Part shown: one piece after another, positions 1 through 64,000 of the stretch
Layout of the letters: each line of letters begins with the position of its first letter
Position numbering within the stretch: position 1 is the first letter of the stretch
Notes under the pieces: model-generated
The model's input: the letters and a program-made list of their open reading frames with translations, nothing else
The model's database searches: none
Told to the model about the DNA's origin: nothing
Program-made: the position numbers and the translations under genes
Assembly (NCBI GenBank): GCA_016794365.1
Contig: JAEUKB010000060.1
Span: forward strand, 30,613-94,612
From: Myxococcales bacterium
GTDB taxonomy: Bacteria; Myxococcota_A; Polyangia; Palsa-1104; JAEUJZ01
Direction of reading: 5' to 3'
Length of the DNA: 64,000 bases

Positions 1-1620
1 AAAGTGCTCAATCTGTCGTCGAGAATAATAGGCTGGGACCGCTTCGCGCAGCCCAACAACACAGCGCTTCGCCGACGGTGGAGCATGTCGCTGCGACTGA
101 ATCAGGATCTTCACAGAGTCGCTTTGGTGAATCACCGGATCGCCTTCGATGACCGCCGCAACCACGCCAGCCAGCGCCAGCGTCGTAATGAGCCCACCGA
201 GCGATCCCAGCCAGCGCACCGGCGACTGAAGCCCAACTGCCGACGCCAGCGCCAGCGGTGGTAGCAGCAGTCCCAGGCCACGCGGCGGCGCGAGATCTCC
301 TCCGACCCAGGTCAGAAGCGTCGCCAGCATCATCCACACCAGCAGGGGCCGTGATGCGCGTCGCATCGATCCGAGCAGCAGCCCGAACACCATCGTCACG
401 ACCACGACTTGACCGACGTGACGACCGAACCAGCTTGGACCTTGTCGCCAGACCGCGTCGAATGCCTGTCCAAAGACTCCTGGTGCGGGACGGTGAAACA
501 GCGTGCGCAGCGCTCCGCCGTGAATCGCCGACGCACCGAGCAGCAGCAGCGTTCCGCCCAGCCACATCAGCCACACACGACGCTTGCGCAGCAGGCCGCG
601 ATGGGAAATGACGCAGTCGAAAAAGCCAAACAACAGCGCAGTCAGACCGGCGCGTACGTCGAGCACTCCGGCCAGCCCAATCCCAAGCGCCGCAAACAGC
701 ATCGGCAATCGACGCAGGGGCAGCGGCGCAGGCTCGTCGGCTTGCTTGTGCATCGGCAAGATGTGTCGATCGAACTTGTGACCGTGCAGGCTGTGACTGA
801 CCAGCGCCACCGATCCTGCCGACGCCACCGCGACGAGCATATCGGGCACGATGCGATGTGACAGCTCATACGTGAGCGGCATCGCCAACAGCACCAGCCC
901 AGCCAGTCCACCGGTGTTTCGTCCGACGCCGACATCGATTGCAATGGCCAGCAAGCAGCTTGCCGCCCCGAGTGCAGCCAGCACAGGTACCAGCCGCAGC
1001 GTCGCTTCGCTCATCCCAAACAGCCGACTGAGCAGCACAAACGGAACCACTCCGAGCGGGCCTCCCGTCGGTGACGGCACACTGCGAAACGCTTCATTCC
1101 ACGGCAGCTGACCGGACAAGACTTTGCGCACCACCAGCGCGACTTCTGCGTCGATCTGCGACAGGCTGCCCGCGCCCAGATCGACAAAATACAGCGCGAT
1201 CGGCAGCAGCATTGCGATCGCCCAGCCGAGGACCAAGCCTTTGGGCACCGGCAGTGCAGCGACGGCTTGCTGAACCGTTCCGACGGGATCTCGTAGGGCA
1301 TTGGTGGTGACGCTGATGCCGCGCTCGATGCCTTCGCCGATCTTCTCCGGGAGCTTGGCTGGCAAGCTCGCCAGCTCGGCCAGTCGGCCTCGTTGTCGTT
1401 GCCTCGACACATTCTTGGCATTCGAGGGACGAGCCAACTTTCCCGTCGGTAAACGACCACTTGCTGGCAGCTTGCGTGGTCCCGAGACGGGCAGATACGA
1501 TCCCGATGTGGTGACTCCACGCCGTCGAGAACCTGAGCGTGGTCGTGAGTCAACGCCGGGCTGCGACGAAGAAATTCCGTCGTCCGATTGACCTTCAGGT
1601 CTGTCCGACTTGTCGCTCAC
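1..1620 (-). CDS. Polytopic membrane glycosyltransferase, GT39/GT83 (ArnT/PMT_2-like); partial, C-terminus runs past the window start
   Basis: My own translation of the minus strand gives one open frame from a GTG at 1620-1618 to position 1 with no stop (540 codons). It is not in the ORF track because it has no in-window stop. It contains many predicted TM helices. The segment 'LLSRLFGMSEATLRLVPVLAALGAASCLLAIAIDVGVGRNTGGLAGLVLLAMPLTYELSHRIVPDMLVAV' matches the conserved first-loop/TM region of ArnT/PMT_2 glycosyltransferases, and it follows an acidic 'IDAE' loop. The N-terminal ~100 aa are low-complexity Arg/Ser/Gly, so the true start may be internal. Same strand as rny, 17 bp downstream of its stop. 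Confidence 0.5.
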   Translation of the reverse strand, partial: MSDKSDRPEGQSDDGISSSQPGVDSRPRSGSRRRGVTTSGSYLPVSGPRKLPASGRLPTGKLARPSNAKNVSRQRQRGRLAELASLPAKLPEKIGEGIERGISVTTNALRDPVGTVQQAVAALPVPKGLVLGWAIAMLLPIALYFVDLGAGSLSQIDAEVALVVRKVLSGQLPWNEAFRSVPSPTGGPLGVVPFVLLSRLFGMSEATLRLVPVLAALGAASCLLAIAIDVGVGRNTGGLAGLVLLAMPLTYELSHRIVPDMLVAVASAGSVALVSHSLHGHKFDRHILPMHKQADEPAPLPLRRLPMLFAALGIGLAGVLDVRAGLTALLFGFFDCVISHRGLLRKRRVWLMWLGGTLLLLGASAIHGGALRTLFHRPAPGVFGQAFDAVWRQGPSWFGRHVGQVVVVTMVFGLLLGSMRRASRPLLVWMMLATLLTWVGGDLAPPRGLGLLLPPLALASAVGLQSPVRWLGSLGGLITTLALAGVVAAVIEGDPVIHQSDSVKILIQSQRHAPPSAKRCVVGLREAVPAYYSRRQIEHF

Positions 1621-1636
1621 GGCACCGATTCTAGTG

Positions 1637-3208
1637 CTAGTTGGCTACGCTGACGACGTTCAGCTCGCGAATCACGGTGACTTTGATCTGTCCGGGGAAG
1701 ACCAAGTTGTCGCTGATTTTTTGCGCCAGCTCCGACGCCATCAGGGCTGCGCGAAGATCGTCCACCTGGTTTTCTCTGACGTGGATGCGCAGCTCGCGAC
1801 CGGCTTGAAGCGCGTAGCAGCGATCGACGCCTTGCGCACCGAGCGCCAGCTTTTCCAGATCGTCGATGCGCTGAATGTGACTGCCTTCTTGTTCGTGACG
1901 TGCGCCGGGACGACCGCCGCTCATTGCATCGGATGCAGCGACGATCAGCGCGTACGGAGAATTGAACGGCTCGTCGAGGTGATGTGCGCCAATGGCGTTC
2001 GCCACCATCTCGGACTCTCCCAGTCGTCGAGCATAGTCAGCCCCGATGACTGCGTGACTTCCGTCGATGGCATGCGTCAGCGACTTGCCAATGTCATGCA
2101 TCAGCGCGGCCCGTCGAGCAATCTTCATATCCAGTCGCAGCTCTGCCGCGAGCATTCCACACAAGAACGCTGACTCGACGGCATGCTTCCACTGGTTTTG
2201 ACTGTACGACGTGCGGTAGTTCAGCCGACCGACGAGACGCACGATATCGGGATGCGCGCGCGGGATCTCTAGCTCTTTGAATGCCCGACGACCAAGCTCG
2301 ACAGTTTCGCGATCCAGATCTTCGGACAGTCCCGTGGCCATTCGTCGAACCGAATCGGGCTCGCTGCGGCTTCCCATCTTGATCAGACGCGCCAGCGTCC
2401 GACGAGCGATTTCACGACCGAAGCTGTCTTGTCCTTCGAGCCGAACCGCGCTTCTGTCGTCGCTGATCGTGAGCTTGATATTGGCCACTTCACCGATCAC
2501 CGCCATCACGTCGGCTCCGTCGCCAAATACACGATCGATGATCTCGGTTGGAATCGGCAGCGTCGATAACAGTCGCTCCGTCAGATAGTGACCTTCGTAG
2601 CGCTGGCTCGTCACCTCGAGCAGCCGACGCGCGCGTCCCGCGACTTCTGCGCTGTTCTGACCTTGCTCGAGCTGACGGACGCGATCGGCACCGGCAGCGC
2701 GCGCTTGCTCGGTCCATTCCAAGATCAGACGCGCTTTGGCGTCGGCAAAGGTCTCTCCAGCTTGCTTCTGAAGCTGCTCACTGGTTTGCTGAATCAGCGA
2801 CGAGCGACGATCTTGCGCAGCCTTCTGTCTTGCCGCAAGCGTTGTCAGGTTTCGCTCTCGCTCGACGAGCATGGCGATCTTGGCTTCGATCTGCTGTTCC
2901 GTGCGCTGTAGCGTCTGATCCCACGACGCAATTTGTTGCTGGCCTCGCTTGAGCAGCTCTCGTCGCTGTTGCAGGTCACGTTCCCCTTGCTGCTGACGCC
3001 GTAGCTTCTGTTCTGCCGCGTCGCTGCGAGCCTGCGTAAGCTGCCGTTCTGCGTTCGTGCGTGCCTCATCAACGATCTCGGCTGCGCGCTCTTTGGTCTG
3101 CTGCAGCAGACGATTCCACTCGGCGAGCCGCTGGCTGCGCAACATCACACAGACCGCCGCACCGAGCACTAGCGACAAACAGACGAAAAGTGGCGTCACA
3201 ATTTGCAA
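1637..3208 (-). CDS. rny: Ribonuclease Y (N-terminal TM helix, coiled coil, KH domain, HD domain)
   Basis: 523 aa. N-terminal hydrophobic anchor 'IVTPLFVCLSLVLGAAVCV'. Long coiled-coil region rich in Gln/Arg/Glu. KH-like segment 'GEVANIKLTISDDRSAVRLEGQDSFGREIARR'. HD motif 'ALMHDIGK'. Architecture is diagnostic for RNase Y. Confidence 0.9.
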   Translation of the reverse strand: MQIVTPLFVCLSLVLGAAVCVMLRSQRLAEWNRLLQQTKERAAEIVDEARTNAERQLTQARSDAAEQKLRRQQQGERDLQQRRELLKRGQQQIASWDQTLQRTEQQIEAKIAMLVERERNLTTLAARQKAAQDRRSSLIQQTSEQLQKQAGETFADAKARLILEWTEQARAAGADRVRQLEQGQNSAEVAGRARRLLEVTSQRYEGHYLTERLLSTLPIPTEIIDRVFGDGADVMAVIGEVANIKLTISDDRSAVRLEGQDSFGREIARRTLARLIKMGSRSEPDSVRRMATGLSEDLDRETVELGRRAFKELEIPRAHPDIVRLVGRLNYRTSYSQNQWKHAVESAFLCGMLAAELRLDMKIARRAALMHDIGKSLTHAIDGSHAVIGADYARRLGESEMVANAIGAHHLDEPFNSPYALIVAASDAMSGGRPGARHEQEGSHIQRIDDLEKLALGAQGVDRCYALQAGRELRIHVRENQVDDLRAALMASELAQKISDNLVFPGQIKVTVIRELNVVSVAN

Positions 3209-3286
3209 TCTTTGCCGTCGATTGGCTGAACCGTCAAGCGCACGTTCCGCAAGCTACGCGGTTTCAGTTCTTACCTTGACGTGTAG

Positions 3287-4978
<1,692 letters not shown>

Positions 4979-5000
4979 TCGAGCGCGGCGCGCAGGCTCG

Positions 5001-7559
5001 TCAGTGAAACGTCACGCTCGACTGAGCCTTCGTCAGCTTGATGCTGAGCGTGCCACCGTGAGCGGTAGACCAAGTCCAGCCGCTGCTCTGTGCGTCGAGA
5101 TCCGGGCTGTTTGCGACGCGACGAAGGATCTCTTGTGCAGCTTGAACTTGCTTGGGCTCGACGGGAAGCGGGCTGATCTGAAGCACCATTCCGCTTGAAA
5201 AGACCGATCCTGCCGTCGCTGAAACAGTCTGCGTTTCTGGGTCATAGCCAAGTCGTGTTCCGTCGTAGACCACAAACTGCGCGGGCTTTTCACCGGGCGC
5301 AATCGCAACCCACAGAAGACCTGGCTGATTGGTAAACGAATCGACGCTGGGATCAGTTGCAGGCGACAGCGTATCGATGGTCGGACGCAGCATCGGAATG
5401 ATCGCTCCGGCGCGGACAAACAGCGGCAGCTTGTGCAGCGGCGCTGCCACATCGACGGTGCGCTCGGTCTGACCGACGAAGACTTCGCCACTCCAGAAAT
5501 CGATCCAGGTTCCCGGCGGAAACAGGACGCTGCGCTGTACGGCTCCGCGTGTCACGACGGGCGCAACCAGCAGATCGTCGCCAAACAGATACTCGTCGCT
5601 CGGATGTGACTTCAGACGAGGATAGGCCAGTCCCAGCGGACGCTGAATCGGTCGTCCCGTCTGAGCCAGCGACTCTGCGAGCGTCCACTCATACGGAAAC
5701 AGTCGCAGGTGCAGGCGCGCAAACTCGCGATACAGATCGAGCGTCTGCGTGTCCCGTCCATTCTTCGACGTAAACTCCCAGGGCGGCTGGCTGCTTGCGT
5801 CTCCAACCTGCATCACCGACGAAAGCGCGGTCTGCTGAAACCAGCGAATGTACAGCTCTTTGTCGGGTGGACTGTGACGGTAACCACCAGTATCGGAGCC
5901 GAAGAACGGGAAGCCGGACACGCCGAGGTTGAGGCCCATGACCACCGTCGCGGGTAAGCCTCCGACGCCGAGGACCGTTTTGCCGTCGCCGCTCGTTATG
6001 CTCTCTCGATAGCGGGTAAAGGTTGCGTCCATATCGCCGGGCCAGATGACCGAGACATGTCGCTGATCGCCGAAGCGTCCGGTGCGACACAGCAGGAATC
6101 CGCCGCTGGGTGGCAAAAGCTCCGCGTAGGTTCGGTGATAGAGCAACTGATAGCCGTAATGCATCGTTCGCTCGTCACTGCCATCGAAAAATCGCCAGCC
6201 TGTGCGCGCGCTTCCCAGCCCGACCATCACGTCTTCGCCGTAGTCGAGCTTGAAGCCTTCGATTCCCAGCTTGATGTAGCGTCCGACGCGGTCTTTCCAC
6301 AGCGCGACGGACGCTGGGTTGGTAAAGTCGATCGGCTCGCTCCAGCGATTGAGCAGCACGCCCGTCGATTTGGGAAACAGTCCGCGCTGCGTGGCCTCGG
6401 CCAGGTCGGGACTTCCCGGTTCCAGATACGGAGCATGCCACAGCGCCAGCCGCAGACCCGCCGCGTGAACCTTGGCGATCATCGTCGCTGGATCAGGAAA
6501 GCGCGCGGCTTCAAAGTCGAAGCTGTTGACGAAGCTGGCATACGGACGGTCGATCCAGATCGCGCTCGTCGCCAAGTCCAGGTCGCGGATCTTGCGAATG
6601 TCGTCGAGAACCTGCGCTTGATCCTTGTTTTCGTTGCGCCAAATCCACGGTCCCAGCGCCCACTTGGCGGGCTTTAGCGGCTGTCCGGTGACCTCGTAAT
6701 AGCGTCCCGTGATGTCGATGGGCTCATCGGCAGTGAGCAAGTGAAAGCGCAGGCCGCTGGCGCTGTCTGCGCCGGTTCCAAACGTGGTTTCCAAAAGGTC
6801 CGGCTGCTTGTTGGCGACGGCAAAGACACCGGGACGACGGCTTTCGACAAACAAGCCCCAGCCGCGTGTGCCAATGAGCAGCGGAATCGGTACGCGCAGC
6901 TCGTTGCTCTTGGACTCGAGCACATCGATTTCTTGCTGCATCGGACGGACCTTGCCGCGATGGTTGACCTCGTCGGCAAAGCCGCCTAACCCGTAAAATG
7001 CTTCGCTGCCATCGACGCGCGGGCGTAGGCGAAGGTAGGCGACGGGGCGCTCGCTGCGCACCTTGGGTGACAAGGTGGCGACAAAGCGACCGGGACCACT
7101 GCGCTCGATGTGTAAGCTGGCAAGCTGTCCGTCGCTGAGCGTGATCGCCAGGTCAAACTCGGTGTCGCTTTGGGCTGCGATCTGGACCGATTCGGCGCGA
7201 TGCCAGATCAAGTCGGGAGGCTCACCAGCAGAGAGCACATCGTCGCCATATTCCAGCCAGTACGGATCGAAGCTGGCGCGCTCATCGAGTGCTGCGACGG
7301 TTGCGACCTGCCATGCGTCCGTCGGAAAGCGCAGCAGCTCTGTCTCGTTGTGCAAGAGCCGCAGTGTGGTCGTCGCTGGCTCAAACGTAACGGCGTAGTC
7401 TCCGTCGATGATCCGAACCGGCTCAGCAGCCTGATCGCCGCAGCCTAGAAGTCCGACCAACGTCAGTCCAAGCAAGCTGGGAACCCGCGCGCGCGATTGC
7501 GGTCTGATGGGCAAGACAGGATGGATCGGGCCGTGTGGTGCGAGGTGCGAGCGATTCAT
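5001..7559 (-). CDS. Glycoside hydrolase family 31 (alpha-glucosidase/alpha-xylosidase-like), secreted/lipoprotein
   Basis: 852 aa. Signal/lipobox-like 'LLGLTLVGLLGCGDQ'. GH31-like catalytic region 'WIDRPYASFVNSFDFEAARFPDPATMIAKVHAAGLRLALWHAPY' and 'GFKLDYGED' (compare YicI 'FKTDFGE'). Confidence 0.8.
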   Translation of the reverse strand: MNRSHLAPHGPIHPVLPIRPQSRARVPSLLGLTLVGLLGCGDQAAEPVRIIDGDYAVTFEPATTTLRLLHNETELLRFPTDAWQVATVAALDERASFDPYWLEYGDDVLSAGEPPDLIWHRAESVQIAAQSDTEFDLAITLSDGQLASLHIERSGPGRFVATLSPKVRSERPVAYLRLRPRVDGSEAFYGLGGFADEVNHRGKVRPMQQEIDVLESKSNELRVPIPLLIGTRGWGLFVESRRPGVFAVANKQPDLLETTFGTGADSASGLRFHLLTADEPIDITGRYYEVTGQPLKPAKWALGPWIWRNENKDQAQVLDDIRKIRDLDLATSAIWIDRPYASFVNSFDFEAARFPDPATMIAKVHAAGLRLALWHAPYLEPGSPDLAEATQRGLFPKSTGVLLNRWSEPIDFTNPASVALWKDRVGRYIKLGIEGFKLDYGEDVMVGLGSARTGWRFFDGSDERTMHYGYQLLYHRTYAELLPPSGGFLLCRTGRFGDQRHVSVIWPGDMDATFTRYRESITSGDGKTVLGVGGLPATVVMGLNLGVSGFPFFGSDTGGYRHSPPDKELYIRWFQQTALSSVMQVGDASSQPPWEFTSKNGRDTQTLDLYREFARLHLRLFPYEWTLAESLAQTGRPIQRPLGLAYPRLKSHPSDEYLFGDDLLVAPVVTRGAVQRSVLFPPGTWIDFWSGEVFVGQTERTVDVAAPLHKLPLFVRAGAIIPMLRPTIDTLSPATDPSVDSFTNQPGLLWVAIAPGEKPAQFVVYDGTRLGYDPETQTVSATAGSVFSSGMVLQISPLPVEPKQVQAAQEILRRVANSPDLDAQSSGWTWSTAHGGTLSIKLTKAQSSVTFH

Positions 7560-7606
7560 GCGCGCAGCAAACCACGACCGCCAGGGCCTATGAAAGGTTG
7601 TGTACT

Positions 7607-9829
7607 ATGGGAAGTAAGATTCAACGAGGAGCCTCTGTGATTGGGAAGTCTCGTATACAGGTCGTTTCGCTTGGGCTTGGACTGCTCGGTCTGTCGGCGT
7701 GTGCGACGCCGGTGAAGCTGGTTCACGATGCGGCGATCTTGCCGCTGCGCTCGGTGCGACTGTATGAAACCGGCATTGGCTACTTCGAGCGAGCAGGCAC
7801 GTTGGGATCGCGCGCGACGGTGCTGCCGGTTCCGGCGGGACACATCGACGATGCGCTCAAGACCCTGGTGGTGCTGTCGCGGGATCAAAAGACGCGCGTT
7901 CACGGTCTGGAGTTTGCGAGCAGCGTCAGCCCCGGAATGGGTCGCGCGCTGGCTGGGCTGGCTCCTTCCGTCGATGAGCCGATGGACTTTCAGAGCCTGC
8001 TGCGCACCTGCAAAGGCGGTGAAGTCGAGGTTCGCGTCGGGAATCAGCTTGTCAGCGGACGGCTCATCGACATCGTCGGAAAGCCGTCAGAGCCAGCGCC
8101 ATCGTCGAAAAGTGACGCTGAAGACGCCAAAGCCCAAGACAAATCGCCCGTTTCTGTCATCGCAGAGCATGCGCTGCTGCTCTTGTCGAACGCGGGTGAG
8201 CTGCTGCGACTGCCGATGCGTCAAGTATCGTCGGTAAGACCGCTGGATCCGTCGTTTGCGCCTCGGCTGCGGACGGCGCTGGATGCCACGTCGCAGCGTA
8301 GCGCCAATGCACAGCGACTGATTCGACTGCTCAGCCGCGACGGTGGACCCGTTACGATTGGTTACGTCGCAGAGTCGCCGCTGTGGCGCGTGACGTATCG
8401 CTTGGTCGTCAGCGACAGTGGTCGCGGCGGGGTGCTGCAAGGCTGGGCGCTGATTCACAACGATACCGACGAAGATTGGCAAAACGTCCAGGTTCACTTG
8501 GTCAACGGGCGTCCTGATTCGTTTCTGTTTCCACTGGCTGCACCGCGTTATTCCCGACGGACGCTTATCACGCCAGACAATCAGCTTTCGACGGTGCCGC
8601 AGCTTTTGGGTCGCAGTCCCGATCAAATGTGGGGCGATCACGTCGGAGACAGCTTCGGCGAAGGCGGACTTGGTCTGTCTGGCGTCGGAATGGGCGGTGG
8701 CGGAACTGGCGAAGGCACGATTGGACTCGGCTCGATTGGCACGATCGGACATGGCTCTGGTTCGGGGACTGGCTCGGGCACTGGGTCCAGCTCGCTGCTG
8801 CAAGTGGGCAACCTAGCTGCCGTCGCCAAGTCGAGTGGTGTCGAGGCTGGCGCGCTGTTTACCTATTCCTTGGGGGAACCGCTGGAGCTGCGCGCGCATG
8901 GCTCGGCGCTGGTTCCGTTTGTGCAAGAAGCGCTGGAAGTCGAAACCATTACGTTTTTGTCGGCGCCGGGAGAGTCCGCGCGGAGCGGTCTGCGGCTGCA
9001 AAACTCGACGAGACAGACGCTTCCGGGGGGAACGCTGGCGGTGCTGGGCGACGGAGGACTGCTCGGTGAGTCGGCGCTGGAGCGGCTCAAGCCCGGTGAG
9101 CGACGCTTCATTCAGTACGGCGTCGAGCTGGATGTCGAAGCGACGCGGGTGAAGCAGACGCAAAAAGAAGAGCCACAGCGATTGACCTTTGATCGCGATA
9201 CGCTCGAAGAACACTTTCTGCGACGGCGCGATCTGCTGCTGCGGGTCGAAAATCGCAGTGGTCAGGCGCGACAGCTGTATCTGGGGCTGGGACTGCTGGC
9301 GAACTCGCAGGTGCAGGGCGCGGATCGGCTGGACTTTGACTCGGAAAAGTCGTCGCCGGTTGCGATCTTTGAGCTGGCTCCGCAGAGCCGGGCAGAGCGA
9401 CCGCTGACGACGATTGAAGGGCTGGCGCGTCGGTCGGATCTGCGTGCGATTCAAGCGAGTCGGCTACAGCAGCTTTCGACGGCAAGCAGTGTTCCGCCCG
9501 CTGAGCGAGCGATCTTGAGCGAAGCGTATCAGCGCCAGAAAGAGCTAGAAGACGCGAGCAAGGAAGCCGAAAAGGTCCGAGCGGAGCTAAAAAAGACCGA
9601 AAAAGAGCTGGAGCGACTGCAAGAGCACCTCAAAGCGCTCGGCAAAGACAGCGGGGCAGGGCCCGATGGCAATCCGCTGGTGCGGCGAATGCTGGAGTCT
9701 GAAGATCGACTCTCGACGGCGCAGAAGCGGCTGGAAGGAATCGATGCGGATCTGGAACGGCGACGAGATCTGGTGCGGAAAGTGCTAGAGCGTCTGCCCA
9801 AGAGCAAAGACAAAGCGGGCGGATCGTAG
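7607..9829 (+). CDS. DUF4140/DUF4139-family (MuiA-like) lipoprotein with Gly-rich linker and C-terminal coiled coil
   Basis: Start at ATG 7607 gives 'MGSKIQRG...LGLGLLGLSACATP' (signal plus lipobox). The N-terminal 'VRLYETGIGYFERAGTL...TVLPVPAGHIDDALKTLVVL' resembles the DUF4140 N-domain. Gly-rich tract 'GEGGLGLSGVGMGGGGTGEGTIGLGSIGTIGHGSGSGTGSGTG'. The last ~150 aa are Glu/Lys/Arg/Leu-rich coiled coil. Confidence 0.5.
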   Translation: MGSKIQRGASVIGKSRIQVVSLGLGLLGLSACATPVKLVHDAAILPLRSVRLYETGIGYFERAGTLGSRATVLPVPAGHIDDALKTLVVLSRDQKTRVHGLEFASSVSPGMGRALAGLAPSVDEPMDFQSLLRTCKGGEVEVRVGNQLVSGRLIDIVGKPSEPAPSSKSDAEDAKAQDKSPVSVIAEHALLLLSNAGELLRLPMRQVSSVRPLDPSFAPRLRTALDATSQRSANAQRLIRLLSRDGGPVTIGYVAESPLWRVTYRLVVSDSGRGGVLQGWALIHNDTDEDWQNVQVHLVNGRPDSFLFPLAAPRYSRRTLITPDNQLSTVPQLLGRSPDQMWGDHVGDSFGEGGLGLSGVGMGGGGTGEGTIGLGSIGTIGHGSGSGTGSGTGSSSLLQVGNLAAVAKSSGVEAGALFTYSLGEPLELRAHGSALVPFVQEALEVETITFLSAPGESARSGLRLQNSTRQTLPGGTLAVLGDGGLLGESALERLKPGERRFIQYGVELDVEATRVKQTQKEEPQRLTFDRDTLEEHFLRRRDLLLRVENRSGQARQLYLGLGLLANSQVQGADRLDFDSEKSSPVAIFELAPQSRAERPLTTIEGLARRSDLRAIQASRLQQLSTASSVPPAERAILSEAYQRQKELEDASKEAEKVRAELKKTEKELERLQEHLKALGKDSGAGPDGNPLVRRMLESEDRLSTAQKRLEGIDADLERRRDLVRKVLERLPKSKDKAGGS

Positions 9830-9857
9830 CGTCAGCGAGCGCTCAAGCGGTCAGGGA

Positions 9858-10592
9858 TCAGCGACGTACGCGACCTTGGTTATCGACTTGTGCGTCGATG
9901 CCCAGCTCGTCAATGACGCGCTCGACGGCGGTTCGGTCTGATACGCACAGTCCCGCGTCCGCCATGCCTTCCACGATGCGGATCTTGATGCGACGGCTCT
10001 CTTCGGCTTTGTTGAGCAGCAGTCGCGTGAGCGGCTCGGCCACGACCTCTTGCTGACCTTGATGAAGCAGCGCTTCGACCGCTTTGAAGCGCACACCCTC
10101 GTCGATGTCTTCCAGGTATGGCAGCAGTAGCTCGGCGATCGCTGGATCGCGATGTTCACCCATGAAGTGAACGAGCTGCGTTTTTTTGCCGGGATCGCGC
10201 ACGTAGCTGTTGTCGTTTTGCTGACACAGTGCGCGCAGCGTCTCGCGGAAATCGTCACCTTTGGCGGTCTGCTCCAGCACCTTGAGCGCCCAGCCGAGCG
10301 TGTCGCTTTCCTTCATGTACTTGCGCAGCGCTGGCAGGACCTTGGTCCCCATCGCGACCAGCTCGTGGTAAATCCACTCTTTTTCTTGCTCGTCCTCGAT
10401 GGTCTTGTCGTAGACGAAGCTAAAGCGGCGCAAAAGGCCAATGATGGCTTCTTGGCTGCCATCGTCGCGGAGCAGCTCCAGCGCACGAAAGCGATCGGGG
10501 GACTGCGCGTGCTTGTCGCTCGCGCGCTGAATCATCTTCTGAAGGTTGCGGGCTTGCCGCCCTTCTTTGGTGAAAAAGTCTGCCAGGCCCAA
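9858..10592 (-). CDS. HEAT/ARM-repeat protein, hypothetical
   Basis: 244 aa. Repeated alpha-helical units with Leu/Ala/Glu periodicity typical of HEAT repeats ('IIGLLRRFSFVYDK...', 'PALRKYMKESDTLGWALKVLEQ', 'IAELLLPYLEDIDEGVRFKAVEALL'). Balanced composition, unlike the antisense ORFs around it. Confidence 0.55.
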   Translation of the reverse strand: MGLADFFTKEGRQARNLQKMIQRASDKHAQSPDRFRALELLRDDGSQEAIIGLLRRFSFVYDKTIEDEQEKEWIYHELVAMGTKVLPALRKYMKESDTLGWALKVLEQTAKGDDFRETLRALCQQNDNSYVRDPGKKTQLVHFMGEHRDPAIAELLLPYLEDIDEGVRFKAVEALLHQGQQEVVAEPLTRLLLNKAEESRRIKIRIVEGMADAGLCVSDRTAVERVIDELGIDAQVDNQGRVRR

Positions 10593-10706
10593 AGTCAGTA
10601 CCTCGTTGCTCTACCAGATAAGACCGCACCGCTTATTGCGCTAGGGCGCGGGCCACTTTTTATGGGGATTTGACCGCGTACTTAGTACGCAGCGTCGAGA
10701 ACGTCG

Positions 10707-13463
10707 CTACTTACACAGCTCCATCCCGCGCTGAGCCTCGGGGTTTGAGCTGTTCGGTCCGTTGAGAACCTTGGTGTAGTAGATGCGCGCTTCTTTGCAG
10801 TTCTTCTGCTTGTAGTAGGCCTTCCCGAGGAGCAAGTAGACATCCTGGCTGGTGGCCTTGTTCTTGAGCGCTGCTTTGCCCCACTTGATCGCTTCGCCGT
10901 AACGGCCTCGTCCAAACTCTGCTTCGCCCATGCAGGCCAGCGCCAGACCGCGAATCTGCGCATTGCCCGCCGCTGCATAGCACAAGTTGAACGCCACTTC
11001 GTTGCGGCTCGCATTGATGGCCAAGCGACCTTCTTCAATTTTTCCAAGCGCCGCCGAGCGATCGATAAATGGCGGCATCGTCAGCGTCCCAAGCTTCTTG
11101 TTGCCGTCTCCGTCTTCTTTGTCCTTCTTCGGCGGCTGGACCTTGGTTGGACTCGGCTCGACGCTCACGGGCGGCTTGGTCGCTGTACCCGCGTCGGGCT
11201 GCTGCTGGACCACCACAACCGGCACTTGTCCGGCGTCTTGCACCTGTGGCGTCACCACTTTGATCGGTGCTGCATCGGGCTGCTGCTTCGGCGGCGGCTG
11301 CGTCATCACCCAATACATTGTCCCGAGCAGTCCGAGCAGACCACCCGCGAGCGCGATGCCTCCGATGACAATCGTCTTGGTTCCGCTTGGCTCCGGCTTG
11401 GCCGTTGGAATGTCCGTCGCTGACTTGCTCGGAGGCGGACGGCTTGGCACCAGCAGCACACCCGCCAAGATGTCCGACAAGATCTGCTGCATCTGGGTTG
11501 CAGCGTCGGCCATGCTCTGCGGACGCGCTTCGATCGAGCGCGCTAGCATTCGCATCACCAGCTTCGCCATCGCGTCGGGAACATCAGGCCGCAGGCTCGC
11601 AATCTCGACCGGATCTTCGGTCGCCTTGCGGATGAGAATGTCCATCATGTTCTCACCCGCAATCGGTGCCTTGCTCGTGAGCATCTCGTACAAGATCGCG
11701 CCCAGTGAGTACACGTCGCTGCGCGCATCGGCACCTTTGCCTGCCGCTTGCTCCGGTGCCATGTACTCGGGCGTGCCCATCGCCATGCCCGGCGTCGTCA
11801 GCTTCTGCTCTTTGGAATCTTCCAGCGACTTGGCAATCCCGAAGTCGAGCACCTTGACGAAGTCTTTGTTTCCGTCGCGATGAATCAGGAAGATGTTTTC
11901 CGGCTTCAAGTCACGATGGATGATGTTGCTCTGGTGCGCCGCTGACAGCGCGTGCGCAACCTGCGTTCCAATCGCCAGCGCGTCGGTCACCGGCAGACGC
12001 TTGTCTTTTTGCAGTCGCTGCGCCAGATCGATTCCTTCGAGCAGCTCCATCACAAAGTAGAACGAGCCATCGACGGTCGTGCCGCTGTCGGTCACTTCGA
12101 TGATGTTCGGATGTCCGATTCGCGACGCTGCACGCGCTTCCATCCGAAAGCGTGCGACCACTTCCGGCGTTCGTGAGTACACCGGATGCAAGATCTTGAT
12201 CGCGACTTTGCGACCAATTTCCGTGTGCTCTGCCTCGAAGACGCGACCCATTCCGCCTTCGCCGATCTTGCGCAGGATGCGCCAGCGCTCGATCACGGTG
12301 CCGAGCATCTTCCCGGTGTCGTACGCCGAGAGATTCTCCATCACCTGGCTCGGGATTTCGCCTTCGCGCAGCTTTCCTTTGTCGCCAGCCGTCGGGTTTT
12401 CAATCTCTTTTAAGATATCGGCCCGTCGCTGCGCTTTCTGTTCTGCCGCTTCACGCTCGGTCTGTGTCTGCTTTTGAATCGTTTGCAGACGCTCGTGGAC
12501 GTTTTCGAGCAGATCTTGTCTTTGCCGTCGCTCGCGCTCAATGTCTTCGTCGAACAGGTCGGCCATAAAGGCCTTCACCCGCTCTGAGTCCGTCGCGACG
12601 TAATCACGATTCGACGCCAAAAAAGCCGTCAGATCCGCACGAAACTGCTCGCCCGTCGCGTAGCGCTCGTCAGCATTCTTCGCCAGCGCTTTGAGCACGA
12701 TCTTGTCGAGCATCGCTGGCACTCGCGGCGCACGCACCGACGGAGGATCAATCAGCGGATTGCGTACTCGCTCGATCAGCTCGTGTCCTTCGGTGCCGTG
12801 CTGTGGAAAGAGCTGTCGTCCCGTCAGAAGCTCCCACAGGATGATGCCCGCCGCGTAGATATCGGTTCGTCCGTCGATCGGCTCGCCACGCGCTTGCTCG
12901 GGCGACATGTACGACACCTTGCCGTAGATGATGCCAGCGGCGGTCTTTTCCAGCTTCAGCGTCGAGCTAGCCAGACCAAAGTCCGTCAGCTTCACTTCTC
13001 CGTTGAAGCTAACCAGCACGTTCGGCGGTGAGACGTCGCGATGGACCAGCTTGATGTTGCCGAAGTTGTGCGCGTAGTGAAGTCCACGAGACAGCTCGCG
13101 AGCGATATGCACCGCAACATCGACGGGAAACGCAATTCCCTTTTTGGCGCAGCGATTCCACACAGCGCGCAGGTCTTTCCCGTCGATGTAGTCCATCGCC
13201 AGGTACAGCTCGGACTCGACCATGCCCGCGTCGAACACCGGGACCAAGTTGCCGTGCGACAGCCGTACAACGACCTTGGCCTCGTCGCGGAACCGATTCA
13301 CGTATTCCGGGTCAGCCAGGTGCGGCAGCACCGTCTTGATGACGCACAGCCGCTCCATTCCGCGATCACCGACGCAGGACAGATAAAGAGCTCCCATTCC
13401 ACCCTGAGCGAGCGGTGAGAGCAGCGTGTACCGACCGAACGGTCGCGGGAACTTATCGGCCAC
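10707..13463 (-). CDS. Ser/Thr protein kinase with two tandem kinase domains, TM segment, Pro-rich linker and C-terminal TPR domain
   Basis: 918 aa. Domain 1 (aa ~10-280): 'LAQGGMGALYLS', 'CVIK', 'HRDVSPPNVLV', 'DFG', 'SPE'. This is an atypical catalytic loop (VSPPN in place of LKPEN). Domain 2 (aa ~385-650): 'IGEGGMGRVFEAEH', 'VAIKIL', 'HRDLKPENIFL', 'DFGIAK', 'APE', fully canonical. Then a hydrophobic stretch 'IVIGGIALAGGLLGLLGTMYWV', a Pro/Gln-rich tract, and a TPR-like C-terminus. Confidence 0.85.
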   Translation of the reverse strand: MADKFPRPFGRYTLLSPLAQGGMGALYLSCVGDRGMERLCVIKTVLPHLADPEYVNRFRDEAKVVVRLSHGNLVPVFDAGMVESELYLAMDYIDGKDLRAVWNRCAKKGIAFPVDVAVHIARELSRGLHYAHNFGNIKLVHRDVSPPNVLVSFNGEVKLTDFGLASSTLKLEKTAAGIIYGKVSYMSPEQARGEPIDGRTDIYAAGIILWELLTGRQLFPQHGTEGHELIERVRNPLIDPPSVRAPRVPAMLDKIVLKALAKNADERYATGEQFRADLTAFLASNRDYVATDSERVKAFMADLFDEDIERERRQRQDLLENVHERLQTIQKQTQTEREAAEQKAQRRADILKEIENPTAGDKGKLREGEIPSQVMENLSAYDTGKMLGTVIERWRILRKIGEGGMGRVFEAEHTEIGRKVAIKILHPVYSRTPEVVARFRMEARAASRIGHPNIIEVTDSGTTVDGSFYFVMELLEGIDLAQRLQKDKRLPVTDALAIGTQVAHALSAAHQSNIIHRDLKPENIFLIHRDGNKDFVKVLDFGIAKSLEDSKEQKLTTPGMAMGTPEYMAPEQAAGKGADARSDVYSLGAILYEMLTSKAPIAGENMMDILIRKATEDPVEIASLRPDVPDAMAKLVMRMLARSIEARPQSMADAATQMQQILSDILAGVLLVPSRPPPSKSATDIPTAKPEPSGTKTIVIGGIALAGGLLGLLGTMYWVMTQPPPKQQPDAAPIKVVTPQVQDAGQVPVVVVQQQPDAGTATKPPVSVEPSPTKVQPPKKDKEDGDGNKKLGTLTMPPFIDRSAALGKIEEGRLAINASRNEVAFNLCYAAAGNAQIRGLALACMGEAEFGRGRYGEAIKWGKAALKNKATSQDVYLLLGKAYYKQKNCKEARIYYTKVLNGPNSSNPEAQRGMELCK

Positions 13464-13658
13464 AGTCGTTGCTTCATCCTAACACATGGAAACGTGCTTC
13501 TCTCGACCTGTCGCGCTGTCTATCGTCGCGAATCTGCGGAAGGATTTGTCCGACATACGGACAACGTCCGAATCTCGGACGAGCAGCGCAGCCCGCTTAC
13601 GCTGCACTCCGTCGCTGAAGCTCGATCCGAGCACTGGCACAGCTGATGCAAAAGCGCT

Positions 13659-14111
13659 GTGGTCATGAATGGCCTACTGATCGCAAACCAGCTTCTTTCC
13701 GCAGTGGATCGCTTGATGGCTCAGGTGGCAGACGATGTCGTCTTGCATGAAGGAATCGGACGAGAGCGTCAGCGCTTGCTCGTCTTGATTGAGCGTCACT
13801 TGGGCTGCTCGCTGTCATCTGCGCAGATACAGCGTCGGCTTCGTCGCTATCGGCTGAAGCGCAATGCCAGCGTTCGTCTCGGCTGCTATCGCGCACTGGC
13901 GCTTGGGCTGCTGCCCAGTCAGCGCTTCGATGTGCTGATGCTGCTGTATCGTCGCGCCATGGCTCGTCGCGCTTATAGCGGTTCTTCGTCGGAAACTCCG
14001 ATGTCTTCTTCGCCAGTTGTTTCAGCCGCGCCAGGCATCGGTGACAGCGACGGTGCTGCATCGCCACTGCTGCGAATGAACTTCAGCAGGACTTCAACGA
14101 TCTGCGCCTGA
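13659..14111 (+). CDS. Hypothetical small protein (uncertain)
   Basis: 150-aa ORF, divergent from the tandem-kinase gene, with acceptable composition. Its 3' end overlaps the convergent PBP4 gene by ~140 bp, which makes it doubtful. Confidence 0.25.
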   Translation: MVMNGLLIANQLLSAVDRLMAQVADDVVLHEGIGRERQRLLVLIERHLGCSLSSAQIQRRLRRYRLKRNASVRLGCYRALALGLLPSQRFDVLMLLYRRAMARRAYSGSSSETPMSSSPVVSAAPGIGDSDGAASPLLRMNFSRTSTICA

Positions 14112-15589
14112 AGCTGACGAACCTGCTGAAGCCGCTTGGGCCGAAATCCCTCGACGAAGATCGTAAACACCAAGACGCCGGGATGTGATCCCACATAGCC
14201 CGAGAGCACCGAGACGCCATTGAGCGTCCCGGTCTTGCCACGGACCAAGCCATGACTCTGACCTCGGAAGCGATAGTGAATGGTGCCATCGATTCCACCG
14301 ACGGCCAGCGACTGGATAAACTCCGGTCCAAGCTCCAGGCTGTGGTACAGCTTCAGCAGCAGCTTGCCGACGTCGATGGGTCGCACTCGGTTTTCATACG
14401 TCAGTCCCGATCCATTCACCAGTCGCAGGCGCTCTGGCTGAAAACCGAGTGGAACCAGCCACTCACTGACTGCTTTTGCGCCTTTTTCCAGGCTCTGCGG
14501 CAGTCCAAAGCGAACCGCTCCAAGCGTCTTCCACACGACATCTGCGACGAAGTTGTTGCTGTCTTTGTTGACCACGCGACAGATTTCCGACAGCGGCAGC
14601 GAGCGATGCTCAGCGATCAAATGCAGCGGTCCAATTGGAGCCGGACCAATGCGAAACGTGCCGTTGTGACGGATGCCCGTATCTTTCAGCACCGTCGTCA
14701 GCGTCGCAATAATCCACTCGCGCGCATCAGGAATACGCTTCTTCACAGACGCGGCGCTGCGCTTGCTGCCGATCCGACCACGAACCTCGATGACCAAGTG
14801 ATCGTCTTTTCGGTGCGAGTCCACAAGCAGCTTGGTCTTCTTGCCAGCAACGGTCTTGACCGAACCTCGCAGCACAAAGTACGGCGACGATGGTTCCAGT
14901 GTGATGTGCGCGCTTCGTCCGATGCTGCTCGGGACGACACGAACGCGATAGGCATCTCGGTTGAGCATCAGCGCGCCACTGCCTTGTCCGGGAGCAGCCT
15001 CGGCTCGTTCCAAGCTGGCTTCATCGCGGAACTGACCGTCGAGTACGATATCGCCATCGATCTGCTGGATGCCGTGCCTCGCCAGATCGCGAATCAGCTC
15101 CGCCAGATCGGCCGGTTGCAGCGATGGATCCCCGCTTCCTTGCAGAAAGACATCACCTTTGATCGCGTCGGCTGGCGTTCCGCTGTTCGTCGCATACTTT
15201 GGTGCCCACAGCGTGGTGCGAAACCGAAAGTCCGCTCCGAGCACCGACAGCGCCGCTGCCGTCGTAAAGATCTTGGTATTCGACGCTGGATTAAACGGAG
15301 TATCGGAGTTGAGAGCAAAGACCTCTTCTCCGCTGCTGGCATCGTGAACAGTCATTCCGACGCGCAGCTTTCCGAGCAGCGTCCTTCGCGTCAGATCGCG
15401 GAGCTTGCTTCTCAGGTTTTCGGCCCGATTGACAAGACCACTTCCGGTCAGCGACTCGACTGCGGAAGCGGTTGCGGGCAGCTCGGGATGACTTCGCGCA
15501 TGCGACGGCGCAGGCTGGACCGCGCACAAGAGCAGCGGCCCCAAGAGCCAGGATGCCCAGCGAAGTCGTCGTCGCAGTCCTGTCGTCAT
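13973..15589 (-). CDS. dacB: D-alanyl-D-alanine carboxypeptidase/endopeptidase, PBP4 family (peptidase S13)
   Basis: 538 aa. Signal peptide 'LLGPLLLCAVQPAPSHA'. Active-site SxxK 'FNPASNTKIFTTAAAL'. Overall length and architecture fit PBP4/DacB. Confidence 0.85.
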   Translation of the reverse strand: MTTGLRRRLRWASWLLGPLLLCAVQPAPSHARSHPELPATASAVESLTGSGLVNRAENLRSKLRDLTRRTLLGKLRVGMTVHDASSGEEVFALNSDTPFNPASNTKIFTTAAALSVLGADFRFRTTLWAPKYATNSGTPADAIKGDVFLQGSGDPSLQPADLAELIRDLARHGIQQIDGDIVLDGQFRDEASLERAEAAPGQGSGALMLNRDAYRVRVVPSSIGRSAHITLEPSSPYFVLRGSVKTVAGKKTKLLVDSHRKDDHLVIEVRGRIGSKRSAASVKKRIPDAREWIIATLTTVLKDTGIRHNGTFRIGPAPIGPLHLIAEHRSLPLSEICRVVNKDSNNFVADVVWKTLGAVRFGLPQSLEKGAKAVSEWLVPLGFQPERLRLVNGSGLTYENRVRPIDVGKLLLKLYHSLELGPEFIQSLAVGGIDGTIHYRFRGQSHGLVRGKTGTLNGVSVLSGYVGSHPGVLVFTIFVEGFRPKRLQQVRQLQAQIVEVLLKFIRSSGDAAPSLSPMPGAAETTGEEDIGVSDEEPL

Positions 15590-15591
15590 CC

Positions 15592-16191
15592 CTATGCCGT
15601 CAGCTTGTGCTCCAGATCCAGGGACGAGAACTTGTTCGTCTCGTTGCTGAAGTCCAGAAACAAAAGGTACGCCGCTACTTCCCGGTGGTCAAAGGTCGGG
15701 TGGGCCAGCATCAGCTTGGCGGCGGCAACCAGCTTGTCTTCGGGCACGTCCTTCATGAAATCGGCATCGGTTAGACCTTTTTGGTGCTCAACCCCGACTG
15801 CATCCAGGAAGGCCGTGAGAAGCTCGCTCTTGGTCTGTCGAAGCCACTCGAACATCATGACCTTGCAGCCTGGCTTACCTGCTACCACCGACGACCACAG
15901 GCGCTTGGCCCACTCTTCATTGCGCTTTTTCAGGCTGGTCTGGTGGGCTTGTCGCGTCGCAGTCAGACCGATTTCCATCAGCGAGGCTTTCATGGCTGCG
16001 CTGCTCAGCGACAGGAACATCTCTTTGAACTTGGGCTCGCCAAGACGTTTGCAGATTTCGTGGGGTGCTAGGCTCACGGGGCTCTCCTCTAATCGCTGCG
16101 GCAGCTGGGAGATTTGCCCGACGGCAAGTGCCACCGCAGAATGGGCGTTTATCGCCTCATCTCCGCTCATCGTCAAGAGGCGCGCGGGCAT
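15592..16191 (-). CDS. Hypothetical cytoplasmic protein
   Basis: Likely start 'MPARLLTMSGDE' at 16191 (or 16170). Balanced Lys/Glu-rich composition. Its stop lies 2 bp from the PBP4 start, and it sits 20 bp downstream of the FGE-family gene, so the three are probably co-transcribed. Confidence 0.5.
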   Translation of the reverse strand: MPARLLTMSGDEAINAHSAVALAVGQISQLPQRLEESPVSLAPHEICKRLGEPKFKEMFLSLSSAAMKASLMEIGLTATRQAHQTSLKKRNEEWAKRLWSSVVAGKPGCKVMMFEWLRQTKSELLTAFLDAVGVEHQKGLTDADFMKDVPEDKLVAAAKLMLAHPTFDHREVAAYLLFLDFSNETNKFSSLDLEHKLTA

Positions 16192-16213
16192 GAAACGTGA
16201 GCGGTTCGTCGCA

Positions 16214-17035
16214 TCAGGGCTTGGCTTGGCTCGCCGTATGTATCGTCGCTGCTGCACTATTTGGCTGCGAACTCTGTGCAGCAGCTCCGTCTTTGGCGCA
16301 GCGAAAACCAATGTCGCCATCTCGATAATCGAGAGGCAGAGCCAGCCGATCGGCAGCACGCGGCAGACCGAAGATCGAGCAGCAGCCACCCCCACGCAGC
16401 ACACGCAGCTTCTCTGTCCCAGTGACGCGCGCAACCTTGCCATCGGTGCGCTGATACGCGTCGCGCTGATAACTGTCCTGTGTCCATTCCCAGACGTTGC
16501 CAGCCATATCCAAGACGCCGTAGGGAGAAGCTCCCGACGGATACGAACCGACGACTACGGGCTTGCCGGGCGCGCCTTCTTCGGCACAGCGACCGTCCAT
16601 CGAGAAGTTGCCGTAGTTTCCGTGCTGACAGGAAAAGTCATTGCCCCAGGGATAGCGTCGTCCATCTGCACCACGCGCGGCTTTTTCCCACTCCGACTCG
16701 ATCGGCAGACGCTTTCCGGCCCACTGACAGTATGCGACGGCTTCTTGCCAGCTAACCTGCGTGACCGGCAGCTTCGCGCTGTCTTTGGTTCTGGTGAGAG
16801 GAATCGCAGGACAAGCTCTGGCGCTCACGCACTCGCTGTACTGCTCGACTGTGACTTCGGTTCGATCGATGGCAAACGCGGGCAGGCTGACTTTCGCTGC
16901 GGGCTTTTCGTCTGGGTCGCCTGCTTCGTCGCCTCGAACAAAGGGCCCGGCTGGTACCGCGATCATGGTTGTCGTCACAGGCAACAGCCCTGTTCCAAGC
17001 AGGAGAGTAGGCAAAGCAGGCAGCCACGACATCAT
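16214..17035 (-). CDS. Formylglycine-generating-enzyme (FGE/SUMF1) family domain protein, secreted
   Basis: 273 aa. N-terminal signal 'MMSWLPALPTLLLGTGLLPV'. FGE-sulfatase fold motifs 'DRTEVTVEQYSECV', 'WQEAVAYCQWAGKRLPIESEWEKAARGADGRRYPWGN', 'RVLRGG'. Confidence 0.75.
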   Translation of the reverse strand: MMSWLPALPTLLLGTGLLPVTTTMIAVPAGPFVRGDEAGDPDEKPAAKVSLPAFAIDRTEVTVEQYSECVSARACPAIPLTRTKDSAKLPVTQVSWQEAVAYCQWAGKRLPIESEWEKAARGADGRRYPWGNDFSCQHGNYGNFSMDGRCAEEGAPGKPVVVGSYPSGASPYGVLDMAGNVWEWTQDSYQRDAYQRTDGKVARVTGTEKLRVLRGGGCCSIFGLPRAADRLALPLDYRDGDIGFRCAKDGAAAQSSQPNSAAATIHTASQAKP

Positions 17036-17100
17036 CGGGCCTTTGTGAACGTACTTTCAGCGAGCCGCAAGCGAATTGTGTCGCAGAGGAGACGCCGACC

Positions 17101-17874
17101 ATGACACGCAGTTCGTTTTTGAATCGTCCCGAAGCAGCGCGTCCTCGGGAACGACTGATGTACCTTGGCGCAGAGCAGCTAAGCGATGAGGAGCTGCTGG
17201 CGCTGGTGCTGGGATCGGGGGCTGCGACACCGCTGGCCAAGCGGCTGCTGGATGCAGCGGGCGGCACACATGGTCTGCGTCGCTCGGGTCATCAGGCGCT
17301 CTGTGCTCTGTCTGGAGTGGGTCCGGCCAAGGCCTGTCAGATCAAAGCCGCGCTAGAGCTGGGACGACGCGCGCTCACGCAGGAACCACTGCTGGGCATG
17401 CAAGTGCGAGCACCGTCGGACATCGCCCACGTTATCGGCGCTGAGCTGAGCATGGCGGAGCAAGAAGCGATACATGTCTTCGGGCTGGATGCGCGTCATC
17501 GCATTCGCTGCCGTCACGTTGCCGCTGTGGGTCAAGTCGATCGCGTGGTGGTGAGCCTCGCGGATGTGTTTCGACCGCTGATTCGCGAAGGCATGGCCGC
17601 GCTGATCGTTGTCCACAATCATCCAAGCGGAGACTCCAGCCCAAGCGAAGAGGACGAGCGTCTGACGCTCAAGCTGGCGCAGACCGGGAGCATGCTCGGG
17701 ATTCCTCTTTTGGATCACGTTATCGTCGCGAGAACTGGTTTTTATAGCTTTGCCGACCACGGCTTGCTCAGCTCGCCACTGGCGCTACCGAGTGTTGGCT
17801 GTCTGCGACGAGATGATCCCGCGAGTGGTCAGCTGGAAAACGAACGCTTGAAAACTGGCCGAGCTTCCGCATAA
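17101..17874 (+). CDS. radC: RadC-family JAB/MPN domain protein (UPF0758)
   Basis: 257 aa. N-terminal HhH-like region. JAMM motif 'VVHNHPSGDSSPSEED'. Typical RadC length. Confidence 0.85.
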   Translation: MTRSSFLNRPEAARPRERLMYLGAEQLSDEELLALVLGSGAATPLAKRLLDAAGGTHGLRRSGHQALCALSGVGPAKACQIKAALELGRRALTQEPLLGMQVRAPSDIAHVIGAELSMAEQEAIHVFGLDARHRIRCRHVAAVGQVDRVVVSLADVFRPLIREGMAALIVVHNHPSGDSSPSEEDERLTLKLAQTGSMLGIPLLDHVIVARTGFYSFADHGLLSSPLALPSVGCLRRDDPASGQLENERLKTGRASA

Positions 17875-17885
17875 GGTGCGCCCTC

Positions 17886-18557
17886 GTGAACCCCCTGATC
17901 ATCGGTGTGGCGGGTGGAACTGGCTCAGGCAAGTCCACCGTGGCGGCCAAGATCGTCGAGGGCCTCCCTGTGGGAAGCGTCGTGACCCTCGATCACGATA
18001 GTTATTACCGGGATCGCTCGGACCTGACCCAAGCGATGGCGGAGCAGCTTAACTATGACCATCCGGACTCGCTCGAGACGGATCTGCTGGTTCAGCACCT
18101 GCGTCGTTTGAAGCAAGGCCAAGCGATCGACATGCCGCAGTACGACTTCAAGACGCACTCGCGGCTCAAGACTCGTCGTCGGGTCGATCCAGCGCCCGTC
18201 ATTGTGGTCGAAGGCATCTTGCTGTTTGTCGAACCGGACTTGCGTGCGCTGCTCGACATCAAGCTGTTTGTTGATACCGATGCCGACATCCGAATTTTGC
18301 GGCGGATTCGGCGCGATTTGGAGCAGCGCGGACGAACCTTTCAGTCGATTCGCGAGCAGTACTACAAGACCGTGCGGCCCATGCATCTCCAGTTCGTCGA
18401 GCCTTCCAAGCGCTGGGCGGATCTCATCATTCCCGAAGGCGGAGAAAACCGCGTTGCGCTGGATATGGTGATTGGTCGCATGCGTCACTATTTGTCCGAC
18501 ACGCTGCGAAATCCCATTGCCAGCGAAGATGGTGAGCGCCGCGTCGCACACTGCTAG
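17886..18557 (+). CDS. udk: Uridine kinase
   Basis: 'MNPLIIGVAGGTGSGKSTVA' P-loop. 'YDHPDSLETDLL', 'FDFKTHSR', 'IVVEGILLF', 'DTDADIRILRRIRRD' all match Udk. Confidence 0.9.
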   Translation: MNPLIIGVAGGTGSGKSTVAAKIVEGLPVGSVVTLDHDSYYRDRSDLTQAMAEQLNYDHPDSLETDLLVQHLRRLKQGQAIDMPQYDFKTHSRLKTRRRVDPAPVIVVEGILLFVEPDLRALLDIKLFVDTDADIRILRRIRRDLEQRGRTFQSIREQYYKTVRPMHLQFVEPSKRWADLIIPEGGENRVALDMVIGRMRHYLSDTLRNPIASEDGERRVAHC

Positions 18558-18707
18558 CGATAGCTGCTTCCTTCCGCTTCCTCGCTTTCGTTTCCAAACA
18601 AACAAACGGTCATCGCTGAGACAGCCTGCGCTGGTCGTTTGGCTGACATCCGAGCGCTTGATCTCTGATCCGTTTGGCTTTGTGTCTGTGACGCGCAGCG
18701 AGGGTTC

Positions 18708-19436
18708 TTATACGTAGTTTGCGAGCAGCCCGGCACGCAGCGGATGATCGACGGCAGCCGTCGCTCGTCGCAGTGCTTCAAGATCCAGCTCAACACGCTG
18801 AAGCTGAACACTGACTTCGCCCGATTCGACAAAGACCATCGCGTACTCCGCGTGCGGCAAGACGCGCGGCGCTTTTCCCATCACAAACTCTCGAAACGGC
18901 ATACCCACGCTGCCAGGGTTTACGAGGAGCGTCCCTCGGTGTTGGCGCAGCATCTGTAAGTGCGTGTGACCGCCTGCCATCACCGTGCTGCGTCGCTCTC
19001 CCAGCAGCTGATCAAGCTCTTCAGCCGGTGTCGTCGCCAACAGATTTTCCATGTGCGATCGTGGCGAGCCGTGAAACAGCGCAAGCTGCGTCTTTGCATC
19101 CAGCGAGAGCGTGAGCCCAGTCTGAAAGCTGCGCAGGAAGTCGAAGTCCGCAGGCCGCAGCTGATTTCGACACCAGTCCACCGCTTGTTTGACGATCGGT
19201 GCTTCGGTATAGCCGTTGATGAGCTGGGCATCGAGCAGAAACTCGTCGTGGTTTCCCATGATGCAAGGACAGCCCTGCGCTTTCAGGATGTCCAAGACCT
19301 CACGCGGGTGCGGACCCAGCGTCGCGACATCGCCCAGGCAGATGGTTGCATCGACGCCGTGGCGCTTGATGTGACGAAACACTGCGGACAGCGCCACTTC
19401 GTTGGCATGCAGATCGGAGATCAGGGCGACTCGCAT
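18708..19436 (-). CDS. Metallophosphoesterase (calcineurin-like, YfcE/MJ0936-type)
   Basis: 'MRVALISDLHANEVAL', 'ICLGDVATLGPHP', 'GNHDE', 'GHTH' metal-binding motifs. Confidence 0.8.
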   Translation of the reverse strand: MRVALISDLHANEVALSAVFRHIKRHGVDATICLGDVATLGPHPREVLDILKAQGCPCIMGNHDEFLLDAQLINGYTEAPIVKQAVDWCRNQLRPADFDFLRSFQTGLTLSLDAKTQLALFHGSPRSHMENLLATTPAEELDQLLGERRSTVMAGGHTHLQMLRQHRGTLLVNPGSVGMPFREFVMGKAPRVLPHAEYAMVFVESGEVSVQLQRVELDLEALRRATAAVDHPLRAGLLANYV

Positions 19437-19445
19437 CGACGACTC

Positions 19446-21377
19446 CTAAAGCGCGCGCGGCTGCTGCACCAGTGGTCGAGGGGCTCCGGGGGCGCGCAGC
19501 TCCGTCGCCTTGGCAGTGACCGTCGGTTCATGACGCAGGATTTCTTCGGCCAGCTGTGCCGCATGTAACAGCATCTCTGGCGTACACACTCGCGGCGAGT
19601 AATACGCGTGTTCACAAAGCGCTGTCAGCGCTTCCAGCTTCTTCTGACCGTCGGCAGCGATGGGATGTGGCTTCCCCGCCGACAGTCGATCGTATAGCTC
19701 GCGCGGAGTCTGCGTCATCACCGACTCTCCGACGATTCCTTCGGCCACACGACGCCATTCCTGAAGCAGCCGTGTCCGGAGCGGCTCGATCCGAACGGTC
19801 ACCTGCCGAAGCTCTCCGCGATGGGGAATCGTCGCCAAAAACTGCTGCGAGAGATAACCCGGCGCGCCAATCCGAACCTGATAGCGCCCACTGTGCAGCG
19901 CTGGTGACACAAAGCCTCCCGTCGCGCTCGTCGTCACTGTGTGGAGTGGTTCCTCGGTGTTTCCATCCGCAAACACCAAGATCTGCGCGCTCACCGGGCT
20001 TCCGAAGGTCGCATCCAGCACTTGTCCGTCGATGTGAAAGTCCACGGCTCGGCGCAGGCTCGACAGCCGACTCATCGACGTAAGCTGAACACCGGGTTCG
20101 CCTTGTCGCACCTCTGTAAGCGCTGGGGTAGCGACGACATCCAAAGGCAACAGCGTCGATGGATTTTGTCGAGCCCGAAGCTCCTGAACAAGCGCTGTGG
20201 CAAGCCGGATCAGCTTGCGTCCAAGCACGATCCCGAGCCCGATCAGCACCGTCCCAATCAGCGGCAGCAGGAAATAGAGCAGCGAGATCGGCTCCGGCGG
20301 AAGCACTTGGACCGCAACTTCCGGCGAGCGACCCGGCAGGATATGACCTCGCCGAGGAAAGACCTGTGCAACGATCAGCGTCGGTCCCGGTGGCAGCATC
20401 AGCTTCGGGACCACAATCTCGAAGCGACCTTGCGCATCCGTTTCGGCATGTCCCAGGCTGCGCTTGCGCTGGCTCGAGTCCGCAACCGTCAAACCTTCGT
20501 CGCTCAGCGCTTCTAGCTCCACCAGCTCACTTGTAAGTGGTCCCGCTTCGTCGCGAACCACACCCGCAGCCGTCAGCTTGTTTCCTTGCGGAATCTCACC
20601 TGCGCCACTTGTAGACAGAAGCTGTAGCGTCACCACGGACTGCCCGAGCAGCAGCAGCTCTTGCTTGGTTTCCGACGGCGAATAGATTCGGCTCCCGGCA
20701 AACTGCGCGGTCAGCGTCACCCGATCGCCTGCTTTGCCAAGTCCTTGGCCTCGGTAGCGCTGCTCCAAATAGCCTTGGCTGACGGTGAGCTGCTCTCGCC
20801 TTGGTCCGATGCGCAGCACCACCGGCCCGTCAATCGGTTCGCCTTCGCTGCTGAGCTGAATCCGCAACGGCAGCTCGTCTGACAGCGCAATCCGAGGCGG
20901 TGCCCACAGCCGCACCTGGCTCTGCTGTCGGCCCATGTCGATCGCGAAGACGCCGCGTGCGGGATCTCGTAGTTCGTCGCCGCGATAGCTGGCCACGACG
21001 GTGTAGGCAGCGGGTGATACTCCGGCGCGCTCAAACGTCGCGGTTCCATCGTCGCTCGTGCGGCGGTCTCCCAAAAAGAGCGTGTCACCGTTGCCACGCA
21101 GCTCGACGTGAATCAAGCGATCCGCAAAGGCGCGATCGTCGCCAGCATCGCCGTCGCTTGGTGGCTGTCCGTCGGAAAGCTGGATCGTGAGCGTGACCCG
21201 AAACGTGTTCTTTCCATCGGGTCGTCGGCTCAGCTCACGCAGTCGAAGCTGGCTCTTTCCGCGTACCTTGAGCACGATCGCATCGTCGGCACGCGCGGTT
21301 CGAGGCTGGCTGACCCACAGGAGCTGACCCAGCATGGGCAGCGCCAGGCACCAAAACCAACGTGCCGAAAGCCGCAT
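19446..21377 (-). CDS. Hypothetical single-pass membrane protein with Ig-like / carboxypeptidase-regulatory-like domains
   Basis: Likely start at 'MRLSARWFWCLALPMLGQLLWVSQPRTARA' (signal; ATG at 21377). Repeated beta-rich units. TM segment 'LYFLLPLIGTVLIGLGIVLG'. Cytoplasmic tail holds a CarboxypepD_reg-like segment 'FADGNTEEPLHTVTTSATGGFVSPALHSGRYQVRIGAPGY'. Confidence 0.5.
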   Translation of the reverse strand: MRLSARWFWCLALPMLGQLLWVSQPRTARADDAIVLKVRGKSQLRLRELSRRPDGKNTFRVTLTIQLSDGQPPSDGDAGDDRAFADRLIHVELRGNGDTLFLGDRRTSDDGTATFERAGVSPAAYTVVASYRGDELRDPARGVFAIDMGRQQSQVRLWAPPRIALSDELPLRIQLSSEGEPIDGPVVLRIGPRREQLTVSQGYLEQRYRGQGLGKAGDRVTLTAQFAGSRIYSPSETKQELLLLGQSVVTLQLLSTSGAGEIPQGNKLTAAGVVRDEAGPLTSELVELEALSDEGLTVADSSQRKRSLGHAETDAQGRFEIVVPKLMLPPGPTLIVAQVFPRRGHILPGRSPEVAVQVLPPEPISLLYFLLPLIGTVLIGLGIVLGRKLIRLATALVQELRARQNPSTLLPLDVVATPALTEVRQGEPGVQLTSMSRLSSLRRAVDFHIDGQVLDATFGSPVSAQILVFADGNTEEPLHTVTTSATGGFVSPALHSGRYQVRIGAPGYLSQQFLATIPHRGELRQVTVRIEPLRTRLLQEWRRVAEGIVGESVMTQTPRELYDRLSAGKPHPIAADGQKKLEALTALCEHAYYSPRVCTPEMLLHAAQLAEEILRHEPTVTAKATELRAPGAPRPLVQQPRAL

Positions 21378-21481
21378 AGCCACCAGTATACGCAAAGACC
21401 AGCGTGTCACGTCGCTGGACATGGCGGGTCGTGGCTTCTTCTGCGGAGCCCGTAGCGACCCTGGTAGAGTCTTGCTTTCAG

Positions 21482-24349
21482 ATGTCACAAAGTCGGGCGA
21501 GTGGGGATGACTCTTTGTTCCCGGAGCCGCAGGGCCTTGTCGAGAAGCGCAAGCTGCCATCGGATGACTTGCCGCGCGGCGCTTCGATTGGTCGCTATCT
21601 CATCATTGAGCGACTCGGCAGCGGCGGGATGGGCGTGGTGTACTCGGCCTACGATCCGGATCTCAATCGCAGGGTCGCCATCAAGCTGCTGCGCAGTCAG
21701 CCCGGTGCGCTGGCTTCCCAAGGTCGAGCGCGGCTTCTGCGGGAAGCGCAGTCGATGGCGCGGCTCTCGCATCCGAATGTCGTGGCTGTCTTCGATGTCG
21801 GCGTCGCGTTTGACCAAGTATTCGTCGCGATGGAGTTTATCGAAGGTGTCACGCTGGGCGAATGGCTGCTTCGGCCCAAGCGCACCGAGGACATCTTGCG
21901 CGTCTTCGTCGAAGCCGGTCAGGGACTCGCCGCCGCCCACACAGCCGGAATCGTACACAGGGATTTCAAGCCCGACAACGTGATGATTGGGCGGGATGGG
22001 CGGGCGCGGGTGATGGACTTTGGCGTCGCACGCGATGTGGGCAAGCCGATTTCCGACCCCAGCATTGGCAGTGGACCCGAGCCGCTGTCGTCGAAAGAGC
22101 GCGCCAAGGTAGAGCTAGATCACACGCTGCCGGGTCAGTCGTCGGGTCGGCTGGCGGCACTGGCGGTTAGCTCTCCGCTGACCCAAGAAGGCGCGCTGAT
22201 GGGCACTCCGCGCTACATGTCGCCCGAGCAGTTTCGAGGACAACCGAGCGACGCGCGCAGCGACCAGTTCAGCTTTTGTATTGCACTGTACGAAGCGCTC
22301 TGTGGGCAGCCGCCCTTTGCCGGGGACAACCTGGGCGAGCTGGCGATGCAGGTGTTTCAAGGCAATGTGCGTGCGTTTCCGTCGGATAAGAAAGTGCCCA
22401 AGTGGCTGCGACGGGTGCTGCTGCGCGGGCTTTCGCTGAGGCCGCAAGACCGCTATCCGCAGCTCTCGACGCTGCTGGAAGACTTGTCGCTGGAGCGACG
22501 ACGACGTAAGCGACGACTGCTGCTCGCGATGACCTCGGCAGTGGTGCTGCTGTCGTCGCTGTTGGTCGGTGGCGGTATCTATCGCGGTCAGCAGGCACTG
22601 CGGGCGCAGCGCTGTGCCGAGGTGGAAGCGCAGCTTGAGCCGGTCTTTGGCGCGGCGATCAAAGACAAAGCGCGCGACGGGCTGCTCAAGACCAAGCGTC
22701 CGTATGCAAGTGATGTCTTTCGTCGGGTCGAGTCGAGCCTTTCGCACTATCTGGGCGATTGGCAGACGATGCGGCGCGATACCTGCGACGCGACCTTCAT
22801 TGCAGGCACGCAGAGCCAGGAACTACACGCTCGGCGTCTGCGCTGCCTCGATGCCAGGCTGCAAGAGGTCGCTGCCTTTATGAACTTGCTGTCGCAAGCC
22901 GATGAGCAGGTCTTAGACAGTGCCGTCGAACAGAGCAGCGATTTGGCCCTGCTGGAACAGTGCGCAGACCCACACTTTCTTCAGCAGCTTGTCAGCGAGC
23001 AAGAGGCGGCGCGCGAGCGGATCGATCAGCTCAGTCGCGAGCTATCGGAAGCGCGGCTGCTTCACAACAGCGGGCGTGTCCAAGTGGCCAAAGAGCGGGC
23101 GCAGCGGGTGCTTTCCGCAGCCCAGCAGCTTGGCAGCCTGCCCGTGCAAGCACGAGCCGAGCGAGAGCTGTCGCTCATCGAAAGCTCCAGCGGGGATCTG
23201 TATGCCGCCTATCGAGAAGCCGTGGCAGCAGCAGCGCTTGGCATTCGCGGTGGCGACTTTCTGACTGCGGCTGCGGCCTTTGCCGACCTTATGTACTTGT
23301 CGCACGCCACGCAGCAGGCCGGGATGGTCGAGCGCTGGCAGCAGTTTGGGCAGGCAACGCTCGCTCGAGTGGTGGGAAGTACCCAAGCCAAGGCGCGGAT
23401 TGCCGCGTCGATGGATCTCTACCTGTGTCAGCAAGCGTCCGTCGCTCGGAAGTGGCAGCAAGCAGACGAGCAGTGCGGTGCGGCTCTTCGTGATAGCGAG
23501 CGTCTGTTTGGCCCCGAAGCGGTGCAGGTGGCGACGGTGCTCAACAGCCTGGCGCTGCTGCATCGCAGGCAGGATCGCTTCCCGGAAGCCGAGTCGCTGT
23601 ATCGGCGCGCGCTGACGATTTCCGAAGTACACCTGGGCAGCGAGCATCCGCGCGTGCTGCCGATTCACGAAAACCTCGGCTACTTGCTCGAGCTGATGGG
23701 GAAATACGACGAAGCCGATGCCGAATATCAACAAGCGCTGCGCATCGGAGAGCACGCCTTTGGTCCAGAGCATCCCAAGCTGTACGGAACGCTGCGCTTT
23801 TTGGTGCAGCTTTCGCTTCGTCGCGGACAAGCGGATGCAGCGATTCCTTTGGCCGAGCGGGCGGCGGCAATCCTCAAAGGATCTCCGCGCGCGGTGACGG
23901 GAAAGATGCTGCTTGGGAACACGCTGGCGCGGGCCGGTCGCTACGAAGACGCGCTGCGGCTGCACCAAGAGTCGCTCGATCAGTGCAGTGGCAAGGTCTG
24001 TGGTCTGGAAATGCCGTCGCGGCTGCTCGCTGTCTCGGAAGATCTGCGGGGACTCGGTCGCGACAAGCAGGCACTGCCGCTTCTGGAACAGGCGCTGCGC
24101 CTACTGCCTTCGTCGGGTGAAGCTGAGCTGCGCGCGCGGCTTCAGTTTTCGCTGGCGCAGACGCTGTGGTCGATCGATGGCCCAAAGAGCCGAGAGCGCG
24201 TCTTCGATCTGGCCGACAGAGCGCGGAAGCAATACCTGGATCTGGGTCGTCAGCACAAAGTCGAAGCCGAGGAAGTGACCGATTGGCAAAAGCGCAACAA
24301 GCTACAGCCGCTTCCTTCTGCCGCTTCGCCAGTTGCACCTTCTCCCTAG
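21482..24349 (+). CDS. Ser/Thr protein kinase with TM segment and C-terminal TPR repeats
   Basis: Start 'MSQSRASGDD' at 21482. 'LGSGGMGVVYSA', 'VAIKLL', 'HRDFKPDNVMI', 'DFGVAR', 'SPEQ'. TM 'LLLAMTSAVVLLSSLLVGGGIY'. About 500 aa of TPR-like repeats follow ('AESLYRRALTISEVHLGSEHP...', 'AEYQQALRIGEHAFGPEHP'). Confidence 0.85.
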   Translation: MSQSRASGDDSLFPEPQGLVEKRKLPSDDLPRGASIGRYLIIERLGSGGMGVVYSAYDPDLNRRVAIKLLRSQPGALASQGRARLLREAQSMARLSHPNVVAVFDVGVAFDQVFVAMEFIEGVTLGEWLLRPKRTEDILRVFVEAGQGLAAAHTAGIVHRDFKPDNVMIGRDGRARVMDFGVARDVGKPISDPSIGSGPEPLSSKERAKVELDHTLPGQSSGRLAALAVSSPLTQEGALMGTPRYMSPEQFRGQPSDARSDQFSFCIALYEALCGQPPFAGDNLGELAMQVFQGNVRAFPSDKKVPKWLRRVLLRGLSLRPQDRYPQLSTLLEDLSLERRRRKRRLLLAMTSAVVLLSSLLVGGGIYRGQQALRAQRCAEVEAQLEPVFGAAIKDKARDGLLKTKRPYASDVFRRVESSLSHYLGDWQTMRRDTCDATFIAGTQSQELHARRLRCLDARLQEVAAFMNLLSQADEQVLDSAVEQSSDLALLEQCADPHFLQQLVSEQEAARERIDQLSRELSEARLLHNSGRVQVAKERAQRVLSAAQQLGSLPVQARAERELSLIESSSGDLYAAYREAVAAAALGIRGGDFLTAAAAFADLMYLSHATQQAGMVERWQQFGQATLARVVGSTQAKARIAASMDLYLCQQASVARKWQQADEQCGAALRDSERLFGPEAVQVATVLNSLALLHRRQDRFPEAESLYRRALTISEVHLGSEHPRVLPIHENLGYLLELMGKYDEADAEYQQALRIGEHAFGPEHPKLYGTLRFLVQLSLRRGQADAAIPLAERAAAILKGSPRAVTGKMLLGNTLARAGRYEDALRLHQESLDQCSGKVCGLEMPSRLLAVSEDLRGLGRDKQALPLLEQALRLLPSSGEAELRARLQFSLAQTLWSIDGPKSRERVFDLADRARKQYLDLGRQHKVEAEEVTDWQKRNKLQPLPSAASPVAPSP

Positions 24350-24470
24350 CCATCTGTATCGGTTGTGTTGATTTTTATGATTTATGTTGATTAACCGGAG
24401 CGTACGCAAGTACGTGAGGACCGACGATGCAGCAGCCAGGGTCCGCAATAGGTTTTGTTAGGTGTTCTAA
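24350..24470. other. AT-rich intergenic island between convergent genes, with short direct repeats and small hairpins (putative bidirectional terminator region)
   Basis: 'tgtatcggttgtgttgatttttatgatttatgttgattaacc' (repeated TGATTT/GTTGATT). 'cgtacGCAAgtacg' (5-bp stem, GNRA-like loop). 'gttagGTGTTctaac' hairpin. Local GC is far below the ~65% window average. Confidence 0.5.
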
Positions 24471-25486
24471 CCGTAGCTGTGTCGGGGTGTGCCGTAGCGG
24501 CTTGGGCTGGCTTTGGGCTGCTCTGTCGCTTCGATGAGATAGCAGACCCGAATCAGCGGATCGTGAAAGTCTTTGGGTAGTGTGTCAGCGCTGATGTTGC
24601 GGATGCGCAGCATCGGGAAGTCTTCGCTGCGGAGCGTAAAGCCTCTGCGGTTGGTGCTAAAGACAATGACGCCGCCAGGAGCCAAAAATCGCAGCGTGGC
24701 GCGCAGCAGCCAGTCATGGTCGCGCTTGATGTCGAAGGTTCCATGCATCCGCTTGCTGTTGGAAAAAGTCGGTGGGTCCAGCACGATCAGATCGAACAGA
24801 CCGCGTACGTCGGGCACCGTGAGCGGATCGCGCAGCAGCGCCAGCACATCGGCCCGGACCTGACGATGCTGCGACAAGCTGATGCCGTTGAGCTGAAGGT
24901 TGCGCTTTGCCCACGCCAGGTACGTGGCGGACAAATCGACGGTGGTGGTGGCCAGCGCTCCGCCTTTGGCTGCATACACCGAAAAGCTGCCGGTATAGCC
25001 AAATAGATTGAGTACTCTTCGTCCAGCAGACATCTTCTGAACCAGCGCGCGCGTATCTCGATGGTCTAGAAATAGGCCCGTATCCAGATAATCGCTTAGG
25101 TTGATCAAGAAGCGATGGCTATTTTCGCGAATAACCAGCTCGGCTTGTTCTTCGTTGATTCGCTCATACTGTGCTGCGCCTTTTTGGCGCTTTCGCTCTT
25201 TGACAAACACTTGATCGCGTGAAGTGCCAGTAAGCTGCGCAGTGGTATTCAGCAGATCTTGTAAGTAGCTGTCTTGTTCTTGCTGCTCTGCTTCGGTCAT
25301 TTCACCCGAATATACATATGGATAGACCACAAGCGCTGGGCCGTATCGATCAATGGTAAGCTTGACTTCTGGAATGTCTCGGTCATATAGCCGATAGGCT
25401 TCGACCTCGCGCTGCGCGGCCCACGGCACCAGCCGCTTGAGGTTCTTGCGCAGTCGATTCGCAAACATCTCCACCTTGGGATTCAT
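24467..25486 (-). CDS. Class I SAM-dependent 23S rRNA methyltransferase (RlmI/RlmK-like)
   Basis: Start 'MNPKVEMFANRLRKNLKRL' at 25486; the ORF-track N-extension is Arg-rich junk. 'VLNLFGYTGSFSVYAAKGGA' SAM motif I. 'DLIVLDPPTFS' motif IV. Confidence 0.8.
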   Translation of the reverse strand: MNPKVEMFANRLRKNLKRLVPWAAQREVEAYRLYDRDIPEVKLTIDRYGPALVVYPYVYSGEMTEAEQQEQDSYLQDLLNTTAQLTGTSRDQVFVKERKRQKGAAQYERINEEQAELVIRENSHRFLINLSDYLDTGLFLDHRDTRALVQKMSAGRRVLNLFGYTGSFSVYAAKGGALATTTVDLSATYLAWAKRNLQLNGISLSQHRQVRADVLALLRDPLTVPDVRGLFDLIVLDPPTFSNSKRMHGTFDIKRDHDWLLRATLRFLAPGGVIVFSTNRRGFTLRSEDFPMLRIRNISADTLPKDFHDPLIRVCYLIEATEQPKASPSRYGTPRHSYG

Positions 25487-25539
25487 CGGAAGTTCCTTGC
25501 GTTGTGGTCGAACAGGTCGGGCACTTTCGGTCGAGCGGG

Positions 25540-26652
25540 CTAGGCGGCGCGGGGCACAAGTCCGAGACCGGGACGGCTGGGCAGGCAGATCTTTCCGCGC
25601 TCGACGGTGATCGACTGCATGGAGTCGTTGCCAATGAGAAGAAATCCATCCAAGTCGGCGTAGTCCACAAGGGGGGACAAGTGCGCGGCAGCGGCAATCG
25701 AGACAGACGACGAGATCATGCAGCCGAGCATCACCTTGAGTCCGTGCGCGCGCGCCGTCGCGATCATCTTGTGGGCCTCGAAGATGCCGCCACACTTGTC
25801 GAGCTTGATGTTGACGCCGTGACACGTCTCGGCAATGCGTGGAATGTCGGCCAGGCGCAGGCAGGCTTCGTCGGCAAAGATCGGCATCGGACTGCGCGCT
25901 CTGAGCCACTTGGCTTCCGTCACTTGCTCGGCGGGGAGCGGCTGTTCGCACAGCTCGACGCCTTGACCGGCCAGCCAGTGAAGCTTGCGCAGCGCGACTT
26001 CTTTGTTCTTCCAGCCTTCGTTGGCATCGACGCGCAGCGGCTTTTTGGTGACCGCGCGCACCGCTGCAATCGTCGCTTCATCGCTATCGAGTCCGACCTT
26101 GACCTTGAGCACCGGGAAGTCTGCGGCTTCGCTTACTTTCTGACGGGTCATCTCGGGCGTATCGATGCCAATCGACATCGTGGTCAGCGGGGCTGCGCTG
26201 GGATCGAGCCCAAAGTAGCGATACAGCGGCAATCCCAGCTTCTGACCGACAAAGTCGGCCACGGCACCGGCAATCGCAGCCTTGGCCGCCCACTCGCCAG
26301 GGATGCGCTTTCCGACTTCGGCCAGAAGAGGCACAAACTGCTGAAGATCGGCGCGTTCCAGCAGCGTGCGGACGCTCTCGATGGCACGGAGCGCTGAGAC
26401 GGCGCTTTCGTGATACCGAGGAATCGGAGCCCCTTCGCCGATGGCGGTGATGCCGTCGCGGACGATGCGAACCTGCACGACATCGCGAAAGCTAGAAGTA
26501 GACATCACCGTCGTCCAAGTGTGTCGTAGCGCGAGGCGAACGACCTGCGCGGACAGGACATTTGGGGCGGCTGCGGCTCCAGGGCTGGCCAGCACGGTCT
26601 TTGGCATGGCGACTGCGCCCGCAAGGATCCCCAGCGCCTGGCGACGGTTCAC
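25540..26652 (-). CDS. Enolase-superfamily enzyme (dipeptide epimerase / muconate-cycloisomerase-like) with Tat-like signal peptide
   Basis: 370 aa. 'MNRRQALGILAGAVAMPKTVLASPGAAAA' (twin-Arg plus hydrophobic core plus ASP/AxA). Enolase-superfamily metal ligands 'KVKVG', 'VDANEGW', 'LCEQP', 'IFADE', 'KLDKCGG'. Confidence 0.75.
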   Translation of the reverse strand: MNRRQALGILAGAVAMPKTVLASPGAAAAPNVLSAQVVRLALRHTWTTVMSTSSFRDVVQVRIVRDGITAIGEGAPIPRYHESAVSALRAIESVRTLLERADLQQFVPLLAEVGKRIPGEWAAKAAIAGAVADFVGQKLGLPLYRYFGLDPSAAPLTTMSIGIDTPEMTRQKVSEAADFPVLKVKVGLDSDEATIAAVRAVTKKPLRVDANEGWKNKEVALRKLHWLAGQGVELCEQPLPAEQVTEAKWLRARSPMPIFADEACLRLADIPRIAETCHGVNIKLDKCGGIFEAHKMIATARAHGLKVMLGCMISSSVSIAAAAHLSPLVDYADLDGFLLIGNDSMQSITVERGKICLPSRPGLGLVPRAA

Positions 26653-27443
26653 TTCGTGCCCTCTTGCGCTGGCGTCGCTGCCTGGGCCGGTGCAGCAGGT
26701 GTCGTCGATCCTGCGACGGGAACGGGAGCAGTCAGCCCCGGCATGGTCTGTACAAAGTCCTTGTATTCGGGCATCTGCGCAATCTTGGCTTCAAACGCTG
26801 GGTACTTGCGTCGCACCACCTGCTTCTGCATCTCGCTGATGGCGCTGTGCGGGATCTTCTTGGACACCATGTTGATGATGCCGGACGGCAGCGAGCCGCC
26901 AGGGTCAGCGTGGACTTGATACTCGACGCGGGTCCACTTGCCACCGTTGGAAGGCCACAGATACCAGTGACCGCGTAGCGACGGCATGCGGACGACACCC
27001 TTTTGCGGCGGCCAGGCTGGGTGGTCGATGGAGTTCATCTCGACCTTGACCATCTTGCTGCGGACATCGACGGTGGTGATGGCCTTGATCACGGCGTCGC
27101 GGTCCGAAACCGGCCAGGGTGCGCCGGTGCGGCTGTAAAAGGTCTGCTCGCGGTCGCCGTTGCGAGAGATGAGCGTCTGTGCGACCGCTTCTTTCATCCA
27201 CTCGGTGCGGTGCTCTACGTCATCGAGGACAGCCAGCACGGACGGAATGGGGGCTTCAATGACGCCTGTACCCTGAAACTCGTGAAGCTGAGAGCCTGCC
27301 ACGGTGCGGCGATAGACCTCGATGCCAGCGTCGTTGCGGACCCTTTCCCACGGGCCGGTGGTCCTGTCATCGCCCGCAGCAGCCAGCGAAACGGAAACGA
27401 ACAACGAAAGCCCAATCAGCCAGATGGACGTAGCACGAGCCAT
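26649..27443 (-). CDS. Secreted START/SRPBCC (Bet v1-like) lipid-binding domain protein
   Basis: 264 aa. Signal 'IWLIGLSLFVSVSLAAAG'. START-like pattern 'WERVRNDAGIEVYRR...', 'HRTEWMKEAV', 'VSDRDAVIK', 'RGHWYLWP'. Pro/Ala/Thr-rich C-terminal tail. Confidence 0.6.
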   Translation of the reverse strand: MARATSIWLIGLSLFVSVSLAAAGDDRTTGPWERVRNDAGIEVYRRTVAGSQLHEFQGTGVIEAPIPSVLAVLDDVEHRTEWMKEAVAQTLISRNGDREQTFYSRTGAPWPVSDRDAVIKAITTVDVRSKMVKVEMNSIDHPAWPPQKGVVRMPSLRGHWYLWPSNGGKWTRVEYQVHADPGGSLPSGIINMVSKKIPHSAISEMQKQVVRRKYPAFEAKIAQMPEYKDFVQTMPGLTAPVPVAGSTTPAAPAQAATPAQEGTK

Positions 27444-27485
27444 GACTCTGTCTCCCTACAGTGCAAGCGGTATGTGCGGTGTACC

Positions 27486-28820
27486 TTAGACCAGCAAGGT
27501 CAGACCTGTACCTACGATCTTGAGCAGGTCATCGGGGCGCTTGGGCAGGTCAGCCGTGAGGACTTCATGGCCGGTGGCGGTGACAAGGATGTCATCTTCG
27601 ATGCGAATTCCGATGCCTTGCCAGTCGGGACCGAGCGGATCGGTGGGCTGAACGTACAGTCCCGGCTCAATGGTCAAGATCATGCCTTGGGCAAGCCGTC
27701 GCGCATCGCCGCCTGGAAAGTAGCGACCGACATCGTGGACATCCAGCCCGAGAAAGTGGCTGGATCGGTGTGGATAAAAGCGTCGCAGCGCGCCGGTCTC
27801 GACGGCTTCGGCTGGATCGCCGCTGAGCAGTCCAAGCGAGCACAGTCCTGCCGCCAAGCGATGCGAGATGAGCGCATGAATCTCTTCGATGGTGACACCG
27901 GGTCGCACCATCGCAATCGCCGCCAGCTGCGCATCGAGCACCAGGTCATAGAGCTGACGCTGCGGACGCGAAAACGTCGCGCGCTGGCCCGGCACCGGAA
28001 TCGGATAAGCGCGGGTGACATCGCCGGTAAAGCCGTCTAGCTCGCAGCCGGCATCGACCAGCAAGACTTGTCCGGGCTGTAGCTCATCGCGGCTGTCTAC
28101 GTAATGCAAGATCGTTGCATTTTTGCCGCTGCCGATGATGCTCTGGTAGCCGGGCAGGCCGTTGCGGCGACGGAAGCCATAGTCCACCAGGGCTTCGATT
28201 TCATACTCGCGCTTTCCGGCCACGCAGGCGCGCATCGCGAGAAGGTGCGCTTCGACGGTCACGGCGCACGATCTTCGCATGCTCAGGATCGCCGCTTCGT
28301 CTTTGACCAGCCGCAGCTCGTGAAGGGTCTGGTTGAGATCGACGATGCGACTCGGCGCGCGGCTGCCGTTGCGTTCATTTTTGCGCAGCCTGGCCAGCAC
28401 CCGCAGGATCAGCTCGTCGTGTATAGGACGATCGCCGACAAGCAGGTGAACTTCGGTGCAGCCGTCGAGCAGCTCAAACAGGCGCTTTTCTAGCTCGCGG
28501 ATGTCGAAGGCTTGGTCGGCTCCGTATAGCTCGGTGGCACCTTCCAGCCCGGCGCGGCGACCGTACCACAGCTCTTGATGAGGGTCGCTGGGACGGACAA
28601 ACAAGGTAAAGCGTGCATCCTTGCTGGGCGTAAAGACCGCGACCGTTTCTGGCTCGGACAGGTCGGTCAGAAACAGCAGATCCGAGGACTGACGGAAGCG
28701 GTGATGGTTGTCGGCATTGCGACGCTCATCGTGGTTCCCAAACACGATCGCGCAGGCCCCCGGAGGCAGTCGTTCCAAAAGCGCCGCACGTCGAGAAGCA
28801 CAAGCTGTCAGCATGTTCAC
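27486..28820 (-). CDS. pepP: Xaa-Pro aminopeptidase (M24B)
   Basis: 444 aa. N-terminal AMP_N domain. M24 metal ligands 'DAGCELDGFTGDVTR', 'SHFLGLDVHDVG', 'GMILTIEPGLY'. Confidence 0.85.
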   Translation of the reverse strand: MNMLTACASRRAALLERLPPGACAIVFGNHDERRNADNHHRFRQSSDLLFLTDLSEPETVAVFTPSKDARFTLFVRPSDPHQELWYGRRAGLEGATELYGADQAFDIRELEKRLFELLDGCTEVHLLVGDRPIHDELILRVLARLRKNERNGSRAPSRIVDLNQTLHELRLVKDEAAILSMRRSCAVTVEAHLLAMRACVAGKREYEIEALVDYGFRRRNGLPGYQSIIGSGKNATILHYVDSRDELQPGQVLLVDAGCELDGFTGDVTRAYPIPVPGQRATFSRPQRQLYDLVLDAQLAAIAMVRPGVTIEEIHALISHRLAAGLCSLGLLSGDPAEAVETGALRRFYPHRSSHFLGLDVHDVGRYFPGGDARRLAQGMILTIEPGLYVQPTDPLGPDWQGIGIRIEDDILVTATGHEVLTADLPKRPDDLLKIVGTGLTLLV

Positions 28821-28855
28821 CCTTGAGCTACCTTACCCGCAAAGTGGCTGCGGCG

Positions 28856-31192
28856 TTACTGCCTGGCCAGCAGCACGCCGCCACGCGCTGGCACCGTAAC
28901 GGTCAGCCGACCGCCCGCAGCAGGCACGGTATAGGTTGCGTCGCTCAGCAGATCTTTGACCGTCGATCCTGCGGCCCAGCCAAGCGCGCTGGGAACCGGA
29001 ACCGACGCCGAGGTCTGATAGGACAAGCGATTTAACACCACCAGCGCACCGTGGGTGGGATCGTCATCGGGCCGCGCATAGGCATAGACATCTTCACCAA
29101 GCAGCGCTGTGACCAGCTTGTCGCGTCGCAGCCCGCGCAGCTTCTGTCTGGCTTGCAGCAGCTTCTGGGTCCGTGACAGCTGGTTCTTTTCGCGCGTCGC
29201 AAGCTGTCCGCCGAGCCGCATCATGTGACGGTTGTCGGGATCTCCGCCGCCAAACTCACCGTATTCGTCGCCGTAATACAGAAGGGGCATGCCCGGCATC
29301 GTAAAGACCGCCAGCGTCCCGAGCCACTGACGATCGTAGGGCTCATCGTCGGACGGCGGCTGCGGGAGCTTGTCCCACTTGTTGTTGGCGATGTTGCGGT
29401 CTGCGGCGGAGCCTGGGCTTGGATCGCGATACGTTGCCATCGATACAAAGCGCGACGTGTCATGGCTGCCGAGATAGTTCACCATCGTGCTGCCGCGAAA
29501 CTGATCGAGGCTGGCATGCGTCCAGTAATCAAGGTGTAAGAACCGCTTTTCGTCGTAGGCAAAGATTCGATAGGCGTTGGCGTGATGCCAGACGAAGTCG
29601 AACTGGCCATCGAGTCCGCTGGGGCCCATGTAGCGCTTGATGGTGTCGTATTCGCTCTGGTTGGCGGCCACGTCTCCATCGCGCCAGCCCATCGCCGTTT
29701 CACCGAGCAGGTAGTAGCGAGTGCCTGCTTGCTCAAAGCGCTCGCGCACCCGGGCGGTCAGGTTGAAGATCGCGGCGTCTTCGACATGCTTGACCGCATC
29801 GACGCGCAGTCCGTCGAGGTTAAAGTGTTCCAGCCACCACAGCGTGTCGCTGATGAACTGCTCGGAGGCTTCCGTCTGGGTCCAGTCGATGTCGGGCATA
29901 TACGACGCAAACAGGCAGGACAAGCGCTTGTCGGTCCAGTCGCAGCCCGGCGAACCGCAGATGCAGCCCGTGCGGAACCAGCTTCGCTTTTGCGGATCTT
30001 GGAAGTATTCGTGCTGATCGTGAACGTGGTTTAAGACCGCATCCATCAGCACTCGGATGCCGCGACGGTGTGCGGCTTGGACCAGGCGCTGGAGCGCTTC
30101 ATCGCCGCCCAGTCGTTCATCGACCGAGCGCGGACGCACCGGCCAGTAGCCGTGATACGCGGTGACGTTGTACTTGCCGCTCTGATCGGGATGCGCCGTC
30201 GAGGGCTGGGTATAAAACGGACTCATCCAGATGGCGCGAATGCCGAGCTGATCGAAGTAGCCCAGCTCGATCATCTGGGTGATGCCCTGGAGATCTCCGC
30301 CGCGAAAGTTGGCCGCAGGCACGACCGCCGGGAGCGCGCCTGGGTTTTTGCTATCGCCATCGACAAAGCGATCGATCATCGCCATGTACAGCGGCGTATC
30401 GGACCAGCGGAATGGCTCGGGCTCGATCCAAAACGGCAGAATCAGCGGCTCGCCATCTTGTCCGCCCGCGTTGCCGGTCAGCGTGATCTGGTATTTGCCG
30501 TCGGTCAGGTTGCGCAGGTGCAGCTCGGCGCTCTGACGATCTGGGGCCATCTTTAGCTCCAGCGACGAAAGCTGCGGCAAAGATGCGAGCGGATCAGAAT
30601 CGGGGCGACGAATCAGCGAGCGCAGCTGACACAGTCCCGGCGTCGCGGCTCCACTTGGCGATTGGACCGAGATTGTGGCTTGTAGCTCTCCCTGACCGGG
30701 CGCGCTGCGGGTGACCTTCAGCGATCCCGGCTTCACAGACAGTCCGACGCGAAAACAGTTGGCGACGCGCAGGCCAGAGTTTTCCGTGCCGCCGACATAC
30801 TTGCGATAGGGATTGCTGGCATCGAGCTGCCAGTTGGTTCCGTCTTCGACGAGCTTGTAGCCGTGGACTCCAGGCGGAAGCTGCAAGCTGATGGTGTAGG
30901 CACCGCTGCCGTCGGGACCGCTCAGGACTTGGGTCGTGGTGTTCCAGCCGTTCCATTCACCGGCAATGGCGACGGACTTGATGGCGCGCGTCGGGATGTA
31001 GCGAATGCTGACCGGGCAGGTGGCATCGGCTCCGGGCGCGGGCAGCGCTTTGCACGGTCCTTCGCCGGGAAGCACATCGCCCAGGTCGCCATCCCCGGTT
31101 CCCATGTCGGGGTCTTTTTCGCTGGGTGACGAGCAGGCCAGAAACAAAAGGGCTGAGGCGGCCACAGGCAAGCGAGCGGTTCGGATCATCAT
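28856..31192 (-). CDS. Alpha-amylase family glycoside hydrolase (GH13) lipoprotein with N-terminal beta-sandwich (CBM/E-set) domains
   Basis: 778 aa. Lipobox 'LLFLACSSP'. GH13 regions I-IV: 'GIRVLMDAVLNHV', 'GLRVDAVKHV', 'YLLGETAMGW', 'NYLGSHDTSRF'. Region 'IRAIWMSPFY'. Confidence 0.85.
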   Translation of the reverse strand: MMIRTARLPVAASALLFLACSSPSEKDPDMGTGDGDLGDVLPGEGPCKALPAPGADATCPVSIRYIPTRAIKSVAIAGEWNGWNTTTQVLSGPDGSGAYTISLQLPPGVHGYKLVEDGTNWQLDASNPYRKYVGGTENSGLRVANCFRVGLSVKPGSLKVTRSAPGQGELQATISVQSPSGAATPGLCQLRSLIRRPDSDPLASLPQLSSLELKMAPDRQSAELHLRNLTDGKYQITLTGNAGGQDGEPLILPFWIEPEPFRWSDTPLYMAMIDRFVDGDSKNPGALPAVVPAANFRGGDLQGITQMIELGYFDQLGIRAIWMSPFYTQPSTAHPDQSGKYNVTAYHGYWPVRPRSVDERLGGDEALQRLVQAAHRRGIRVLMDAVLNHVHDQHEYFQDPQKRSWFRTGCICGSPGCDWTDKRLSCLFASYMPDIDWTQTEASEQFISDTLWWLEHFNLDGLRVDAVKHVEDAAIFNLTARVRERFEQAGTRYYLLGETAMGWRDGDVAANQSEYDTIKRYMGPSGLDGQFDFVWHHANAYRIFAYDEKRFLHLDYWTHASLDQFRGSTMVNYLGSHDTSRFVSMATYRDPSPGSAADRNIANNKWDKLPQPPSDDEPYDRQWLGTLAVFTMPGMPLLYYGDEYGEFGGGDPDNRHMMRLGGQLATREKNQLSRTQKLLQARQKLRGLRRDKLVTALLGEDVYAYARPDDDPTHGALVVLNRLSYQTSASVPVPSALGWAAGSTVKDLLSDATYTVPAAGGRLTVTVPARGGVLLARQ

Positions 31193-31225
31193 GAGCGGGC
31201 TTCCTTGGCGTTGGGCCCTGCGCGG

Positions 31226-34009
31226 CTAGCGCGGCGGGGCAGGGTTTTGACCAGGACTGGGTCGATTCTGCGTTGGCACTTGAGGGTTTTGCGTCGGCTG
31301 CTCAGTCGGATTGTGCGGTGCTGCTGGCTGACCACTTGGCTGCGCGGCCTTTTCGGGCTGGGCGTAACCCCAGTCGCGCATGACGGTGGCCACCTCGCTC
31401 TGGGTCGATCCGCCGCCGCGTGACAAGCTGGTCGCGATGGCGCCGGGACTGGGCTGATCGCGCCACAAAAGGACATCTCCACGCTCACCGAGCACGGGCG
31501 GATAGGCCGCAAACAGCCGACCCAGGATCGAACCCTGGAGCGTCAGCGTGAGCAGCTCTGGACCATCGGGCGGATTCGCGTCGGGCGGTCCGTCTTGGAT
31601 GCCCGGCTGGCTGCCACTTGGCGGACCATGCGCAAGCAGCGGCAAGCTGTACGGTCCAATCAGAAGCTGCTCTTTGGCCAGCGGCAGTCCATCGAGGGTG
31701 AGCTGTAGCTCTAGCTTGGCATCGGGATCGATATGAACGTCGAGCTGTCCACCGGGTCGCAGCAGCACTTCCAGCTGACCGGGACGCAGCGGGGTGACTT
31801 CGCCATCGCGAACGCCCGCCACCGCAAGCTGCAAGTCATTCGACAGGAGCATGCCGTGAAGCTGCCGACTCGTCGGGCTCGGTGCGAGTGCCAGGTGCGT
31901 CACCGGCATCTTGGCATCGGGCAGCCTGGGCGCATGGCGCGTAAACAGCTCGCGCATGGTTCGCAGCTGCGCTTCGGTCTTCTGCGACCTCGGGCTGAGC
32001 AGCAGGTTGCGGTGCTGCTGCGGATCGCTCGTCAGGTCGTACAGCTCTTCGGGCATCTGAAACAGCGCGCTGGCTGATTCGATCGGCTTTAAGCGCGGAT
32101 CGCTGCGACGCAGATACAAGTGGCCCATGGCTCGCAGCGCACGGACGTTCTGTCCTTCGACAAACGCGGGTCGCTCGGTCGCTTCTTTTTCACCTTGCAT
32201 CAGCGGAAGCAGGCTCTGGCCTTGGGCAAGCTGACCGCTTGGTAGCTGCGGACGCTTGTCCCACAGCCCGAGCGTCTCTAGCACCGTCGGAGCCACGTCA
32301 AACAGGCGCACTTGGCTGGTGACCGTGACGGCGGAAGGCAGTCGGCCCGGCATCGCCAGGATCATCGGCACCCGCAAGATCTCGTCGTAGGCGGACCAGC
32401 CGTGGTGATACAGCGTCGGCTGCTTGAGCGCGAGCACGTAGTGGCTGTGATGGATGTCGAAGACCTCTCCATGATCACCGACGATGACCACCAGCGTGCG
32501 CGAACCCAGTCTGAGTCGCTCGACTTCAGCGAGCACCTGCGCAATCTGTGCATCGGCGTACGCAGCTTCGGCCAGATACGACTTTGCGCTGGGCTCCGAG
32601 GGTGAAGGCGATCCGCTTGGGCTGCGTCCGGCCATGCTCGCGGCTTGTTCGCTCGAAGCCTTCGGCAAAAATGCGGGCGGCGGTGAGTACGGCCAGTGCG
32701 GCGCGTCGTAGTGAAGCTGCAAAAAGAACGAGCGCTCGCGGTTTTCCTGTAGGTACTTCAGTGCGGCGCGCGTAATCGCAGGCGAGTCGAGCACCGGATG
32801 TCGCACGTCCGCAACCTCATCAAAGCCGAGCGACAGCCCAATCTGCGGATAACCGAGCAAAAAGAAGTTGTTGCCGATGGCCGTAACCTTCATGCCCGCT
32901 TCACGCAGCACGCGCGGCAGCAGCTTGCGATCGAGCGCATAAAAGCGCTGTCGGTCGCGCTCTTTGGGGATCATGTCTTCGGCGTTCTGTCCCACGGCGG
33001 ATGGCAGGTCGCCACCGAGCAGCGCGAGCAGCGCCGGACGAGTCCAAGTGGCTGCCGTGATGGCCTGGTCAAAGCGCGTGCCTGTTTGCGCAAACTTTTG
33101 AACCTCTGGCATCGCGGACAGCGCATCGGCACGCAGGGTATCGACGATGATCAGCAGCACATTCGGAGTGGCCGCGCCATCGCCTTGGGCCCAGAGTTCG
33201 GGATTGCCAATCACCGGCACACCCACGGGCACTCCGTCACTTTGTGCGCACAGCGACAGCTCATGCTGGGTCGCAGCGGGCTCTTTGTCGAAGTGAGGCA
33301 GCGCGATGTCCGACTTTTGCCAGCGATTGAGCGTCGCCTGTTTTTCGGTAAACAGCGTCTGACCATCGAGCTGAAGGGTGAGCTGGACGGGCGCTTTGCC
33401 GGGCTCTGACTTCTTGGGCAAAAGCGCGGTATGCAGGCTCAGCAGGCTCTTGCGAGGCAGCGCGGTCCGAAACCGATAACAACCCGTCGCAGGCAACAGC
33501 AGCGAGAGCTTGGACTCATAGACGCCCCGATAGCGATTCCAGACCGGATCAAAGCGAGGCGGCGCGATCGTATCTTTCGCTGGCTCGGGATAGGTTTCGA
33601 CGTTGGGAAGCCCGATCGCCACTTCCAGCACGCGCAGTGCGGTGTCGCCACGCAGGCCACTATACGGACTGACAAGCTTATATGGCGTATCCAAGCTGGC
33701 CAGCACGGGTGACAGGCTGGGTCCGTTCCAGGTGGCCAGGCCCGCTGCATCGGTCAGACGCATAAACAGCTTGTCCCCGGAAAGCGGCTGAAGTGGCGGC
33801 AGCCTGGGCGCTTCGAGCTTGGGCTTGGACTTGGGCTCTTTGCTGGGCTCCGGTCCGCTGAGCGTCGATGGCGGAGGCGATGGTTGATTGCAGCCCGCCG
33901 CGCCCAGCGTTAGACAGCACAGCGCCGCAAGCGAAGACCTGACGAGCGAGCGATGCGGCTGGGGAACAGGCCATTTAACCGACGACATGACGACGGCGGA
34001 TTGTTTCAC
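31226..34009 (-). CDS. Sulfatase-fold (alkaline-phosphatase superfamily) hydrolase/transferase with Thr in the nucleophile position, secreted lipoprotein
   Basis: 927 aa. Lipobox 'TLGAAGCNQP'. Sulfatase N-domain 'VLLIIVDTLRADAL'. The position aligned to the C-x-P-x-R FGly motif reads 'ATWTRPALLALLGG' (Thr where the Cys would be), so it is not FGE-dependent. Long C-terminal extension of ~400 aa. Confidence 0.7.
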   Translation of the reverse strand: MKQSAVVMSSVKWPVPQPHRSLVRSSLAALCCLTLGAAGCNQPSPPPSTLSGPEPSKEPKSKPKLEAPRLPPLQPLSGDKLFMRLTDAAGLATWNGPSLSPVLASLDTPYKLVSPYSGLRGDTALRVLEVAIGLPNVETYPEPAKDTIAPPRFDPVWNRYRGVYESKLSLLLPATGCYRFRTALPRKSLLSLHTALLPKKSEPGKAPVQLTLQLDGQTLFTEKQATLNRWQKSDIALPHFDKEPAATQHELSLCAQSDGVPVGVPVIGNPELWAQGDGAATPNVLLIIVDTLRADALSAMPEVQKFAQTGTRFDQAITAATWTRPALLALLGGDLPSAVGQNAEDMIPKERDRQRFYALDRKLLPRVLREAGMKVTAIGNNFFLLGYPQIGLSLGFDEVADVRHPVLDSPAITRAALKYLQENRERSFFLQLHYDAPHWPYSPPPAFLPKASSEQAASMAGRSPSGSPSPSEPSAKSYLAEAAYADAQIAQVLAEVERLRLGSRTLVVIVGDHGEVFDIHHSHYVLALKQPTLYHHGWSAYDEILRVPMILAMPGRLPSAVTVTSQVRLFDVAPTVLETLGLWDKRPQLPSGQLAQGQSLLPLMQGEKEATERPAFVEGQNVRALRAMGHLYLRRSDPRLKPIESASALFQMPEELYDLTSDPQQHRNLLLSPRSQKTEAQLRTMRELFTRHAPRLPDAKMPVTHLALAPSPTSRQLHGMLLSNDLQLAVAGVRDGEVTPLRPGQLEVLLRPGGQLDVHIDPDAKLELQLTLDGLPLAKEQLLIGPYSLPLLAHGPPSGSQPGIQDGPPDANPPDGPELLTLTLQGSILGRLFAAYPPVLGERGDVLLWRDQPSPGAIATSLSRGGGSTQSEVATVMRDWGYAQPEKAAQPSGQPAAPHNPTEQPTQNPQVPTQNRPSPGQNPAPPR

Positions 34010-34060
34010 AGAAATTGAGAAGCTGGTTGCGCAAAATGCGCAGGCTGTGGGGCCGGTCCG

Positions 34061-34996
34061 TTACAGGCGAGGCAGTCGGCTACCGAACGAAAACTCAGCA
34101 GGAACGCCGCCGCCGGTGCCGTGACGATAGACCAAGCGGAACTCAAAGCCGGTGAAGCTGCCGGGCAGGTCGAGGTCTACTTGCCAGCGCTCGAAGTCTT
34201 GATCGATGTCGTTTTTCCAGTAGAGCAGGTTGGGCGAACCGGCTGCGCCCATGGGAAGCTCGCGAGAGGTCACCCAGTTGTCGGTGCTGTAGATCAGCTT
34301 GAGCGCTTTGGTGAAGTCGAGATCTTGCACCACGAACACGAGCGGGCCGTGGACGCCGGTTGCATCAAAGCGCGCGGTGCTGGCCGCGTAGTCCTGCGCC
34401 ACCGTTTGCCAGTCCACGTCGCGCCAGGCAATCGCGTAGCGCTGACCGCCGTTGTCGTCGTAGAAGGTGCCGCCTGCGCCGTTTTCATACCAAGCGGTAA
34501 ACAGGAAGGTGCCTCGGAACGCATCGCTCTTCACCGGGACATGCCATTCTTCGTAGCCATCGCCGTGGGTGGCAAAGTAGCTGCCGACGGCGGTGACGGG
34601 ATCGGCGCGGCCAATCTCTCGGAAGACGACGCCGACCTTTTTCTTGGACAGATCCGCACCGACGGTTGGCTTGACGCGCAGCTTGATGAACACCGTAATC
34701 GAGCGGCAGCCAAAGCGGCTGTTGCAGGAAGACAGATCGCGCCAGTACTCCTTGTAGAAGTGAACCTGCGCGGTGTCGCGGATGCCGCTGCGCTGGACCC
34801 AGTCGTCCTGACCGTAGGCGATGACACCTTGCGAAACGGAATCGACGGCGGGTGCGGCTGGATCGCAGGCTGGCACCAGGGATGACACCGCTGCGAGCAG
34901 CGAGCCAACGGCCACGGTGCGGGTCGAAGGGACAGAGCCAGAAGTGAGAAGCGCTTCCAGCGACTGAGACAGGGTTCGGCGGGGCTGACTTGTCAT
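34061..34996 (-). CDS. Secreted lipoprotein with two CBM21-like (starch/glycogen-binding) repeats
   Basis: 311 aa. Lipobox 'SLVPACD'. Two repeats with the CBM21 signature 'V.F(Y)KE...W(R)...' and 'LKLIYSTDNWVTS...FERWQVDLDL...FEFRLVYRH'; compare CBM21 'vrytlDnWkt'. Heads the minus-strand operon that includes the GH13 gene. Confidence 0.45.
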   Translation of the reverse strand: MTSQPRRTLSQSLEALLTSGSVPSTRTVAVGSLLAAVSSLVPACDPAAPAVDSVSQGVIAYGQDDWVQRSGIRDTAQVHFYKEYWRDLSSCNSRFGCRSITVFIKLRVKPTVGADLSKKKVGVVFREIGRADPVTAVGSYFATHGDGYEEWHVPVKSDAFRGTFLFTAWYENGAGGTFYDDNGGQRYAIAWRDVDWQTVAQDYAASTARFDATGVHGPLVFVVQDLDFTKALKLIYSTDNWVTSRELPMGAAGSPNLLYWKNDIDQDFERWQVDLDLPGSFTGFEFRLVYRHGTGGGVPAEFSFGSRLPRL

Positions 34997-35181
34997 GGCG
35001 GGACCTCGGGATGGTGATGAGTCGTCGCGGCCTCGGACAAGCGGCGTAGAACGGTCGTTTGTCCGGGAAATGCATGGCGCGCGGCTGCGACTGTCGGCGT
35101 TCTATAGCAGCTTGAGGTGACGCGCAAGCCGGGCGCAGCGTGCGATGCTGCCGATGTTGCGCGTCGCTCGGTGACTGAGCG

Positions 35182-35787
35182 GTGATTCGCGGTCCCATCT
35201 GCGGTACGCTCTTGGGTGGCATGCGCTTACGACTGGCAGTAAGGGAACCGGCGGCTGATCCAGTGAGTGAAGCAGCCGATGCAGTGACCGAGCAGGCTGT
35301 GCTCCCGGCGGATCTGGCGCAGCGTCTGCTTGCGCTGACCGGCGGCTTTGAGCTGGTCGATGAGCAAGAAGGCATGCGGGTTTTCGTGGCGCAGAAAGCC
35401 AAGCTGGAGCTGCGGATCGGACCGTTGCTTTTGCGACCGGCGGCGGAAGACGATGGACGACTGCGTGAGCTGCTCGGACATGGGCTGTCGTTGTCGCAGC
35501 GGCTGCACATCTTGTCGGATCGGCGAGGACCGAGCGAAGTGGGCTGGCCTCTGCGCATCGTCCACGCGACGGTGGTGTCAGGCGCAGGCTGGAGCGGCGG
35601 TGAAACCGAGCATCGCCTGGTCGCCAGCTATCGCTTTTTTGAACACAAAGGGGACGCGCTGCTGAAGGTCGGCAACAAGCACTTGTTTGACACACATCGC
35701 GATGAATTGTTGGCTTTATTACGAAGCGGTTGGCCGATGTGGTCTGTGCCCGCTGGTGTCGCTGTCTTGTCGGAGCTGTGGCAATAG
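35182..35787 (+). CDS. Hypothetical protein
   Basis: 201 aa, divergent from the CBM21 gene. Its composition is more protein-like than the overlapping Arg/Ser-rich minus-strand ORFs (34485-35558, 35102-35800). Confidence 0.35.
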   Translation: MIRGPICGTLLGGMRLRLAVREPAADPVSEAADAVTEQAVLPADLAQRLLALTGGFELVDEQEGMRVFVAQKAKLELRIGPLLLRPAAEDDGRLRELLGHGLSLSQRLHILSDRRGPSEVGWPLRIVHATVVSGAGWSGGETEHRLVASYRFFEHKGDALLKVGNKHLFDTHRDELLALLRSGWPMWSVPAGVAVLSELWQ

Positions 35788-35841
35788 CTCCGTATTTCAT
35801 CCCTCTTCCGTCCGGGGCCTGCCTTTCTCTATGATTATGAA

Positions 35842-36204
35842 ATGTTTTTCAGAACACATTTATTTGCTCTGTCTGTGGTCCTGCTGGCTCCTGGCTGTTT
35901 GCTGCGTGGCAACACGGTCGTGGAGCGCTTCGCTGGCGAGTTCAAGTGCGGCAAAGACCGCGTGACGCTCGAAAGACCTGACAAAAACCGTCCTGACTTC
36001 TTCCGCGCCACCGGCTGTAACCGGCGTGCCAACTATCAGTGCAGCGGCGACTACGGCGAGTTCTGCGAGCGCATCGGCCAGCCCGAGACGATCAATCCCG
36101 AAGGTGGTGCGCTGCCTTCGATGCCGTCGCTGCCGAATCCTGATGCTCCCACTTCGTCCAGCCCGCCCAAGGACAAGCCGGAAGCGGCTCCAACGGCTCC
36201 TTAA
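35842..36204 (+). CDS. Small Cys-containing secreted lipoprotein
   Basis: 'MFFRTHLFALSVVLLAPGCLL' signal plus lipobox. Six further Cys. Pro/Ser-rich tail. Lower-GC signal-peptide codons. Confidence 0.45.
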   Translation: MFFRTHLFALSVVLLAPGCLLRGNTVVERFAGEFKCGKDRVTLERPDKNRPDFFRATGCNRRANYQCSGDYGEFCERIGQPETINPEGGALPSMPSLPNPDAPTSSSPPKDKPEAAPTAP

Positions 36205-36273
36205 TCAGTTGATCGCGCCCTAATCAGTCGATCGAGCCCTGGGTTTTTCCGTCGCGCGCGATTCGGCGCAGCG

Positions 36274-36729
36274 TCAGACCGGGGCGCGGATGATCAGGCA
36301 GACTTCTTCTTCGGTCTGGGTGAGCGCTAGCTCGGCGGCGGCTTCGTGACGAAGTCGGCACAGTCCCGAGATCGCGATTCCATCGATGTTGGCCTTGGCC
36401 AAGCTGCGGGCATACGCGTCGCGGGCTTCGCCCTGGCTGACTTCCGATACGATGGCTTGCAGCGTCTCTCTTTGCTTGAGCGTGGCGGCGCTGGTCACGC
36501 TGACTTCGGTAAACGTACCGAGCAGTCGCAGATCAAAGCGTGCCCACTGCGCGGATGCGCCTTTGGCTGCGACTTCCAGAAGCTCTGCCGAGGCCATCGC
36601 GATGTGCTCGGCGTACTCAGGACGCAGCGACATGCCGACGCAGAAGTCTCGGACAAAGCGTCGCAGGTTGCGAACCTGAAGAAACAGGGGCACCAGCTCG
36701 ACGTGGATCCACGGAAGATGGCGTGACAT
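36274..36729 (-). CDS. Hypothetical small protein, possibly a degenerate RsbW/SpoIIAB-like anti-sigma fold
   Basis: 151 aa, probably starting at 'MSLRPEYAEH'. It lies 25 bp downstream of the second PP2C gene on the same strand. N-terminal 'RPEYAEHIAMASAELLEVAAKG' resembles the N-helix of GHKL anti-sigma kinases, but the N, G1 and G2 boxes are not convincing. Confidence 0.4.
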   Translation of the reverse strand: MSRHLPWIHVELVPLFLQVRNLRRFVRDFCVGMSLRPEYAEHIAMASAELLEVAAKGASAQWARFDLRLLGTFTEVSVTSAATLKQRETLQAIVSEVSQGEARDAYARSLAKANIDGIAISGLCRLRHEAAAELALTQTEEEVCLIIRAPV

Positions 36730-36754
36730 GGCGATGGGCTCTCAGCTCGTGGGT

Positions 36755-38329
36755 TTACGCTCCAACGTAGGACGGCGAGCCGTGACGCGCCACCACGAGC
36801 GTCTGATCGTCTTCTAGCTCTGCCGATCCGACAAAGCGCGAGACTTCGCCGATCAGCATCTCGCAGATTTCTTCGACGTTGCGGTTGGCGCCGCGCTGGA
36901 CGGTGTGACGGACGCGCTTGTCGCCGAACTGATCGCCGTTGCCGTTCTGGGCTTCGATGAGTCCGTCTGTGTAGCAGATCAAGATGTCGCCGGGCTCAAA
37001 CGGCTGGGTGTTGGCGACGAACTTGGCGGTATCGCTCGAACCAAGTGGCGAGCCCGCAGCGACGAGCGGAATAAACGGCTTGGTGGTTTCTCGATGACGA
37101 AACAGCAGCGGGAAGGCGTGGGCACCACTGGCGAAAGTGATCTGACATTCCTTGATGTCGATGATGGCGGCAAAGCAGCTCATCGTGAACTTGCCGCGCA
37201 TCGTGGCGGCAATCGCGTGGTTGAGTCGCTGGAGCAGCAGCTCGGGGCGGAGCTTCGGACCTTGCTCTTCGTGCAGGTTCTGCGCACAGCCATAGGCCAT
37301 CGCACCCACGACTGCCGAGCCGATGCCGTGTCCAACAACATCAGCCATGACCAGCATCGTGCGGTGCTCATCAAGCGGATAGTAGTGCCACCAGTCTCCC
37401 GACAGCTTGCTGGCGCTGCGATACACCCCACAGAGCTGGAGCGCGCCGCGAGAGATGCGTCGCACATCCGGCATCAGCGTCTGCTGAACGATCTGGGCAT
37501 CTTGAAGCTCTTGCGCCATGCGCGAGGTGTGCGCGGTGCCTTCGAGCTGCGCTTGCTGAAGGAGCTGCGCTTGGTCAGCCATCATGTTCAGTCGCTCGGC
37601 AATCGCCGCAAACGCGGGCACTTCCACTGGCGTCAGACGTGTCTCGAAGTGACCCATCGCCATCTGCTCCGCGACTTCTTGGACCACCATCGCTTGCTTT
37701 TCGCGCTTGCGATCCCCGAGCACCCACATCGCGAGCGCCACACCGACACCCAAGATGCCGAGCCCGATCGTCAGCCAGACCGGAATCCGCTGCGGCTGCA
37801 CGGTGGTCACCACTTTGCCAAGTCCATCTTCGATTTCAGCGGTGGTTAGCTCGACGTAAAGAAGGCCTTTGCTGCCCGGCTGTCCCGTCACAGGAACCGC
37901 CAGCACGACGCGCTGCTGTTGCGGCGAGGCTTCGACCTTGCGAACAAAGCCTTCCCCGACCGCTTTGCGCAGCAGCTCTTCGGCATGACCGACGAGTGGC
38001 TTTCCGGCGCGTGGCTTTTCCGAAGACGCCACCACGGTCAGGTCATGATCGACGACACCGATTTCAACCAGGTCCGGGTCGCTCTGGGCTGCGCTGTCTA
38101 GCTCGGCTTGCAGCTTGGTCAGGTCGCCTTCCGCCATCGCTGCGCTGATGCGCTGTCCGAGCTTTTCCGCTCGCTTTTGCGATCGCAAGTACACCGACTC
38201 AATCGCCACCTTCTGCGCAACGATCTGGGCGCGCCGCGCTGGGCTGTCGGTGATGCTCAGCATGAGCTGAAGTAGTAGGCACAAGATGCCTCCCGAGGCG
38301 ATGAGAAGCGGAATCCGTTGCTCGGACAT
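36755..38329 (-). CDS. Membrane sensor PP2C-family Ser/Thr phosphatase (TM, periplasmic domain, TM, HAMP, SpoIIE/PP2C)
   Basis: 524 aa. TM1 'IPLLIASGGILCLLLQLMLSI'. TM2 'WLTIGLGILGVGVALAMWVL' followed by a HAMP-like helix. PP2C/SpoIIE core 'SGDWWHYYPLDEHRTMLVMADVVGHGIGSAVVGAM', 'ILICYTDGLIEAQ'. Confidence 0.85.
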   Translation of the reverse strand: MSEQRIPLLIASGGILCLLLQLMLSITDSPARRAQIVAQKVAIESVYLRSQKRAEKLGQRISAAMAEGDLTKLQAELDSAAQSDPDLVEIGVVDHDLTVVASSEKPRAGKPLVGHAEELLRKAVGEGFVRKVEASPQQQRVVLAVPVTGQPGSKGLLYVELTTAEIEDGLGKVVTTVQPQRIPVWLTIGLGILGVGVALAMWVLGDRKREKQAMVVQEVAEQMAMGHFETRLTPVEVPAFAAIAERLNMMADQAQLLQQAQLEGTAHTSRMAQELQDAQIVQQTLMPDVRRISRGALQLCGVYRSASKLSGDWWHYYPLDEHRTMLVMADVVGHGIGSAVVGAMAYGCAQNLHEEQGPKLRPELLLQRLNHAIAATMRGKFTMSCFAAIIDIKECQITFASGAHAFPLLFRHRETTKPFIPLVAAGSPLGSSDTAKFVANTQPFEPGDILICYTDGLIEAQNGNGDQFGDKRVRHTVQRGANRNVEEICEMLIGEVSRFVGSAELEDDQTLVVARHGSPSYVGA

Positions 38330-38332
38330 GTC

Positions 38333-39799
38333 TTACTTGCTCCCTTGCTGGCTCTTCGAGGTGGCGGGGTCGCGACGCAAGATCACCACGGTGAGATCGC
38401 GGGTCGGGTTGCCGACGAACGCATGGACGACATCGAGCAGATGGTCGCGTAGCTCGGCGGCGGTGCTGGTGCGCGCAGTCTTGCGGATTTCATCGATCAG
38501 CACGTCTGCGGACAGGCGCTGATTTTGGATGTTGCGTGCGTCGGTGATGCCATCGGTCAGAAGGATCAGCGCATCACCGGGCGCCAGCTGCACCGAGCGA
38601 TCGCTGAGCGCTTCATCGAGCTGCGTGGAAACAGCCAGCCCGGCGCGATCGACTTGGATCGTCTCTACCGTGCGATTTCCGTCGCGATAGAGCAGCAGCA
38701 GCGGGAGATGGCCCGAAAACGTCACCTTGCCGCCACCGTCGTGACGCAGCAGCAGCACCGAGACCATCTGCTCGTCTTGCATCCGCTTGCGCAGACACTC
38801 GTAGAGCGACGCTGCAACCTGACGCAGCACAGCAGCGGGCGAGGCATCTTTTTTCTGGTTCAGACGCAGGCTGGCTTGCAGCAGGCTATCGACGATCACC
38901 ATCGTGAGTCCCGGCTGGACGCCACTGCCCGAGATGTTGCCGACTGCGACAAAGCCGACCTGCTCGCCTTGGTAGGTCTCGTAAAAGTCGCCGCCACCAC
39001 CGGGAGCCGGGATGATCCGGGCCGAAAACTCAAAGCCACTCATCGATGGATGAAGTGGCAGAAGCTGACTGCGCAGCCGAGCCGCCAGGGCCGCTTCTCG
39101 CTCGTGCGCGGCGGTGCTCTGTAGCTCGTCTTGGGTTCCGCGCAGCTTGCGGATCATCTGTTCCAGACCGTGCGCCACGGCGGTGAGCTCATCGTTGCCA
39201 CCGTGCGGCAAGTCCACGTCGAAGTGACCGCCCGCGACCTGCTGCATCGCCGCGAGCAGTCGTCGCACCCGACCCATCAGCAGCAGTCCCCACAGCCCCG
39301 AGATGAGCAGCGCGAGCAGTACGGCTCCGCGTCCGACGGCAAACAGCGTCGTCTGAACGGTCTTGGCTCGCTCAATGACACCATCGAGAGATCGCACCAG
39401 ACAGCCGTGACTGCTTGGCCCCAGAGAGACGGTGATGCTGCGATAACGGCTGCCAGAGATCTGCTGCTCAGAGATCTCGGTGCTGCGGCTGGCCTGACAG
39501 CGTGTCTCGACGGTGGCTTGGTCGCGTTCTAGCTCTTTGCTGAGCTTTTTGTCGCTGAGCTGACCTTCGCGAATCACCAGCCAAGACAAGCCGGGTCGCG
39601 CCAGATCCTTTAAGACCTCTTCGACCAGCTGACCCGAGCGCAGGGCATGCTGAACGATGCGTGCGTCACTGCGCAGCTCGGCATCGACTTCTTGCTGTCC
39701 GGCACGGCGCAGCGACTGAGTAAACACCCAGCTTGTGGTCGCCACCACCGTTCCTACCAGCGCCGTCGATAACAGCGCCAACTTGATCCCAAGCTTCAA
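38333..39799 (-). CDS. Membrane sensor PP2C-family Ser/Thr phosphatase (TM, periplasmic domain, TM, HAMP, SpoIIE/PP2C), paralog of the downstream gene
   Basis: 488 aa. TM1 'LALLSTALVGTVVATTSWVF'. TM2 'AVLLALLISGLWGLLLM'. HAMP 'RVRRLLAAMQQVAGGHFDVDLPHGGNDELTAVAHGLEQMIRKL'. PP2C 'GGGDFYETYQGEQVGFVAVGNISGSGVQPGL', 'LILLTDGITDARN'. 3-bp gap to the next gene. Confidence 0.85.
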   Translation of the reverse strand: MKLGIKLALLSTALVGTVVATTSWVFTQSLRRAGQQEVDAELRSDARIVQHALRSGQLVEEVLKDLARPGLSWLVIREGQLSDKKLSKELERDQATVETRCQASRSTEISEQQISGSRYRSITVSLGPSSHGCLVRSLDGVIERAKTVQTTLFAVGRGAVLLALLISGLWGLLLMGRVRRLLAAMQQVAGGHFDVDLPHGGNDELTAVAHGLEQMIRKLRGTQDELQSTAAHEREAALAARLRSQLLPLHPSMSGFEFSARIIPAPGGGGDFYETYQGEQVGFVAVGNISGSGVQPGLTMVIVDSLLQASLRLNQKKDASPAAVLRQVAASLYECLRKRMQDEQMVSVLLLRHDGGGKVTFSGHLPLLLLYRDGNRTVETIQVDRAGLAVSTQLDEALSDRSVQLAPGDALILLTDGITDARNIQNQRLSADVLIDEIRKTARTSTAAELRDHLLDVVHAFVGNPTRDLTVVILRRDPATSKSQQGSK

Positions 39800-39894
39800 G
39801 GCATCCCCCCCGGGAAGCCCGCGAAATCCGCAAGCATCTTACAGAGATCTCTATTTAACCACTCCTTGCGGGTTTCCGTCTAGAGCCCGACTGT

Positions 39895-40611
39895 CTAACA
39901 GGCCTTCAGCGCCTGCCACAGCGGGATGAGATCGGTTACCGATAGGCTGTCACTGCGCTGGCTGCACAGCGGAACGAGCGGTAGCTTGTGACGGGCAATG
40001 TGCGCTTGCAGGTCGGTGGGAAGCGGTGCGTCGAGATCCGACTCCGCGAGGTTATAGAGCACGACGAGCGGTTTCTGCGTCAGAAGCTGCTGGCTGGCGA
40101 TCAGGCTCTGCTCCGATGACTCCAGAGACAGCTCGCGCAGGGCTTCGCCGTGATCCAGATGAGCGCGCAGCCGCCGCAGCAGTGCCTGTTCGTCCGGTCG
40201 CGGCGCTTCCCGCTGGAGCCGTCCGAGCCGTTTGTCGATCGTGGCCATATCACCGATGCGCAGCTCCGTCGCAAGATCGGTCAGCTCTCCGACCGGATCG
40301 GCAGGGCTGCCATCGCTCGACACAAAGCCGCGCACAACCTGCAACAGGACATCGACTTCGCGCATCGCCAGCATCACCTGCGCATCGAAGCTTCGGCCTG
40401 CGACGCCCGGTGGTGCAGCGACATCGACAAACACCACCTGTCGGCGAGGACGAACGACGCGAGCGGATGCAGGCTCCGTCACGGGAACTGCGGCAAAGTG
40501 GGTCTTGCCGGGGCCTTTGCCCGAGTGGCCCAGCGTGCTTTGCTGACCAGTCAGCGCGAAAAACGCAGAGGTCTTCCCGCTGCCAGGGAAGCCGACGAGA
40601 CCGACCTTCAT
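39895..40611 (-). CDS. YchF/Obg-family G-domain protein, degenerate and lacking the C-terminal TGS domain
   Basis: 238 aa. Aligns along its length to the N-terminal ~250 aa of YchF: 'MKVGLVGFPGSGKTSAFFALTG' vs 'CGIVGLPNVGKSTLFNALT'; 'VVFVDVAAPPGVAG' vs 'MEFVDIAGLVKGAS' (G3 degenerate); 'VVRGFVSSDGSPADPVGELTDLATELRIGDMATIDKRLGRLQ' vs '[46 protein letters not shown]'; 'KPLVVLYNLAESDL' vs 'KPTMYIANVNEDGF'; 'LVPLCSQ' vs 'VVPVCAA'. It stops where the YchF TGS domain would begin. Confidence 0.6.
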   Translation of the reverse strand: MKVGLVGFPGSGKTSAFFALTGQQSTLGHSGKGPGKTHFAAVPVTEPASARVVRPRRQVVFVDVAAPPGVAGRSFDAQVMLAMREVDVLLQVVRGFVSSDGSPADPVGELTDLATELRIGDMATIDKRLGRLQREAPRPDEQALLRRLRAHLDHGEALRELSLESSEQSLIASQQLLTQKPLVVLYNLAESDLDAPLPTDLQAHIARHKLPLVPLCSQRSDSLSVTDLIPLWQALKAC

Positions 40612-40687
40612 CTACGCTCCTTGCGTGGGAGAACTGTTGGCAACGCGCGTCACTCGCGTTTCGTCGCTGTGACGGCTGGGCTGGGGC

Positions 40688-41197
40688 TTACAGACCGAGC
40701 AGCTTGTCGATGTCCTTTTGGCTCATGTCCGGCTTCTTCTTCGGAGGCGGAGCCGCCGGAGCTGCCGACGCAGGCTTGTCAGCCTTGGCCGATTTTTCAG
40801 ACTTGTCCGACTTTTCGGACTTCTTGTGCGACTTCTTCTTCTTTTCGGTCTTTTCGCCGTCGTCCTTGTCGCCTTTGTCAGCTTCCGCTGCGGCGGCAGG
40901 CTTGTCGGCAGCTGGCTTGGCATCGGTGGCTGGCGCGGCAGTCGGTGCCACAGTCGGTGCGTCGCCTTGCGCCGGTGGATTGGCCGCTGGAGTCGTCGTT
41001 GCCACCACGGGCGGCGATCGCTTGGACACGACGACTGCCACGGTGGTGCCAATGCCGACCAGCATGAAGGCGATCATGCCGACGACAAGCCAAACCCAGG
41101 AAGGAACGGAGCTTTGAGGGACTGGGGCAAAGGGATCTCGCGCCATGGTGGCGAATACTCCTAAACGGTGAATGCGCTGCTCTTCGCTAGCGAGCAA
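40688..41197 (-). CDS. Membrane-anchored protein with Pro/Ala/Thr linker and Lys/Asp/Glu/Ser-rich repetitive tail
   Basis: TM 'VWLVVGMIAFMLVGIGTTVAVVV'. Tail 'DKGDKDDGEKTEKKKKSHKKSEKSDKSEKSAKADK', with matching short direct DNA repeats ('gacttgtccgacttttcggacttcttgtgcgacttcttc'). A Lys-rich product is unlikely by chance in a 65% GC genome. Confidence 0.45.
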   Translation of the reverse strand: MLASEEQRIHRLGVFATMARDPFAPVPQSSVPSWVWLVVGMIAFMLVGIGTTVAVVVSKRSPPVVATTTPAANPPAQGDAPTVAPTAAPATDAKPAADKPAAAAEADKGDKDDGEKTEKKKKSHKKSEKSDKSEKSAKADKPASAAPAAPPPKKKPDMSQKDIDKLLGL

Positions 41198-41418
41198 TTA
41201 CTATACCGACGTTTTGCTTCCTCGACCTGCTGTTTTCAGTCGGTGCGCATGGGATGGGTTTTGCATGCACCAACTGGGGTCTTCTGACCGTAGCGAGTCG
41301 GGACGGTCGTGGGGCACCCTGCCGCGCATGCTCGCAGAAACGGACGCGCTGGCCTTTGTCTCGTTTTCCCTGGGCCTTTGGCTTGAGCTACGGCTTTGGG
41401 CTGGTATGCTGCTCGCCC

Positions 41419-42561
41419 GTGCCGACAGAAGCTCTCGCAGAAGTTTGGACCGTTCGTCGCGTTTTGGCCTGGACGCAGCAGCGTTTTGCGCAAAGCGGGC
41501 TCCAGTCGCCGAGGCTGGACGCCGAGATCCTTTTGTCGCACAGCCTGGGCAAGACCCGCGTCGGACTGTATCTGTGCTTCGAGCAGCCTCTCATCGACAG
41601 TGAGCTGGCAGACTTTCGGGCGCTGATTCGACGCAGGCTGGCCGGTGAACCGATTGCCTATCTGATCGGACAGCGCGAGTTTTATTCGCTTGCGCTGCAT
41701 GTCTCTCCGTCGGTGCTGATTCCGCGTCCCGAGACAGAGCTGCTGGTCGAAGAAGCACTGCGACGGATTGACGAAGCCCGGCGTGGGTCCGCTTCGCTGC
41801 CCGACGATTCCACAGAAGCTTCCGCAAGCGAAGCGCAGGGCGAGGCGACGGCAGAAGCTGAAGCCGTTCACGCGATGGCCGAGCCCGGTGTTCCGGTGAC
41901 GGTTGAATACGATCCTCTTCCCGTGGAATCAGCGACGGATGTAGATCAGACCGATGCAGCGGAGCCAGCCGCGAGCGCACAAGTAGAAGCGTCAGACGTT
42001 CAGACGGAAGTCACGGCTTCAGAACCGGAACATCCCACGCTGACGGTGCTGGATGTCGGAACGGGCAGTGGTGCGATTGCGCTGGCGGTCAAGCATGAGC
42101 GTCCATCGGTGAAGATGCTTGCGATCGATCGCAGTGCAGACGCGCTGGCGGTGGCCAAGCAGAACGCGGACAAGCTGGGCGTCGCAGTTGAGTTTGTTCA
42201 GAGCGACTTGCTGACCTCGCTGCCGTCTGCGGTCACGGTGGATCTGCTGCTTGCTAACCTTCCGTACATTCCGACGGCGGATATCGCGGGTCTGTCCAAA
42301 GATGTGCTGAGCGAGCCGCACCTCGCGCTCGACGGTGGCAGCGATGGACTGCGGTTGGTTGAGCGCTTGATTGAGCAAGCGCCGCGTCGGATGCGTCCCG
42401 GTGGTTCGATCTTGCTAGAGATTGGTCAGGGACAAGCGCCCCTCGTGGAGTCGATGCTGCGACGAGCGGGCTTTGTCGATGTGCGAAGCGAAAAAGACTT
42501 GGCGGGAATCGAGCGACTGGTCTGCGGTCGGGTTCCCGTATCGGTTCGGAGGCCTTCATGA
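41419..42561 (+). CDS. prmC: Release-factor glutamine N5-methyltransferase (PrmC/HemK) with a ~90-aa acidic insertion
   Basis: 'VWTVRRVLAWTQQRFAQSGLQSPRLDAEILLSHSLG' (PrmC N-domain). 'LIPRPETELLVEEAL'. 'VLDVGTGSGAIALAV' (SAM motif I). 'LLLANLPYIP' (an NPPY-type motif). An Asp/Glu/Ala-rich ~90-aa insertion sits between the N-domain and motif I. A GTG at 41419 is proposed as the start; the track ORF begins at 41254 with an improbable N-terminus. Confidence 0.75.
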   Translation: MPTEALAEVWTVRRVLAWTQQRFAQSGLQSPRLDAEILLSHSLGKTRVGLYLCFEQPLIDSELADFRALIRRRLAGEPIAYLIGQREFYSLALHVSPSVLIPRPETELLVEEALRRIDEARRGSASLPDDSTEASASEAQGEATAEAEAVHAMAEPGVPVTVEYDPLPVESATDVDQTDAAEPAASAQVEASDVQTEVTASEPEHPTLTVLDVGTGSGAIALAVKHERPSVKMLAIDRSADALAVAKQNADKLGVAVEFVQSDLLTSLPSAVTVDLLLANLPYIPTADIAGLSKDVLSEPHLALDGGSDGLRLVERLIEQAPRRMRPGGSILLEIGQGQAPLVESMLRRAGFVDVRSEKDLAGIERLVCGRVPVSVRRPS

Positions 42562-43259
42562 GCGAGCTACAGGCAGGCTGGATGCTGTCGCTGGTGCTTG
42601 GGGCGCGGCATGCTTTGGAGCCCGATCATGTGGCAGCGGTGACGACGCTGATCACCACAGAGCGGGGACGACCGGCGGCGCTCGGGATGTGGTGGGGTGT
42701 GGGCCATGCGCTGGCTCTGTTTTTGGTGGCAACGGCGCTGTCGCTGCTTCAGCGGCAGCTTTCCACCGAGTGGGAGGATCGCTGCGAGCTGCTGGTGGCG
42801 GCGATGCTGATCGTGCTGGGTGTGCGTGCGGTGTACCTGGTGTGGGCGGCTGTACGCGAAGGGGGTCAAGGTCGCCTGCACTTTCATGCGCACGGCGATG
42901 CAAACCACGCTCACTCGGGGCCGGTCTGGCACGTTCACATTGGCGGACTGACGCTGTCGCAGCGACCGCTGGTGGTTGGGCTGGTTCACGGCTTGGCTGG
43001 CTCGGGCGCGCTGACGGCGCTGGTCTCGGCAAAGATGCCGGGCATGTGGGACCGACTGGCGTATGTGTCGCTGTTTGGGATTGGCTCGATGCTGGGCATG
43101 GGCGCGCTTGCGGGGCTTTTGGGCTGGCCGCTGTCGCGCTGGCTGGTTGCTCGGCCCGTGGCTGGTCAGCTTCTCACGGTGCTGGCGGGTGTGATGTCGA
43201 TTGGGCTCGGCGTTCTATGGAGCGTTCCCATCGTCGATCGTCTGCTGGTCGGTCGCTAG
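42558..43259 (+). CDS. Ni/Co-type metal transporter-like membrane protein (HoxN/NicO/UreH-like) with His-rich loop
   Basis: 233 aa, ~6 TM. 'LGARHALEPDHVAAVTTL' (the HA-x-D/E-x-DH signature shared by Ni/Co transporters). Central loop 'HFHAHGDANHAHSGPVWHVH'. Second-half repeat 'GLVHGLAGSGALTAL'. Its ATG overlaps the prmC stop (ATGA). Confidence 0.6.
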   Translation: MSELQAGWMLSLVLGARHALEPDHVAAVTTLITTERGRPAALGMWWGVGHALALFLVATALSLLQRQLSTEWEDRCELLVAAMLIVLGVRAVYLVWAAVREGGQGRLHFHAHGDANHAHSGPVWHVHIGGLTLSQRPLVVGLVHGLAGSGALTALVSAKMPGMWDRLAYVSLFGIGSMLGMGALAGLLGWPLSRWLVARPVAGQLLTVLAGVMSIGLGVLWSVPIVDRLLVGR

Positions 43260-43269
43260 GGTGCGCGTC

Positions 43270-44502
43270 ATGAGCCTGAAGATGAACTGCGTGTGGGGCC
43301 TGCTGCTGGGTCTACTGCTGCCGCTGCGTGCGCTTGCGGATGCTCAGGTCAAGCCGCTGACGGATGTGGTGGCAAAGCCGCTGGCCACGGCGGTCTGGTC
43401 GGCTCCTCCGGCTGAAGCGCTGCCTGCGCCGCTGGGTCAGGCCACCTTGGGCAAGCTGCGCTTTGTGGAGCCGGGACCGATTCGCCAAGCGGCAGCGCAG
43501 GTGGTTGCGGGACGGGCGGCGCTTGTGAACCTGCGCTGTGCGGACTCTCTGCCTGCGATGCGCAAGGCGGCGGAAGCGCTGCTCGATGATGTGCCGTCGG
43601 CGGTTGCGCAGCCGATGGTGCGGGATCTGTTTGGCGTGCTGCTCTTGTGTGCGGACCGAATTGGCGATGTGCCGTCGGCGGAGCGCGCTGCCACGGTGCT
43701 GTCTGCGCAGAGCGAGCCGCTGCCTACCGACTTGGCGCTGATCATGCCTCGCTATCAACATGGGACGCCGTTTGGTCCGCCGCGTGCGCCGGTGCGCGTC
43801 GAAAGTGATCCACCGGGAGCAACGGTGATTCGCAACACCCAAGTCCTGGGGACGGCTCCGCTTTGGGTCGATGGTGGGCGGCCTGATGTCGATGTGCTCT
43901 ACGTCGAGCAGCCGGGGATGCGCAAGGTGCGGCGTCCGCTCGGTAGTGGAGAGACGCTGTTTCTGTCGCTGCGACCCGAAGATCGGCTGCCGCTGCTGTT
44001 GGATCAGGTTGCGAGCCTGCCCCTCGGGAGTGATGCGCAAGCGGCGCTGCTCAAAGAGTTATCGGCGTCTGCGGCGGTGGCGACACAGCTTGGCGGGAAG
44101 CTGCTGATCTTTGGGCCGAAGGTCAAAGAAGGTGCGCCGGTTGCCGGTGAGTCGCTGCTGGCCCGCGTCTATGACTTGGATCGTCGAGACTGGCTCGGTC
44201 CTGTGTCTGAAGTGGCGATTGGAAATCCGGCGGCCCAAGCTGATGCGCTGCTTGCCCTCGCGGCGGGAACGGCGGCGCAGGCACAGGTGACGAGCGCTCC
44301 TGCGACGGCAAGTCCGGCACCCAAGGCGGTGGCGGCGAAGGCTCCGGCGGATGACAAGAAGTCGAGTGGCTGGAAGCTGCCGTTTGCGAAGACCAAGTGG
44401 TACACCTGGGTCGTCGCTGGTGGCGTCGCGGCTCTCATCGGTGGACTGCTGATCGCCGAGCGCTTTTCGTCTGAAAAGATCACGGTCACAGCGACGCATT
44501 GA
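43270..44502 (+). CDS. Secreted PEGA-domain protein with C-terminal TM anchor
   Basis: 'MSLKMNCVWGLLLGLLLPLRALADA' signal. PEGA-like 'VRVESDPPGATVIRNTQVLGTAPLWVD'. C-terminal TM 'WYTWVVAGGVAALIGGLLIA'. Confidence 0.5.
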   Translation: MSLKMNCVWGLLLGLLLPLRALADAQVKPLTDVVAKPLATAVWSAPPAEALPAPLGQATLGKLRFVEPGPIRQAAAQVVAGRAALVNLRCADSLPAMRKAAEALLDDVPSAVAQPMVRDLFGVLLLCADRIGDVPSAERAATVLSAQSEPLPTDLALIMPRYQHGTPFGPPRAPVRVESDPPGATVIRNTQVLGTAPLWVDGGRPDVDVLYVEQPGMRKVRRPLGSGETLFLSLRPEDRLPLLLDQVASLPLGSDAQAALLKELSASAAVATQLGGKLLIFGPKVKEGAPVAGESLLARVYDLDRRDWLGPVSEVAIGNPAAQADALLALAAGTAAQAQVTSAPATASPAPKAVAAKAPADDKKSSGWKLPFAKTKWYTWVVAGGVAALIGGLLIAERFSSEKITVTATH

Positions 44503-44558
44503 GCGCGCTGCAGTTGCGGGTTCGAGCGGGATGTGTCAGCTCGGCAGTCCCGACGGAG

Positions 44559-46508
44559 CTACTTGGACTCTGACTTGTCTTTGGCGTCGGGTCTTGCGTC
44601 AGGCTTTGCGTCAAGTTTGTCGGTGGGATTTTGCTTCAACCACTGCTTGGCGCGGCCGCGAGTGAGCGCGCCTTCGAGATCGACGACGTTGCGCTTGCTC
44701 AGCTCTTCCATCAGCGTGCGTGCTTTGGGCAGATCGAGCTGTTCGCCCGGCTTGCCACCGCCGAGTGCCAGTGCCAGGGCCCAGCGACTGGTCGGTCGGG
44801 TGCTGTTCGACAGATGTGCGACGACTTCCTGACGATCGCCACTGCGAGCTGCCAAGTCACCGCGCAGATCCTCGGCCATTCGCTGACCGAGCTTGCCTTT
44901 GAGTGTCTTTTCGATCTCATCGGCACGCTGGGTGGCCAGCTCTCGCTCTCCGACGGAATGAAGCAGCAGCGCGCGCAGCCACAGCAGGTCGGCGCGGTAG
45001 CGGTTCTTTTCATCGTCGCTGAGCGTTGGAGCCGCTTTGTCGAGCAGCGCTTTGTCCGCTGGCTTGGCCGCGTCGGTCTTGGCGTCTTTTCCAATCGACG
45101 AGCTGTCGGTTGCGTCGAGCTGTTCGCGAATGAGCGGCAGCGTCTTGGCGGCTTCCGTCACTGCACCGCGCTCTAGCTGAAGCCGTGCAAGCTCCAGCAG
45201 CGTCTGCACTTCATCGCTGCGACGGTTGAGCTTCTTGGACAGCTCCAGCTCGCCTTGCAGGTCTTTTTCCGCGTCGAGCAGCGTCTTGCTCGTGGGAATG
45301 CCAAGCCCTTCATACAGTCGGGTTCGCGACAGCCTGAGCGCTGCATCGTGATGTTCCGTCGGATCGGGCGACGACAAAAGCGCGGTATAGGCTCTGCGCG
45401 CGAGCGGTAGGTTGCCTTGCAAAAGCAGCGCATCACCCAGACGGAAGTTGCCGCGCAGAAACTTGGCATCCAGCTCGATGGCTTTGCGCGCGGACTCGAC
45501 GGCCAGACCGAGATCCCCTTTGCGTAGATGCAAGATGGCCTGCGAGTCGAGCGCGTTGGCTTCTTTGGGATGCAGCTCGACGTACCTGGCAAACTGTTTC
45601 TGCGCATCATCTACGTTGTCGCGACGCAGCAGGAGGTGCCCGAGCGCGTTGTGCGCCGGACCGAACTTTTCGTCTAGCTCGATGGCCTTGCGAAAGTCGG
45701 TCTGCGCTCCGTCGAGATCACCGAACCGATAGCGCAAAAGACCTCGGTAATAGTAGGCCCGCTTTTCGCCGGGAAGCTGCGCAACCAGCGCCTCGAACAC
45801 CGCCTTGGCTACCTGGCGCTGATCTTCGGCGAGCGCAACCAGTCCATCGACGAACAATCGCTCCCCTTCGCTGAGCGTGCGCGGGGATTCCTTGGCCGCC
45901 GTGATGTGCTTTTTCTGTACCGTCGGTGAGATGCTGGCCTGCGAGAGCAGCGCGTGAGCCAGCGTCAGCTTGTCGTCTTTGTCGAGCGCATCGGCGCAGC
46001 GCAGACGGACCAGCTCCGTGCGGAAGTGATCGAGCGCATCAAAGCAGCTCGACAGCGCGGTGCGTGACTCCTCGTTGTTCGTCGTAAACGTCAGCTTGGC
46101 GTCGGGCTTGGGCACAGCGGGGCTTGCACCTGGATACGGCTGCGTCGGCTGCTGGCTGGGATCCATCGGTGCGCCTGGCTGCGGTGCTGGCTGACCTGGA
46201 TATGGCTGCGCGCTCGGATACTGACCCGGATAAGGCTGACCCTGATAAGGCTGACCCTGATAAGGCTGCTGATAAGGCTGACCTTGGTAAGGCTGACCTT
46301 GGTAAGGCTGACCCGGATAAGGCTGCTGATAAGGCTGACCCGGATAAGGCTGACCTTGGTACGGCTGCTGGTACGGCTGCGCGCCCGGCGGTGGCTGATA
46401 GCTCGGCGGCGGGTAGTTTCCGTACTGCGGGTCTTGCTGCGCGTGGGTAACAGAGGGCAGGGCACACAGCAGTGCCACAAGTCCCCAAGGATGGGTCGAT
46501 CGTTTCAT
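44559..46508 (-). CDS. Secreted TPR-repeat protein with N-terminal Pro/Tyr/Gln-rich tandem repeat region
   Basis: Start 'MKRSTHPWGLVALLCALPSVTHA' (ATG at 46508). About 25 copies of 'PYQGQ/PYPGQ/PYQQ'. At least 8 TPR units follow ('AKAVFEALVAQLP...YYYRGLLRYRFGDLDGAQTDFRKAIELD...'). Confidence 0.6.
   Translation of the reverse strand: MKRSTHPWGLVALLCALPSVTHAQQDPQYGNYPPPSYQPPPGAQPYQQPYQGQPYPGQPYQQPYPGQPYQGQPYQGQPYQQPYQGQPYQGQPYPGQYPSAQPYPGQPAPQPGAPMDPSQQPTQPYPGASPAVPKPDAKLTFTTNNEESRTALSSCFDALDHFRTELVRLRCADALDKDDKLTLAHALLSQASISPTVQKKHITAAKESPRTLSEGERLFVDGLVALAEDQRQVAKAVFEALVAQLPGEKRAYYYRGLLRYRFGDLDGAQTDFRKAIELDEKFGPAHNALGHLLLRRDNVDDAQKQFARYVELHPKEANALDSQAILHLRKGDLGLAVESARKAIELDAKFLRGNFRLGDALLLQGNLPLARRAYTALLSSPDPTEHHDAALRLSRTRLYEGLGIPTSKTLLDAEKDLQGELELSKKLNRRSDEVQTLLELARLQLERGAVTEAAKTLPLIREQLDATDSSSIGKDAKTDAAKPADKALLDKAAPTLSDDEKNRYRADLLWLRALLLHSVGERELATQRADEIEKTLKGKLGQRMAEDLRGDLAARSGDRQEVVAHLSNSTRPTSRWALALALGGGKPGEQLDLPKARTLMEELSKRNVVDLEGALTRGRAKQWLKQNPTDKLDAKPDARPDAKDKSESK
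46190..46385. repeat. Imperfect 15-bp tandem DNA repeat (~13 units of ggctgaccYKgRtaa) encoding the (P-Y-Q/P-G-Q) repeats
   Basis: Visible directly: 'ggctgaccctgataaggctgaccctgataaggctgctgataaggctgaccttggtaaggctgaccttggtaaggctgacccggataagg...'. Confidence 0.8.
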
Positions 46509-46579
46509 GGTGAAGCCTCGCTGCGCTACGGATCTACTACGCACGGGGTCGCACAGGGTCAACGAGAGGTCGCTCGTTG

Positions 46580-48340
46580 CTATTTGCTCGGTCGATTGGG
46601 GCCGCCGCCGAGAGACGACTGGCTGGCCTGAATGGTGGCGTTCTGTCCGGCACGGATGGTCTGGCGTGAGACGAACTCCTCGAAGCCGTTTTTGGTGACG
46701 TGGATGGATACCGACCACTCGGGCGCGCCCGTGGCCGAGGTCAGCTCGTGCTGCACTTCGCCGCTGCCAGGCACAATGCCGATGTCCAGAAAGTCAATCG
46801 ACACGCGAGAGCCGGGAAGCGCGCGCACCGTCAGCTTCGCTGGACCTTTGGGTCGCTGCACAGCGGGTAGCGTCGTCGGTGGCAGTGGATTGATTGGGAC
46901 CGTGTTTTGCGGCCACAAGAGCAGCAGCGCCAGCACCGCAACGCCAATGGCCGCACCCGCGAAGATAAAGACCAAGCGCCGAAGCTGTCCGCTGCTCGGT
47001 GGCGGTGCGACTTCATACGCTGGCGGTGCCGTCTGCGAGTATCCACCGGGCTGAATGTGCATCCCGCTGACCATCGGACCGGACATCATGCCCGACTGGC
47101 TCATCGCCATCGGAGCATTGACCATCCCCGACGGGTTCATCGCCATCGGCGCGCCGATCATTCCGCTCTGATGCATTCCCATCGGAGCTTGGACTTGACC
47201 TGGAACGCCGTAAGGACCGGGCTGCATCATCATCTGCGGCGCATAGCCCGGTGCGCCCATTCCCATCGGAATCACTCCCGGCGGAAAGGCTCCGGCGCGC
47301 ATCGACATCGAGGGATCCGCCATCGGTGGCGCGGGCATCACCGGAGCAACGGCTAGCTCTCCGTCGATGGCTTGCGCAAACTCGGTCATCGTCTGGAACC
47401 GGCGCGTGCGCTCTTTGTCCATTGCACGCAGGCAGATGGCTTCCAGATCGGGCGGGACATTGCGACTGCGACGGCTCGGCGGCTCCGGCGCTTCAAACAT
47501 GTGCTTGGTCAGCGTGCCCATGTACGTCTCGGCGTGGAAGGGCACTCGTCCCGTCAGCATTTCGTACAAGATGCAGCCCAGCGCATAGATGTCTACGCGA
47601 TGATCCGGCGTCTCGCCACGCGCTTGCTCGGGCGACATGTATTCGGCGGTACCAAAGATCATGCCGCTTTGGGTCAGTCGTCCGCCGGGACCACCACCGC
47701 CCGATTCCATCGTCGTCATCTTGGCGATGCCGAAGTCGAGGATCTTTACAAAGTCGGACTTGCCCTCTTTTTCGACGAGATAGATGTTTTCCGGCTTGAG
47801 GTCGCGGTGGACGATGCCCTTTTGGTGTGCCGCTGCGAGCGCGCGACAGAGCTGACCCATGATCAGACGAATGCGCTGTACCGTCAGCGCGCCGGATTCG
47901 GCAATGACGTGCGCCAGATCGTGACCTTCCAGAAACTCCATCGTGAAGAAGACAGAGCCGGAAGCTGTCTCGCCGAAGTCGTGGACCTCGACGATGTTTT
48001 CGTGACCAATCCGAGCCGCCGCGCGGGCTTCCTGAATGAAGCGCTGCACCAGATCGGGCTTCGACGCAAAGTCCTGCGACAGGATCTTGATTGCGACCCG
48101 ACGCTCGATCATGACGTGCTCAGCCAGGTACACCGCGCCCATCCCGCCAGCACCGAGCTTCTTGATGATCTTGTACCGATCGTTTAGCAGCATTCCGATG
48201 TACGGATCTTGAACCTCGGCAAGCTGCTTCAGCACCGCAGCTTCGCGCGCATCGAGGGCGCTGCCCGGAGACGAGTCTTTTGCTCCCAGCTTTGCGCCCG
48301 GCTGCGACGATGCGTCGTCGAGTTTGGGGGGATTTGGCAC
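46580..48340 (-). CDS. Ser/Thr protein kinase with Pro/Met/Gly-rich linker, TM segment and C-terminal extracytoplasmic domain
   Basis: 'LGAGGMGAVYLAEH', 'VAIKIL', 'HRDLKPENIYLV', 'DFGIAK', 'SPEQ'. Linker 'PMGMGAPGYAPQMMMQPGPYGVPGQ'. TM 'LVFIFAGAAIGVAVLALLLLW'. Confidence 0.85.
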   Translation of the reverse strand: MPNPPKLDDASSQPGAKLGAKDSSPGSALDAREAAVLKQLAEVQDPYIGMLLNDRYKIIKKLGAGGMGAVYLAEHVMIERRVAIKILSQDFASKPDLVQRFIQEARAAARIGHENIVEVHDFGETASGSVFFTMEFLEGHDLAHVIAESGALTVQRIRLIMGQLCRALAAAHQKGIVHRDLKPENIYLVEKEGKSDFVKILDFGIAKMTTMESGGGGPGGRLTQSGMIFGTAEYMSPEQARGETPDHRVDIYALGCILYEMLTGRVPFHAETYMGTLTKHMFEAPEPPSRRSRNVPPDLEAICLRAMDKERTRRFQTMTEFAQAIDGELAVAPVMPAPPMADPSMSMRAGAFPPGVIPMGMGAPGYAPQMMMQPGPYGVPGQVQAPMGMHQSGMIGAPMAMNPSGMVNAPMAMSQSGMMSGPMVSGMHIQPGGYSQTAPPAYEVAPPPSSGQLRRLVFIFAGAAIGVAVLALLLLWPQNTVPINPLPPTTLPAVQRPKGPAKLTVRALPGSRVSIDFLDIGIVPGSGEVQHELTSATGAPEWSVSIHVTKNGFEEFVSRQTIRAGQNATIQASQSSLGGGPNRPSK

Positions 48341-48439
48341 TGTAGGATTAGGTTATCACAACCGGAATGGAGGAACCATTGCCGAAGCTGTGCAGCGACG
48401 GACGGCATGCTCTACAGAGCGCTACGGCAGGTAGGTTGT

Positions 48440-50185
48440 CTACTTACCGCGTGAAAACGGATCGCGAAGTCCCGTCGGAAGCGAGGCCGGAGAAGACTTG
48501 CCGGTTGGCTTTTTGGAGTCTCCGTTCTTGGGCTTGTCCGTGGCCTTTGCATCGCTCTTTTTGGCATCAGGACGCGACTTGCGAGACGATCCACCGATCT
48601 TTTCGAGCGGCACATCCACGTCCTGATCTTTTTCGGGCTGCATGTCTTCCGCGTACATCTCGAAGCCTTTGCGTCGCAGCTCCAGATGCATCGGCTGACC
48701 TTTTTTCTGCGAGATCCGCAGCGGCGTAATGCCTCGCACTTCCCCATCGACCACAACCTCCGCACCCGGCGGCTTGGTGGTGATCATCAGATAGACCGGG
48801 CCGGACTCGGCGGTCTTGGTTGGCTGCACCGGCTGAATCACCGGATCCACTTTGGTGGTGATCGGCTTCGGCGGGATCGGCGGCGGCACCGTTGGCTTTT
48901 GCTGCTCTTGGAACAGCAGGAAATACAAAAGGAGCCCAATCACCGCGACCAGCACCACGGCGACGCCAATCAGCACCGGCTTGAGCCCTTTGCCCGAGTC
49001 TACAGCCGAGCTTTTCCCTGTTGGACGCGGCGAGCTGGTTGCTCCCATCGCCTGTGGAAACTGCGCAATCGGCTGCGGAAACATGCCCGGCTGAACGCCC
49101 ATCGCAGGAACCATCGGCTGCTGAAAGCTGGGCTGCGACGGATAGCTCGGCATCTGCGGTGCCGGAACCTGGCCACTGGTTGGCGCTGGCGGACTGACCA
49201 TGCCGGGATCGTCGATGACGATCCGTCCGCCTTTCATCTCTTGTTCGACTTGGGTGAGCGCCTGCTCTAGCTCTTTCATCGACGGGAAGCGCGCTTCCGG
49301 CTTTTTGGCCATCGCGCGAATCACCACTGCGTCGAGTGATGCAGGAATCTTCAGCTCTGGCTTGCGCTTCCGAGGCGGAATGACTGGCTCGAAGACGTGC
49401 TTGGTCAGCGTCTGCGCCGGGCGATCCCCGAGGAACGGCACCACGCCGGTCAGCATCTCGTACATGATGCAGCCCGTCGCGTACTGGTCAACGCGGTGAT
49501 CGGTTTCCTGTCCGGTTGCTTGCTCCGGCGACATGTATTCCGGCGTCCCGAGCACCATTCCGACCTGCGTCAGCTTTTGGCCCGAGCCCACCTTGGCGAT
49601 GCCGAAGTCCACGATCTTGACGAAGTCTTTTTGCCCCTCTCGCTCGAGGAGAAAGATGTTTTCCGGCTTGAGATCGCGGTGGACGATGCCCTTTTGGTGC
49701 GCGGCGTTCAGTCCTCGTCCCATCTGCGCCGCGATCGTGCAGACCCGAGCCGGCTCGAGCGGTCCTTCCTGGATCGCCTGCGCCAGCGTCTGGCCTTGCA
49801 AAAACTCCATGACAAAGTAGGCATGACCGTCGGGAAGAACGCCGAAGTCGGTGATGTCTACGATGTTGCTGTGACCGATCTTCGACGCCGACTTGGCTTC
49901 CTGAATGAAGCGCTGCACCGCCGCTGTGTCCTGGGCTGCTTCTTTGCGCAGGATCTTGATCGCAACCGGCTTGTCGATAAGAACGTGGCGCGCCTTGTAG
50001 ACAACGCCCATGCCACCTTCACCGAGCCTCGATTCGATGGCGTAGCGACCATCAATCGTGGTGCCAAGCAGCGGATCAGCCTCGACCTCTTTGGCTGCCG
50101 AGGTGTTTGGCAACGGGGACCCATCCCGTGGGCAAAACTCAAGCACGTCCGGGTACTTGATCTGACACTGGGGACAAGTCTTCAC
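48440..50185 (-). CDS. Ser/Thr protein kinase with N-terminal zinc-ribbon, TM segment and C-terminal PEGA-like domain
   Basis: 'MKTCPQCQIKYPDVLEFCPRDG' (C-x2-C...C-x4-D ribbon). 'LGEGGMGVVYKARH', 'VAIKIL', 'HRDLKPENIFLL', 'DFGIAK'. TM 'VLIGVAVVLVAVIGLLLYFLLF'. PEGA-like 'ITTKPPGAEVVVDGEVRGITPLRI'. Confidence 0.85.
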   Translation of the reverse strand: MKTCPQCQIKYPDVLEFCPRDGSPLPNTSAAKEVEADPLLGTTIDGRYAIESRLGEGGMGVVYKARHVLIDKPVAIKILRKEAAQDTAAVQRFIQEAKSASKIGHSNIVDITDFGVLPDGHAYFVMEFLQGQTLAQAIQEGPLEPARVCTIAAQMGRGLNAAHQKGIVHRDLKPENIFLLEREGQKDFVKIVDFGIAKVGSGQKLTQVGMVLGTPEYMSPEQATGQETDHRVDQYATGCIMYEMLTGVVPFLGDRPAQTLTKHVFEPVIPPRKRKPELKIPASLDAVVIRAMAKKPEARFPSMKELEQALTQVEQEMKGGRIVIDDPGMVSPPAPTSGQVPAPQMPSYPSQPSFQQPMVPAMGVQPGMFPQPIAQFPQAMGATSSPRPTGKSSAVDSGKGLKPVLIGVAVVLVAVIGLLLYFLLFQEQQKPTVPPPIPPKPITTKVDPVIQPVQPTKTAESGPVYLMITTKPPGAEVVVDGEVRGITPLRISQKKGQPMHLELRRKGFEMYAEDMQPEKDQDVDVPLEKIGGSSRKSRPDAKKSDAKATDKPKNGDSKKPTGKSSPASLPTGLRDPFSRGK

Positions 50186-50357
50186 AGCCGCCCAAGCTTA
50201 CCTTTCTTCGCCATCTACGGTCAATTGGCCAAGCTGAGCGACTTTGCATTCCTCCGCTTGGCGCTGCGCTGACTCGGCAAACTGTCCGGATTTGCACAGC
50301 AATTCGTTGCGACCACGCGCAGCCCGTCGCTTTGCTTCCATCGCGTAACCGAGTTCG

Positions 50358-51857
50358 TTATTCGAGCCCGCGTGCGCGCAGCTCGTCATCGTCTTCACCG
50401 CGCAGGTGTCCCAGCTCATGCATCAGCGTGGTTCGTACCTGTGCGCGCAGCTCGTCGCGTGTCGTCACGATCCGCAGCAGGTTTTTGCGATACAGCACAA
50501 TCGAGCGCGGCTCACTGTCCGGCATTCCCAGCGGCAGCCCGCGAAACAGGCCAACAATCGTCGGTGACAGCGTCGGTTGATCAGCGGTCAGATCGCTCAG
50601 GTCGGGCAGATCGGTCAGCTCCAGCCGCACCAGCTTCAGGTCAGACCGCAGCGGAGCAGGCAGCGCTTGGATCTCTTGATCGACCAGCGCCGAAAACTCT
50701 CTCATCGACACCGGAAGTGGCTCGGGAAAGTCGCTCGGTGCCAGCTTGCGTGCGGTCGCTAGCTCGCGCTCGGCAGTCGGACCGTCGCCCAGCATTTCCA
50801 GCACCAAGCCAAGCTGATGATGCGCCCAAGCATCGTCGGGAACTCGTCGGGTAAGCTCTGCAAACGTCCGCTGCGCGTCTTTGAGCCGACACAGGTCGAA
50901 CAGCACCAGCCCACGCTCGTAGCGCGCTTGATCGCTGTCGGTCAGCGCGATCGCTTCCTCGAGCGGTGTCAGCGCCTGCGCAGCCCGTCCCAGATCGCTC
51001 AGCGCCTGACCTTCCAGCAGCAGCAGCCGAGACAAGATCGACCGATCTTCAACGGCTTTGATCGCTTGACGCTGTGGTCTTTCCGAGTGACCAAGCGAAC
51101 CTTGACTGCGCGGACTGGACGCTTTGGGACTGCTCGGTAGCGACGGCTGCGGACGCTTTTTGTGAAAATCCCCGGCTCGGCTTCGTCGCAGGACCGCTTT
51201 GGCATGCCGCACATAGGCCAGACCAATCAGCGTGTGGTCCGACGTGGGCGTCAGGTGATGAATGTACAGCTCTGCCGCGCCGAGCAGCGTCTCGGGATCG
51301 TCGGGATCGATCGCCAGCGCGTGGGTCATGGCCTGCTTGGCGTCGTCTTTTTGTCCCAGCCCAAGCAGCGCCAGCGCGCGGTTGTGATGCGCTTCCACCG
51401 ACTCTTCCTGCTGGCGCAGCGACTCTTCGGCACAGGCGAGCGCTTCTTGATATAGACGCTCCGGTGTGCTGGAACGGTCTTTGTCCTGACAGACGCGCTG
51501 CTGCTGACCAGCCTGCTCGATTCGATCGGCTGCGCGGTGAATCAGCTCATCGATCGAGCGATGCGGCGACAGCGCGGTATCTTCGGCAAAGCAGCGACGC
51601 AGCACCGCTGGCGATTTGTGATCGTCGTGCGCCAAGCCTTTGTCATGCGCTCCGTCGGAAGATGCAGCGGCTTTCTGGTCTGTTTTGCAGTCAGACGCAG
51701 CGACGCTTACTGTCGGTGATGCTGGATCTTTCGATGCAGAACCCGACGATACAGCGGGACTGGGCGCGCCGGACTTGCGACACGCCCCGATCGGCGACAA
51801 CGACACCGCCAGCAGCAGCGGCAACACGGAATGCAAACGAGTGCGCAACGCCGCCAT
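50358..51857 (-). CDS. Lipoprotein with TPR repeats fused to a C-terminal Zincin_1 (DUF1025)-like HExxH metallopeptidase-family domain
   Basis: 'MAALRTRLHSVLPLLLAVSLSPIGACRKS' lipobox. TPR units ('HNRALALLGLGQKDDAKQAMTHALAIDPDD', 'ARYERGLVLFDLCRLKDAQRTFAELTR', 'AWAHHQLGLVLEMLGDG'). C-terminus 'TTLMHELGHLRGEDDDELRARGLE' matches the metal-binding HE.GH..G.DDD.L...G signature. Confidence 0.6.
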   Translation of the reverse strand: MAALRTRLHSVLPLLLAVSLSPIGACRKSGAPSPAVSSGSASKDPASPTVSVAASDCKTDQKAAASSDGAHDKGLAHDDHKSPAVLRRCFAEDTALSPHRSIDELIHRAADRIEQAGQQQRVCQDKDRSSTPERLYQEALACAEESLRQQEESVEAHHNRALALLGLGQKDDAKQAMTHALAIDPDDPETLLGAAELYIHHLTPTSDHTLIGLAYVRHAKAVLRRSRAGDFHKKRPQPSLPSSPKASSPRSQGSLGHSERPQRQAIKAVEDRSILSRLLLLEGQALSDLGRAAQALTPLEEAIALTDSDQARYERGLVLFDLCRLKDAQRTFAELTRRVPDDAWAHHQLGLVLEMLGDGPTAERELATARKLAPSDFPEPLPVSMREFSALVDQEIQALPAPLRSDLKLVRLELTDLPDLSDLTADQPTLSPTIVGLFRGLPLGMPDSEPRSIVLYRKNLLRIVTTRDELRAQVRTTLMHELGHLRGEDDDELRARGLE

Positions 51858-51979
51858 TATTGCAAAAACCGCCTGAGCGACAAATGTCGGGACTGGCTCA
51901 CTCGCGCTTTTGTGTGGCTTCGGCTCGGCGGCTGCGCGTCTCGGCTTGAGTCAGACGGCTCGTCGCGCATAATCCGCAT

Positions 51980-53161
51980 ATGCTGCTTCGTTTTTTCTTT
52001 CGACTGCGAGAGGTCGGACTGCCCGTGTCTTTGACCGAATATCTGACGCTGCTCGAAGCGCTGAAGCAGCGGGTCGTGTCGGGCAGCGTCGATGACTTCT
52101 ATTTTTTGTCGCGCTCGTGTCTGGTGAAAGATGAACGGCACCTTGATCGCTTCGATCGCGTCTTTGGCGAGACGTTTTCGGGTCTGGAGTCGCTGGCCGA
52201 TCCGCAGACGGGCGCAGCAATTCCCGAGGAGTGGCTTCGCAAGCTGGCAGAAAAGCTGCTGTCCCCCGAGGAAATGGAGCAGATCAAAGCGCTCGGTGGC
52301 TTCGACAAGCTGATGGAACGACTCGCGGAGCTGCTCAAGGAACAGCACGAGCGACACCAAGGTGGAAATCGCTTCATCGGCACGGCGGGCACGTCGCCGT
52401 TTGGTGCGCATGGCTATAACCCAGAAGGGGTACGGATTGGTCAGGATCGCTCGCGTCATCGTCGAGCCGTGAAGGTCTGGGACAAGCGTGAGTTTAAGAA
52501 TCTCGACGATGACATTGAGCTAGGGACGCGCAACATCCAGATCGCGCTGCGACGGCTGAGACGGTTTGCCCGACAAGGTGCTGCGACGGAGCTGGATCTG
52601 CCAGGAACGATCGCTGCGACGGCGGAAAATGCCGGTTTTTTGGACTTACAGCTTGTTCCCGAGCGACACAACACCGTCAAAGTGTTGCTGCTGCTCGATA
52701 TTGGCGGGTCGATGGATGATCACATTCAGACCTGCGCCGAGCTGTTTTCGGCTGCGCGCAGCGAGTTCAAGCACCTCGTCCACTACTACTTCCATAACTG
52801 TGTCTATGAGTCGTTATGGAAAGACAACGTCCGTCGCAGTGCAGAGCGGACACCGACGCATGATGTGATGCGAACGTATCCCGACGATTACAAGCTGATC
52901 TTCGTCGGGGATGCCGCAATGAGCCCGTATGAGATTGTCCAGCGTGGCGGCAGCGTCGAGCACTGGAACGAAGAAGCGGGCGTGGTGTGGATGCAGCGTC
53001 TGTTAGATACCTATCCGCATGCGGTGTGGCTCAATCCGCTTCCCGAGGCTGCGTGGCAACACTATCAGTCGGTGGAGATGATGCGATCGCTGCTTCACGG
53101 TCGGATGTTTCCGCTGACGCTACACGGGCTCGATGCGGCGATTCGCGAGCTGAGCCATTAG
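51980..53161 (+). CDS. VWA domain protein, CoxE-like
   Basis: 393 aa. 'VKVLLLLDIGGSMDDH' (MIDAS DxSxS-like). Length and organisation resemble CoxE/VWA_CoxE proteins. The overlapping minus ORF 51857-52459 is rejected. Confidence 0.7.
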   Translation: MLLRFFFRLREVGLPVSLTEYLTLLEALKQRVVSGSVDDFYFLSRSCLVKDERHLDRFDRVFGETFSGLESLADPQTGAAIPEEWLRKLAEKLLSPEEMEQIKALGGFDKLMERLAELLKEQHERHQGGNRFIGTAGTSPFGAHGYNPEGVRIGQDRSRHRRAVKVWDKREFKNLDDDIELGTRNIQIALRRLRRFARQGAATELDLPGTIAATAENAGFLDLQLVPERHNTVKVLLLLDIGGSMDDHIQTCAELFSAARSEFKHLVHYYFHNCVYESLWKDNVRRSAERTPTHDVMRTYPDDYKLIFVGDAAMSPYEIVQRGGSVEHWNEEAGVVWMQRLLDTYPHAVWLNPLPEAAWQHYQSVEMMRSLLHGRMFPLTLHGLDAAIRELSH

Positions 53162-53172
53162 CCACAGAAGCG

Positions 53173-53688
53173 TTACGGACGCGGCAAGGTGCAGGTTCCG
53201 GGCGTGCTGTAGCAAGCGCTTCCGACGCAGTAGCCGCTACAGTCACGGCTGGTTGTACAGGACTTGCGCAGGCACTGGCCCGCGTCGCAGCGGAAGTCGG
53301 TCGGGCAGTCGGTGGCGGCGGTGCAGCTTTTGGGCTCACAGCGGTGACTTGTGCCGCAGCGCTGGCCTTCGCTGCACTCTGTGTCAGCGGAACAGCCCTT
53401 CATGCACACCGTTTCGCTGCTGCACAGACAGAGCGTCGGGCTGCTGGCGCAGATGTAGGATGATCCGAGTGCGCTACAGTCCGCGTCGCTGCGACAGATC
53501 TCGGATGGAAGTGGGCGACGACAGATTCCGCAGCCAGCAAATGCGCCTGGAGACAGACACGGACCTTCGGCGGGCTGGCACTCTTGCTCGACGGCGCAGC
53601 GTCCCATTGGGATGGGCTTTCCCGGGGCATCGCAGCCGCTCGCGAGCAGAAACAGGCTCAGCACTGACCAGACACAGGTTCGGAACAT
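53173..53688 (-). CDS. Cys-rich repeat lipoprotein (Myxococcus cysteine-rich-repeat type)
   Basis: 'MFRTCVWSVLSLFLLASGCDAP' lipobox. About 30 Cys in ~150 aa arranged in repeats 'C.S..DC....C....C' ('CTAATDCPTDFRCDAGQC', 'CTTSRDCSGYCVGSAC'). Confidence 0.6.
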   Translation of the reverse strand: MFRTCVWSVLSLFLLASGCDAPGKPIPMGRCAVEQECQPAEGPCLSPGAFAGCGICRRPLPSEICRSDADCSALGSSYICASSPTLCLCSSETVCMKGCSADTECSEGQRCGTSHRCEPKSCTAATDCPTDFRCDAGQCLRKSCTTSRDCSGYCVGSACYSTPGTCTLPRP

Positions 53689-53862
53689 CGGAAGCTCCTT
53701 CGGGTGGATGGATCTTCATTATCGGTCTGTGGCGACGGTTGGAGCTTCCGCTACACCAGCTTTTTGTCCCGTCGGAAAAATCGCGTCGAAAGGCAGTCAT
53801 TCCGACGGAGCGTCGCTCACGGGAAAATTTCGCGAAACTGTGCTTAATTCGTAACCACATTC

Positions 53863-55920
53863 ATGCAAGAAAGTCCGTCTTCTCTGCCTGCTTCTGGCAG
53901 GTCCCCGACGGGAAATCCTTCGAGTCGCTCACTCGGTGGTGCCCCGTCTCCCAGCACGTCTGGTTCCTTTCAACCCCAAGCCCACGCGCCCAGCCACGGT
54001 CCCAAGATCGAAAACACCCGTGACCTGATCAAGGTGTCGCTGGCTGCACTCGGAGTGGTCTACGGAGACATCGGTACGTCGCCGCTCTACGCATTCAAGG
54101 AATGTTTCTCTGGCGAGCACGGCGTTCCCGTCGATAACGCCAACGTGTTTGGCATCCTGTCGCTGATCTTCTGGTCACTGACGCTGGTGGTGGTCTTTAA
54201 GTACATGACCTACATCATGCGGGCCGATAACCACGGCGAAGGAGGCATCCTGTCGCTGCTCGCCGTGCTGGCACCGCGTGGCAACGTCGATAAGCGAGCC
54301 GTCGGTCGGCTGTCGCTGGTGATGCTGGGTCTGTTCGGGGCCGCGCTGCTATATGGCGACGGAATCATCACGCCGGTGATCTCGGTGTATTCGGCGGTGG
54401 AAGGCGTTCAGGTCTACGCACCGACGCTGGGTCACGGATCCTGGGCTGTTTCTACCGCGAGCCTGGTTCCGCCGCTGACCGCATCGATCTTGGTGGTCCT
54501 GTTTTTTATGCAAAAGCGTGGCACTGCGGGTGTCGGTGCGCTGTTTGGCCCGGTGATGCTGGTCTGGTTCATCAGCATTGCGCTGTTTGGCATCATCGGA
54601 ATCTTCAAAAATCCGTACATCCTGTCGGCGGTGAATCCGGTTCACGCGATTCGCTTTTTCGCGCACCACAAGCTGCATGGCTTTTTGGCGCTGGGCGCTG
54701 TGGTGCTGTGTGTAACCGGAGGTGAGGCCCTGTACGCCGATATGGGACACTTCGGTCAGCGCTCGATTCGGCTGGCGTGGTACTCGCTTGTGTTTCCGGC
54801 GCTGCTGCTCAACTACTTCGGTCAGGGCGCGTATCTGCTGGCGCACGGCAAAGGCAGCGGCATGTTCAATCCGTTCTTCCAGATCGTGCCGTCGATTTTG
54901 CGCGCACCGATGGTGTTGGTTGCGACGATGGCAACGATTGTGGCGTCGCAAGCACTCATCTCGGGTGGGTTTTCGTTGACGCGGCAGGCGGTGCAGCTTG
55001 GCTACTGGCCGCGTGTCGCAATCGTTCACACCTCGGGCGATGCAGAAGGTCAGATTTACGTGCCCGAGATCAACTGGGCGATGATGGTTGGCTGTCTGGC
55101 GCTGGTGCTCGCGTTCCGCAAAGAAGGCTCTGGCGGACTGGCGGCGGCATACGGCATCGCGGTGACGGGCACGATGGCGATTACCTCGATCCTGTTTGGT
55201 GTCGTCGCACACGAGCGCTGGGGTTGGAGCTGGTTCAAGATCAGCGGCCTGGTGGGACTGTTTCTGCTGATTGATCTATCGTTCTTCGGAGCAAACGTCG
55301 CCAAGATTGCCGACGGTGGCTGGATTCCTCTCGTCGTCGCGGTCGGCATCTTCATCATCATGACGACGTGGAAAGCTGGGCGCGCTGCGCTGGAACAGTT
55401 CGTCCAGAGCGCGAGCCTGCCGATGGATCTGTTCCTGGGTGACCTACAAGAGCGAGGCATGCCGCGCGTCAAGGGCACCGCCGTGTTTATGACCGGCAAT
55501 CCCGAAGGTGCGCCTGTCGTGCTGCTCCATCACATCAAGCACAACAAAGCGCTGCACGAGCAGGTTGTGCTGCTGTCGGTGCTGACCGATCGCGTGCCAG
55601 AGGTTCCTCCGTCGCGTCGCGTCAGCGTCAAAGAGCTGGGCCAAGGCTTCTTCCAGGTGATTGCTCACTACGGCTTTATGCAGAGCCCGAATGTGCCCGA
55701 CGTGATCCGTCGCTGCAAAGACGCGGGCCTGAAGACCGCCGAAGGGGACATCAGCTACTTCCTCGGTCGAGAGACGCTGCTCACGACGGGAAAGAGCGGG
55801 CTCGCGCGCTGGCGCAAGACGCTGTTTGGCTATCTGTCGCGCAATGCACGGACCGCGACGTCGTTCTTCGGGATTCCGCCGAACCGCGTGGTGGAAATGG
55901 GCGCGCAGATCGAGCTGTAA
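53863..55920 (+). CDS. kup: KUP/HAK/KT potassium uptake transporter
   Basis: 'LAALGVVYGDIGTSPLYAF' family signature. 12 TM. C-terminal cytoplasmic domain. The Ser/Pro-rich ~50-aa N-extension may not be translated. Confidence 0.9.
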   Translation: MQESPSSLPASGRSPTGNPSSRSLGGAPSPSTSGSFQPQAHAPSHGPKIENTRDLIKVSLAALGVVYGDIGTSPLYAFKECFSGEHGVPVDNANVFGILSLIFWSLTLVVVFKYMTYIMRADNHGEGGILSLLAVLAPRGNVDKRAVGRLSLVMLGLFGAALLYGDGIITPVISVYSAVEGVQVYAPTLGHGSWAVSTASLVPPLTASILVVLFFMQKRGTAGVGALFGPVMLVWFISIALFGIIGIFKNPYILSAVNPVHAIRFFAHHKLHGFLALGAVVLCVTGGEALYADMGHFGQRSIRLAWYSLVFPALLLNYFGQGAYLLAHGKGSGMFNPFFQIVPSILRAPMVLVATMATIVASQALISGGFSLTRQAVQLGYWPRVAIVHTSGDAEGQIYVPEINWAMMVGCLALVLAFRKEGSGGLAAAYGIAVTGTMAITSILFGVVAHERWGWSWFKISGLVGLFLLIDLSFFGANVAKIADGGWIPLVVAVGIFIIMTTWKAGRAALEQFVQSASLPMDLFLGDLQERGMPRVKGTAVFMTGNPEGAPVVLLHHIKHNKALHEQVVLLSVLTDRVPEVPPSRRVSVKELGQGFFQVIAHYGFMQSPNVPDVIRRCKDAGLKTAEGDISYFLGRETLLTTGKSGLARWRKTLFGYLSRNARTATSFFGIPPNRVVEMGAQIEL

Positions 55921-55959
55921 AAAAGGACGCGCTTCACGCAGTAGCGCTTGATTCGGCTG

Positions 55960-56832
55960 TTACAGACGGGGAATTCCCAGCGAGAGCGGTGCCGCGCTGT
56001 GCGTCTTGCCCAGCAGTCCGCGCAGCATCAGCGTCAGCAGCGTGAGAACGTACGGGACGGACTGCAAGATCCAGTTGGGAATCAGCAGTCCGCGTGCTTG
56101 GAGAAAGATTCCGGAGGCTTCTGCCGTCGCAAACAGCAGCGCAGCAGCGGCTCCCCACAGCGGTCGCCAGCCTCCGAAGATCATCGCGGCCAAGGCCAGA
56201 AAGCCACGTCCGCCCGACATCAGGGCCACAAACTGTCGCTGCTCGAAGACCAAGTACACGCCACCGATGGCCGTCAGCAGTCCAGATAGCGCAACGGCCC
56301 ACATTCGCACGCTGAGCACCGACACCGACAGCGCTTGCGCTGCCGCTGGCTTGTCACCGACCGCGCGCAGCCGCAGTCCCAGCACCGAGTGATAGATCAA
56401 TCCGTGTAGCAGAATCACCGACGAAAACGTCACGGCCAGAAGCCACAGCGGACCGCTTCCTACCAGCGCATCCAGCCGAGGCGAGTTCGATGTCGAGCCA
56501 AACTGTACCTTCAGCAGCACGCGCGAAAGCCCATCGGCCAGCATGAAGATCGCGACGCCACAGACGATCTGATCGCCGCGAAAGACGACGACCAGCAAGC
56601 CGTAGAGCAGCGCTGTGATGACACCGGCTGCCAGCCCACACACAAGCGCCAGCGCTGCGCCATGCGGTGCGCCCAGTGCCGTTCCGAGCGCCGCAATCAG
56701 CAAGATGCCTTCCAGCGCGATGTTGATGACGCCTGCGCGCTCACAGACCGTGCCTCCCAGCGCCGCCATCACATAGGGCACCGAGATGCGCAGGATCGCC
56801 CACAGAAGCCCCACAAGAGCCAATGAGTCCAC
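55960..56832 (-). CDS. ABC transporter permease (BPD_transp_2; nucleoside/simple-sugar type, YufQ/NupQ-like)
   Basis: 290 aa, ~8 TM. 'GVINIALEGILLIAALGTA' conserved region of this permease family. Confidence 0.8.
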   Translation of the reverse strand: MDSLALVGLLWAILRISVPYVMAALGGTVCERAGVINIALEGILLIAALGTALGAPHGAALALVCGLAAGVITALLYGLLVVVFRGDQIVCGVAIFMLADGLSRVLLKVQFGSTSNSPRLDALVGSGPLWLLAVTFSSVILLHGLIYHSVLGLRLRAVGDKPAAAQALSVSVLSVRMWAVALSGLLTAIGGVYLVFEQRQFVALMSGGRGFLALAAMIFGGWRPLWGAAAALLFATAEASGIFLQARGLLIPNWILQSVPYVLTLLTLMLRGLLGKTHSAAPLSLGIPRL

Positions 56833-56835
56833 GTT

Positions 56836-58035
56836 CTACCTCGCTGCCCACGGAGAGACAGAGTCCACGGTTTCCGGCACTTGCATCGGCGGCGGCTCGT
56901 GGCTGTGCGCATCGTCAGATTCTCGACTGGTCTGCTTTGGTGGACGCACGTCCTTGTTTCCATCGTCCGTCTTCGCCTGCTGAAAGCGGGGCAGCAAGCG
57001 GCGCACTTCCGCCGAAGCGGTTGCGACGGCCAGGATCACCACCGCGCTGAGCACGTCGATGAGCTCTCGGGGAACCATCGCGTTTACGGCCAGCCCGCCT
57101 TGCGCCAGCGTTCCGAAGAACAGCGCCGACAAGATGACCCACAGCGGCTGGTTATGCGCCAGCACCGCGACGGCAATGCCCAGATAGCCGACACCCGCCG
57201 AAAAGCCGTCCTCGTAGTAGTACTTGTAGCCCAGGACGAAGTTGGCCCCGCCGAGTCCCGCCAGCCCACCCGACAGCGTCAGTGCCAGCGTCTGAATCCA
57301 GCCGATGCGCAGACCCGTTGCCGCTGCCGCGTCGGGATTTTGACCCACCACGCGCAGCGCAAAGCCCAGTCGGGTCCGACGAAGCAGAAGCTCGATGGCC
57401 ACAGCCAGCAGCAGGGCCAGCACAAGCGCTGCATTGACCGCTGAGCCATGAAGCTGGGGAAGGATCGTCGCCAGCCGAGGCAGCTTGGCCGAATCAATGA
57501 CCGGCGCGGTATGTACCGATTCTTTTAGGAACAGATACCCACCGACGCCGATCATGACCGCTCGGACGATGAAGTTTAGCAAGATGGTGACGATGACCTC
57601 GTGGGCTCGACACAGCCACTTGCACAGCCCGACGAACGCACCGACCAGACCGCCCGCGCAGAACGCCGCAAGCAGGCACAGCGGAACCGCTACCACAGAT
57701 GGAACAGCGACGGGAAGATAGGCACCACACAGGGCCGCTGCGAGCGCTCCGACGATGAGCTGACCTTCCGCTCCGACGTTGAACAGCCCAGCCCGCAGCG
57801 CGACCGCCACCGCCAGCCCGGTACAGATGAGCGGTGTGGTCTTAAACAGAACCTGTCCGATGCCGTAGACACTGCCCCACGTCCCAGCGAGCAGCAGCCG
57901 ATACATGGCGAGCGGGCTCTGACCATACAGCCTAGCCAGCAGCGACGCCATGGCCATGGCCAGGAGCGCCGCCCAGACAAACGGCAGCGCCCGTAGCCAC
58001 AGCGGACCCCGAGAAAGCTCGTGTGAGCCCGCCAT
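56836..58035 (-). CDS. ABC transporter permease (BPD_transp_2; YufP/NupP-like) with hydrophilic C-terminal tail
   Basis: 399 aa. 'GLFNVGAEGQLIVGALAAAL'. Multiple TM. About 60-aa charged C-terminal tail. 3-bp gap to the downstream permease. Confidence 0.8.
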   Translation of the reverse strand: MAGSHELSRGPLWLRALPFVWAALLAMAMASLLARLYGQSPLAMYRLLLAGTWGSVYGIGQVLFKTTPLICTGLAVAVALRAGLFNVGAEGQLIVGALAAALCGAYLPVAVPSVVAVPLCLLAAFCAGGLVGAFVGLCKWLCRAHEVIVTILLNFIVRAVMIGVGGYLFLKESVHTAPVIDSAKLPRLATILPQLHGSAVNAALVLALLLAVAIELLLRRTRLGFALRVVGQNPDAAAATGLRIGWIQTLALTLSGGLAGLGGANFVLGYKYYYEDGFSAGVGYLGIAVAVLAHNQPLWVILSALFFGTLAQGGLAVNAMVPRELIDVLSAVVILAVATASAEVRRLLPRFQQAKTDDGNKDVRPPKQTSRESDDAHSHEPPPMQVPETVDSVSPWAAR

Positions 58036-58041
58036 GTGCGT

Positions 58042-61000
58042 CTACAGCGTCCCCGCCTTGCGTCGGCGCATCACCAGCAGCAGCAGCGTCAGCACCGACA
58101 GCTGCGCAAGCGGTCCGCCGGTCGAGCTGTGGCCCATCGTGCAGCCACTCGCTTCTTCCATCGGCATCGGACGATTGATGCCGTCGCCTTCTGCGCTGAC
58201 CTGCGCCAGGCTGACCGCCGTGCCCTTCATGCGGATGTCGATCAGCTCGGACTTGCTGCCCGTCGCTTTCGGTGCGAACACCACCGGAACCTTGGTCGCT
58301 TCACTTGGACCGAGCGACAGCTTGACCTGCGACAGATCCACCAGCCACTCGTCGCCCGGCGGCACAATCACGTCCAGCTCCAGCGGCGTCGTTCCATCGT
58401 TGGCAATCGTGATCGACAGCGGGTTTGACTGATCGCCGACGAAGACCGGACGGAAGCGCAGCGTCGTCGGAGAAACCGTCAGCAGCGCTGACATCGACGA
58501 GCCCTTGATCTGCACCGTCATCGGAACCTGCACGCCGTCTGCTTCCACCACCGCAACCGCCTTGATTTCCGCCTTGGCGACGCGCGGATCGAAGGTGATG
58601 CCGATCTCACTGCTCTCGCCGGGAAGGATCTTGGTCTTGTATCCCGTCACGACGGTGAAGTCCGCAGCGCCCTCGCCCGACAGCTTGACCGACAGGTTGT
58701 CGATGACCACCGAGCCGACGTTGGTCACCTTCACGACCTTCATCTCGCTCTTTTGTCCGACGTAAATCGGCGTGTTGAACTCCAGCACGACCGGATCGAC
58801 GGTGACGTTGGGCACCACGCCGTTTACCGACAGCGGCAGCGAGAACTTGGTTCCTCCCGCGACCGCTGGATCGTCGGTGGTGATGTCCAGCTTTGCCGTC
58901 GCGACACCGACCATCGCTGGAATGCAGTTCACCGTGAAGGTTGCGCTGCCGCCTGCTGCAATCTTGGTTCCGTCTGCTGGCGCATTCACCGAAAACACGC
59001 TCACCATCGGAGAGATCGCGCTCTTGAGGATCGTCAGCTCCTTGTTTCCGTTGTTGGTCAGCTTCACCACCTTCGACACCGTCTGCTTGACCTTGGCATC
59101 ACCGAAGTCCACCTTGGCTACATCGAGCTGACCGACGGCACCATTGGCTTCAGCCTTGAGCGCTACCGTCGCAGAGCCCGACGTTAGCAGATCCGTTACG
59201 ATGCGCAGCGTCGCAGCCAGTGCTCCCGCCGACTTCGGTGACACCAGCACCTGCGCGTTGACCTTCGTTCCGGCGCGCAGCACAAACGGCGTAGCTTCCA
59301 GCGTCGAGACCACGAACGAGTCCGCGCCCATTCCCGAAGCAATCGCCACTTCTTTGACCAGCAAGTCCCCGTCGCCATCGTTGCTTAGCTCGACCTGCTT
59401 TGGGGCGGACATCGATCCGATGTTGACCGAGCCAAAGTCGAGCGAGGTGACGTTCACCTTGAACTTCGGCTCCGTCGCGGTTCCTGCCAGATCGATGGTC
59501 TTGTCCGAGCCCGGCGGTCCCGGCGGCTCGTTGCTCGACAGCGTCAGCTTGCCCGTGCGCAGCCCGTTGACCGTCGGAGAAAACACAATCTGGAACGTCT
59601 TGGTCTGCTGCGCTTGTACCACGAGCGGGCTCATCGCCGTCGGCGCGTTCGGTACCGAAAAGTCGGTGCTGTCCGTCACAATCGACGGCACGCTCAGGTC
59701 TGAATAGCCTTCGTTGGTCAGGTTGATGGTGATCGGAATGCCCTTGCTTCCCGTCGGAACATCCGGCATCAGCACCGAGGTATACGGCAGCTTGGCTTTC
59801 GGCGGACCGGCCAGCGCGCGCACCGGAATCTGAAGCGGACTGCTCGCATCCGTCGAAAGCACCGTAATGCTCGTCGAGAGATCTCCGGTATCCATGCCCG
59901 GCGTGAACTTGACCTCGAAGCTGTACGTCGCCCCCGCGAACATCGTGATCTTGGCGTCGGGACGCGAGGTCTTCAGCTCGTAGTGCGTCGTATCTCCGAT
60001 GGTCGGCTTTTCCAGCTCAATCGGCGACGTGCCTGCGTTTTTCAGTCGCACCGTCACCGGACCCGCCGTCGAGCCTGATGGATTGCCACCAAAATCGATC
60101 GGCGACAGCGAGATCCACAGGTTGCCTTTGCTGGTTCCTTCCAGCACCGATTCGACGCGAGGCAGACCGCTCAGCGTCATAAACAGCGTCGCGCGATGTG
60201 CGCCTTGGACTTGCGGCTTGAACGCCACTTGCACCGACAGCGACGAGCCAATTGGGAGCGTGACAGGTGCCGCCGAGCTGGGCTCGTAGTCGCTGCGATA
60301 GACAAACTGGGCCTTGCCCGAGCCGTCGATGCCGATACTGGTCACATCGATCGGTGCGTCGGAGATGTTGCGGAACGTGATCGTCGTCCAGGCGCTCGCT
60401 CCGCCGAGGCCGGTGCTCGGGAAGACAGGCTTGCGCGGGCTCTGGAGCATTGGTGCCGACAGATACAGGATGGCGTTGGTGATCAGCTCTCCGCCGGTGC
60501 CGCCCCACGAGCCGGTGATCGCGCCTTCATCGCCCGGAAGCATGTTCAAGTCCACGCGCTTTTTGCCGCGCACCGCCAGCAGCGTTCCGTCCGCCCAGTA
60601 TGCGACGGCAGTGGCTCCGGCTCGCAGCGTGGTTCCAGTGACGCGCTGACAGTTGGAACCGCAGGAAAACTCCGTCACTCCTTCGACGAGCGGATCGCCA
60701 CTGAGCACCGTGCCACGCTTGGTTGCTGACGTAGCGTTGGTCGCGCTCTGCGACGTAAGTGCATAGTTTGCGAGGAATCGACCCGCAACGGCTGGCGCAC
60801 CAAACAAGCCGGTCTGCCAGGTGTTCGGCTGGAACATCAGCACCGACGCGCCCGGCACCATCGACATATAGTCCCCGAGCACGTTGCCTACGCCGTCGCC
60901 GCTCGACAGGCCGTAGTCGCTCGACAGCACCACCACCAGCTTGTAGTTTTGAAGCTGGGTCAGCGTCGGGTCACTAAACGCCGAGTCGATCTGATCGACC

Positions 61001-61179
61001 GACGTGTACAGCCCGGTCGCCATGATCTTTTGCTTTACATACTGCCACCAGGCGCTCTCGCTGGAGCGGGTGGCCGTGACGATGGCAGCCTTCTGCGCGC
61101 TTGCCGACTGGACGAAGCCACATATCGTCCACAGCGCCAGCAAAAGGCCGCACACACGCGCAAGTCGAGATCGAGACAT
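58042..61179 (-). CDS. Giant secreted cell-surface protein with repeated Ig-like ('choice-of-anchor D'-like) domains and a MYXO-CTERM-type C-terminal sorting signal
   Basis: Start 'MSRSRLARVCGLLLALWTICGFVQSASAQ' (ATG at 61179; the track start 61263 adds a non-signal extension). At least 8 repeats of '...DFG.V.(I)G......L.N.G...L.I...' ('LDFGSVNIGSMSAPKQVELSNDGDGDLLV', 'VDFGDAKVKQTVSKVVKLTNNGNKELTI', 'IDFGGNPSGSTAGPVTVRLKNAGTSPIEL'). C-terminus 'GCTMGHSSTGGPLAQLSVLTLLLLVMRRRKAGTL' is Cys, then a Gly/Ser spacer, a hydrophobic helix, then Arg-rich, i.e. the MYXO-CTERM pattern. 6-bp gap to the permease gene. Confidence 0.75.
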   Translation of the reverse strand: MSRSRLARVCGLLLALWTICGFVQSASAQKAAIVTATRSSESAWWQYVKQKIMATGLYTSVDQIDSAFSDPTLTQLQNYKLVVVLSSDYGLSSGDGVGNVLGDYMSMVPGASVLMFQPNTWQTGLFGAPAVAGRFLANYALTSQSATNATSATKRGTVLSGDPLVEGVTEFSCGSNCQRVTGTTLRAGATAVAYWADGTLLAVRGKKRVDLNMLPGDEGAITGSWGGTGGELITNAILYLSAPMLQSPRKPVFPSTGLGGASAWTTITFRNISDAPIDVTSIGIDGSGKAQFVYRSDYEPSSAAPVTLPIGSSLSVQVAFKPQVQGAHRATLFMTLSGLPRVESVLEGTSKGNLWISLSPIDFGGNPSGSTAGPVTVRLKNAGTSPIELEKPTIGDTTHYELKTSRPDAKITMFAGATYSFEVKFTPGMDTGDLSTSITVLSTDASSPLQIPVRALAGPPKAKLPYTSVLMPDVPTGSKGIPITINLTNEGYSDLSVPSIVTDSTDFSVPNAPTAMSPLVVQAQQTKTFQIVFSPTVNGLRTGKLTLSSNEPPGPPGSDKTIDLAGTATEPKFKVNVTSLDFGSVNIGSMSAPKQVELSNDGDGDLLVKEVAIASGMGADSFVVSTLEATPFVLRAGTKVNAQVLVSPKSAGALAATLRIVTDLLTSGSATVALKAEANGAVGQLDVAKVDFGDAKVKQTVSKVVKLTNNGNKELTILKSAISPMVSVFSVNAPADGTKIAAGGSATFTVNCIPAMVGVATAKLDITTDDPAVAGGTKFSLPLSVNGVVPNVTVDPVVLEFNTPIYVGQKSEMKVVKVTNVGSVVIDNLSVKLSGEGAADFTVVTGYKTKILPGESSEIGITFDPRVAKAEIKAVAVVEADGVQVPMTVQIKGSSMSALLTVSPTTLRFRPVFVGDQSNPLSITIANDGTTPLELDVIVPPGDEWLVDLSQVKLSLGPSEATKVPVVFAPKATGSKSELIDIRMKGTAVSLAQVSAEGDGINRPMPMEEASGCTMGHSSTGGPLAQLSVLTLLLLVMRRRKAGTL

Positions 61180-61283
61180 CGTTTGGACTCCTTGCATGGG
61201 TTCGCGGTCAACAAAGTGGGTAGGGAAGTCGGACACACCTACGCCTAGGTGGGGGTTTAGCACAGCTTGTACGGGGTCCGCCG

Positions 61284-62609
61284 CTAGAACGATAGCCGCG
61301 TCTGGATTCCGGTCTGAATCACGGTTCCTGCGACGGAAAAATCACCAACAGAAGAGCGTGGATCTGACTTGCGGAAGGTTCTCGTCGGCAGATAGGTCAG
61401 TCCGACATAGCCATCGAAGGCAATCGGACGTGGCAGCACCTTGGTCAGTCCCGCCAGCTCTGCGCCGAGCCCGATGCTGAAGATGTGCTTGTCGCTGTCG
61501 CCCAGGCTCGACTCGCCGTCTTGTTCGGGAATCGGTGATCCTTCGTAGCGATAGCCCGCGCGAGCATCGAGAGACAGCGGTCCGCATCCGTCGAGCGCGC
61601 GCCACTCAAGACCGACCGCAGGAATCAGCAGATCGCGAAATCCGACGGGCGGATAGTCTTTGGACTTGGGCAGCTTGACGAGATCGGTCAGCTGTCCAAT
61701 GTCGAGATCGAGCGTAAACACAGCGGCGGGCGGAGGCTGCTCTCGCCAGCGCGCGTAGGTCAAGTCGAAGCTGACCAGCAATCGCGAAAAGCGTGCCGCC
61801 GCTGCTGCGACGAGCTGCCACGGCTGAAACAGATCGACCGAGCGCGCCAGCTCTTTGAGACTGCCTTTTTCGACGACGGGACGCTGTCCAGGGTCGGCCA
61901 CCTGCGCATCGATTTGAAAGCCTTGTTCCAGATCGAGCGCAAAGCGATGTCGATACGTCAGCCCGAGCGTCAGGTTCGGCGTCGCTGCAAACAGCAGACC
62001 GACCTGCGGATAGCGAATCGCGAACAGATCTTGGCTGATCGAAGCGGTCAGCTCACTGCGCTCGGGGTCCGAGATGCCGATTCGTCCGCGCAGATAGACC
62101 GTTCCCGACGAGCGCGACATAAACGCGAGGCCGCCGCCCAGGTACAGACCGCGATAGATGTGAAACGCCAAGTTGGCCGCCAGATACAGACGCTGGGTTC
62201 GGTTGTCGTACATGTGCAGCCTCGGTTGATCGAAGCTGAGCACGCGAATCCTCGTCACATGCTGGTCGGGCAAAAACAGCGAGACTCCGAAGGCAAAGCG
62301 CGCCGGACCGATCGATCCAGGCAGCACCACTCCGGCGGTGAGCCCGCGCGTATCGAGGAGCCACTGACGCTGACCCGATACCTCGACGAGCGGACGCGCA
62401 AACTGATAGCCGACATCGATGCGCAGACCACTTGCCCGTGCGAGCCCGGCGGGGTTGTAGTAGTTGGCTGCACTGTCATCAGCGACGGCAGAATAGGCAG
62501 AGCCCATGGCTGCCGCGCGCGCACCGTATCCAAAGGCGTCGATGGGATTGGCGTGAGCCTGACCGCGAAGTGCCGCAGCGACGACAAGTGCCAAGATGAC
62601 ACGCTTCAT
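61284..62609 (-). CDS. Outer-membrane beta-barrel protein, FadL/TodX/OmpP1-like
   Basis: 'MKRVILALVVAAALRGQAHA' signal. 'AMGSAYSAVADDSAANYYNPAGLA' (N-terminal hatch motif with NPA). Alternating amphipathic beta-strand pattern. Ends '...RLSF' (C-terminal Phe). Confidence 0.55.
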   Translation of the reverse strand: MKRVILALVVAAALRGQAHANPIDAFGYGARAAAMGSAYSAVADDSAANYYNPAGLARASGLRIDVGYQFARPLVEVSGQRQWLLDTRGLTAGVVLPGSIGPARFAFGVSLFLPDQHVTRIRVLSFDQPRLHMYDNRTQRLYLAANLAFHIYRGLYLGGGLAFMSRSSGTVYLRGRIGISDPERSELTASISQDLFAIRYPQVGLLFAATPNLTLGLTYRHRFALDLEQGFQIDAQVADPGQRPVVEKGSLKELARSVDLFQPWQLVAAAAARFSRLLVSFDLTYARWREQPPPAAVFTLDLDIGQLTDLVKLPKSKDYPPVGFRDLLIPAVGLEWRALDGCGPLSLDARAGYRYEGSPIPEQDGESSLGDSDKHIFSIGLGAELAGLTKVLPRPIAFDGYVGLTYLPTRTFRKSDPRSSVGDFSVAGTVIQTGIQTRLSF

Positions 62610-63817
62610 AGTCGCACTCCCAGCGCTGCACCACCGACGAAAAGCTGACCATCCAAGCGACCACCGGGCGACAGCAAATGCGCCTGTCCAAACAGATCCA
62701 GATCGAGCGGAACTTTGCTGCGCAGGCTCAAGCCCAGACCGACGCTCAGGACATGACGGCTCTGGTCGAGCAGGCTCTTTCCATCGTCTGTTTGCTGCGT
62801 GCTTGGCGTCGGTGTCCAGTCGAAGAAATAGCCACCGCGCAGCTTGATCTGAACCAAGTCCGGCGTCGGCACTTGATATTCCAGCGAGACACGCGGCACC
62901 ACGGTGTCGTGAAAGCCCGGCTCAGGCAGCTTCGGGGAATCCGCCGTCGCTGGTTCAATCGGATAGCGATAGTCGCTCCAGTTCTTCCAGGCAAGCTGCG
63001 CGACAAGCTGTAGCGACGAAGAAATCCGGATCGCAGCCTCGGCCCCGAGCTGAAGCGGATCGTACTGCGCGATGCCTGCGAACGAAATCAGCGGCAGCCC
63101 GAGCGGAATGGCGTCGCCCAATTCGGTATGAAGCCGCAGCAGATACGACGAGCGCGACGCGCCTCGGAAGGTCAGCCCAAGCTGAATGCGCTCACTCGGT
63201 GGCGACCAGCGAATGCCCAAGATCGGGGCGTAATCGACCGTAAGCTGCTCTTCGGAGATGGTGGTAATGCGTCCCGTGCCGTCGGGTCGAATGAAGATGT
63301 CTCCGACGAGAGCCGCGAGCGCCAAGACGCCGCCACCGATGCGCAGTCCGAGAGGCAACCGAATGCCCATGCCGACGAGAACCGAGACAACTTCAGTGCG
63401 TGAGTCGAGGAGAACCGCGCGGGGAACCTCGGGATAGGGCACGCTCACGCGGTTGACGACCCCGGCGGGCAGGTATAGGCCAAGTCCGATGCCGATGCGG
63501 TCGCGCAGGATTCCACCGAGGGGAAGTGGGACGCTGGCACCGATCTGAACGCCGGCGGGGTTGCTCAGCGGATGGGGCTGGTCGTCGATACGAAGCCGAA
63601 AGCCGCCATAGATGAAGCCGAGCGAGAGCTTTTTTTGCGACGACGACAGGCCCGCTGGATTTTGATAGGTCGCTTCCCAGTCGTCGGCCATCGCAATGCC
63701 AGTACCCGCCATCGCTGCGGAGCGCGGACCGAGAGAGAGCAGATCCGGCAGCGATGCCAGCGCAGCACTCGGAACGAGCGTCGTCAGTCCCAGCAGCAGT
63801 CGGGCGGCGCGCGTCAT
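62606..63817 (-). CDS. Outer-membrane beta-barrel protein, FadL/TodX-like paralog
   Basis: 'LLLGLTTLVPSAALA' signal. 'AMAGTGIAMADDWEATYQNPAGLS', the same motif as the neighbouring gene. Its stop overlaps that gene's start by 4 bp. Its own ATG overlaps the dtd stop. Confidence 0.5.
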   Translation of the reverse strand: MTRAARLLLGLTTLVPSAALASLPDLLSLGPRSAAMAGTGIAMADDWEATYQNPAGLSSSQKKLSLGFIYGGFRLRIDDQPHPLSNPAGVQIGASVPLPLGGILRDRIGIGLGLYLPAGVVNRVSVPYPEVPRAVLLDSRTEVVSVLVGMGIRLPLGLRIGGGVLALAALVGDIFIRPDGTGRITTISEEQLTVDYAPILGIRWSPPSERIQLGLTFRGASRSSYLLRLHTELGDAIPLGLPLISFAGIAQYDPLQLGAEAAIRISSSLQLVAQLAWKNWSDYRYPIEPATADSPKLPEPGFHDTVVPRVSLEYQVPTPDLVQIKLRGGYFFDWTPTPSTQQTDDGKSLLDQSRHVLSVGLGLSLRSKVPLDLDLFGQAHLLSPGGRLDGQLFVGGAALGVRL

Positions 63818-64000
63818 GAGGCACTCGTCGGTGGGCTGGCGGTGTCAAACCAGATGGTGACGGGACCGTCGTTGCAGATGTCCACATCCATCATGGCACC
63901 AAAGCGACCTGTCTCGACGACAAAGCCCGCGTTTTTGCAGCCTGCGATGAAGCGCTCATACAGGGCGGTGGCGTCGCTGGGCTGCATTGCGCGAAGGAAC
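63814..64000 (-). CDS. dtd: D-aminoacyl-tRNA deacylase, C-terminal 61 codons (N-terminus beyond window end)
   Basis: My own minus-strand translation: '...FLRAMQPSDATALYERFIAGCKNAGFVVETGRFGAMMDVDICNDGPVTIWFDTASPPTSAS*'. E. coli Dtd ends '...EALYDYFVERCRQQ...[24 protein letters not shown]'. Not in the ORF track because it is truncated at the window edge. Its TGA overlaps the ATG of 62606-63817 (tcATGa). Confidence 0.85.
   Translation of the reverse strand, partial: FLRAMQPSDATALYERFIAGCKNAGFVVETGRFGAMMDVDICNDGPVTIWFDTASPPTSAS

Follow-up and report, generated by a model that had tools for sequence, protein, structure and literature searches.

A tandem-kinase receptor of Polyangia with a coordinated exchange of the HRD+2 and APE-5 residues in its N-terminal kinase domain

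Myxobacteria of the class Polyangia encode a bitopic receptor in which two Hanks-type Ser/Thr kinase domains (D1 and D2) share one polypeptide and the N-terminal one, D1, has a reorganized active site. In the receptor studied here, encoded in a 64,000-nucleotide stretch of DNA (the window) from an uncultured Polyangia bacterium of the Myxococcales, the catalytic-loop lysine of D1 is replaced by Ser145 at HRD+2, and a lysine, Lys182, occupies APE-5 of the P+1 loop, where canonical kinases have a threonine. This HRD+2/APE-5 exchange is a new finding of the present analysis. Judging from the sequences, D1 does not appear to be a decayed copy of a kinase; rather, its active-site lysine appears to have moved to an adjacent loop position that contacts the original one. 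We give roughly even chances to the fuller reading, in which both kinases are probably active, D1 through K182, and D2 signals to D1 in a relay.

The receptor gene (positions 10707 to 13463, minus strand) encodes 918 amino acids in an uninterrupted reading frame, from a GTG start at 13463 to a stop codon at 10707-10709, and is supported by a 95%-identical homologue (P0001) and a 90%-identical locus (L001). Since an in-frame TAG lies five codons upstream, this GTG is the only start that preserves strand β1 and the Gly loop of D1. The protein consists, in order, of D1, a charged helix of about 60 residues, D2, a single transmembrane (TM) segment, a Pro-rich spacer, and a three-repeat TPR domain. 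A preliminary description made from the DNA letters had proposed such a tandem-kinase polypeptide, with a TM segment, a Pro-rich linker, and a TPR-like domain after the kinases; the single open reading frame and the match of both domains to Pfam PF00069 bear out the former, and hydropathy, proline count, and AlphaFold2 (AF2) and Foldseek results agree on the latter. The motifs it quoted for both kinases are all found in the sequence.

D1 (amino acids 11 to 285; 12609 to 13433, minus strand) is a clear kinase domain, matching PF00069 over residues 13 to 269 with 123.8 bits (E = 1e-35; profile positions 2 to 253 of 263; cutoff, 31.7). Its motifs are AQGGMG, LCVIK (K43), E61, HRDVSPPN (141 to 148), DFG (161 to 163), and SPE (187 to 189), and K43, E61, H141, R142, D143, N148, the D161-F-G triplet, P188, E189, D201, and R267 are invariant among 81 aligned homologues. 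Thus the β3 Lys, helix-C Glu, HRD Asp, loop Asn, DFG Asp, APE Glu, and F-helix Asp are all in place. The first Gly position of the Gly loop is an Ala. As the preliminary description had pointed out, the catalytic loop (13020 to 13043, minus strand) reads HRDVSPPN in place of HRDLKPEN; no basic residue follows the HRD Asp, contrary to the Lys/Arg rule for eukaryotic protein kinases (ePKs) (PMC4702295), and a Lys or Arg is found at APE-5 instead. This loop is nearly invariant: HRD[VI]SPPN occurs in 117 of 118 homologues (HRDVSPPN in 109 and HRDISPPN in 8), the last having HRDVAPPN. The P+1 loop, GKVSYMSPE (amino acids 181 to 189; 12897 to 12923, minus strand), contains Lys182.

The strongest purifying selection on the receptor falls on D1, which has the highest column conservation of the protein and, in each of 12 comparisons, a lower dN than every other region (0.022 to 0.107, versus 0.042 to 0.204 for D2). 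AF2 models it with pLDDT values above 90 except in the activation loop. Its best match in the PDB is PknB of M. tuberculosis (about 33% identity, E = 1.3e-41), and the solved structures nearest to it are those of PknB, StkP, and PknA (E values from 1e-41 to 1e-35). In the activation loop, a conserved T174 aligns with PknB T173, and an invariant E172 aligns with PknB T171. The marks listed in the bSTK Atlas (RF motif in helix C, Gly-loop Met, and gatekeeper Met) are present by sequence in both D1 and D2.

D2 (amino acids 391 to 665; 11469 to 12293, minus strand) is a canonical PknB-like kinase that scores 175.6 bits against the same Pfam profile over residues ~395 to 652 (E = 1.7e-51; cutoff, 31.7). 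It has the GEGGMG, VAIK (K423), HRDLKPEN (amino acids 516 to 523; 11895 to 11918), DFG, and GT..APE motifs and, with them, the full catalytic set of K423, E442, D518, K520, N523, D540, T564, and E571. Among the 118 homologues, its loop is HRDLKPEN in 102 and HRDMKPEN in 12. Between the kinases lie a long charged helix (amino acids 293 to 355, 59% E/R/K/Q/D; 12399 to 12587, minus strand), which AF2 predicts over this whole span, and a disordered linker (amino acids 356 to 390) with pLDDT values below 50 at residues 356 to 378. The dN/dS of the interdomain segment (0.04 to 0.23) indicates coding-type evolution, and 12 of 12 close loci lack an internal stop.

The TM segment (amino acids 698 to 720; 11304 to 11372, minus strand; mean KD hydropathy of 2.06 over 19 residues) has an equivalent in 111 of 119 homologues, with Arg and Lys residues on its N-terminal, cytoplasmic side. 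It is followed by a fast-evolving extracytoplasmic spacer (amino acids 721 to 800; 11064 to 11303, minus strand) with 16 prolines in 78 residues; dN/dS ranges from 0.19 to 1.1 over amino acids 666 to 800, TM segment included. The C-terminal, extracytoplasmic domain (amino acids 801 to 918; 10710 to 11063, minus strand) comprises three TPR repeats and a capping helix. Such repeats are helix-turn-helix units of about 34 residues that build a right-handed superhelix. Its AF2 model has seven helices (pLDDT, 93.7; pTM, 0.86), and Foldseek matches it to the CTPR3, Hop, and SGT TPRs (target-normalized TM-scores of 0.75 to 0.86; rmsd of about 2 Å), while its Pfam scores barely exceed the cutoffs (TPR_2, 27.7 versus 27; TPR_11, 27.5 versus 26.8). 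Cysteines 828, 844, 889, and 917 follow an all-or-none pattern (25/25 versus 0/25), and from this pattern they probably form two disulfides. Together with the charges N-terminal of the TM segment, the joint retention or loss of these cysteines supports the topology.

Our survey of about 480 kinase domains links the two exchanged positions: 247 domains lack the HRD+2 Lys and have Lys or Arg at APE-5, 221 are canonical, and about 10 are exceptions. The canonical pairs are K+T (211) and K+S (10); the swapped ones are S+K (209), S+R (10), A+R (15), C+R (3), T+K (4), and N+K (3), with A+K, T+R, and G+R found once each. The receptor contains one pair of each kind, S145/K182 in D1 and K520/T564 in D2. 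No other column tells as much about the loop type as APE-5 (mutual information, 0.94 bit). Moreover, all 13 unrelated kinase domains found by a six-frame motif scan of the flanking DNA follow the rule; seven dereplicated non-K domains have no basic residue at APE-5. Parsimony on the kinase tree counts five changes of loop state and six of P+1 state, and the co-variation is to be read as a clade signature kept by selection rather than as many independent replications, because it reflects largely one ancient event. In active Ser/Thr kinases these residues touch, with a direct hydrogen bond between the HRD+2 Lys and the APE-5 Thr (PMC10979876); in tyrosine kinases, this pair has been remodeled (PMC10979876, PMC6213207). 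According to PMC4702295, all ePKs have a Lys or Arg in the catalytic loop (K168 in PKA), and protein-kinase activity is considered to depend on it. Active-site lysines that are relocated or provided in trans are nevertheless known from WNK, POMK, and Bud32/Kae1 (PMC13519141).

Our search of the literature for the loop motifs HRDVSP, HRDISP, and HRDLSP gave no relevant match, and a genomic survey of Myxococcaceae signaling and a Hanks-kinase review contained nothing on tandem bacterial kinases. The Pkt/Psk nomenclature of Inouye may cover two-domain or atypical-loop kinases of M. xanthus, and the myxobacterial kinome paper of Perez et al. from 2008 reportedly may mention such kinases.

The tandem receptor is widely conserved in its myxobacterial lineage, with relatives in 453 species-level genomes of the class Polyangia (Myxococcota). 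All 80 loci retrieved from these genomes match the query over both kinase domains, and of the 121 clusters of homologous proteins, drawn from independent assemblies, 117 have both catalytic loops within a single polypeptide. The earlier suggestion that tandem arrangements of this kind are uncommon in bacteria thus does not apply to this lineage, and may still be true of bacteria in general. Proteins with several kinase domains, up to six, are frequent among the relatives of D1. D1 falls in a large separate clade of bacterial kinases whose loops read HRDx[S/A/T]PxN; the non-K domains group into a single clade (121 dereplicated lineages), which includes domains of S-only, S-S, and K-S proteins. 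Since D1 and D2 share only 32% identity and belong to separate kinase clades, the receptor arose by fusion of two lineages and not by duplication and decay.

The gene directly downstream, 114 bp after the kinase stop, encodes a 244-residue HEAT-repeat protein (9858 to 10592, minus strand; Pfam HEAT_2). It holds this position in 16 loci and lies a few kilobases away in 3 more, and no minus-strand terminator-like site is present in the gap; it is likely co-transcribed with the kinase gene, and its product is a possible partner of the receptor. The HEAT, S13 peptidase, hyp283, and RadC neighbors are kept only in relatives of about 60% identity or more and tell little about function. The upstream control region (13464 to 13658) contains the element TGTGnTAGGAT, which is invariant and located 15 nt ahead of the GTG, as well as a pair of GTCCG-N5-CGGAC palindromes at about 13547 to 13580; in an alignment of eight loci, the arms of the palindromes change in step. 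The first 107 nt are about 90% identical in two loci (L003 and L017), and a scan for promoters and terminators gave nothing above shuffle expectation.

How might such a receptor work? The periplasmic TPR domain, probably disulfide-bonded, is tethered by the Pro-rich spacer and the TM segment to two cytoplasmic kinases, with D2 close to the membrane and the N-terminal D1 connected through the long charged helix. We propose that binding of a ligand or partner to the TPR domain would lead to dimerization and to phosphorylation of the D2 activation loop (T556/T557), and activated D2 would then phosphorylate D1 at T174. D1, which would bind ATP and be catalytically competent, may act as the output kinase of a two-step relay within one chain, by analogy with RSK/MSK. 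Lys182 would reach back into the D1 active site and provide the γ-phosphate and transition state with the positive charge that normally comes from the catalytic-loop Lys, following the logic of the relocated WNK lysine; the APE-5 lysine could instead form a salt bridge with D143 and thereby hold D1 in an inactive state. Since the AF2 model of the two-domain unit (pTM, 0.54) gives no confident D1-D2 arrangement, the relay order is a guess. An intramolecular regulatory pair, as first suggested from the sequence, is plausible, and a Foldseek search of the two-kinase model against the PDB returned single-domain matches only (TMq of about 0.36), with no JAK- or RSK-like two-domain template.

Among known systems, the receptor shares its fold and sequence marks, in both kinase domains, with the bacterial kinases PknB, PknA, and StkP, as well as the order of a TM segment C-terminal to the kinase and an extracytoplasmic sensor. 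It differs from them in having two kinases, a TPR rather than a PASTA sensor, and the Ser at HRD+2 and Lys at APE-5 of D1. An automatic "PASTA kinase" label would likely be a misannotation: the NCBIfam model NF033483 (PknB_PASTA_kin) is matched twice and only over its kinase part (positions 6 to 271 of 563), its cutoff is passed only because the scores of two kinase domains add up, and no PASTA repeat is matched by Pfam in the receptor at E ≤ 0.1. Within the bSTK Atlas, Myxo1 and Myxo2 are Myxococcota-specific families, the former with a C-terminal TM segment or TPR (bioRxiv 10.1101/2025.01.12.632604); by this description, the architecture and taxon of the receptor fit Myxo1. The text of the Atlas contains no "tandem," "P+1," or HRD+2 substitution.

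On sequence grounds, we prefer a likeness to RSK/MSK over one to JAK. RSK and MSK likewise join two complete kinases of different lineages by a linker and offer a model for a sequential intramolecular relay, and all catalytic residues are present in both domains, D2 of the receptor being fully canonical by sequence and D1 complete save for the relocated lysine. However, homology to RSK and MSK does not extend past the shared kinase fold; these proteins are soluble and activated by ERK and PDK1, and the relay of the receptor is inferred only. JAK (JH2-JH1) and the plant tandem kinases (WTK/TKP), some of which have a TM segment according to PMC11006675, also combine kinase folds in tandem with one atypical active site. 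In JAK and the plant proteins, one domain is a pseudokinase that regulates the active domain or serves as its decoy. Their atypical domains, unlike D1, lack canonical catalytic residues (for example, HRN or DPG in JAK2 JH2; PMC13519141), whereas D1 keeps the VAIK Lys, HRD Asp, and DFG Asp, surpasses its partner in conservation, and shows a compensating change that matches the loss. WNK and POMK follow the logic proposed for D1: an essential lysine missing from its motif is supplied by a neighboring structural element (PMC13519141), which is why motif-based "dead kinase" calls were wrong for them. In WNK, though, it is the β3 VAIK Lys that moved, to β2, whereas in D1 the HRD+2 Lys appears to have moved to APE-5; moreover, compensation in these eukaryotic cases is proven experimentally, and that in D1 is proposed from sequence. 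Tyrosine kinases (HRDLAARN, with Pro at APE-5) changed HRD+2 and APE-5 together and moved the positive charge elsewhere, but they have Arg at HRD+4 and Pro at APE-5, where D1 has Pro and Lys, respectively.

A serious, if less probable, alternative is that D1 binds ATP but is a silent pseudokinase that acts allosterically on D2 in the manner of JAK JH2-JH1 or plant TKPs, with K182 paired to D143 or S145 to fix a conformation. D1 lacks the catalytic-loop lysine on which protein-kinase activity is thought to depend (PMC4702295), an Ala stands at the initial Gly position of its Gly loop, the tandem position permits intramolecular interaction, and high conservation and ATP binding can persist in pseudokinases (PMC13519141). 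By definition, however, a pseudokinase has lost at least one of three residues, namely the VAIK Lys, the HRD Asp, and the DFG Asp (PMC13519141; bSTK Atlas), and D1 falls outside this definition, and hence outside a kinase-pseudokinase tandem, because all three are invariant in the 81 homologues. Further points weigh against it: the domain is better conserved than D2, its loop is nearly invariant, and a Lys occupies the contacting APE-5 position; D1 also retains the Mg-binding Asn148, the HRD Arg, and Thr174, which a purely structural module would not need. This loop type is also found where there is no canonical partner to regulate, in S-S and single-domain proteins, and the tandem originated through fusion rather than from a duplicated domain that decayed. 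It is rather improbable that D1 is active with a remodeled anchor that alters its acceptor (tyrosine or dual specificity, a small molecule, or water, as an ATPase switch), so that D1 and D2 would differ in substrate class. Tyrosine kinases did change exactly HRD+2 (to Ala) and APE-5, along with HRD+4, for acceptor specificity; the catalytic-loop Lys/Arg is generally absent from small-molecule ELKs (PMC4702295); and the NCBIfam models of Bud32, an ATPase given its Lys in trans (PMC13519141), align best to D1 (residues 56 to 178), not D2. D1, on the other hand, keeps the full protein-substrate lobe of bacterial Ser/Thr kinases (extended activation segment, SPE, D201, and R267), its nearest solved structures are the protein kinases named above, and it bears no tyrosine-kinase signature, since neither the HRD+4 Arg nor the APE-5 Pro is present.

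Two remaining readings are far less credible. NCBIfam matches to antiphage_MADS6 (302 bits, in four stretches) and BREX_PglW (spanning both domains, residues 55 to 546) could point to a phage-defense kinase of the MADS MAD6 or BREX type 2 PglW kind, but we reject this identity as very improbable: the scores are far under the curated cutoffs (302 versus 460 and 143 versus 990), the neighboring genes (HEAT, S13 peptidase, RadC, GH31, and CTP synthase) serve housekeeping or the envelope, with no methyltransferase, PglX/Z, or ATPase partners found among them, and throughout Polyangia the gene has been conserved vertically and in synteny. That the tandem is an artefact, two adjacent genes joined by a frameshift or an assembly error, had been raised at the outset as a possible objection and is now practically refuted. 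We found no point in its favor; the same single open reading frame is present in more than 100 independent assemblies, the 12 close loci are free of stops, and the interdomain helix is under purifying selection.

Compared with the reading that D1 and D2 are both probably active, a broader proposal, built on the sequence comparisons, is more tentative. The "swapped C-terminal anchor" might define an undescribed mechanistic class of Hanks kinases, active via a P+1-loop lysine and different in gating or acceptor specificity; different gating would follow, if this is true, because the lysine would be placed only once the activation segment is ordered. In that case, bacteria might have their own equivalent of the RSK-type two-kinase relay in the S-K tandem receptor, and its ancestral wiring would have been to REC-PATAN and CheA-like motility regulators.

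Kinome surveys by motif would either pass such domains as ordinary or flag them as suspect, and both outcomes miss the coordinated two-residue exchange. If the relocated lysine works, D1 would be the second natural case, after WNK, of an essential kinase lysine shifted to a neighboring element, and its catalysis would be tied directly to the ordering of the activation segment. Among bacteria, the Myxococcota have, to our knowledge, the largest kinomes. There the variant characterizes a large clade, and many of the multikinase proteins of this phylum may combine two mechanistically distinct types of kinase.

The minus strand at positions 10707-13463 of the window carries a single unbroken ORF of 918 amino acids that begins with GTG. 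An in-frame TAG lies five codons 5' of this codon, and GTGGCCGAT is unchanged across eight related loci; therefore, the GTG is the sole start that retains strand β1 and the Gly loop. Scanned separately against the Pfam protein kinase profile (gathering score, 31.7 bits), the N-terminal kinase domain (D1, residues 13 to 269) scores 123.8 bits (E = 1e-35) and is thus kinase-like, and the membrane-proximal domain (D2, residues ~395 to 652) scores 175.6 bits (E = 1.7e-51). D1 contains AQGGMG, LCVIK, E61, HRDVSPPN, DFG, and SPE, and D2 contains GEGGMG, VAIK, HRDLKPEN, DFG, and APE, so that every motif cited in the preliminary description is present. The possibility that a frameshift had joined two adjacent genes, named earlier as a refuting outcome, was checked and is excluded: there is no internal stop in 12 of 12 close loci, in which the interdomain segment shows coding-like evolution (dN/dS, 0.04 to 0.23; the ratios are rough, with dS close to saturation). 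Two catalytic loops per polypeptide are found in 117 of 121 sequences, comprising the query and the best 120 clusters of a protein search (each above 840 bits). A genome scan using one genome per GTDB species identified 453 genomes encoding a relative, and all of the best 80 loci align to the query over both kinase domains. These 80 loci all come from MAGs, labelled Polyangia, Kofleriaceae, Haliangiales, Nannocystineae, or "Myxococcales/Deltaproteobacteria," the nearest being from a Polyangia MAG (90% identity). The tandem arrangement therefore stands, but having been described as uncommon in bacteria, it is not rare in its own lineage.

The second part of the earlier reading, that D1 is a pseudokinase, is not supported. 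It is true that D1 lacks the catalytic-loop Lys, since HRDVSPPN places S145 at that position (HRD+2). However, pseudokinases are defined by the loss of the VAIK Lys, the HRD Asp, or the DFG Asp (PMC13519141; bSTK Atlas preprint, bioRxiv 10.1101/2025.01.12.632604), and in D1 these residues (K43, D143, and D161) are invariant in 81 homologues, as are E61, R142, N148, P188, E189, D201, and R267. D1 shows the highest conservation within the protein, and its dN is the lowest in 12 of 12 pairwise comparisons (0.022 to 0.107 versus 0.042 to 0.204 for D2), a ranking unaffected by dS saturation. The atypical loop is itself fixed, reading HRDVSPPN in 109 homologue sequences, HRDISPPN in 8, and HRDVAPPN in 1. 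Furthermore, D1 and D2 are just 32% identical, and in a neighbor-joining tree of 270 dereplicated kinase domains, those without the catalytic-loop Lys group into a single clade of 121, which also takes in domains of single-domain, S-S, and K-S proteins (letters give the HRD+2 residues of successive domains). Therefore, the protein originated by fusion of two kinase lineages and not by duplication followed by decay.

The P+1 loop reads GKVSYMSPE in D1 versus GTPEYMAPE in D2. In active Ser/Thr kinases, the HRD+2 Lys is hydrogen bonded by a Thr or Ser at APE-5, five positions before the APE Ala; this "C-terminal anchor" shapes the acceptor site, and tyrosine kinases altered the same pair, with an APE-5 Pro and an HRD+4 Arg (PMC10979876). 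A review of Hanks kinases makes the same HRD+2/APE-5 point in general terms (PMC6213207). Across ~480 domains, HRD+2 Lys is paired with APE-5 Thr (211 domains) or Ser (10), whereas Ser is paired with Lys (209) or Arg (10), Ala with Arg (15), Cys with Arg (3), Thr with Lys (4), and Asn with Lys (3); the A/K, T/R, and G/R pairs occur in 1 domain each, and ~10 domains with an APE motif have other combinations. APE-5 is the most informative single column for loop type (0.94 bit), and 13 of 13 unrelated kinase domains in ~1 Mb of flanking DNA follow the pairing rule (11 K with T/S and 2 S with K). In our protein, D1 carries the S145/K182 pair and D2 the K520/T564 pair. The two contacting residues have exchanged places in D1, yielding a swapped anchor.

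Tree parsimony gives five loop-state and six P+1-state changes; therefore, the exchange is mostly one old event kept by selection, not many independent events. Its function is argued from this maintenance, because both positions vary within the non-K clade (S, A, T, C, N, or G at HRD+2 and K or R at APE-5) and yet 121 of the 128 dereplicated non-K lineages retain a basic APE-5 residue. A D1-only search of 1.84 billion representatives matched 122,004 proteins at E ≤ 1e-30, some with as many as six kinase domains; in the best 150 of them, the loop architectures include S-K (46), S (21), S-S (13), K (9), A-K (8), K-K (7), and K-S (6). Four giant proteins of 2,457 to 2,592 residues (P0144, P0162, P0183, and P0189) match D1 in five to six separate stretches, indicating that one chain may hold up to six Hanks kinase domains. 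The loops readable by regular expression in such giants are mostly of the canonical K type.

The protein comprises D1 (residues 11 to 285), a single long helix (residues 293 to 355; 59% E/R/K/Q/D), a disordered linker (residues 356 to 378), D2 (residues 391 to 665), a TM segment (residues 698 to 720; mean KD, 2.06), a Pro-rich spacer (residues 721 to 800), and a TPR domain (residues 801 to 918), bearing out the order of features first proposed for the region after D2. In an AF2 model of residues 1 to 680 built with 81 aligned homologues (mean pLDDT, 86.2), both kinase domains exceed a pLDDT of 90 and their activation loops (residues 164 to 180 and 543 to 561) lie below 50; the pTM of 0.54 gives no confident prediction of how D1 and D2 are placed relative to each other. 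A Foldseek search of the PDB with the two-kinase model returned no two-domain template, the matches being single domains only, such as PknB, PknA, and PknI (TMq ~0.36). Of 119 homologues, 111 have a hydrophobic segment equivalent to the TM helix, and Arg/Lys residues on the N-terminal side of this segment fit a topology with the kinases inside and the C terminus outside. The C-terminal 137 residues are predicted to form seven helices (pLDDT, 93.7; pTM, 0.86) that superpose on the TPR domains of designed CTPR3, Hop, SGT, and RPAP3 (target-normalized TM-score, 0.75 to 0.86; rmsd, ~2 Å). Cysteines 828, 844, 889, and 917 of the TPR domain (window 10710-11063, minus strand) are all present in the 25 closest homologues and all absent from the other 25, an all-or-none pattern that fits two predicted disulfides, acquired by one subclade, in an extracytoplasmic domain. 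Overall, our analysis shows the topology of a receptor: the TPR domain is periplasmic, the canonical kinase D2 lies next to the membrane, and the long charged helix carries the swapped-anchor kinase D1 at the far end.

How D1 works can be read in several ways. We give even chances to D1 being an ATP-binding, active kinase in which K182 would stand in for the catalytic-loop Lys, a proposal built on the conserved catalytic residues and the pairing rule. A catalytic-loop Lys or Arg has been reported in all ePKs and argued to be necessary for protein-kinase activity (PMC4702295), and the main rival, which we regard as possible if distinctly less probable, is that D1 binds ATP but is silent and regulatory; alternatively, K182 may form a salt bridge with D143 in a locked state. 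A changed substrate class for D1 appears unlikely. For an active D1, the retained HRD Arg means that activation-loop phosphorylation should matter. E172 and T174, invariant in a 22-sequence alignment, align with T171 and T173, the established phosphosites of PknB. The retained Arg and this correspondence favor a relay from D2 to D1, in which TPR-driven dimerization would activate D2, D2 would phosphorylate T174, and D1 would act as the output kinase. Such a relay would be nearer to RSK/MSK than to JAK.

The kinase gene shares a control region (window 13464-13658, especially 13547-13580 and 13466-13490) with a divergent ORF of 150 codons (window 13659-14111, plus strand). The region contains two adjacent palindromes, GTCCGAgatTCGGAC and TGTCCGtatgtCGGACA, whose arms co-change between loci (GTCCGA..TCGGAC versus TCCGG..CCGGA), which suggests candidate operator sites or a hairpin. 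The invariant element TGTGnTAGGAT stops 15 nt 5' of the GTG start. It may serve either as an extended -10 box, which would leave the mRNA almost without a leader, or as a ribosome-binding site with long spacing. The product of the divergent ORF, Arg/Leu-rich and probably helical, has no Pfam match; 14 related loci encode it in the equivalent place, with an identity of just 30 to 57%, so it evolves far faster than its neighbors. The S13 peptidase gene and this ORF share 139 nt at the 3' end of the former.

In the window and in close relatives (~60% identity and above), a same-strand HEAT-repeat gene lies 114 bp downstream of the kinase gene, and genes for an S13 D-Ala-D-Ala carboxypeptidase, a 283-amino-acid hypothetical protein, and RadC lie upstream. 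The wider family has a different conserved neighbor: at 49 of the 66 loci with sufficient upstream sequence, a divergent REC+DUF4388 gene lies no more than 2.5 kb from the start of the kinase gene, and at 15 of these a gene for a CheA-like hybrid kinase follows beyond it. Most members outside the window's subclade, among loci L016 and L018 to L080, have this head-to-head arrangement (for example, L018:4405-5853 and L018:1866-4154); L012 and L015 have a REC-HisKA-HATPase gene in its place. DUF4388 is the PATAN domain, and in cyanobacteria, REC-PATAN fusions bind to the motor of type IV pili (bioRxiv 10.1101/2021.06.11.447907). The link between the kinase and this neighbor hints at a role in controlling motility or polarity; it is ancestral to the family but was lost at this locus, and no homologue of the REC+DUF4388 gene occurs in the window. 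The window is otherwise kinase-rich, with three further canonical kinase genes (K at HRD+2 and T at APE-5) and two SpoIIE/PP2C-type phosphatase genes (21404-24349, plus strand, and 46580-48340, 48440-50185, 36755-38329, and 38333-39799, minus strand). One of these kinases combines a long insert in the activation loop with cytoplasmic TPRs, and another contains a PEGA domain; the phosphatase genes adjoin, and one encodes a HAMP domain. A predicted 704-codon ORF (19446-21560, minus strand), whose sole Pfam match is a CarboxypepD_reg domain, runs for ~150 nt into the 5' end of the kinase-TPR gene (21404-24349), which lies on the opposite strand.

Both D1 and D2 can be placed within the Hanks-type (PknB-like) kinases of bacteria. 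The NCBIfam equivalog NF033483 for PASTA-domain Ser/Thr kinases scores 550 bits against a cutoff of 450 only because the scores of the two kinase domains add up; neither Pfam nor NCBIfam finds a PASTA domain in the protein, and automatic pipelines would probably misname the family as PASTA kinases. The BREX PglW profile aligns in one stretch over both kinases (residues 55 to 546) with a score far below cutoff, suggesting that PglW may also have two kinase-like domains at a similar spacing. The bacterial STK Atlas describes Myxococcota-specific families, one with TM or TPR regions, and its text does not mention tandem kinases or the HRD+2 loop variant (bioRxiv 10.1101/2025.01.12.632604); literature text searches for the atypical loop motif returned nothing relevant. 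In the literature reached, with the key myxobacterial kinome paper lying outside it, the architecture is known solely as an unremarked database entry, and the HRD+2/APE-5 exchange is undescribed. As read from sequence, the exchange is a clear active-site rearrangement, cheap to test, that marks a large clade among the most kinase-rich bacteria.

What the first reader, a model, noticed from the sequence alone, without database searches (positions are those of the whole stretch)
55960..64000. Six-gene overlapping operon: dtd, two FadL-like OM barrels, a MYXO-CTERM giant surface protein, and two ABC permeases with no ATPase or binding protein
Every junction on the minus strand is tight. The dtd stop overlaps the first barrel's ATG. 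The two barrel genes overlap by 4 bp. A ~100-bp gap precedes the giant protein, then a 6-bp gap, then a 3-bp gap between the two permeases. Such spacing suggests translational coupling. The combination is not a textbook system: FadL-family outer-membrane channels (hydrophobic-substrate uptake), a ~1045-aa multi-Ig surface protein tethered by a MYXO-CTERM signal, and two BPD_transp_2 inner-membrane permeases of the nucleoside/sugar type. The permeases sit where one would expect a substrate-binding lipoprotein and an ABC ATPase. Either the giant protein, whose N-terminal ~250 aa are not Ig-like, stands in for the binding component, or the ATPase is encoded elsewhere. This looks like an envelope-spanning uptake or surface-presentation module and I do not recognise it as a described system.
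Basis: partly seen in the sequence, partly recalled or inferred. Interest (0 to 1): 0.78.

Follow-up and report, generated by a model that had tools for sequence, protein, structure and literature searches.

The report
Surface-protein operon with orphan ABC permeases
An uncultured myxobacterium carries a real, tightly packed six-gene cluster built from familiar parts, and its one unsolved puzzle is a conserved pair of ABC-transporter membrane subunits, sitting directly behind a giant surface protein, with no ATPase or binding-protein gene anywhere nearby.

Summary
All six minus-strand genes, their spacings (4-nt overlap, 4-nt overlap, 104 nt, 6 nt, 3 nt) and their family assignments were reproduced. 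A longer copy of the contig shows that dtd is the first gene. No ABC ATPase or Bmp binding protein lies within 9.5 kb upstream or 56 kb downstream.

The six-gene order recurs in at least five species-representative genomes and in metagenome and assembly contigs of one Polyangia lineage. All six genes are under purifying selection.

The cluster is a composite:
- Relatives carry giant–permease–permease without dtd or the barrels.
- Others carry the permease pair alone.
- Others carry the giant alone. In one genome the giant and the pair lie 320 kb apart.
- More distant relatives have the textbook Bmp–ATPase–permease–permease operon.

The giant's N-terminal domain is a non-catalytic glutamine-amidotransferase-like (ThuA-like) fold, not a binding-protein fold.

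Most likely reading: a co-transcribed, lineage-specific operon of three independent modules. Its permeases are a monophyletic "orphan" branch of Bmp-type importers, served by an ATPase and binding protein encoded elsewhere. I could not locate those partners. A real functional link between giant and permeases therefore stays open but is the less likely reading. Interest is moderate to low.

The parts
63814..64000 (-). 3' end of dtd (D-aminoacyl-tRNA deacylase), the first gene of the cluster. The gene runs off the window; it is 164 aa in locus L001.
   Evidence: PF02580 at 58 bits and TIGR00256 on the 61 aa present. Full gene and divergent upstream neighbours are in L001. Its TGA overlaps the barrel-1 ATG.
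62606..63817 (-). Barrel 1: 403-aa outer-membrane protein of the FadL/TodX/OmpP1 superfamily, with a signal peptide and a PorV-like N-terminal motif.
   Evidence: Toluene_X 30.4 bits (cutoff 29.7). PorV_fam scores 30 bits on the N-terminal motif only, below its cutoff of 90. It is 26-28% identical to barrel 2 over about 380 aa. dN/dS is 0.12-0.2.
61284..62609 (-). Barrel 2: 441-aa FadL/TodX/OmpP1-family outer-membrane protein ending in Phe. It overlaps barrel 1 by 4 nt.
   Evidence: Toluene_X 58.9 bits covering residues 24-382. The FadL equivalog model scores only 20 bits against a cutoff of 585. dN/dS is 0.07-0.13.
61248..61268 (-). Conserved 21-nt motif AAGCTGTGCTAAACCCCCACC inside the 104-nt spacer between barrel 2 and the giant. 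Candidate internal promoter or operator.
   Evidence: A 13-nt core of the motif is present in 13 of the 36 held loci, all carrying the six-gene order, including the 70% lineage. It is absent upstream of the giants in L008, L036 and L015. No Rfam match and no convincing fold.
58042..61179 (-). Giant: 1045-aa secreted surface protein. It has a signal peptide (aa 1-28), a GATase1/ThuA-like head (aa ~29-245), about 7 choice-of-anchor-D Ig-like domains, and a MYXO-CTERM-type tail.
   Evidence: choice_anch_D 212.8 bits in 7 stretches, plus HYDIN/ASH Ig hits. An AAGGAG site precedes the ATG at 61179. Gene callers give 1045 aa. Full-length orthologues of 1022-1063 aa exist.
60445..61095 (-). N-terminal head domain of the giant: a class I glutamine-amidotransferase-like (ThuA/GIFT-like) fold with no catalytic triad.
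58045..58149 (-). MYXO-CTERM-type sorting tail: SGC, a spacer, the hydrophobic helix LAQLSVLTLLLLVM, then RRRK.
   Evidence: TIGR03901 scores 18.2 bits, E 0.0024, against a cutoff of 20. The tripartite layout matches the published definition (PMC11980579). The GC…RRR(K/R) pattern is kept in all orthologues.
56836..58035 (-). Permease A: 399-aa BPD_transp_2 membrane subunit of a Bmp-type ABC importer, with a low-complexity cytoplasmic C-terminal tail of about 55 aa. It starts 6 nt after the giant's stop.
   Evidence: PF02653 134 bits. 59-62% identical to permeases of canonical Bmp-ATPase-permease-permease operons. 120 of 183 positions conserved in canonical relatives are kept. dN/dS is 0.12-0.2.
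55960..56832 (-). Permease B: 290-aa BPD_transp_2 membrane subunit with a GTG start 3 nt after the permease A stop.
   Evidence: PF02653 100 bits. 50-54% identical to the canonical second permeases. dN/dS is 0.08-0.16.
55928..55940 (-). Terminator-like hairpin plus T-run after permease B, facing the convergent Kup gene (53863-55920, + strand).
   Evidence: pattern match only. The Kup identity comes from the PF02705 annotation in L001.

Best explanation
This is a lineage-specific, probably co-transcribed operon of an uncultured Polyangia (Myxococcota) bacterium. It strings together three modules that evolve independently.

1. **dtd plus two barrels.** A housekeeping dtd gene is followed by two paralogous FadL/TodX/PorV-like outer-membrane barrels.
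2. **The giant.** A Sec-exported protein carries a C-terminal MYXO-CTERM-type tail, which should lead to lipidation, cleavage by myxosortase and display on the cell surface via the type II secretion system. It presents a non-catalytic GATase1/ThuA-like head on a stalk of about seven Ig-like domains. It is most likely an adhesin or ligand-binding protein.
3. **The permease pair.** This is the heterodimeric membrane part of a Bmp-type (nucleoside or simple-sugar class) ABC importer.

The permeases belong to a monophyletic 'orphan' branch. That branch separated from its bmp (binding protein) and tandem-NBD ATPase genes in an ancestor of this group. The permeases are intact and constrained, so they most likely work with an ATPase and a binding protein encoded elsewhere in the genome. 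Those partners could be a relocated bmp-ATPase pair or the subunits of a paralogous complete system.

Shown: gene content, spacing, conservation, selection, the fold of the head domain, separability of the modules, and the canonical operon in relatives.

Inferred: co-transcription, surface display, and supply of ATPase and binding protein in trans.
For: Gene families and junctions.

No ATPase or Bmp in the window or upstream.

Six-gene order:
- It is conserved in L006, L007/L018, L009, L010, L012, L014, L026, L028, L031 and L032.
- The giant-permease A gap stays at 3-6 nt.

Modules separate in relatives:
- L008 and L036 carry giant-permease-permease without dtd or barrels.
- L003 and L035 carry the permease pair without the giant.
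- L015 carries the giant alone, on the same 855-kb contig as L003 and 320 kb away. L016 and L017 also carry the giant alone.

Canonical Bmp-ATPase-permease-permease operons occur in more distant Polyangia: L005, L022, L024 and L025.

The orphan branch:
- It is monophyletic with 100% bootstrap.
- All six genes have dN/dS of 0.07-0.2 in unsaturated comparisons.
- The orphan permease A keeps 120 of 183 canonical conserved positions, including the GFALRxVGxNxxAA loop. Only 9 differences are fixed, and most are conservative.

The head domain has a GATase1/ThuA-like fold without a triad and is not Bmp-like.

Literature:
- The MYXO-CTERM pathway is described in PMC11980579.
- ABC importers that borrow an ATPase in trans are documented: P5PAB with AfuC and the MsiK systems cited there (PMC8427247), and MsmK (PMC4519317, abstract seen).
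Against: - The trans-acting ATPase and binding protein were not found. Every Polyangia ATPase homologue whose context I could fetch (3 of 3) sat in a complete canonical operon. I could not show that such an operon co-exists with the orphan pair in one genome.
- The giant-permease A junction is held at 3-6 nt in lineages whose giants are only about 60% identical and whose flanks differ. That is more than a neutral juxtaposition would predict.
- The orphan branch sits on a long branch (distance about 0.6, against about 0.3 within groups) and has gained a C-terminal tail. Both are compatible with a changed function.
Confidence: 0.6

Rival explanations
1. The giant and the two permeases form one functional system. 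Either the giant acts as an accessory or substrate-capturing component of an importer energised in trans, or the permease pair serves the biogenesis of the giant. Before cleavage the giant is anchored in the inner membrane by its C-terminal helix, or it may stay there. A loose analogue is the GATase1/GIFT-like protein GldG, which accompanies the GldA/GldF ABC transporter (my recollection of the literature, not tested here).
For: - The giant-permease A spacing is 3-6 nt in the lineage carrying the six-gene order and 4 nt in L008, despite about 60% identity of the giants and different flanking genes.
- The giant occupies exactly the position held by Bmp+ATPase in canonical operons.
- The orphan permease branch is monophyletic, divergent and has a new C-terminal tail.
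Against: - The giant and the pair are 320 kb apart in STL-MYX5 (L003/L015). The pair lacks the giant in L035. Giants of 53% identity stand alone.
- L036 has a 184-nt gap.
- MYXO-CTERM proteins are expected to end up on the cell surface, out of reach of inner-membrane permeases (PMC11980579).
- The head is neither a binding-protein fold nor a match to PF09822.
- The head-domain family (831 clusters) occurs in many unrelated architectures.
Confidence: 0.25
2. The permease pair is a functionless remnant of a broken Bmp-type operon and is merely carried along behind the giant gene.
For: - No cis ATPase or binding protein appears in any of five contexts.
- One copy sits next to a reverse-transcriptase gene.
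Against: - The ORFs are intact in more than 15 independent sequences.
- dN/dS is 0.08-0.2 at dS of 0.4-1.3.
- Two thirds of the canonical conserved positions are retained, including the conserved cytoplasmic loop.
Confidence: 0.03
3. All six genes make one envelope-spanning uptake route: FadL-like channels in the outer membrane, surface capture by the giant, and permeases in the inner membrane.
For: - Six co-directional genes have overlapping or near-overlapping junctions. The order is conserved in one lineage, including a member with different flanks.
Against: - dtd and the barrels are absent from the giant-permease loci L008 and L036.
- dtd is a housekeeping gene.
- The 104-nt spacer carries its own conserved motif, which suggests a separate control point.
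- FadL-type channels pass hydrophobic compounds, whereas Bmp-type importers take nucleosides or sugars (established knowledge of both families).
- No binding protein or ATPase is present.
Confidence: 0.1

Closest known systems
Bmp/PnrA-type (CUT2-like, BPD_transp_2) ABC importers with the operon bmp - tandem-NBD ATPase - permease - permease
   Same: Both permeases are clear homologues. They are 50-62% identical to the permeases of canonical Polyangia operons (L005, L022, L024, L025), lie in the same order (long permease, then short permease) and keep the conserved cytoplasmic loop.
   Different: No bmp and no ATPase gene is adjacent in any member of this branch. Permease A has an extra C-terminal tail. 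In three lineages a 1045-aa surface-protein gene sits where bmp and the ATPase would be.
ABC importers that use an ATPase encoded elsewhere (Streptomyces MsiK systems, Streptococcus MsmK, Actinobacillus P5PAB with AfuC)
   Same: The operon lacks an ATPase gene although the membrane subunits are intact. Supply in trans is the documented solution (PMC8427247, PMC4519317).
   Different: Those systems keep their own binding protein in the operon and belong to the BPD_transp_1 class. Here the binding protein is missing too, and no donor system has been identified.
MYXO-CTERM surface proteins sorted by myxosortase MrtX and the type II secretion system (prototype TraA)
   Same: It has an N-terminal signal peptide and a C-terminal Gly-Cys signature, hydrophobic helix and Arg-rich end. 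It comes from a Myxococcota genome and has the architecture of a large multi-domain adhesin.
   Different: The tail scores just below the TIGR03901 cutoff. The head domain is unrelated to TraA's PA14-like domain (my recollection of the TraA literature, not tested here). No MrtX or T2SS gene could be examined.
FadL/TodX/OmpP1 outer-membrane channels and the related PorV/PorQ barrels
   Same: Both barrels pass the Pfam family threshold and share the N-terminal G-x-R-x-x-A-M-G-G-A…NPAG-type motif seen in PorV-like proteins.
   Different: They are far below every equivalog cutoff (FadL, AupA, PorV). Their substrate is unknown. They form a paralogous pair translationally coupled to dtd.
GATase1-like / ThuA-like / GIFT domains (PDB 3rht, 2gk3, 1t0b; IFT52, OST48; GldG of the GldAFG transporter)
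   Different: No sequence model recognises it (no hit in Pfam or NCBIfam, and so none to PF09822). It is extracellular and sits on an Ig-domain stalk. The adjacent permeases are BPD_transp_2, not the ABC-2 type that accompanies GldG.

Membership tests
Bmp-type ABC importer (BPD_transp_2 permeases) | Two membrane subunits matching PF02653 above the gathering score | tested here: met
   134 and 100 bits against a cutoff of 26.8.
Bmp-type ABC importer (BPD_transp_2 permeases) | Cognate tandem-NBD ATPase encoded in the operon | tested here: not met
   No ABC signature or ATPase homologue in the 64-kb window or 9.5 kb upstream. None is adjacent in L003, L008, L035 or L036.
Bmp-type ABC importer (BPD_transp_2 permeases) | Bmp-family (PF02608) binding protein encoded in the operon | tested here: not met
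   No Bmp homologue in the window or in any orphan-type locus. It is present in the canonical relatives L005, L022, L024 and L025.
Bmp-type ABC importer (BPD_transp_2 permeases) | Conserved core residues and cytoplasmic loop of the family retained, under purifying selection | tested here: met
   120 of 183 conserved columns are identical and the loop GFALRxVGxNxxAA is kept. dN/dS is 0.08-0.2.
Bmp-type ABC importer (BPD_transp_2 permeases) | ATP-driven uptake of a nucleoside or sugar-like substrate | not testable with these tools
   Needs transport assays. The best NCBIfam equivalogs (ABC_B6_perm_1 and _2) score about 120 bits against cutoffs of 400-465, so no substrate can be assigned.
MYXO-CTERM sorted surface protein | N-terminal Sec signal peptide | tested here: met
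   The sequence MSRSRLARVCGLLLALWTICGFVQSASA|QK was read directly. No predictor tool was available.
MYXO-CTERM sorted surface protein | Tripartite tail: signature with invariant Cys, transmembrane helix, Arg-rich end | tested here: met
   The tail reads SGC…LAQLSVLTLLLLVM RRRK. The pattern is conserved in 8 orthologues, with invariant G1012 and C1013. The definition is taken from PMC11980579.
MYXO-CTERM sorted surface protein | TIGR03901 HMM at or above its curated cutoff | tested here: inconclusive
   18.2 bits, E 0.0024, against a cutoff of 20.
MYXO-CTERM sorted surface protein | Myxosortase (MrtX) and a T2SS in the same genome; surface localisation | not testable with these tools
FadL/TodX/OmpP1 outer-membrane transport proteins | PF03349 at or above the gathering score | tested here: met
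   Barrel 2 scores 58.9 bits. Barrel 1 scores 30.4 bits (cutoff 29.7), a borderline and partial match.
FadL/TodX/OmpP1 outer-membrane transport proteins | 14-stranded barrel with N-terminal hatch and lateral opening | not tested
FadL/TodX/OmpP1 outer-membrane transport proteins | Equivalog-level identity to FadL, AupA or PorV | tested here: not met
   FadL 20 bits (cutoff 585), AupA 21 bits (840), PorV_fam 30-31 bits (90).
   The model is a single-lobe GATase1-like fold. hhalign against a Bmp alignment gives 0.75% probability.
Class I glutamine amidotransferase-like superfamily | Flavodoxin-like alpha/beta fold of GATase1 | tested here: met
Class I glutamine amidotransferase-like superfamily | Catalytic Cys-His-Glu triad | tested here: not met
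   The invariant columns of 21 family members are G, G, G, W and N. No conserved Cys, His or Glu appears.
GldG / ABC_transp_aux (GIFT) accessory proteins of ABC transporters | Match to PF09822 and association with an ABC-2 permease plus ATPase | tested here: not met

The most novel reading that the evidence does not exclude
The orphan permease pair and the giant are a new kind of two-part system. The giant has a GATase1/GIFT-like head, an Ig stalk and a C-terminal membrane anchor before myxosortase cleavage. It would replace the soluble binding protein or act as an accessory subunit of a Bmp-derived transporter. Alternatively, the permease pair would have been recruited for biogenesis or turnover of this particular MYXO-CTERM protein. 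Either way the ATPase would be supplied in trans or be absent.
Probability: 0.12. Interest if true: 0.7.

Novelty: new variant of a known kind. Interest (0 to 1): 0.35.

Why it matters
If the ordinary reading holds, the locus is a tidy example of operon remodelling. An ABC importer was split from its ATPase and binding protein, yet stayed under selection and was re-wired behind a surface-protein gene. That is useful mainly as a warning for annotation and for operon-based function prediction in Myxococcota MAGs.

If the giant and the permeases really work together, this would be a previously undescribed partnership between a sorted surface protein and ABC membrane subunits.

A by-product is independent of both readings. 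The giant's head domain defines a large family (about 830 clusters at 50% identity) of extracellular GATase1-like domains with no Pfam or NCBIfam model.

Tried and rejected
- **Single-sequence AlphaFold of the head domain** gave a useless model (pLDDT 37.5). It was repeated with a 21-sequence alignment.
- **Word-indexed homologue search with the head domain** returned only 4 fragments. The exhaustive representative search was needed.
- **Profile search of the head domain against PDB sequences** found nothing meaningful.
- **Hunt for the missing ATPase.**
  - I searched with the ATPase of a canonical relative and fetched three contexts, P0334, P0304 and P0308. All were complete canonical operons.
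  - I matched contig lengths by eye between the two hit lists. ATPase hits share contig lengths only with permease hits of 64% identity or less to the window. This fits the idea that the whole orphan branch lacks a cis ATPase, but it is indirect.
  - I tried to tie ATPase or canonical-permease hits to orphan-clade genomes through NCBI accession blocks. This was uninformative.
- **Synteny test.** I asked whether the window carries the valS-isochorismatase neighbourhood that flanks canonical operons. It does not.
- **Metagenome scan with barrel 2** recovered only close relatives with the same six-gene order. It says nothing about barrels in distant lineages.
- **Genes near the stand-alone giants** in L015, L016 and L017 include no transporter partner. 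A single-NBD ATPase 5 kb upstream in L016 and L019 is separated from the giant by unrelated genes.
- **Spacer RNA.** There is no Rfam hit, and the consensus fold is weak (-7.3 kcal/mol) with no clear covariation.
- **The sigma-70 promoter scan** found nothing. Terminator-like hits inside genes occur at the shuffle rate.
- **The afdb50 fold library** was unavailable.

Full report
**1. What is in the sequence**

The minus strand of window 55960-64000 carries six co-directional genes:
- the 3' end of dtd (63814-64000);
- barrel 1 (62606-63817, 403 aa);
- barrel 2 (61284-62609, 441 aa);
- a giant protein. Its ORF opens at 61263, but the gene starts at the ATG at 61179 behind an AAGGAG site, giving 1045 aa ending at 58042;
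- permease A (56836-58035, 399 aa);
- permease B (55960-56832, 290 aa, GTG start).

A hairpin plus T-run follows permease B (55928-55940) and faces a convergent Kup potassium-transporter gene.

Profile searches confirm every family call:
- dtd: PF02580 and TIGR00256.
- Barrels: Toluene_X at 58.9 bits for barrel 2 and a borderline 30.4 bits for barrel 1. The two barrels are 26-28% identical paralogues.
- Giant: seven choice-of-anchor-D / HYDIN-ASH Ig-like domains.
- Permeases: PF02653 for both.

The giant's tail (SGC, spacer, LAQLSVLTLLLLVM, RRRK) has the tripartite MYXO-CTERM layout described in PMC11980579. It scores 18.2 bits on TIGR03901, just under the cutoff of 20.

**2. Is the ATPase or binding protein just outside?**

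No.
- The six-frame translation of the whole 64-kb window holds no ABC signature motif.
- It gives no tblastn match to a Bmp protein or to the tandem-NBD ATPase of a related operon.
- An identical contig from a public assembly (L001) extends 9.5 kb beyond the window. There dtd is the first gene, preceded by divergently transcribed SLT, FHA and Ser/Thr-kinase genes.

**3. Conservation**

Homologues of permease A, a genome scan with the giant and a metagenome scan with barrel 2 gave 30-odd loci. I mapped them with tblastn.

The six-gene order dtd-barrel-barrel-giant-permease-permease occurs in:
- five species-representative genomes (L009, L010, L012, L014, L018);
- Logan/ENA assembly contigs (L002, L006, L007);
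- metagenome contigs (L026-L032).

Two further representatives on short contigs (L011, L013) show only giant-permease. Giant identity to the window runs from 94% down to 76%.

One lineage (L007/L018) has entirely different flanking genes. All six genes show dN/dS of 0.07-0.2 at dS of 0.3-1.3. The giant-permease A gap is 6 nt (3 nt in L007) throughout. The arrangement is therefore real, old and selected. Co-transcription is the natural inference, but it is not shown.

**4. The cluster is a composite**

More distant relatives take it apart:
- L008 and L036 (giant about 60% identical; permease A about 65%) have giant-permease-permease behind a divergent polyprenyl synthase gene, with no dtd or barrels. 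The gap is 4 nt in L008 and 184 nt in L036.
- In the Polyangia MAG STL-MYX5 the permease pair stands alone behind reverse-transcriptase and WGR genes (L003). The giant orthologue (62%) stands alone 320 kb away on the same contig (L015).
- In L035 the pair follows two TPR genes. These are orthologues of the TPR pair lying 3.4 kb upstream of dtd in the window's own lineage. The block kinase-FHA-SLT-dtd-barrels-giant therefore sits between the same two anchors in the window and is missing in L035.
- Giants of 53% identity (L016, L017) have no transporter gene beside them.

**5. Origin of the permeases**

Permeases 50-62% identical to the window's lie in textbook operons: Bmp binding protein, tandem-NBD ATPase, permease, permease. 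These sit next to valS and isochorismatase genes in other Polyangia (L005, L022, L024, L025).

In a neighbour-joining tree of concatenated permease A+B, all pairs that lack an adjacent Bmp and ATPase form one clade with 100% bootstrap. Relationships inside that clade are unresolved.

The orphan clade keeps 120 of the 183 positions that are at least 90% conserved in canonical permease A, including the loop GFALRxVGxNxxAA. It has only nine fixed substitutions, mostly conservative, and has gained a low-complexity C-terminal tail.

These are working ABC membrane subunits, not relics. Such subunits have no known way to act without a nucleotide-binding partner. The partner is therefore most probably encoded elsewhere, as in the MsiK and P5PAB/AfuC cases (PMC8427247) and the MsmK case (PMC4519317, abstract seen).

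I could not find it. Each of the three ATPase homologues whose context I could fetch belongs to a complete canonical operon.

**6. The giant's N-terminus**

The 215-residue head has no Pfam or NCBIfam match and no sequence relative in the PDB. It does have 831 clusters of relatives among 1.84 billion representatives. These have many architectures, some with three to seven copies and some with PEP-CTERM tails.

Foldseek agrees. The invariant residues of the family are three Gly, one Trp and one Asn. There is no Cys-His-Glu triad, so the domain is not an amidotransferase. A profile comparison with Bmp proteins gives 0.75% probability.

The idea that this domain replaces the periplasmic binding protein through a binding-protein fold is therefore rejected. 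A MYXO-CTERM protein is also expected to end up on the cell surface (PMC11980579), away from inner-membrane permeases.

**7. Interpretation**

The best-supported account is a lineage-specific operon of three independent modules: dtd plus two FadL/PorV-like barrels, a surface-displayed giant, and an orphan Bmp-type permease pair that depends on trans-encoded partners (confidence about 0.6).

The main rival is a true giant-permease system (about 0.25). In its favour:
- the 3-6-nt junction has survived about 40% protein divergence and changes of flanks;
- the giant occupies the slot of Bmp+ATPase;
- the orphan branch is long and has acquired a tail.

Against it:
- the two components separate in STL-MYX5, in L035 and in the more distant giants;
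- the giant's expected location is the cell surface.

A six-gene envelope-spanning route (about 0.1) is weakened in three ways. The barrels are absent from L008 and L036. dtd is a housekeeping gene. A conserved 21-nt motif in the 104-nt spacer hints at separate control of giant-permease-permease. A decaying remnant (about 0.03) is contradicted by the selection data.

**8. Novelty and score**

Every part belongs to a known kind. What is new is the orphan branch of Bmp-type permeases and its recurrent coupling to one family of MYXO-CTERM giants, so I file it as a new variant of a known kind.

A specialist would find it mildly surprising rather than startling. The organism is uncultured, and the ordinary explanation is both precedented and the most likely. 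Interest: 0.35.

The decisive missing computation is a whole-genome search of orphan-clade MAGs for Bmp and tandem-NBD ATPase genes.

Noticed in passing
window 61248-61268 (minus strand), inside the 104-nt spacer between barrel 2 and the giant: A 21-nt motif, AAGCTGTGCTAAACCCCCACC, is conserved across the lineage with the six-gene order, including its 70%-identity branch. It is absent upstream of the giant in L008, L036 and L015. It could be an internal promoter or operator. There is no Rfam hit and no convincing RNA fold.
   Followed up: partly
window 60445-61095 (minus strand); relatives P0125-P0272: The giant's head domain belongs to a large extracellular GATase1/ThuA-like family (831 clusters at 50% identity, shared 'LADYVDxGGGVV' motif). 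No Pfam or NCBIfam model covers it. It is often repeated 3-7 times in one protein, or combined with PEP-CTERM-like tails.
   Followed up: partly
window 56836-57000 (minus strand), the C-terminal ~55 aa of permease A: Orphan-type permease A proteins carry a low-complexity, charged cytoplasmic tail of 40-110 aa. Canonical relatives (about 342 aa) lack it.
   Followed up: partly
L035 6543-8899 versus L001 3718-6104: The two TPR genes directly upstream of the lone permease pair in L035 are orthologues (55% and 34%) of the TPR pair upstream of the window's cluster. An 11.7-kb block (kinase, FHA, SLT, dtd, barrels, giant) has therefore been inserted or deleted between the same two anchors.
   Followed up: yes
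L003 7433-9897: In the MAG STL-MYX5 the orphan permease pair lies directly downstream of a reverse-transcriptase (RVT_1) gene and a WGR-domain gene. This hints that a retroelement was involved in relocating it.
   Followed up: no
L006 2340-3647: One close relative has an extra HSP70/MreB-like gene inserted between the divergent SLT gene and dtd.
   Followed up: no
L022 4763-6895 and L023 411-2558: Next to a canonical Bmp operon lies a 710-715-aa gene that fuses a Peripla_BP_6 binding-protein domain to a BPD_transp_2 permease, in a Liv-type transporter operon.
   Followed up: no

Follow-up and report, generated by a model that had tools for sequence, protein, structure and literature searches.

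A Polyangia protein with an amidotransferase-like head, seven Ig-like domains and a MYXO-CTERM-type tail, probably displayed at the cell surface

The window analysed here is a stretch of 64,000 nucleotides from a Myxococcales bacterium (contig JAEUKB010000060.1). Its minus strand encodes a secreted protein of 1045 amino acids (58042..61179), which raises the question of where such a protein is placed and what it does there. The source lineage is Myxococcota/Polyangia, where the MYXO-CTERM signal is known to operate. We consider it probable that the target is an ordinary myxobacterial cell-surface protein. It would consist of a non-enzymatic head, an Ig-like stalk and a C-terminal lipid-anchor tag.

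The reading frame stops at 58042 on the minus strand and is open as far back as 61263. The start at ATG 61179, taken from the original prediction, agrees with a Shine-Dalgarno sequence read directly from the DNA (AAGGAG, 61188..61193, minus strand, 8 nt before the ATG) and with the N-termini of orthologs (MSRPRL.., MSQPRN..). The GC3 of the gene is 0.78. A promoter scan between 55.5 and 64 kb found no sigma-70-like site, a result that is uninformative for a myxobacterium. The product had been called giant; with 1045 amino acids it is large rather than giant. Its length is nearly constant (1043-1071 aa) among relatives spanning 45-94% identity.

Only two segments of the protein are hydrophobic, residues 6-24 and 1022-1038. 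The first is the core of a predicted signal peptide of the SPase I type (residues 1-28, MSRSRLARVCGLLLALWTICGFVQSASA, followed by QK; 61096..61179, minus strand), with an ASA/QK cleavage site. Such an N-terminal Sec signal is expected in MYXO-CTERM proteins. Among orthologs, A28 is invariant and Q29 nearly so. A lipoprotein signal peptide was rejected, since WTIC20 forms no lipobox and Cys20 varies among orthologs. The full-length AlphaFold (AF2) model has a pLDDT of 82.8. It shows an alpha/beta region (29-241), an all-beta region (244-1002) and a disordered segment (1004-1027, pLDDT <50). As proposed before, the N-terminal part (~220 mature residues) lies outside the repeat pattern, being alpha/beta against the all-beta 244-1002.

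The repeat signal is real and far above chance. The NCBIfam model choice_anch_D (NF012200) matches the target with 213.2 bits (E 6.7e-64) over seven stretches, compared with a curated cut-off of 45 bits. By this score, the protein belongs to the choice-of-anchor D group. Pfam HYDIN_VesB_CFA65-like_Ig (PF22544) gives 128 bits (E 1.8e-37) and PF15780 (ASH) 94.6 bits. Cep192 and DUF1573 also match in the repeat region. Likewise, Foldseek with the full-length AF2 model finds tandem-ASH ciliary proteins, to whose domain arrays the predicted tandem beta-sandwiches are alike in fold. Hence the assignment to choice-of-anchor-D/ASH-type beta-sandwiches holds in NCBIfam, Pfam and Foldseek alike, and all seven repeats match the choice-of-anchor D and ASH-HYDIN-VesB models strongly.

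A self-HMM of the repeats delimits seven units between residues 248 and 1000, and the choice_anch_D stretches give the same number; the earlier count of at least eight is not sustained. On the minus strand, HMM matches, self-HMM and AF2 place domain 1 at residues 248-353 (60121..60438), domain 2 at 354-460 (59800..60120) and domain 3 at 461-571 (59467..59799). Domain 4 (572-682, 59134..59466) corresponds to the best choice_anch_D stretch (561-662), and domain 5 (683-790, 58810..59133) holds the best HYDIN_VesB_CFA65-like_Ig/ASH stretch (685-770). Domain 6 (791-898, 58486..58809) contains the DUF1573 stretch (840-894). Domain 7 (899-1000, 58180..58485) is membrane-proximal and the least conserved of the seven. 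The repeats share the consensus F......G..S.P..V.L.N.G...L. Of the core described in the original prediction, the literal DFG is found in only 3 repeats. Identity between repeats is only 10-30%, which indicates an old array that is not recently expanding. Compared with other choice-of-anchor D proteins, the target group differs in two features. All orthologs keep exactly seven repeats, and a non-Ig head caps the array.

This head is an alpha/beta domain of ~220 aa (residues 29-247; 60439..61095, minus strand), defined by AF2 and Foldseek. Pfam and NCBIfam scans of the 260-aa N-terminal region alone gave no match, even at E<=10. A word-indexed protein search returned only six near-identical fragments; the family becomes visible by phmmer, whose exhaustive search found 835 representative homologues (clusters at 50%). 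Pfam ThuA (PF06283) matches 23 of 45 sampled homologues (best E 4.1e-13), and a few match Glyco_hydro_42M, so that the family can also be likened to the trimerisation domain of GH42 beta-galactosidase (PF08532). The target head itself does not match the ThuA HMM; the relationship is indirect, through its homologues. In ten distant homologues, NCBIfam matches only sorting-signal models and none that covers the domain. The tags carried by family members are varied: MYXO-CTERM, PEP-CTERM, GC-type dockerin, T9SS and IPTL-CTERM.

The family profile found nothing among PDB sequences at E<=10, and fold comparison alone gave matches. The AF2 model of the head (pLDDT 81.5, pTM 0.83) has 52 Foldseek matches in the PDB at E<=0.001. 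The best 50 of these are almost all GATase domains (TM 0.45-0.66), with GATase subunits at the top (E 1.7e-8, TM 0.54/0.64). The AlphaFold and Foldseek check suggested for this domain thus yields a class I GATase/ThuA-like fold. The predicted model has the three-layer alpha/beta/alpha fold of class I glutamine amidotransferases, with the same strand order as the GATase subunit of GMP synthetase (7d97) and PabA (8hx8). Nevertheless, the Cys-His-Glu triad of these enzymes is absent. Residues 29-247 contain no histidine, and their only cysteines, C173 and C177, do not follow the strand 112-116 but belong to a loop further on. Without His and an elbow Cys, the head cannot carry the GATase triad, and we rejected the reading of it as an amidotransferase. 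The ThuA/GATase motifs, which we take to be GGG(V/L)V and HP, align with PGASVL and DP in the target. A second difference from ThuA and class I GATases is the location: those families are cytoplasmic, whereas the target head is joined to sorting signals and predicted to lie outside the cell. It was first suggested that the head may be ligand-binding or enzymatic. It is indeed a distinct non-Ig domain, but binding is more likely than catalysis, as the catalytic triad is absent.

At the other end, a Pro/Met-rich linker (INRPMPMEEAS, residues 1001-1011; 58147..58179, minus strand) is predicted to be disordered and has no invariant column. It leads to a MYXO-CTERM-type tail (residues 1012-1045; 58045..58146, minus strand), assigned by its TIGR03901 match and by the ortholog tails. 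The tail reads G-C1013 (codon 58141-58143), the spacer TMGHSSTGG, the helix PLAQLSVLTLLLLVM, RRRK and AGTL before the stop. The mean hydropathy of the window 1023-1037 is 2.14. The C-terminus quoted in the original prediction is exact, and its layout of Cys, spacer, hydrophobic helix and Arg cluster is present. In MYXO-CTERM, neither Pro nor charged residues occur in the helix, which is followed by an Arg cluster (10.1101/2023.06.07.544157). The target has this tripartite layout, including the Cys motif.

TIGR03901 (MYXO-CTERM) is the best match on the last 45 aa, with 18.6 bits (E 0.0019, profile 4-33 of 34). This answers the suggested HMM check in part: the target score is 1.4 bits below the curated cut-off of 20 bits, but nine of ten ortholog tails pass it (20.1-28.5 bits), the exception being L007 (13.5 bits). 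A sub-threshold TIGR03901 score can therefore be rescued by ortholog comparison. In 37 full-length relatives (45-94% identity), C1013 is the sole invariant column of the tail, and G1012, R1038 and R1039 are nearly invariant. JDVT-CTERM, GlyGly-CTERM and PEP-CTERM were rejected as readings of the tail, with lower scores that are each below their own cut-off. Mean identity among orthologs is 69% in the head (the best-conserved domain), 51% in Ig-like domain 7 and 33% in the tail.

The genomic relatives of the target comprise 11 loci, all from MAGs. Seven of these MAGs bear the label Myxococcales or Polyangia; in the remaining four, labelled 'Pseudomonadota bacterium', the same gene is found with 64-87% identity. 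Across the 11 loci, the gene is restricted to Myxococcota, as is expected of MYXO-CTERM. Public records already name some relatives, P0217 as 'MYXO-CTERM domain-containing protein' (JGI) and P0187 and P0208 as 'choice-of-anchor D domain-containing protein' (NCBI).

Taken from this anatomy, the target is probably a Polyangia cell-surface protein sorted through the MYXO-CTERM/myxosortase route. Experimentally, a C-terminal cleavage that needs the Cys and a surface anchoring that needs the T2SS were shown only for TraA and MXAN_4924 of M. xanthus (PMC11980579). Following this model, the protein would be exported by Sec and then held in the inner membrane by its C-terminal helix (PMC11980579). Cys1013 would be lipidated, by extrapolation from M. 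xanthus, and a CPBP-family myxosortase of the MrtX or MrtC type would remove the helix and the Arg tail (PMC11980579). The type II secretion system would deliver the protein, already folded, to the external face of the outer membrane, and there it would hang from its lipid (PMC11980579). The seven Ig-like domains could form a stalk whose length is constant (some 25-30 nm when stretched out) and that presents the head away from the cell. Judging from its anatomy, the head would be a binding or self-association module and not an amidotransferase. The target is most likely an adhesin or a receptor-like surface protein, the term adhesin coming from the architecture alone. The 64-kb window contains no CPBP EExxxR motif or myxosortase gene, and no second MYXO-CTERM-like tail. 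In one relative (L016), a second tail of this kind occurs two genes from the target ortholog.

Two other readings concern what the head does and whether the tail is processed at all. The protein could be a surface-displayed enzyme, in which a catalytic ThuA/GATase1-like head acts on a sugar, cell-wall or exopolysaccharide substrate, and the stalk and tail merely display it. We regard this as unlikely. The ThuA family, matched by relatives of the head, has a link to trehalose utilisation, and no other part of the protein is as well conserved as the head. The head also has a clade-invariant motif (C173-G-x-x-C177-x-R179) and other residues invariant in relatives (D88, D162, D197 and D210). A parallel exists with MYXO-CTERM hydrolases such as MepA, and many MYXO-CTERM proteins of M. 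xanthus are predicted hydrolases (PMC11980579). However, the head lacks histidine, and after the strand SVLMF its nucleophile elbow carries neither Cys nor Ser. The alignment of the wider family shows no conserved Cys, Ser or His; its only invariants (G70, G105, P135, L173 and N207) include no polar residue typical of catalysis. The motifs DxGGGVV, PPSSD and TDG of that family are replaced in the target clade. The two cysteines likely form a clade-specific disulfide, because CxxxC aligns with GGxSS in relatives. The protein might instead be a plain bitopic inner-membrane protein, unprocessed and periplasmic, with the helix as a stop-transfer anchor. This is highly improbable. In formal terms, the target tail misses the TIGR03901 cut-off, and that model is described by its author as short, divergent, lineage-sensitive and in need of curatorial review (10.1101/2023.06.07.544157). 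Nevertheless, in 37 of 37 relatives an invariant Cys follows Gly at 9-14 residues before the helix, even as the other tail positions drift, and nearly all the sampled ortholog tails exceed the cut-off. The helix without charge or Pro and the Arg cluster after it also fit the MYXO-CTERM description, and a stalk of such length is hard to fit in the periplasm.

The neighbouring genes suggest another function, the capture of a hydrophobic or nucleoside-like nutrient for import. Upstream on the minus strand are two paralogous genes for FadL/TodX-type outer-membrane barrels (62606-63817 and 61284-62609). They match Pfam Toluene_X with 30.4 and 58.9 bits and share 26% identity (E 4e-29). Downstream are two BPD_transp_2 ABC permease genes (56836-58035 and 55960-56832, minus strand, by Pfam/NCBIfam), the first starting 6 nt past the target stop codon. 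All five genes are on the same strand with close spacing (4-bp overlap, ~105 nt, 6 nt and 3 nt), and the only terminator-like hairpin (55940-55928) comes after the last permease gene. In this reading, the five genes would form one operon, and the target would catch the nutrient at the surface and pass it on to the FadL-type channels and the ABC permeases; we find this very unlikely. The original prediction gave weight to the position upstream of the permeases. This part stands in so far as the order target-permease-permease persists in relatives down to an identity of 59% (L009, L011 and L016 included), except L007. However, the pair is absent beside the gene in four lineages, L007 (62%), L010 (48%), L012 (45%) and L014 (53%). 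These have no barrels there either, and in L007 the upstream ORF shows no relation to them. Only orthologs with at least 76% identity have the FadL pair beside the gene. With synteny confined to close relatives, we rejected a functional coupling to the barrels. Neither an LSGGQ nor an ABC Walker A motif of an ABC ATPase occurs within the window, and its scanned ORFs include no SBP or ATPase. The combination expected of an ABC importer of the BPD_transp_2/BMP type, an ATPase and a substrate-binding protein in conserved linkage to the target, is not found here. Moreover, the head resembles GATases and not periplasmic binding proteins, and a surface-anchored protein cannot act as one.

For the preferred surface protein, the closest parallel is with TraA and other MYXO-CTERM proteins of M. 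xanthus, which are MrtX substrates (PMC11980579). They share a signal peptide, an adhesin-like extracellular region, a disordered linker, the Cys/helix/Arg tag and the phylum Myxococcota. In contrast to the common MYXO-CTERM form with GCGC or CC, the target has a single Cys (GC[ST]M). Its passenger is unrelated to that of TraA, without a PA14-like variable domain or Cys-rich repeats, and no TraB-like partner adjoins it. Unlike in TraA, sorting of the target is predicted from sequence, with a TIGR03901 score that falls short of the cut-off. VesB of Vibrio cholerae, a GlyGly-CTERM/rhombosortase substrate, contains an Ig-like domain that falls in one Pfam family with those of the target. Both share the design principle of a T2SS-dependent surface protein with a tripartite C-terminal tag, although sorting is only predicted in the target. 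The tags differ, and a rhomboid protease sorts VesB compared with a CPBP protease for MYXO-CTERM. VesB also consists of a serine protease passenger and one Ig-like domain.

The target protein does not challenge current understanding, and its relatives already have names in public records. With it, the likely myxosortase substrates of the poorly studied Polyangia gain a well-defined orthologous group whose architecture is fixed as head, seven Ig-like domains and MYXO-CTERM tail. The head family is large and secreted, has a ThuA-like/GATase1 fold without a dedicated model, and is repeatedly combined with sorting signals of different kinds at the C-terminus. With a curated model of the head and one binding or structure study, hundreds of surface proteins would gain an annotation. 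There is a slim chance of a broader picture. In it, the head would be a widespread, unmodelled, triad-less 'choice-of-anchor' cargo of GATase1/ThuA-like type, secreted, which in the Polyangia clade could form the tip that captures the ligand in an uptake route from surface to cytoplasm, transcribed together with two FadL-type channels and an ABC permease pair that lacks an ATPase.

The predicted surface protein encoded at 58042-61179 (minus strand) combines known kinds of domain, choice-of-anchor D and MYXO-CTERM, and public pipelines already give such labels. The original prediction is essentially correct, save for the repeat count and the weight it placed on two neighboring permeases. The gene ends at 58042, and its reading frame is open back to 61263. 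The proposed start, ATG 61179, is right: AAGGAG (61193-61188) lies 8 nt upstream, and the equivalent Met starts the orthologs. The N- and C-terminal strings quoted earlier are exact. The GC3 of 0.78 is typical of real genes in the window (G+C 62%). The product has 1045 amino acids and, by hydropathy, only two hydrophobic segments, 6-24 and 1022-1038. The first is a signal peptide with the terminus ASA|QK. Six codons upstream of 61179 is a further in-frame ATG (61195-61197, minus strand; MQGVQT-MSRSRL), which overlaps the Shine-Dalgarno region and is probably unused, because it has no Shine-Dalgarno sequence of its own and the orthologs start at MS(R/Q)(P/S)R.

For the last 45 residues, the best HMM match was TIGR03901 (MYXO-CTERM; 18.6 bits, E 0.0019, profile positions 4-33 of 34), 1.4 bits below its curated cut-off; JDVT-CTERM scored 10.8 bits. 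The author of TIGR03901 describes a short, lineage-sensitive HMM, the same layout of Cys motif, helix and Arg cluster, and a domain confined to Myxococcia and Polyangia (10.1101/2023.06.07.544157). Relatives occur in 11 genomic loci, all from MAGs, assigned to Myxococcales/Polyangia or to 'Pseudomonadota' carrying the same gene. All 11 show G-C-[SA], then a hydrophobic stretch, then RRR at the C-terminus. Nine of the ten relatives' tails scored reach the cut-off (20.1-28.5 bits), and one gives 13.5. Across 37 full-length relatives (45-94% identity, 1043-1071 aa), the mean identity of the tail is only 33%. Its sole invariant column is C1013, with G1012, R1038 and R1039 nearly invariant. The C-terminal helix contains no Pro and no charged residue. 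One relative is already labeled 'MYXO-CTERM domain-containing protein' (JGI) and two 'choice-of-anchor D domain-containing protein' (NCBI). On these sequence comparisons we accept the predicted tail as a putative MYXO-CTERM domain at the family level; this copy by itself falls short of the formal HMM cut-off. A second MYXO-CTERM-like tail is seen in the same lineage. It belongs to a 439-aa protein with a faint VWA match (2990-4309, minus strand, of L016, a related bioreactor contig), two genes upstream of the ortholog, with the C-terminus GGSGGCELAPRS...LAAPLAAGALLAAAWGLRRRRAARA.

The region between head and tail is a stalk of Ig-like repeats. With the NCBIfam model choice_anch_D (NF012200), seven stretches match at 213 bits in all, where the cut-off is 45. 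Pfam matches are HYDIN_VesB_CFA65-like_Ig (E 1.8e-37), Cep192_D4, ASH, DUF1573 and TMEM131_like_N. Manual segmentation and a self-HMM give seven contiguous units, at residues 248-353, 354-460, 461-571, 572-682, 683-790, 791-898 and 899-1000. The self-HMM count is circular by construction, and its independent support is the NCBIfam count of seven. The units are 10-30% identical in pairs and share the consensus F......G..S.P..V.L.N.G...L. In the full-length AlphaFold2 model (36-sequence alignment, mean pLDDT 82.8), residues 244-1002 are all-beta. In the PDB, the folds closest to it belong to tandem ASH-domain proteins of the ciliary central apparatus; titin, DSCAM and alpha-2-macroglobulins come next. 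At least eight repeats of about 100 aa with a 'DFG' core had been predicted. The repeats exist, but the number is seven, and a literal 'DFG' occurs in three. Stalk length is conserved across the ortholog family. At about 4 nm per Ig-like domain, we estimate that seven domains would keep the head roughly 25-30 nm clear of the membrane.

The head (residues 29-247) is, as predicted, a non-Ig domain. Pfam and NCBIfam scans gave no match even at E<=10, and a word-indexed protein search returned near-identical fragments only. Exhaustive phmmer found 835 representatives at E<=1e-3, 248 of them at E<=1e-10. Their architectures are diverse, and some proteins have 2-7 copies. Among 45 sampled homologues, 23 match Pfam ThuA, a few match Glyco_hydro_42M or DUF7408, and several bear PEP-CTERM, Por_Secre_tail, IPTL-CTERM or dockerin. 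NCBIfam recognized the sorting tags of the homologues and nothing else, and a profile of the family found no match among PDB sequences. The family is a large set of secreted domains with many different sorting signals, partial ThuA coverage and no NCBIfam model. Some homologues of 60439-61095 (P0007-P0180) consist of this one domain plus a PEP-CTERM or GC-type dockerin tail; others, up to 4,000 aa long, have 2-7 copies in tandem.

When the head was modeled with AlphaFold2 (pLDDT 81.5, pTM 0.83), its fold matched subunits of class I glutamine amidotransferases, among them GuaA-GATase, PabA and TrpG (E as low as 1.7e-8, TM 0.54/0.64, identity 10-14%). What is new here, and only mildly so, is its recognition as a triad-less GATase1/ThuA-like domain. 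The catalytic triad is missing: the head has no His, its only Cys are C173 and C177, and QPNTW stands at the elbow after strand SVLMF. This rules out class I amidotransferase catalysis. The head is without any catalytic signature, and GATase1-like domains related to it are oligomerization domains in GH42 enzymes. For both reasons, we consider the head to be probably a binding or self-association module. Some other enzymatic role is less likely. In the target clade, the wider-family motifs DYVDxGGGVV, PPSSD and TDG become DYMSMVPGASVL, LPGDEG and GGTGGE, and GGxSS becomes an invariant C-G-x-x-C-x-R. Among orthologs the head is the most conserved domain (69% mean identity, 17% invariant columns), and conservation is lowest in the membrane-proximal Ig7, the linker and the tail. 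This gradient is consistent with a stalk that bears a functional tip at its far end.

The route described for TraA and MXAN_4924 in M. xanthus (PMC11980579) suggests how the protein may be sorted. The protein would be exported by Sec and cleaved by SPase I, with the C-terminal helix as a transient inner-membrane anchor. Cys1013 would be lipidated, and a CPBP-family myxosortase would remove the helix and Arg tail. Last, the protein would reach the cell surface in a T2SS-dependent manner, with the lipid as its anchor.

The gene lies in a tight same-strand cluster (minus). Two paralogous FadL/TodX-type outer-membrane barrels (26% identity, E 4e-29) precede it: FadL-like B (62606-63817; Toluene_X 30.4 bits) and, after a 4-bp overlap, FadL-like A (61284-62609; 58.9 bits), about 105 nt before the gene. 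Their N-terminal motif also matches the PorV/PorQ family, well below cut-off. Two BPD_transp_2 ABC permeases follow, at 56836-58035, starting 6 nt past the stop codon, and 3 nt later at 55960-56832, then a terminator-like hairpin (55940-55928). No ABC ATPase or binding-protein gene was found within the 64-kb window, and no ATPase within +/-6 kb in relatives down to 59% identity. The best NCBIfam matches of the permease pair, putative B6 ABC permease 1/2, are far below cut-off. The complete five-gene order, and with it the barrel pair upstream, is found only in orthologs of at least 76% identity. The position upstream of the orphan permeases had been given weight. The order of gene and both permeases is indeed kept down to 59-61% identity (loci L009, L011, L016), but it is absent in L007 (62%), L010 (48%), L014 (53%) and L012 (45%). 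In these four, the genes around it bear no relation to the cluster (Kelch, BNR, isochorismatase, FtsZ, NfeD/Band_7, amine oxidase), which makes the gene an independent unit. It is plausibly co-transcribed with the permeases in one sub-clade, but a functional link is unsupported.

Nothing in the rest of the window is out of the ordinary for a myxobacterial chromosome; it encodes Ser/Thr kinases, TPR proteins, GH31, alpha-amylase, sulfatase and Kup. At least four Ser/Thr kinase genes lie in the 64 kb (10707-13463, 21404-24349, 46580-48340, 48440-50185), one with two kinase stretches and one with a PEGA domain. Two HAMP/SpoIIE-type phosphatase-like ORFs, judged by their termini only, are at 36755-39799. 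Such a kinase and phosphatase-like set is typical of a myxobacterial chromosome.
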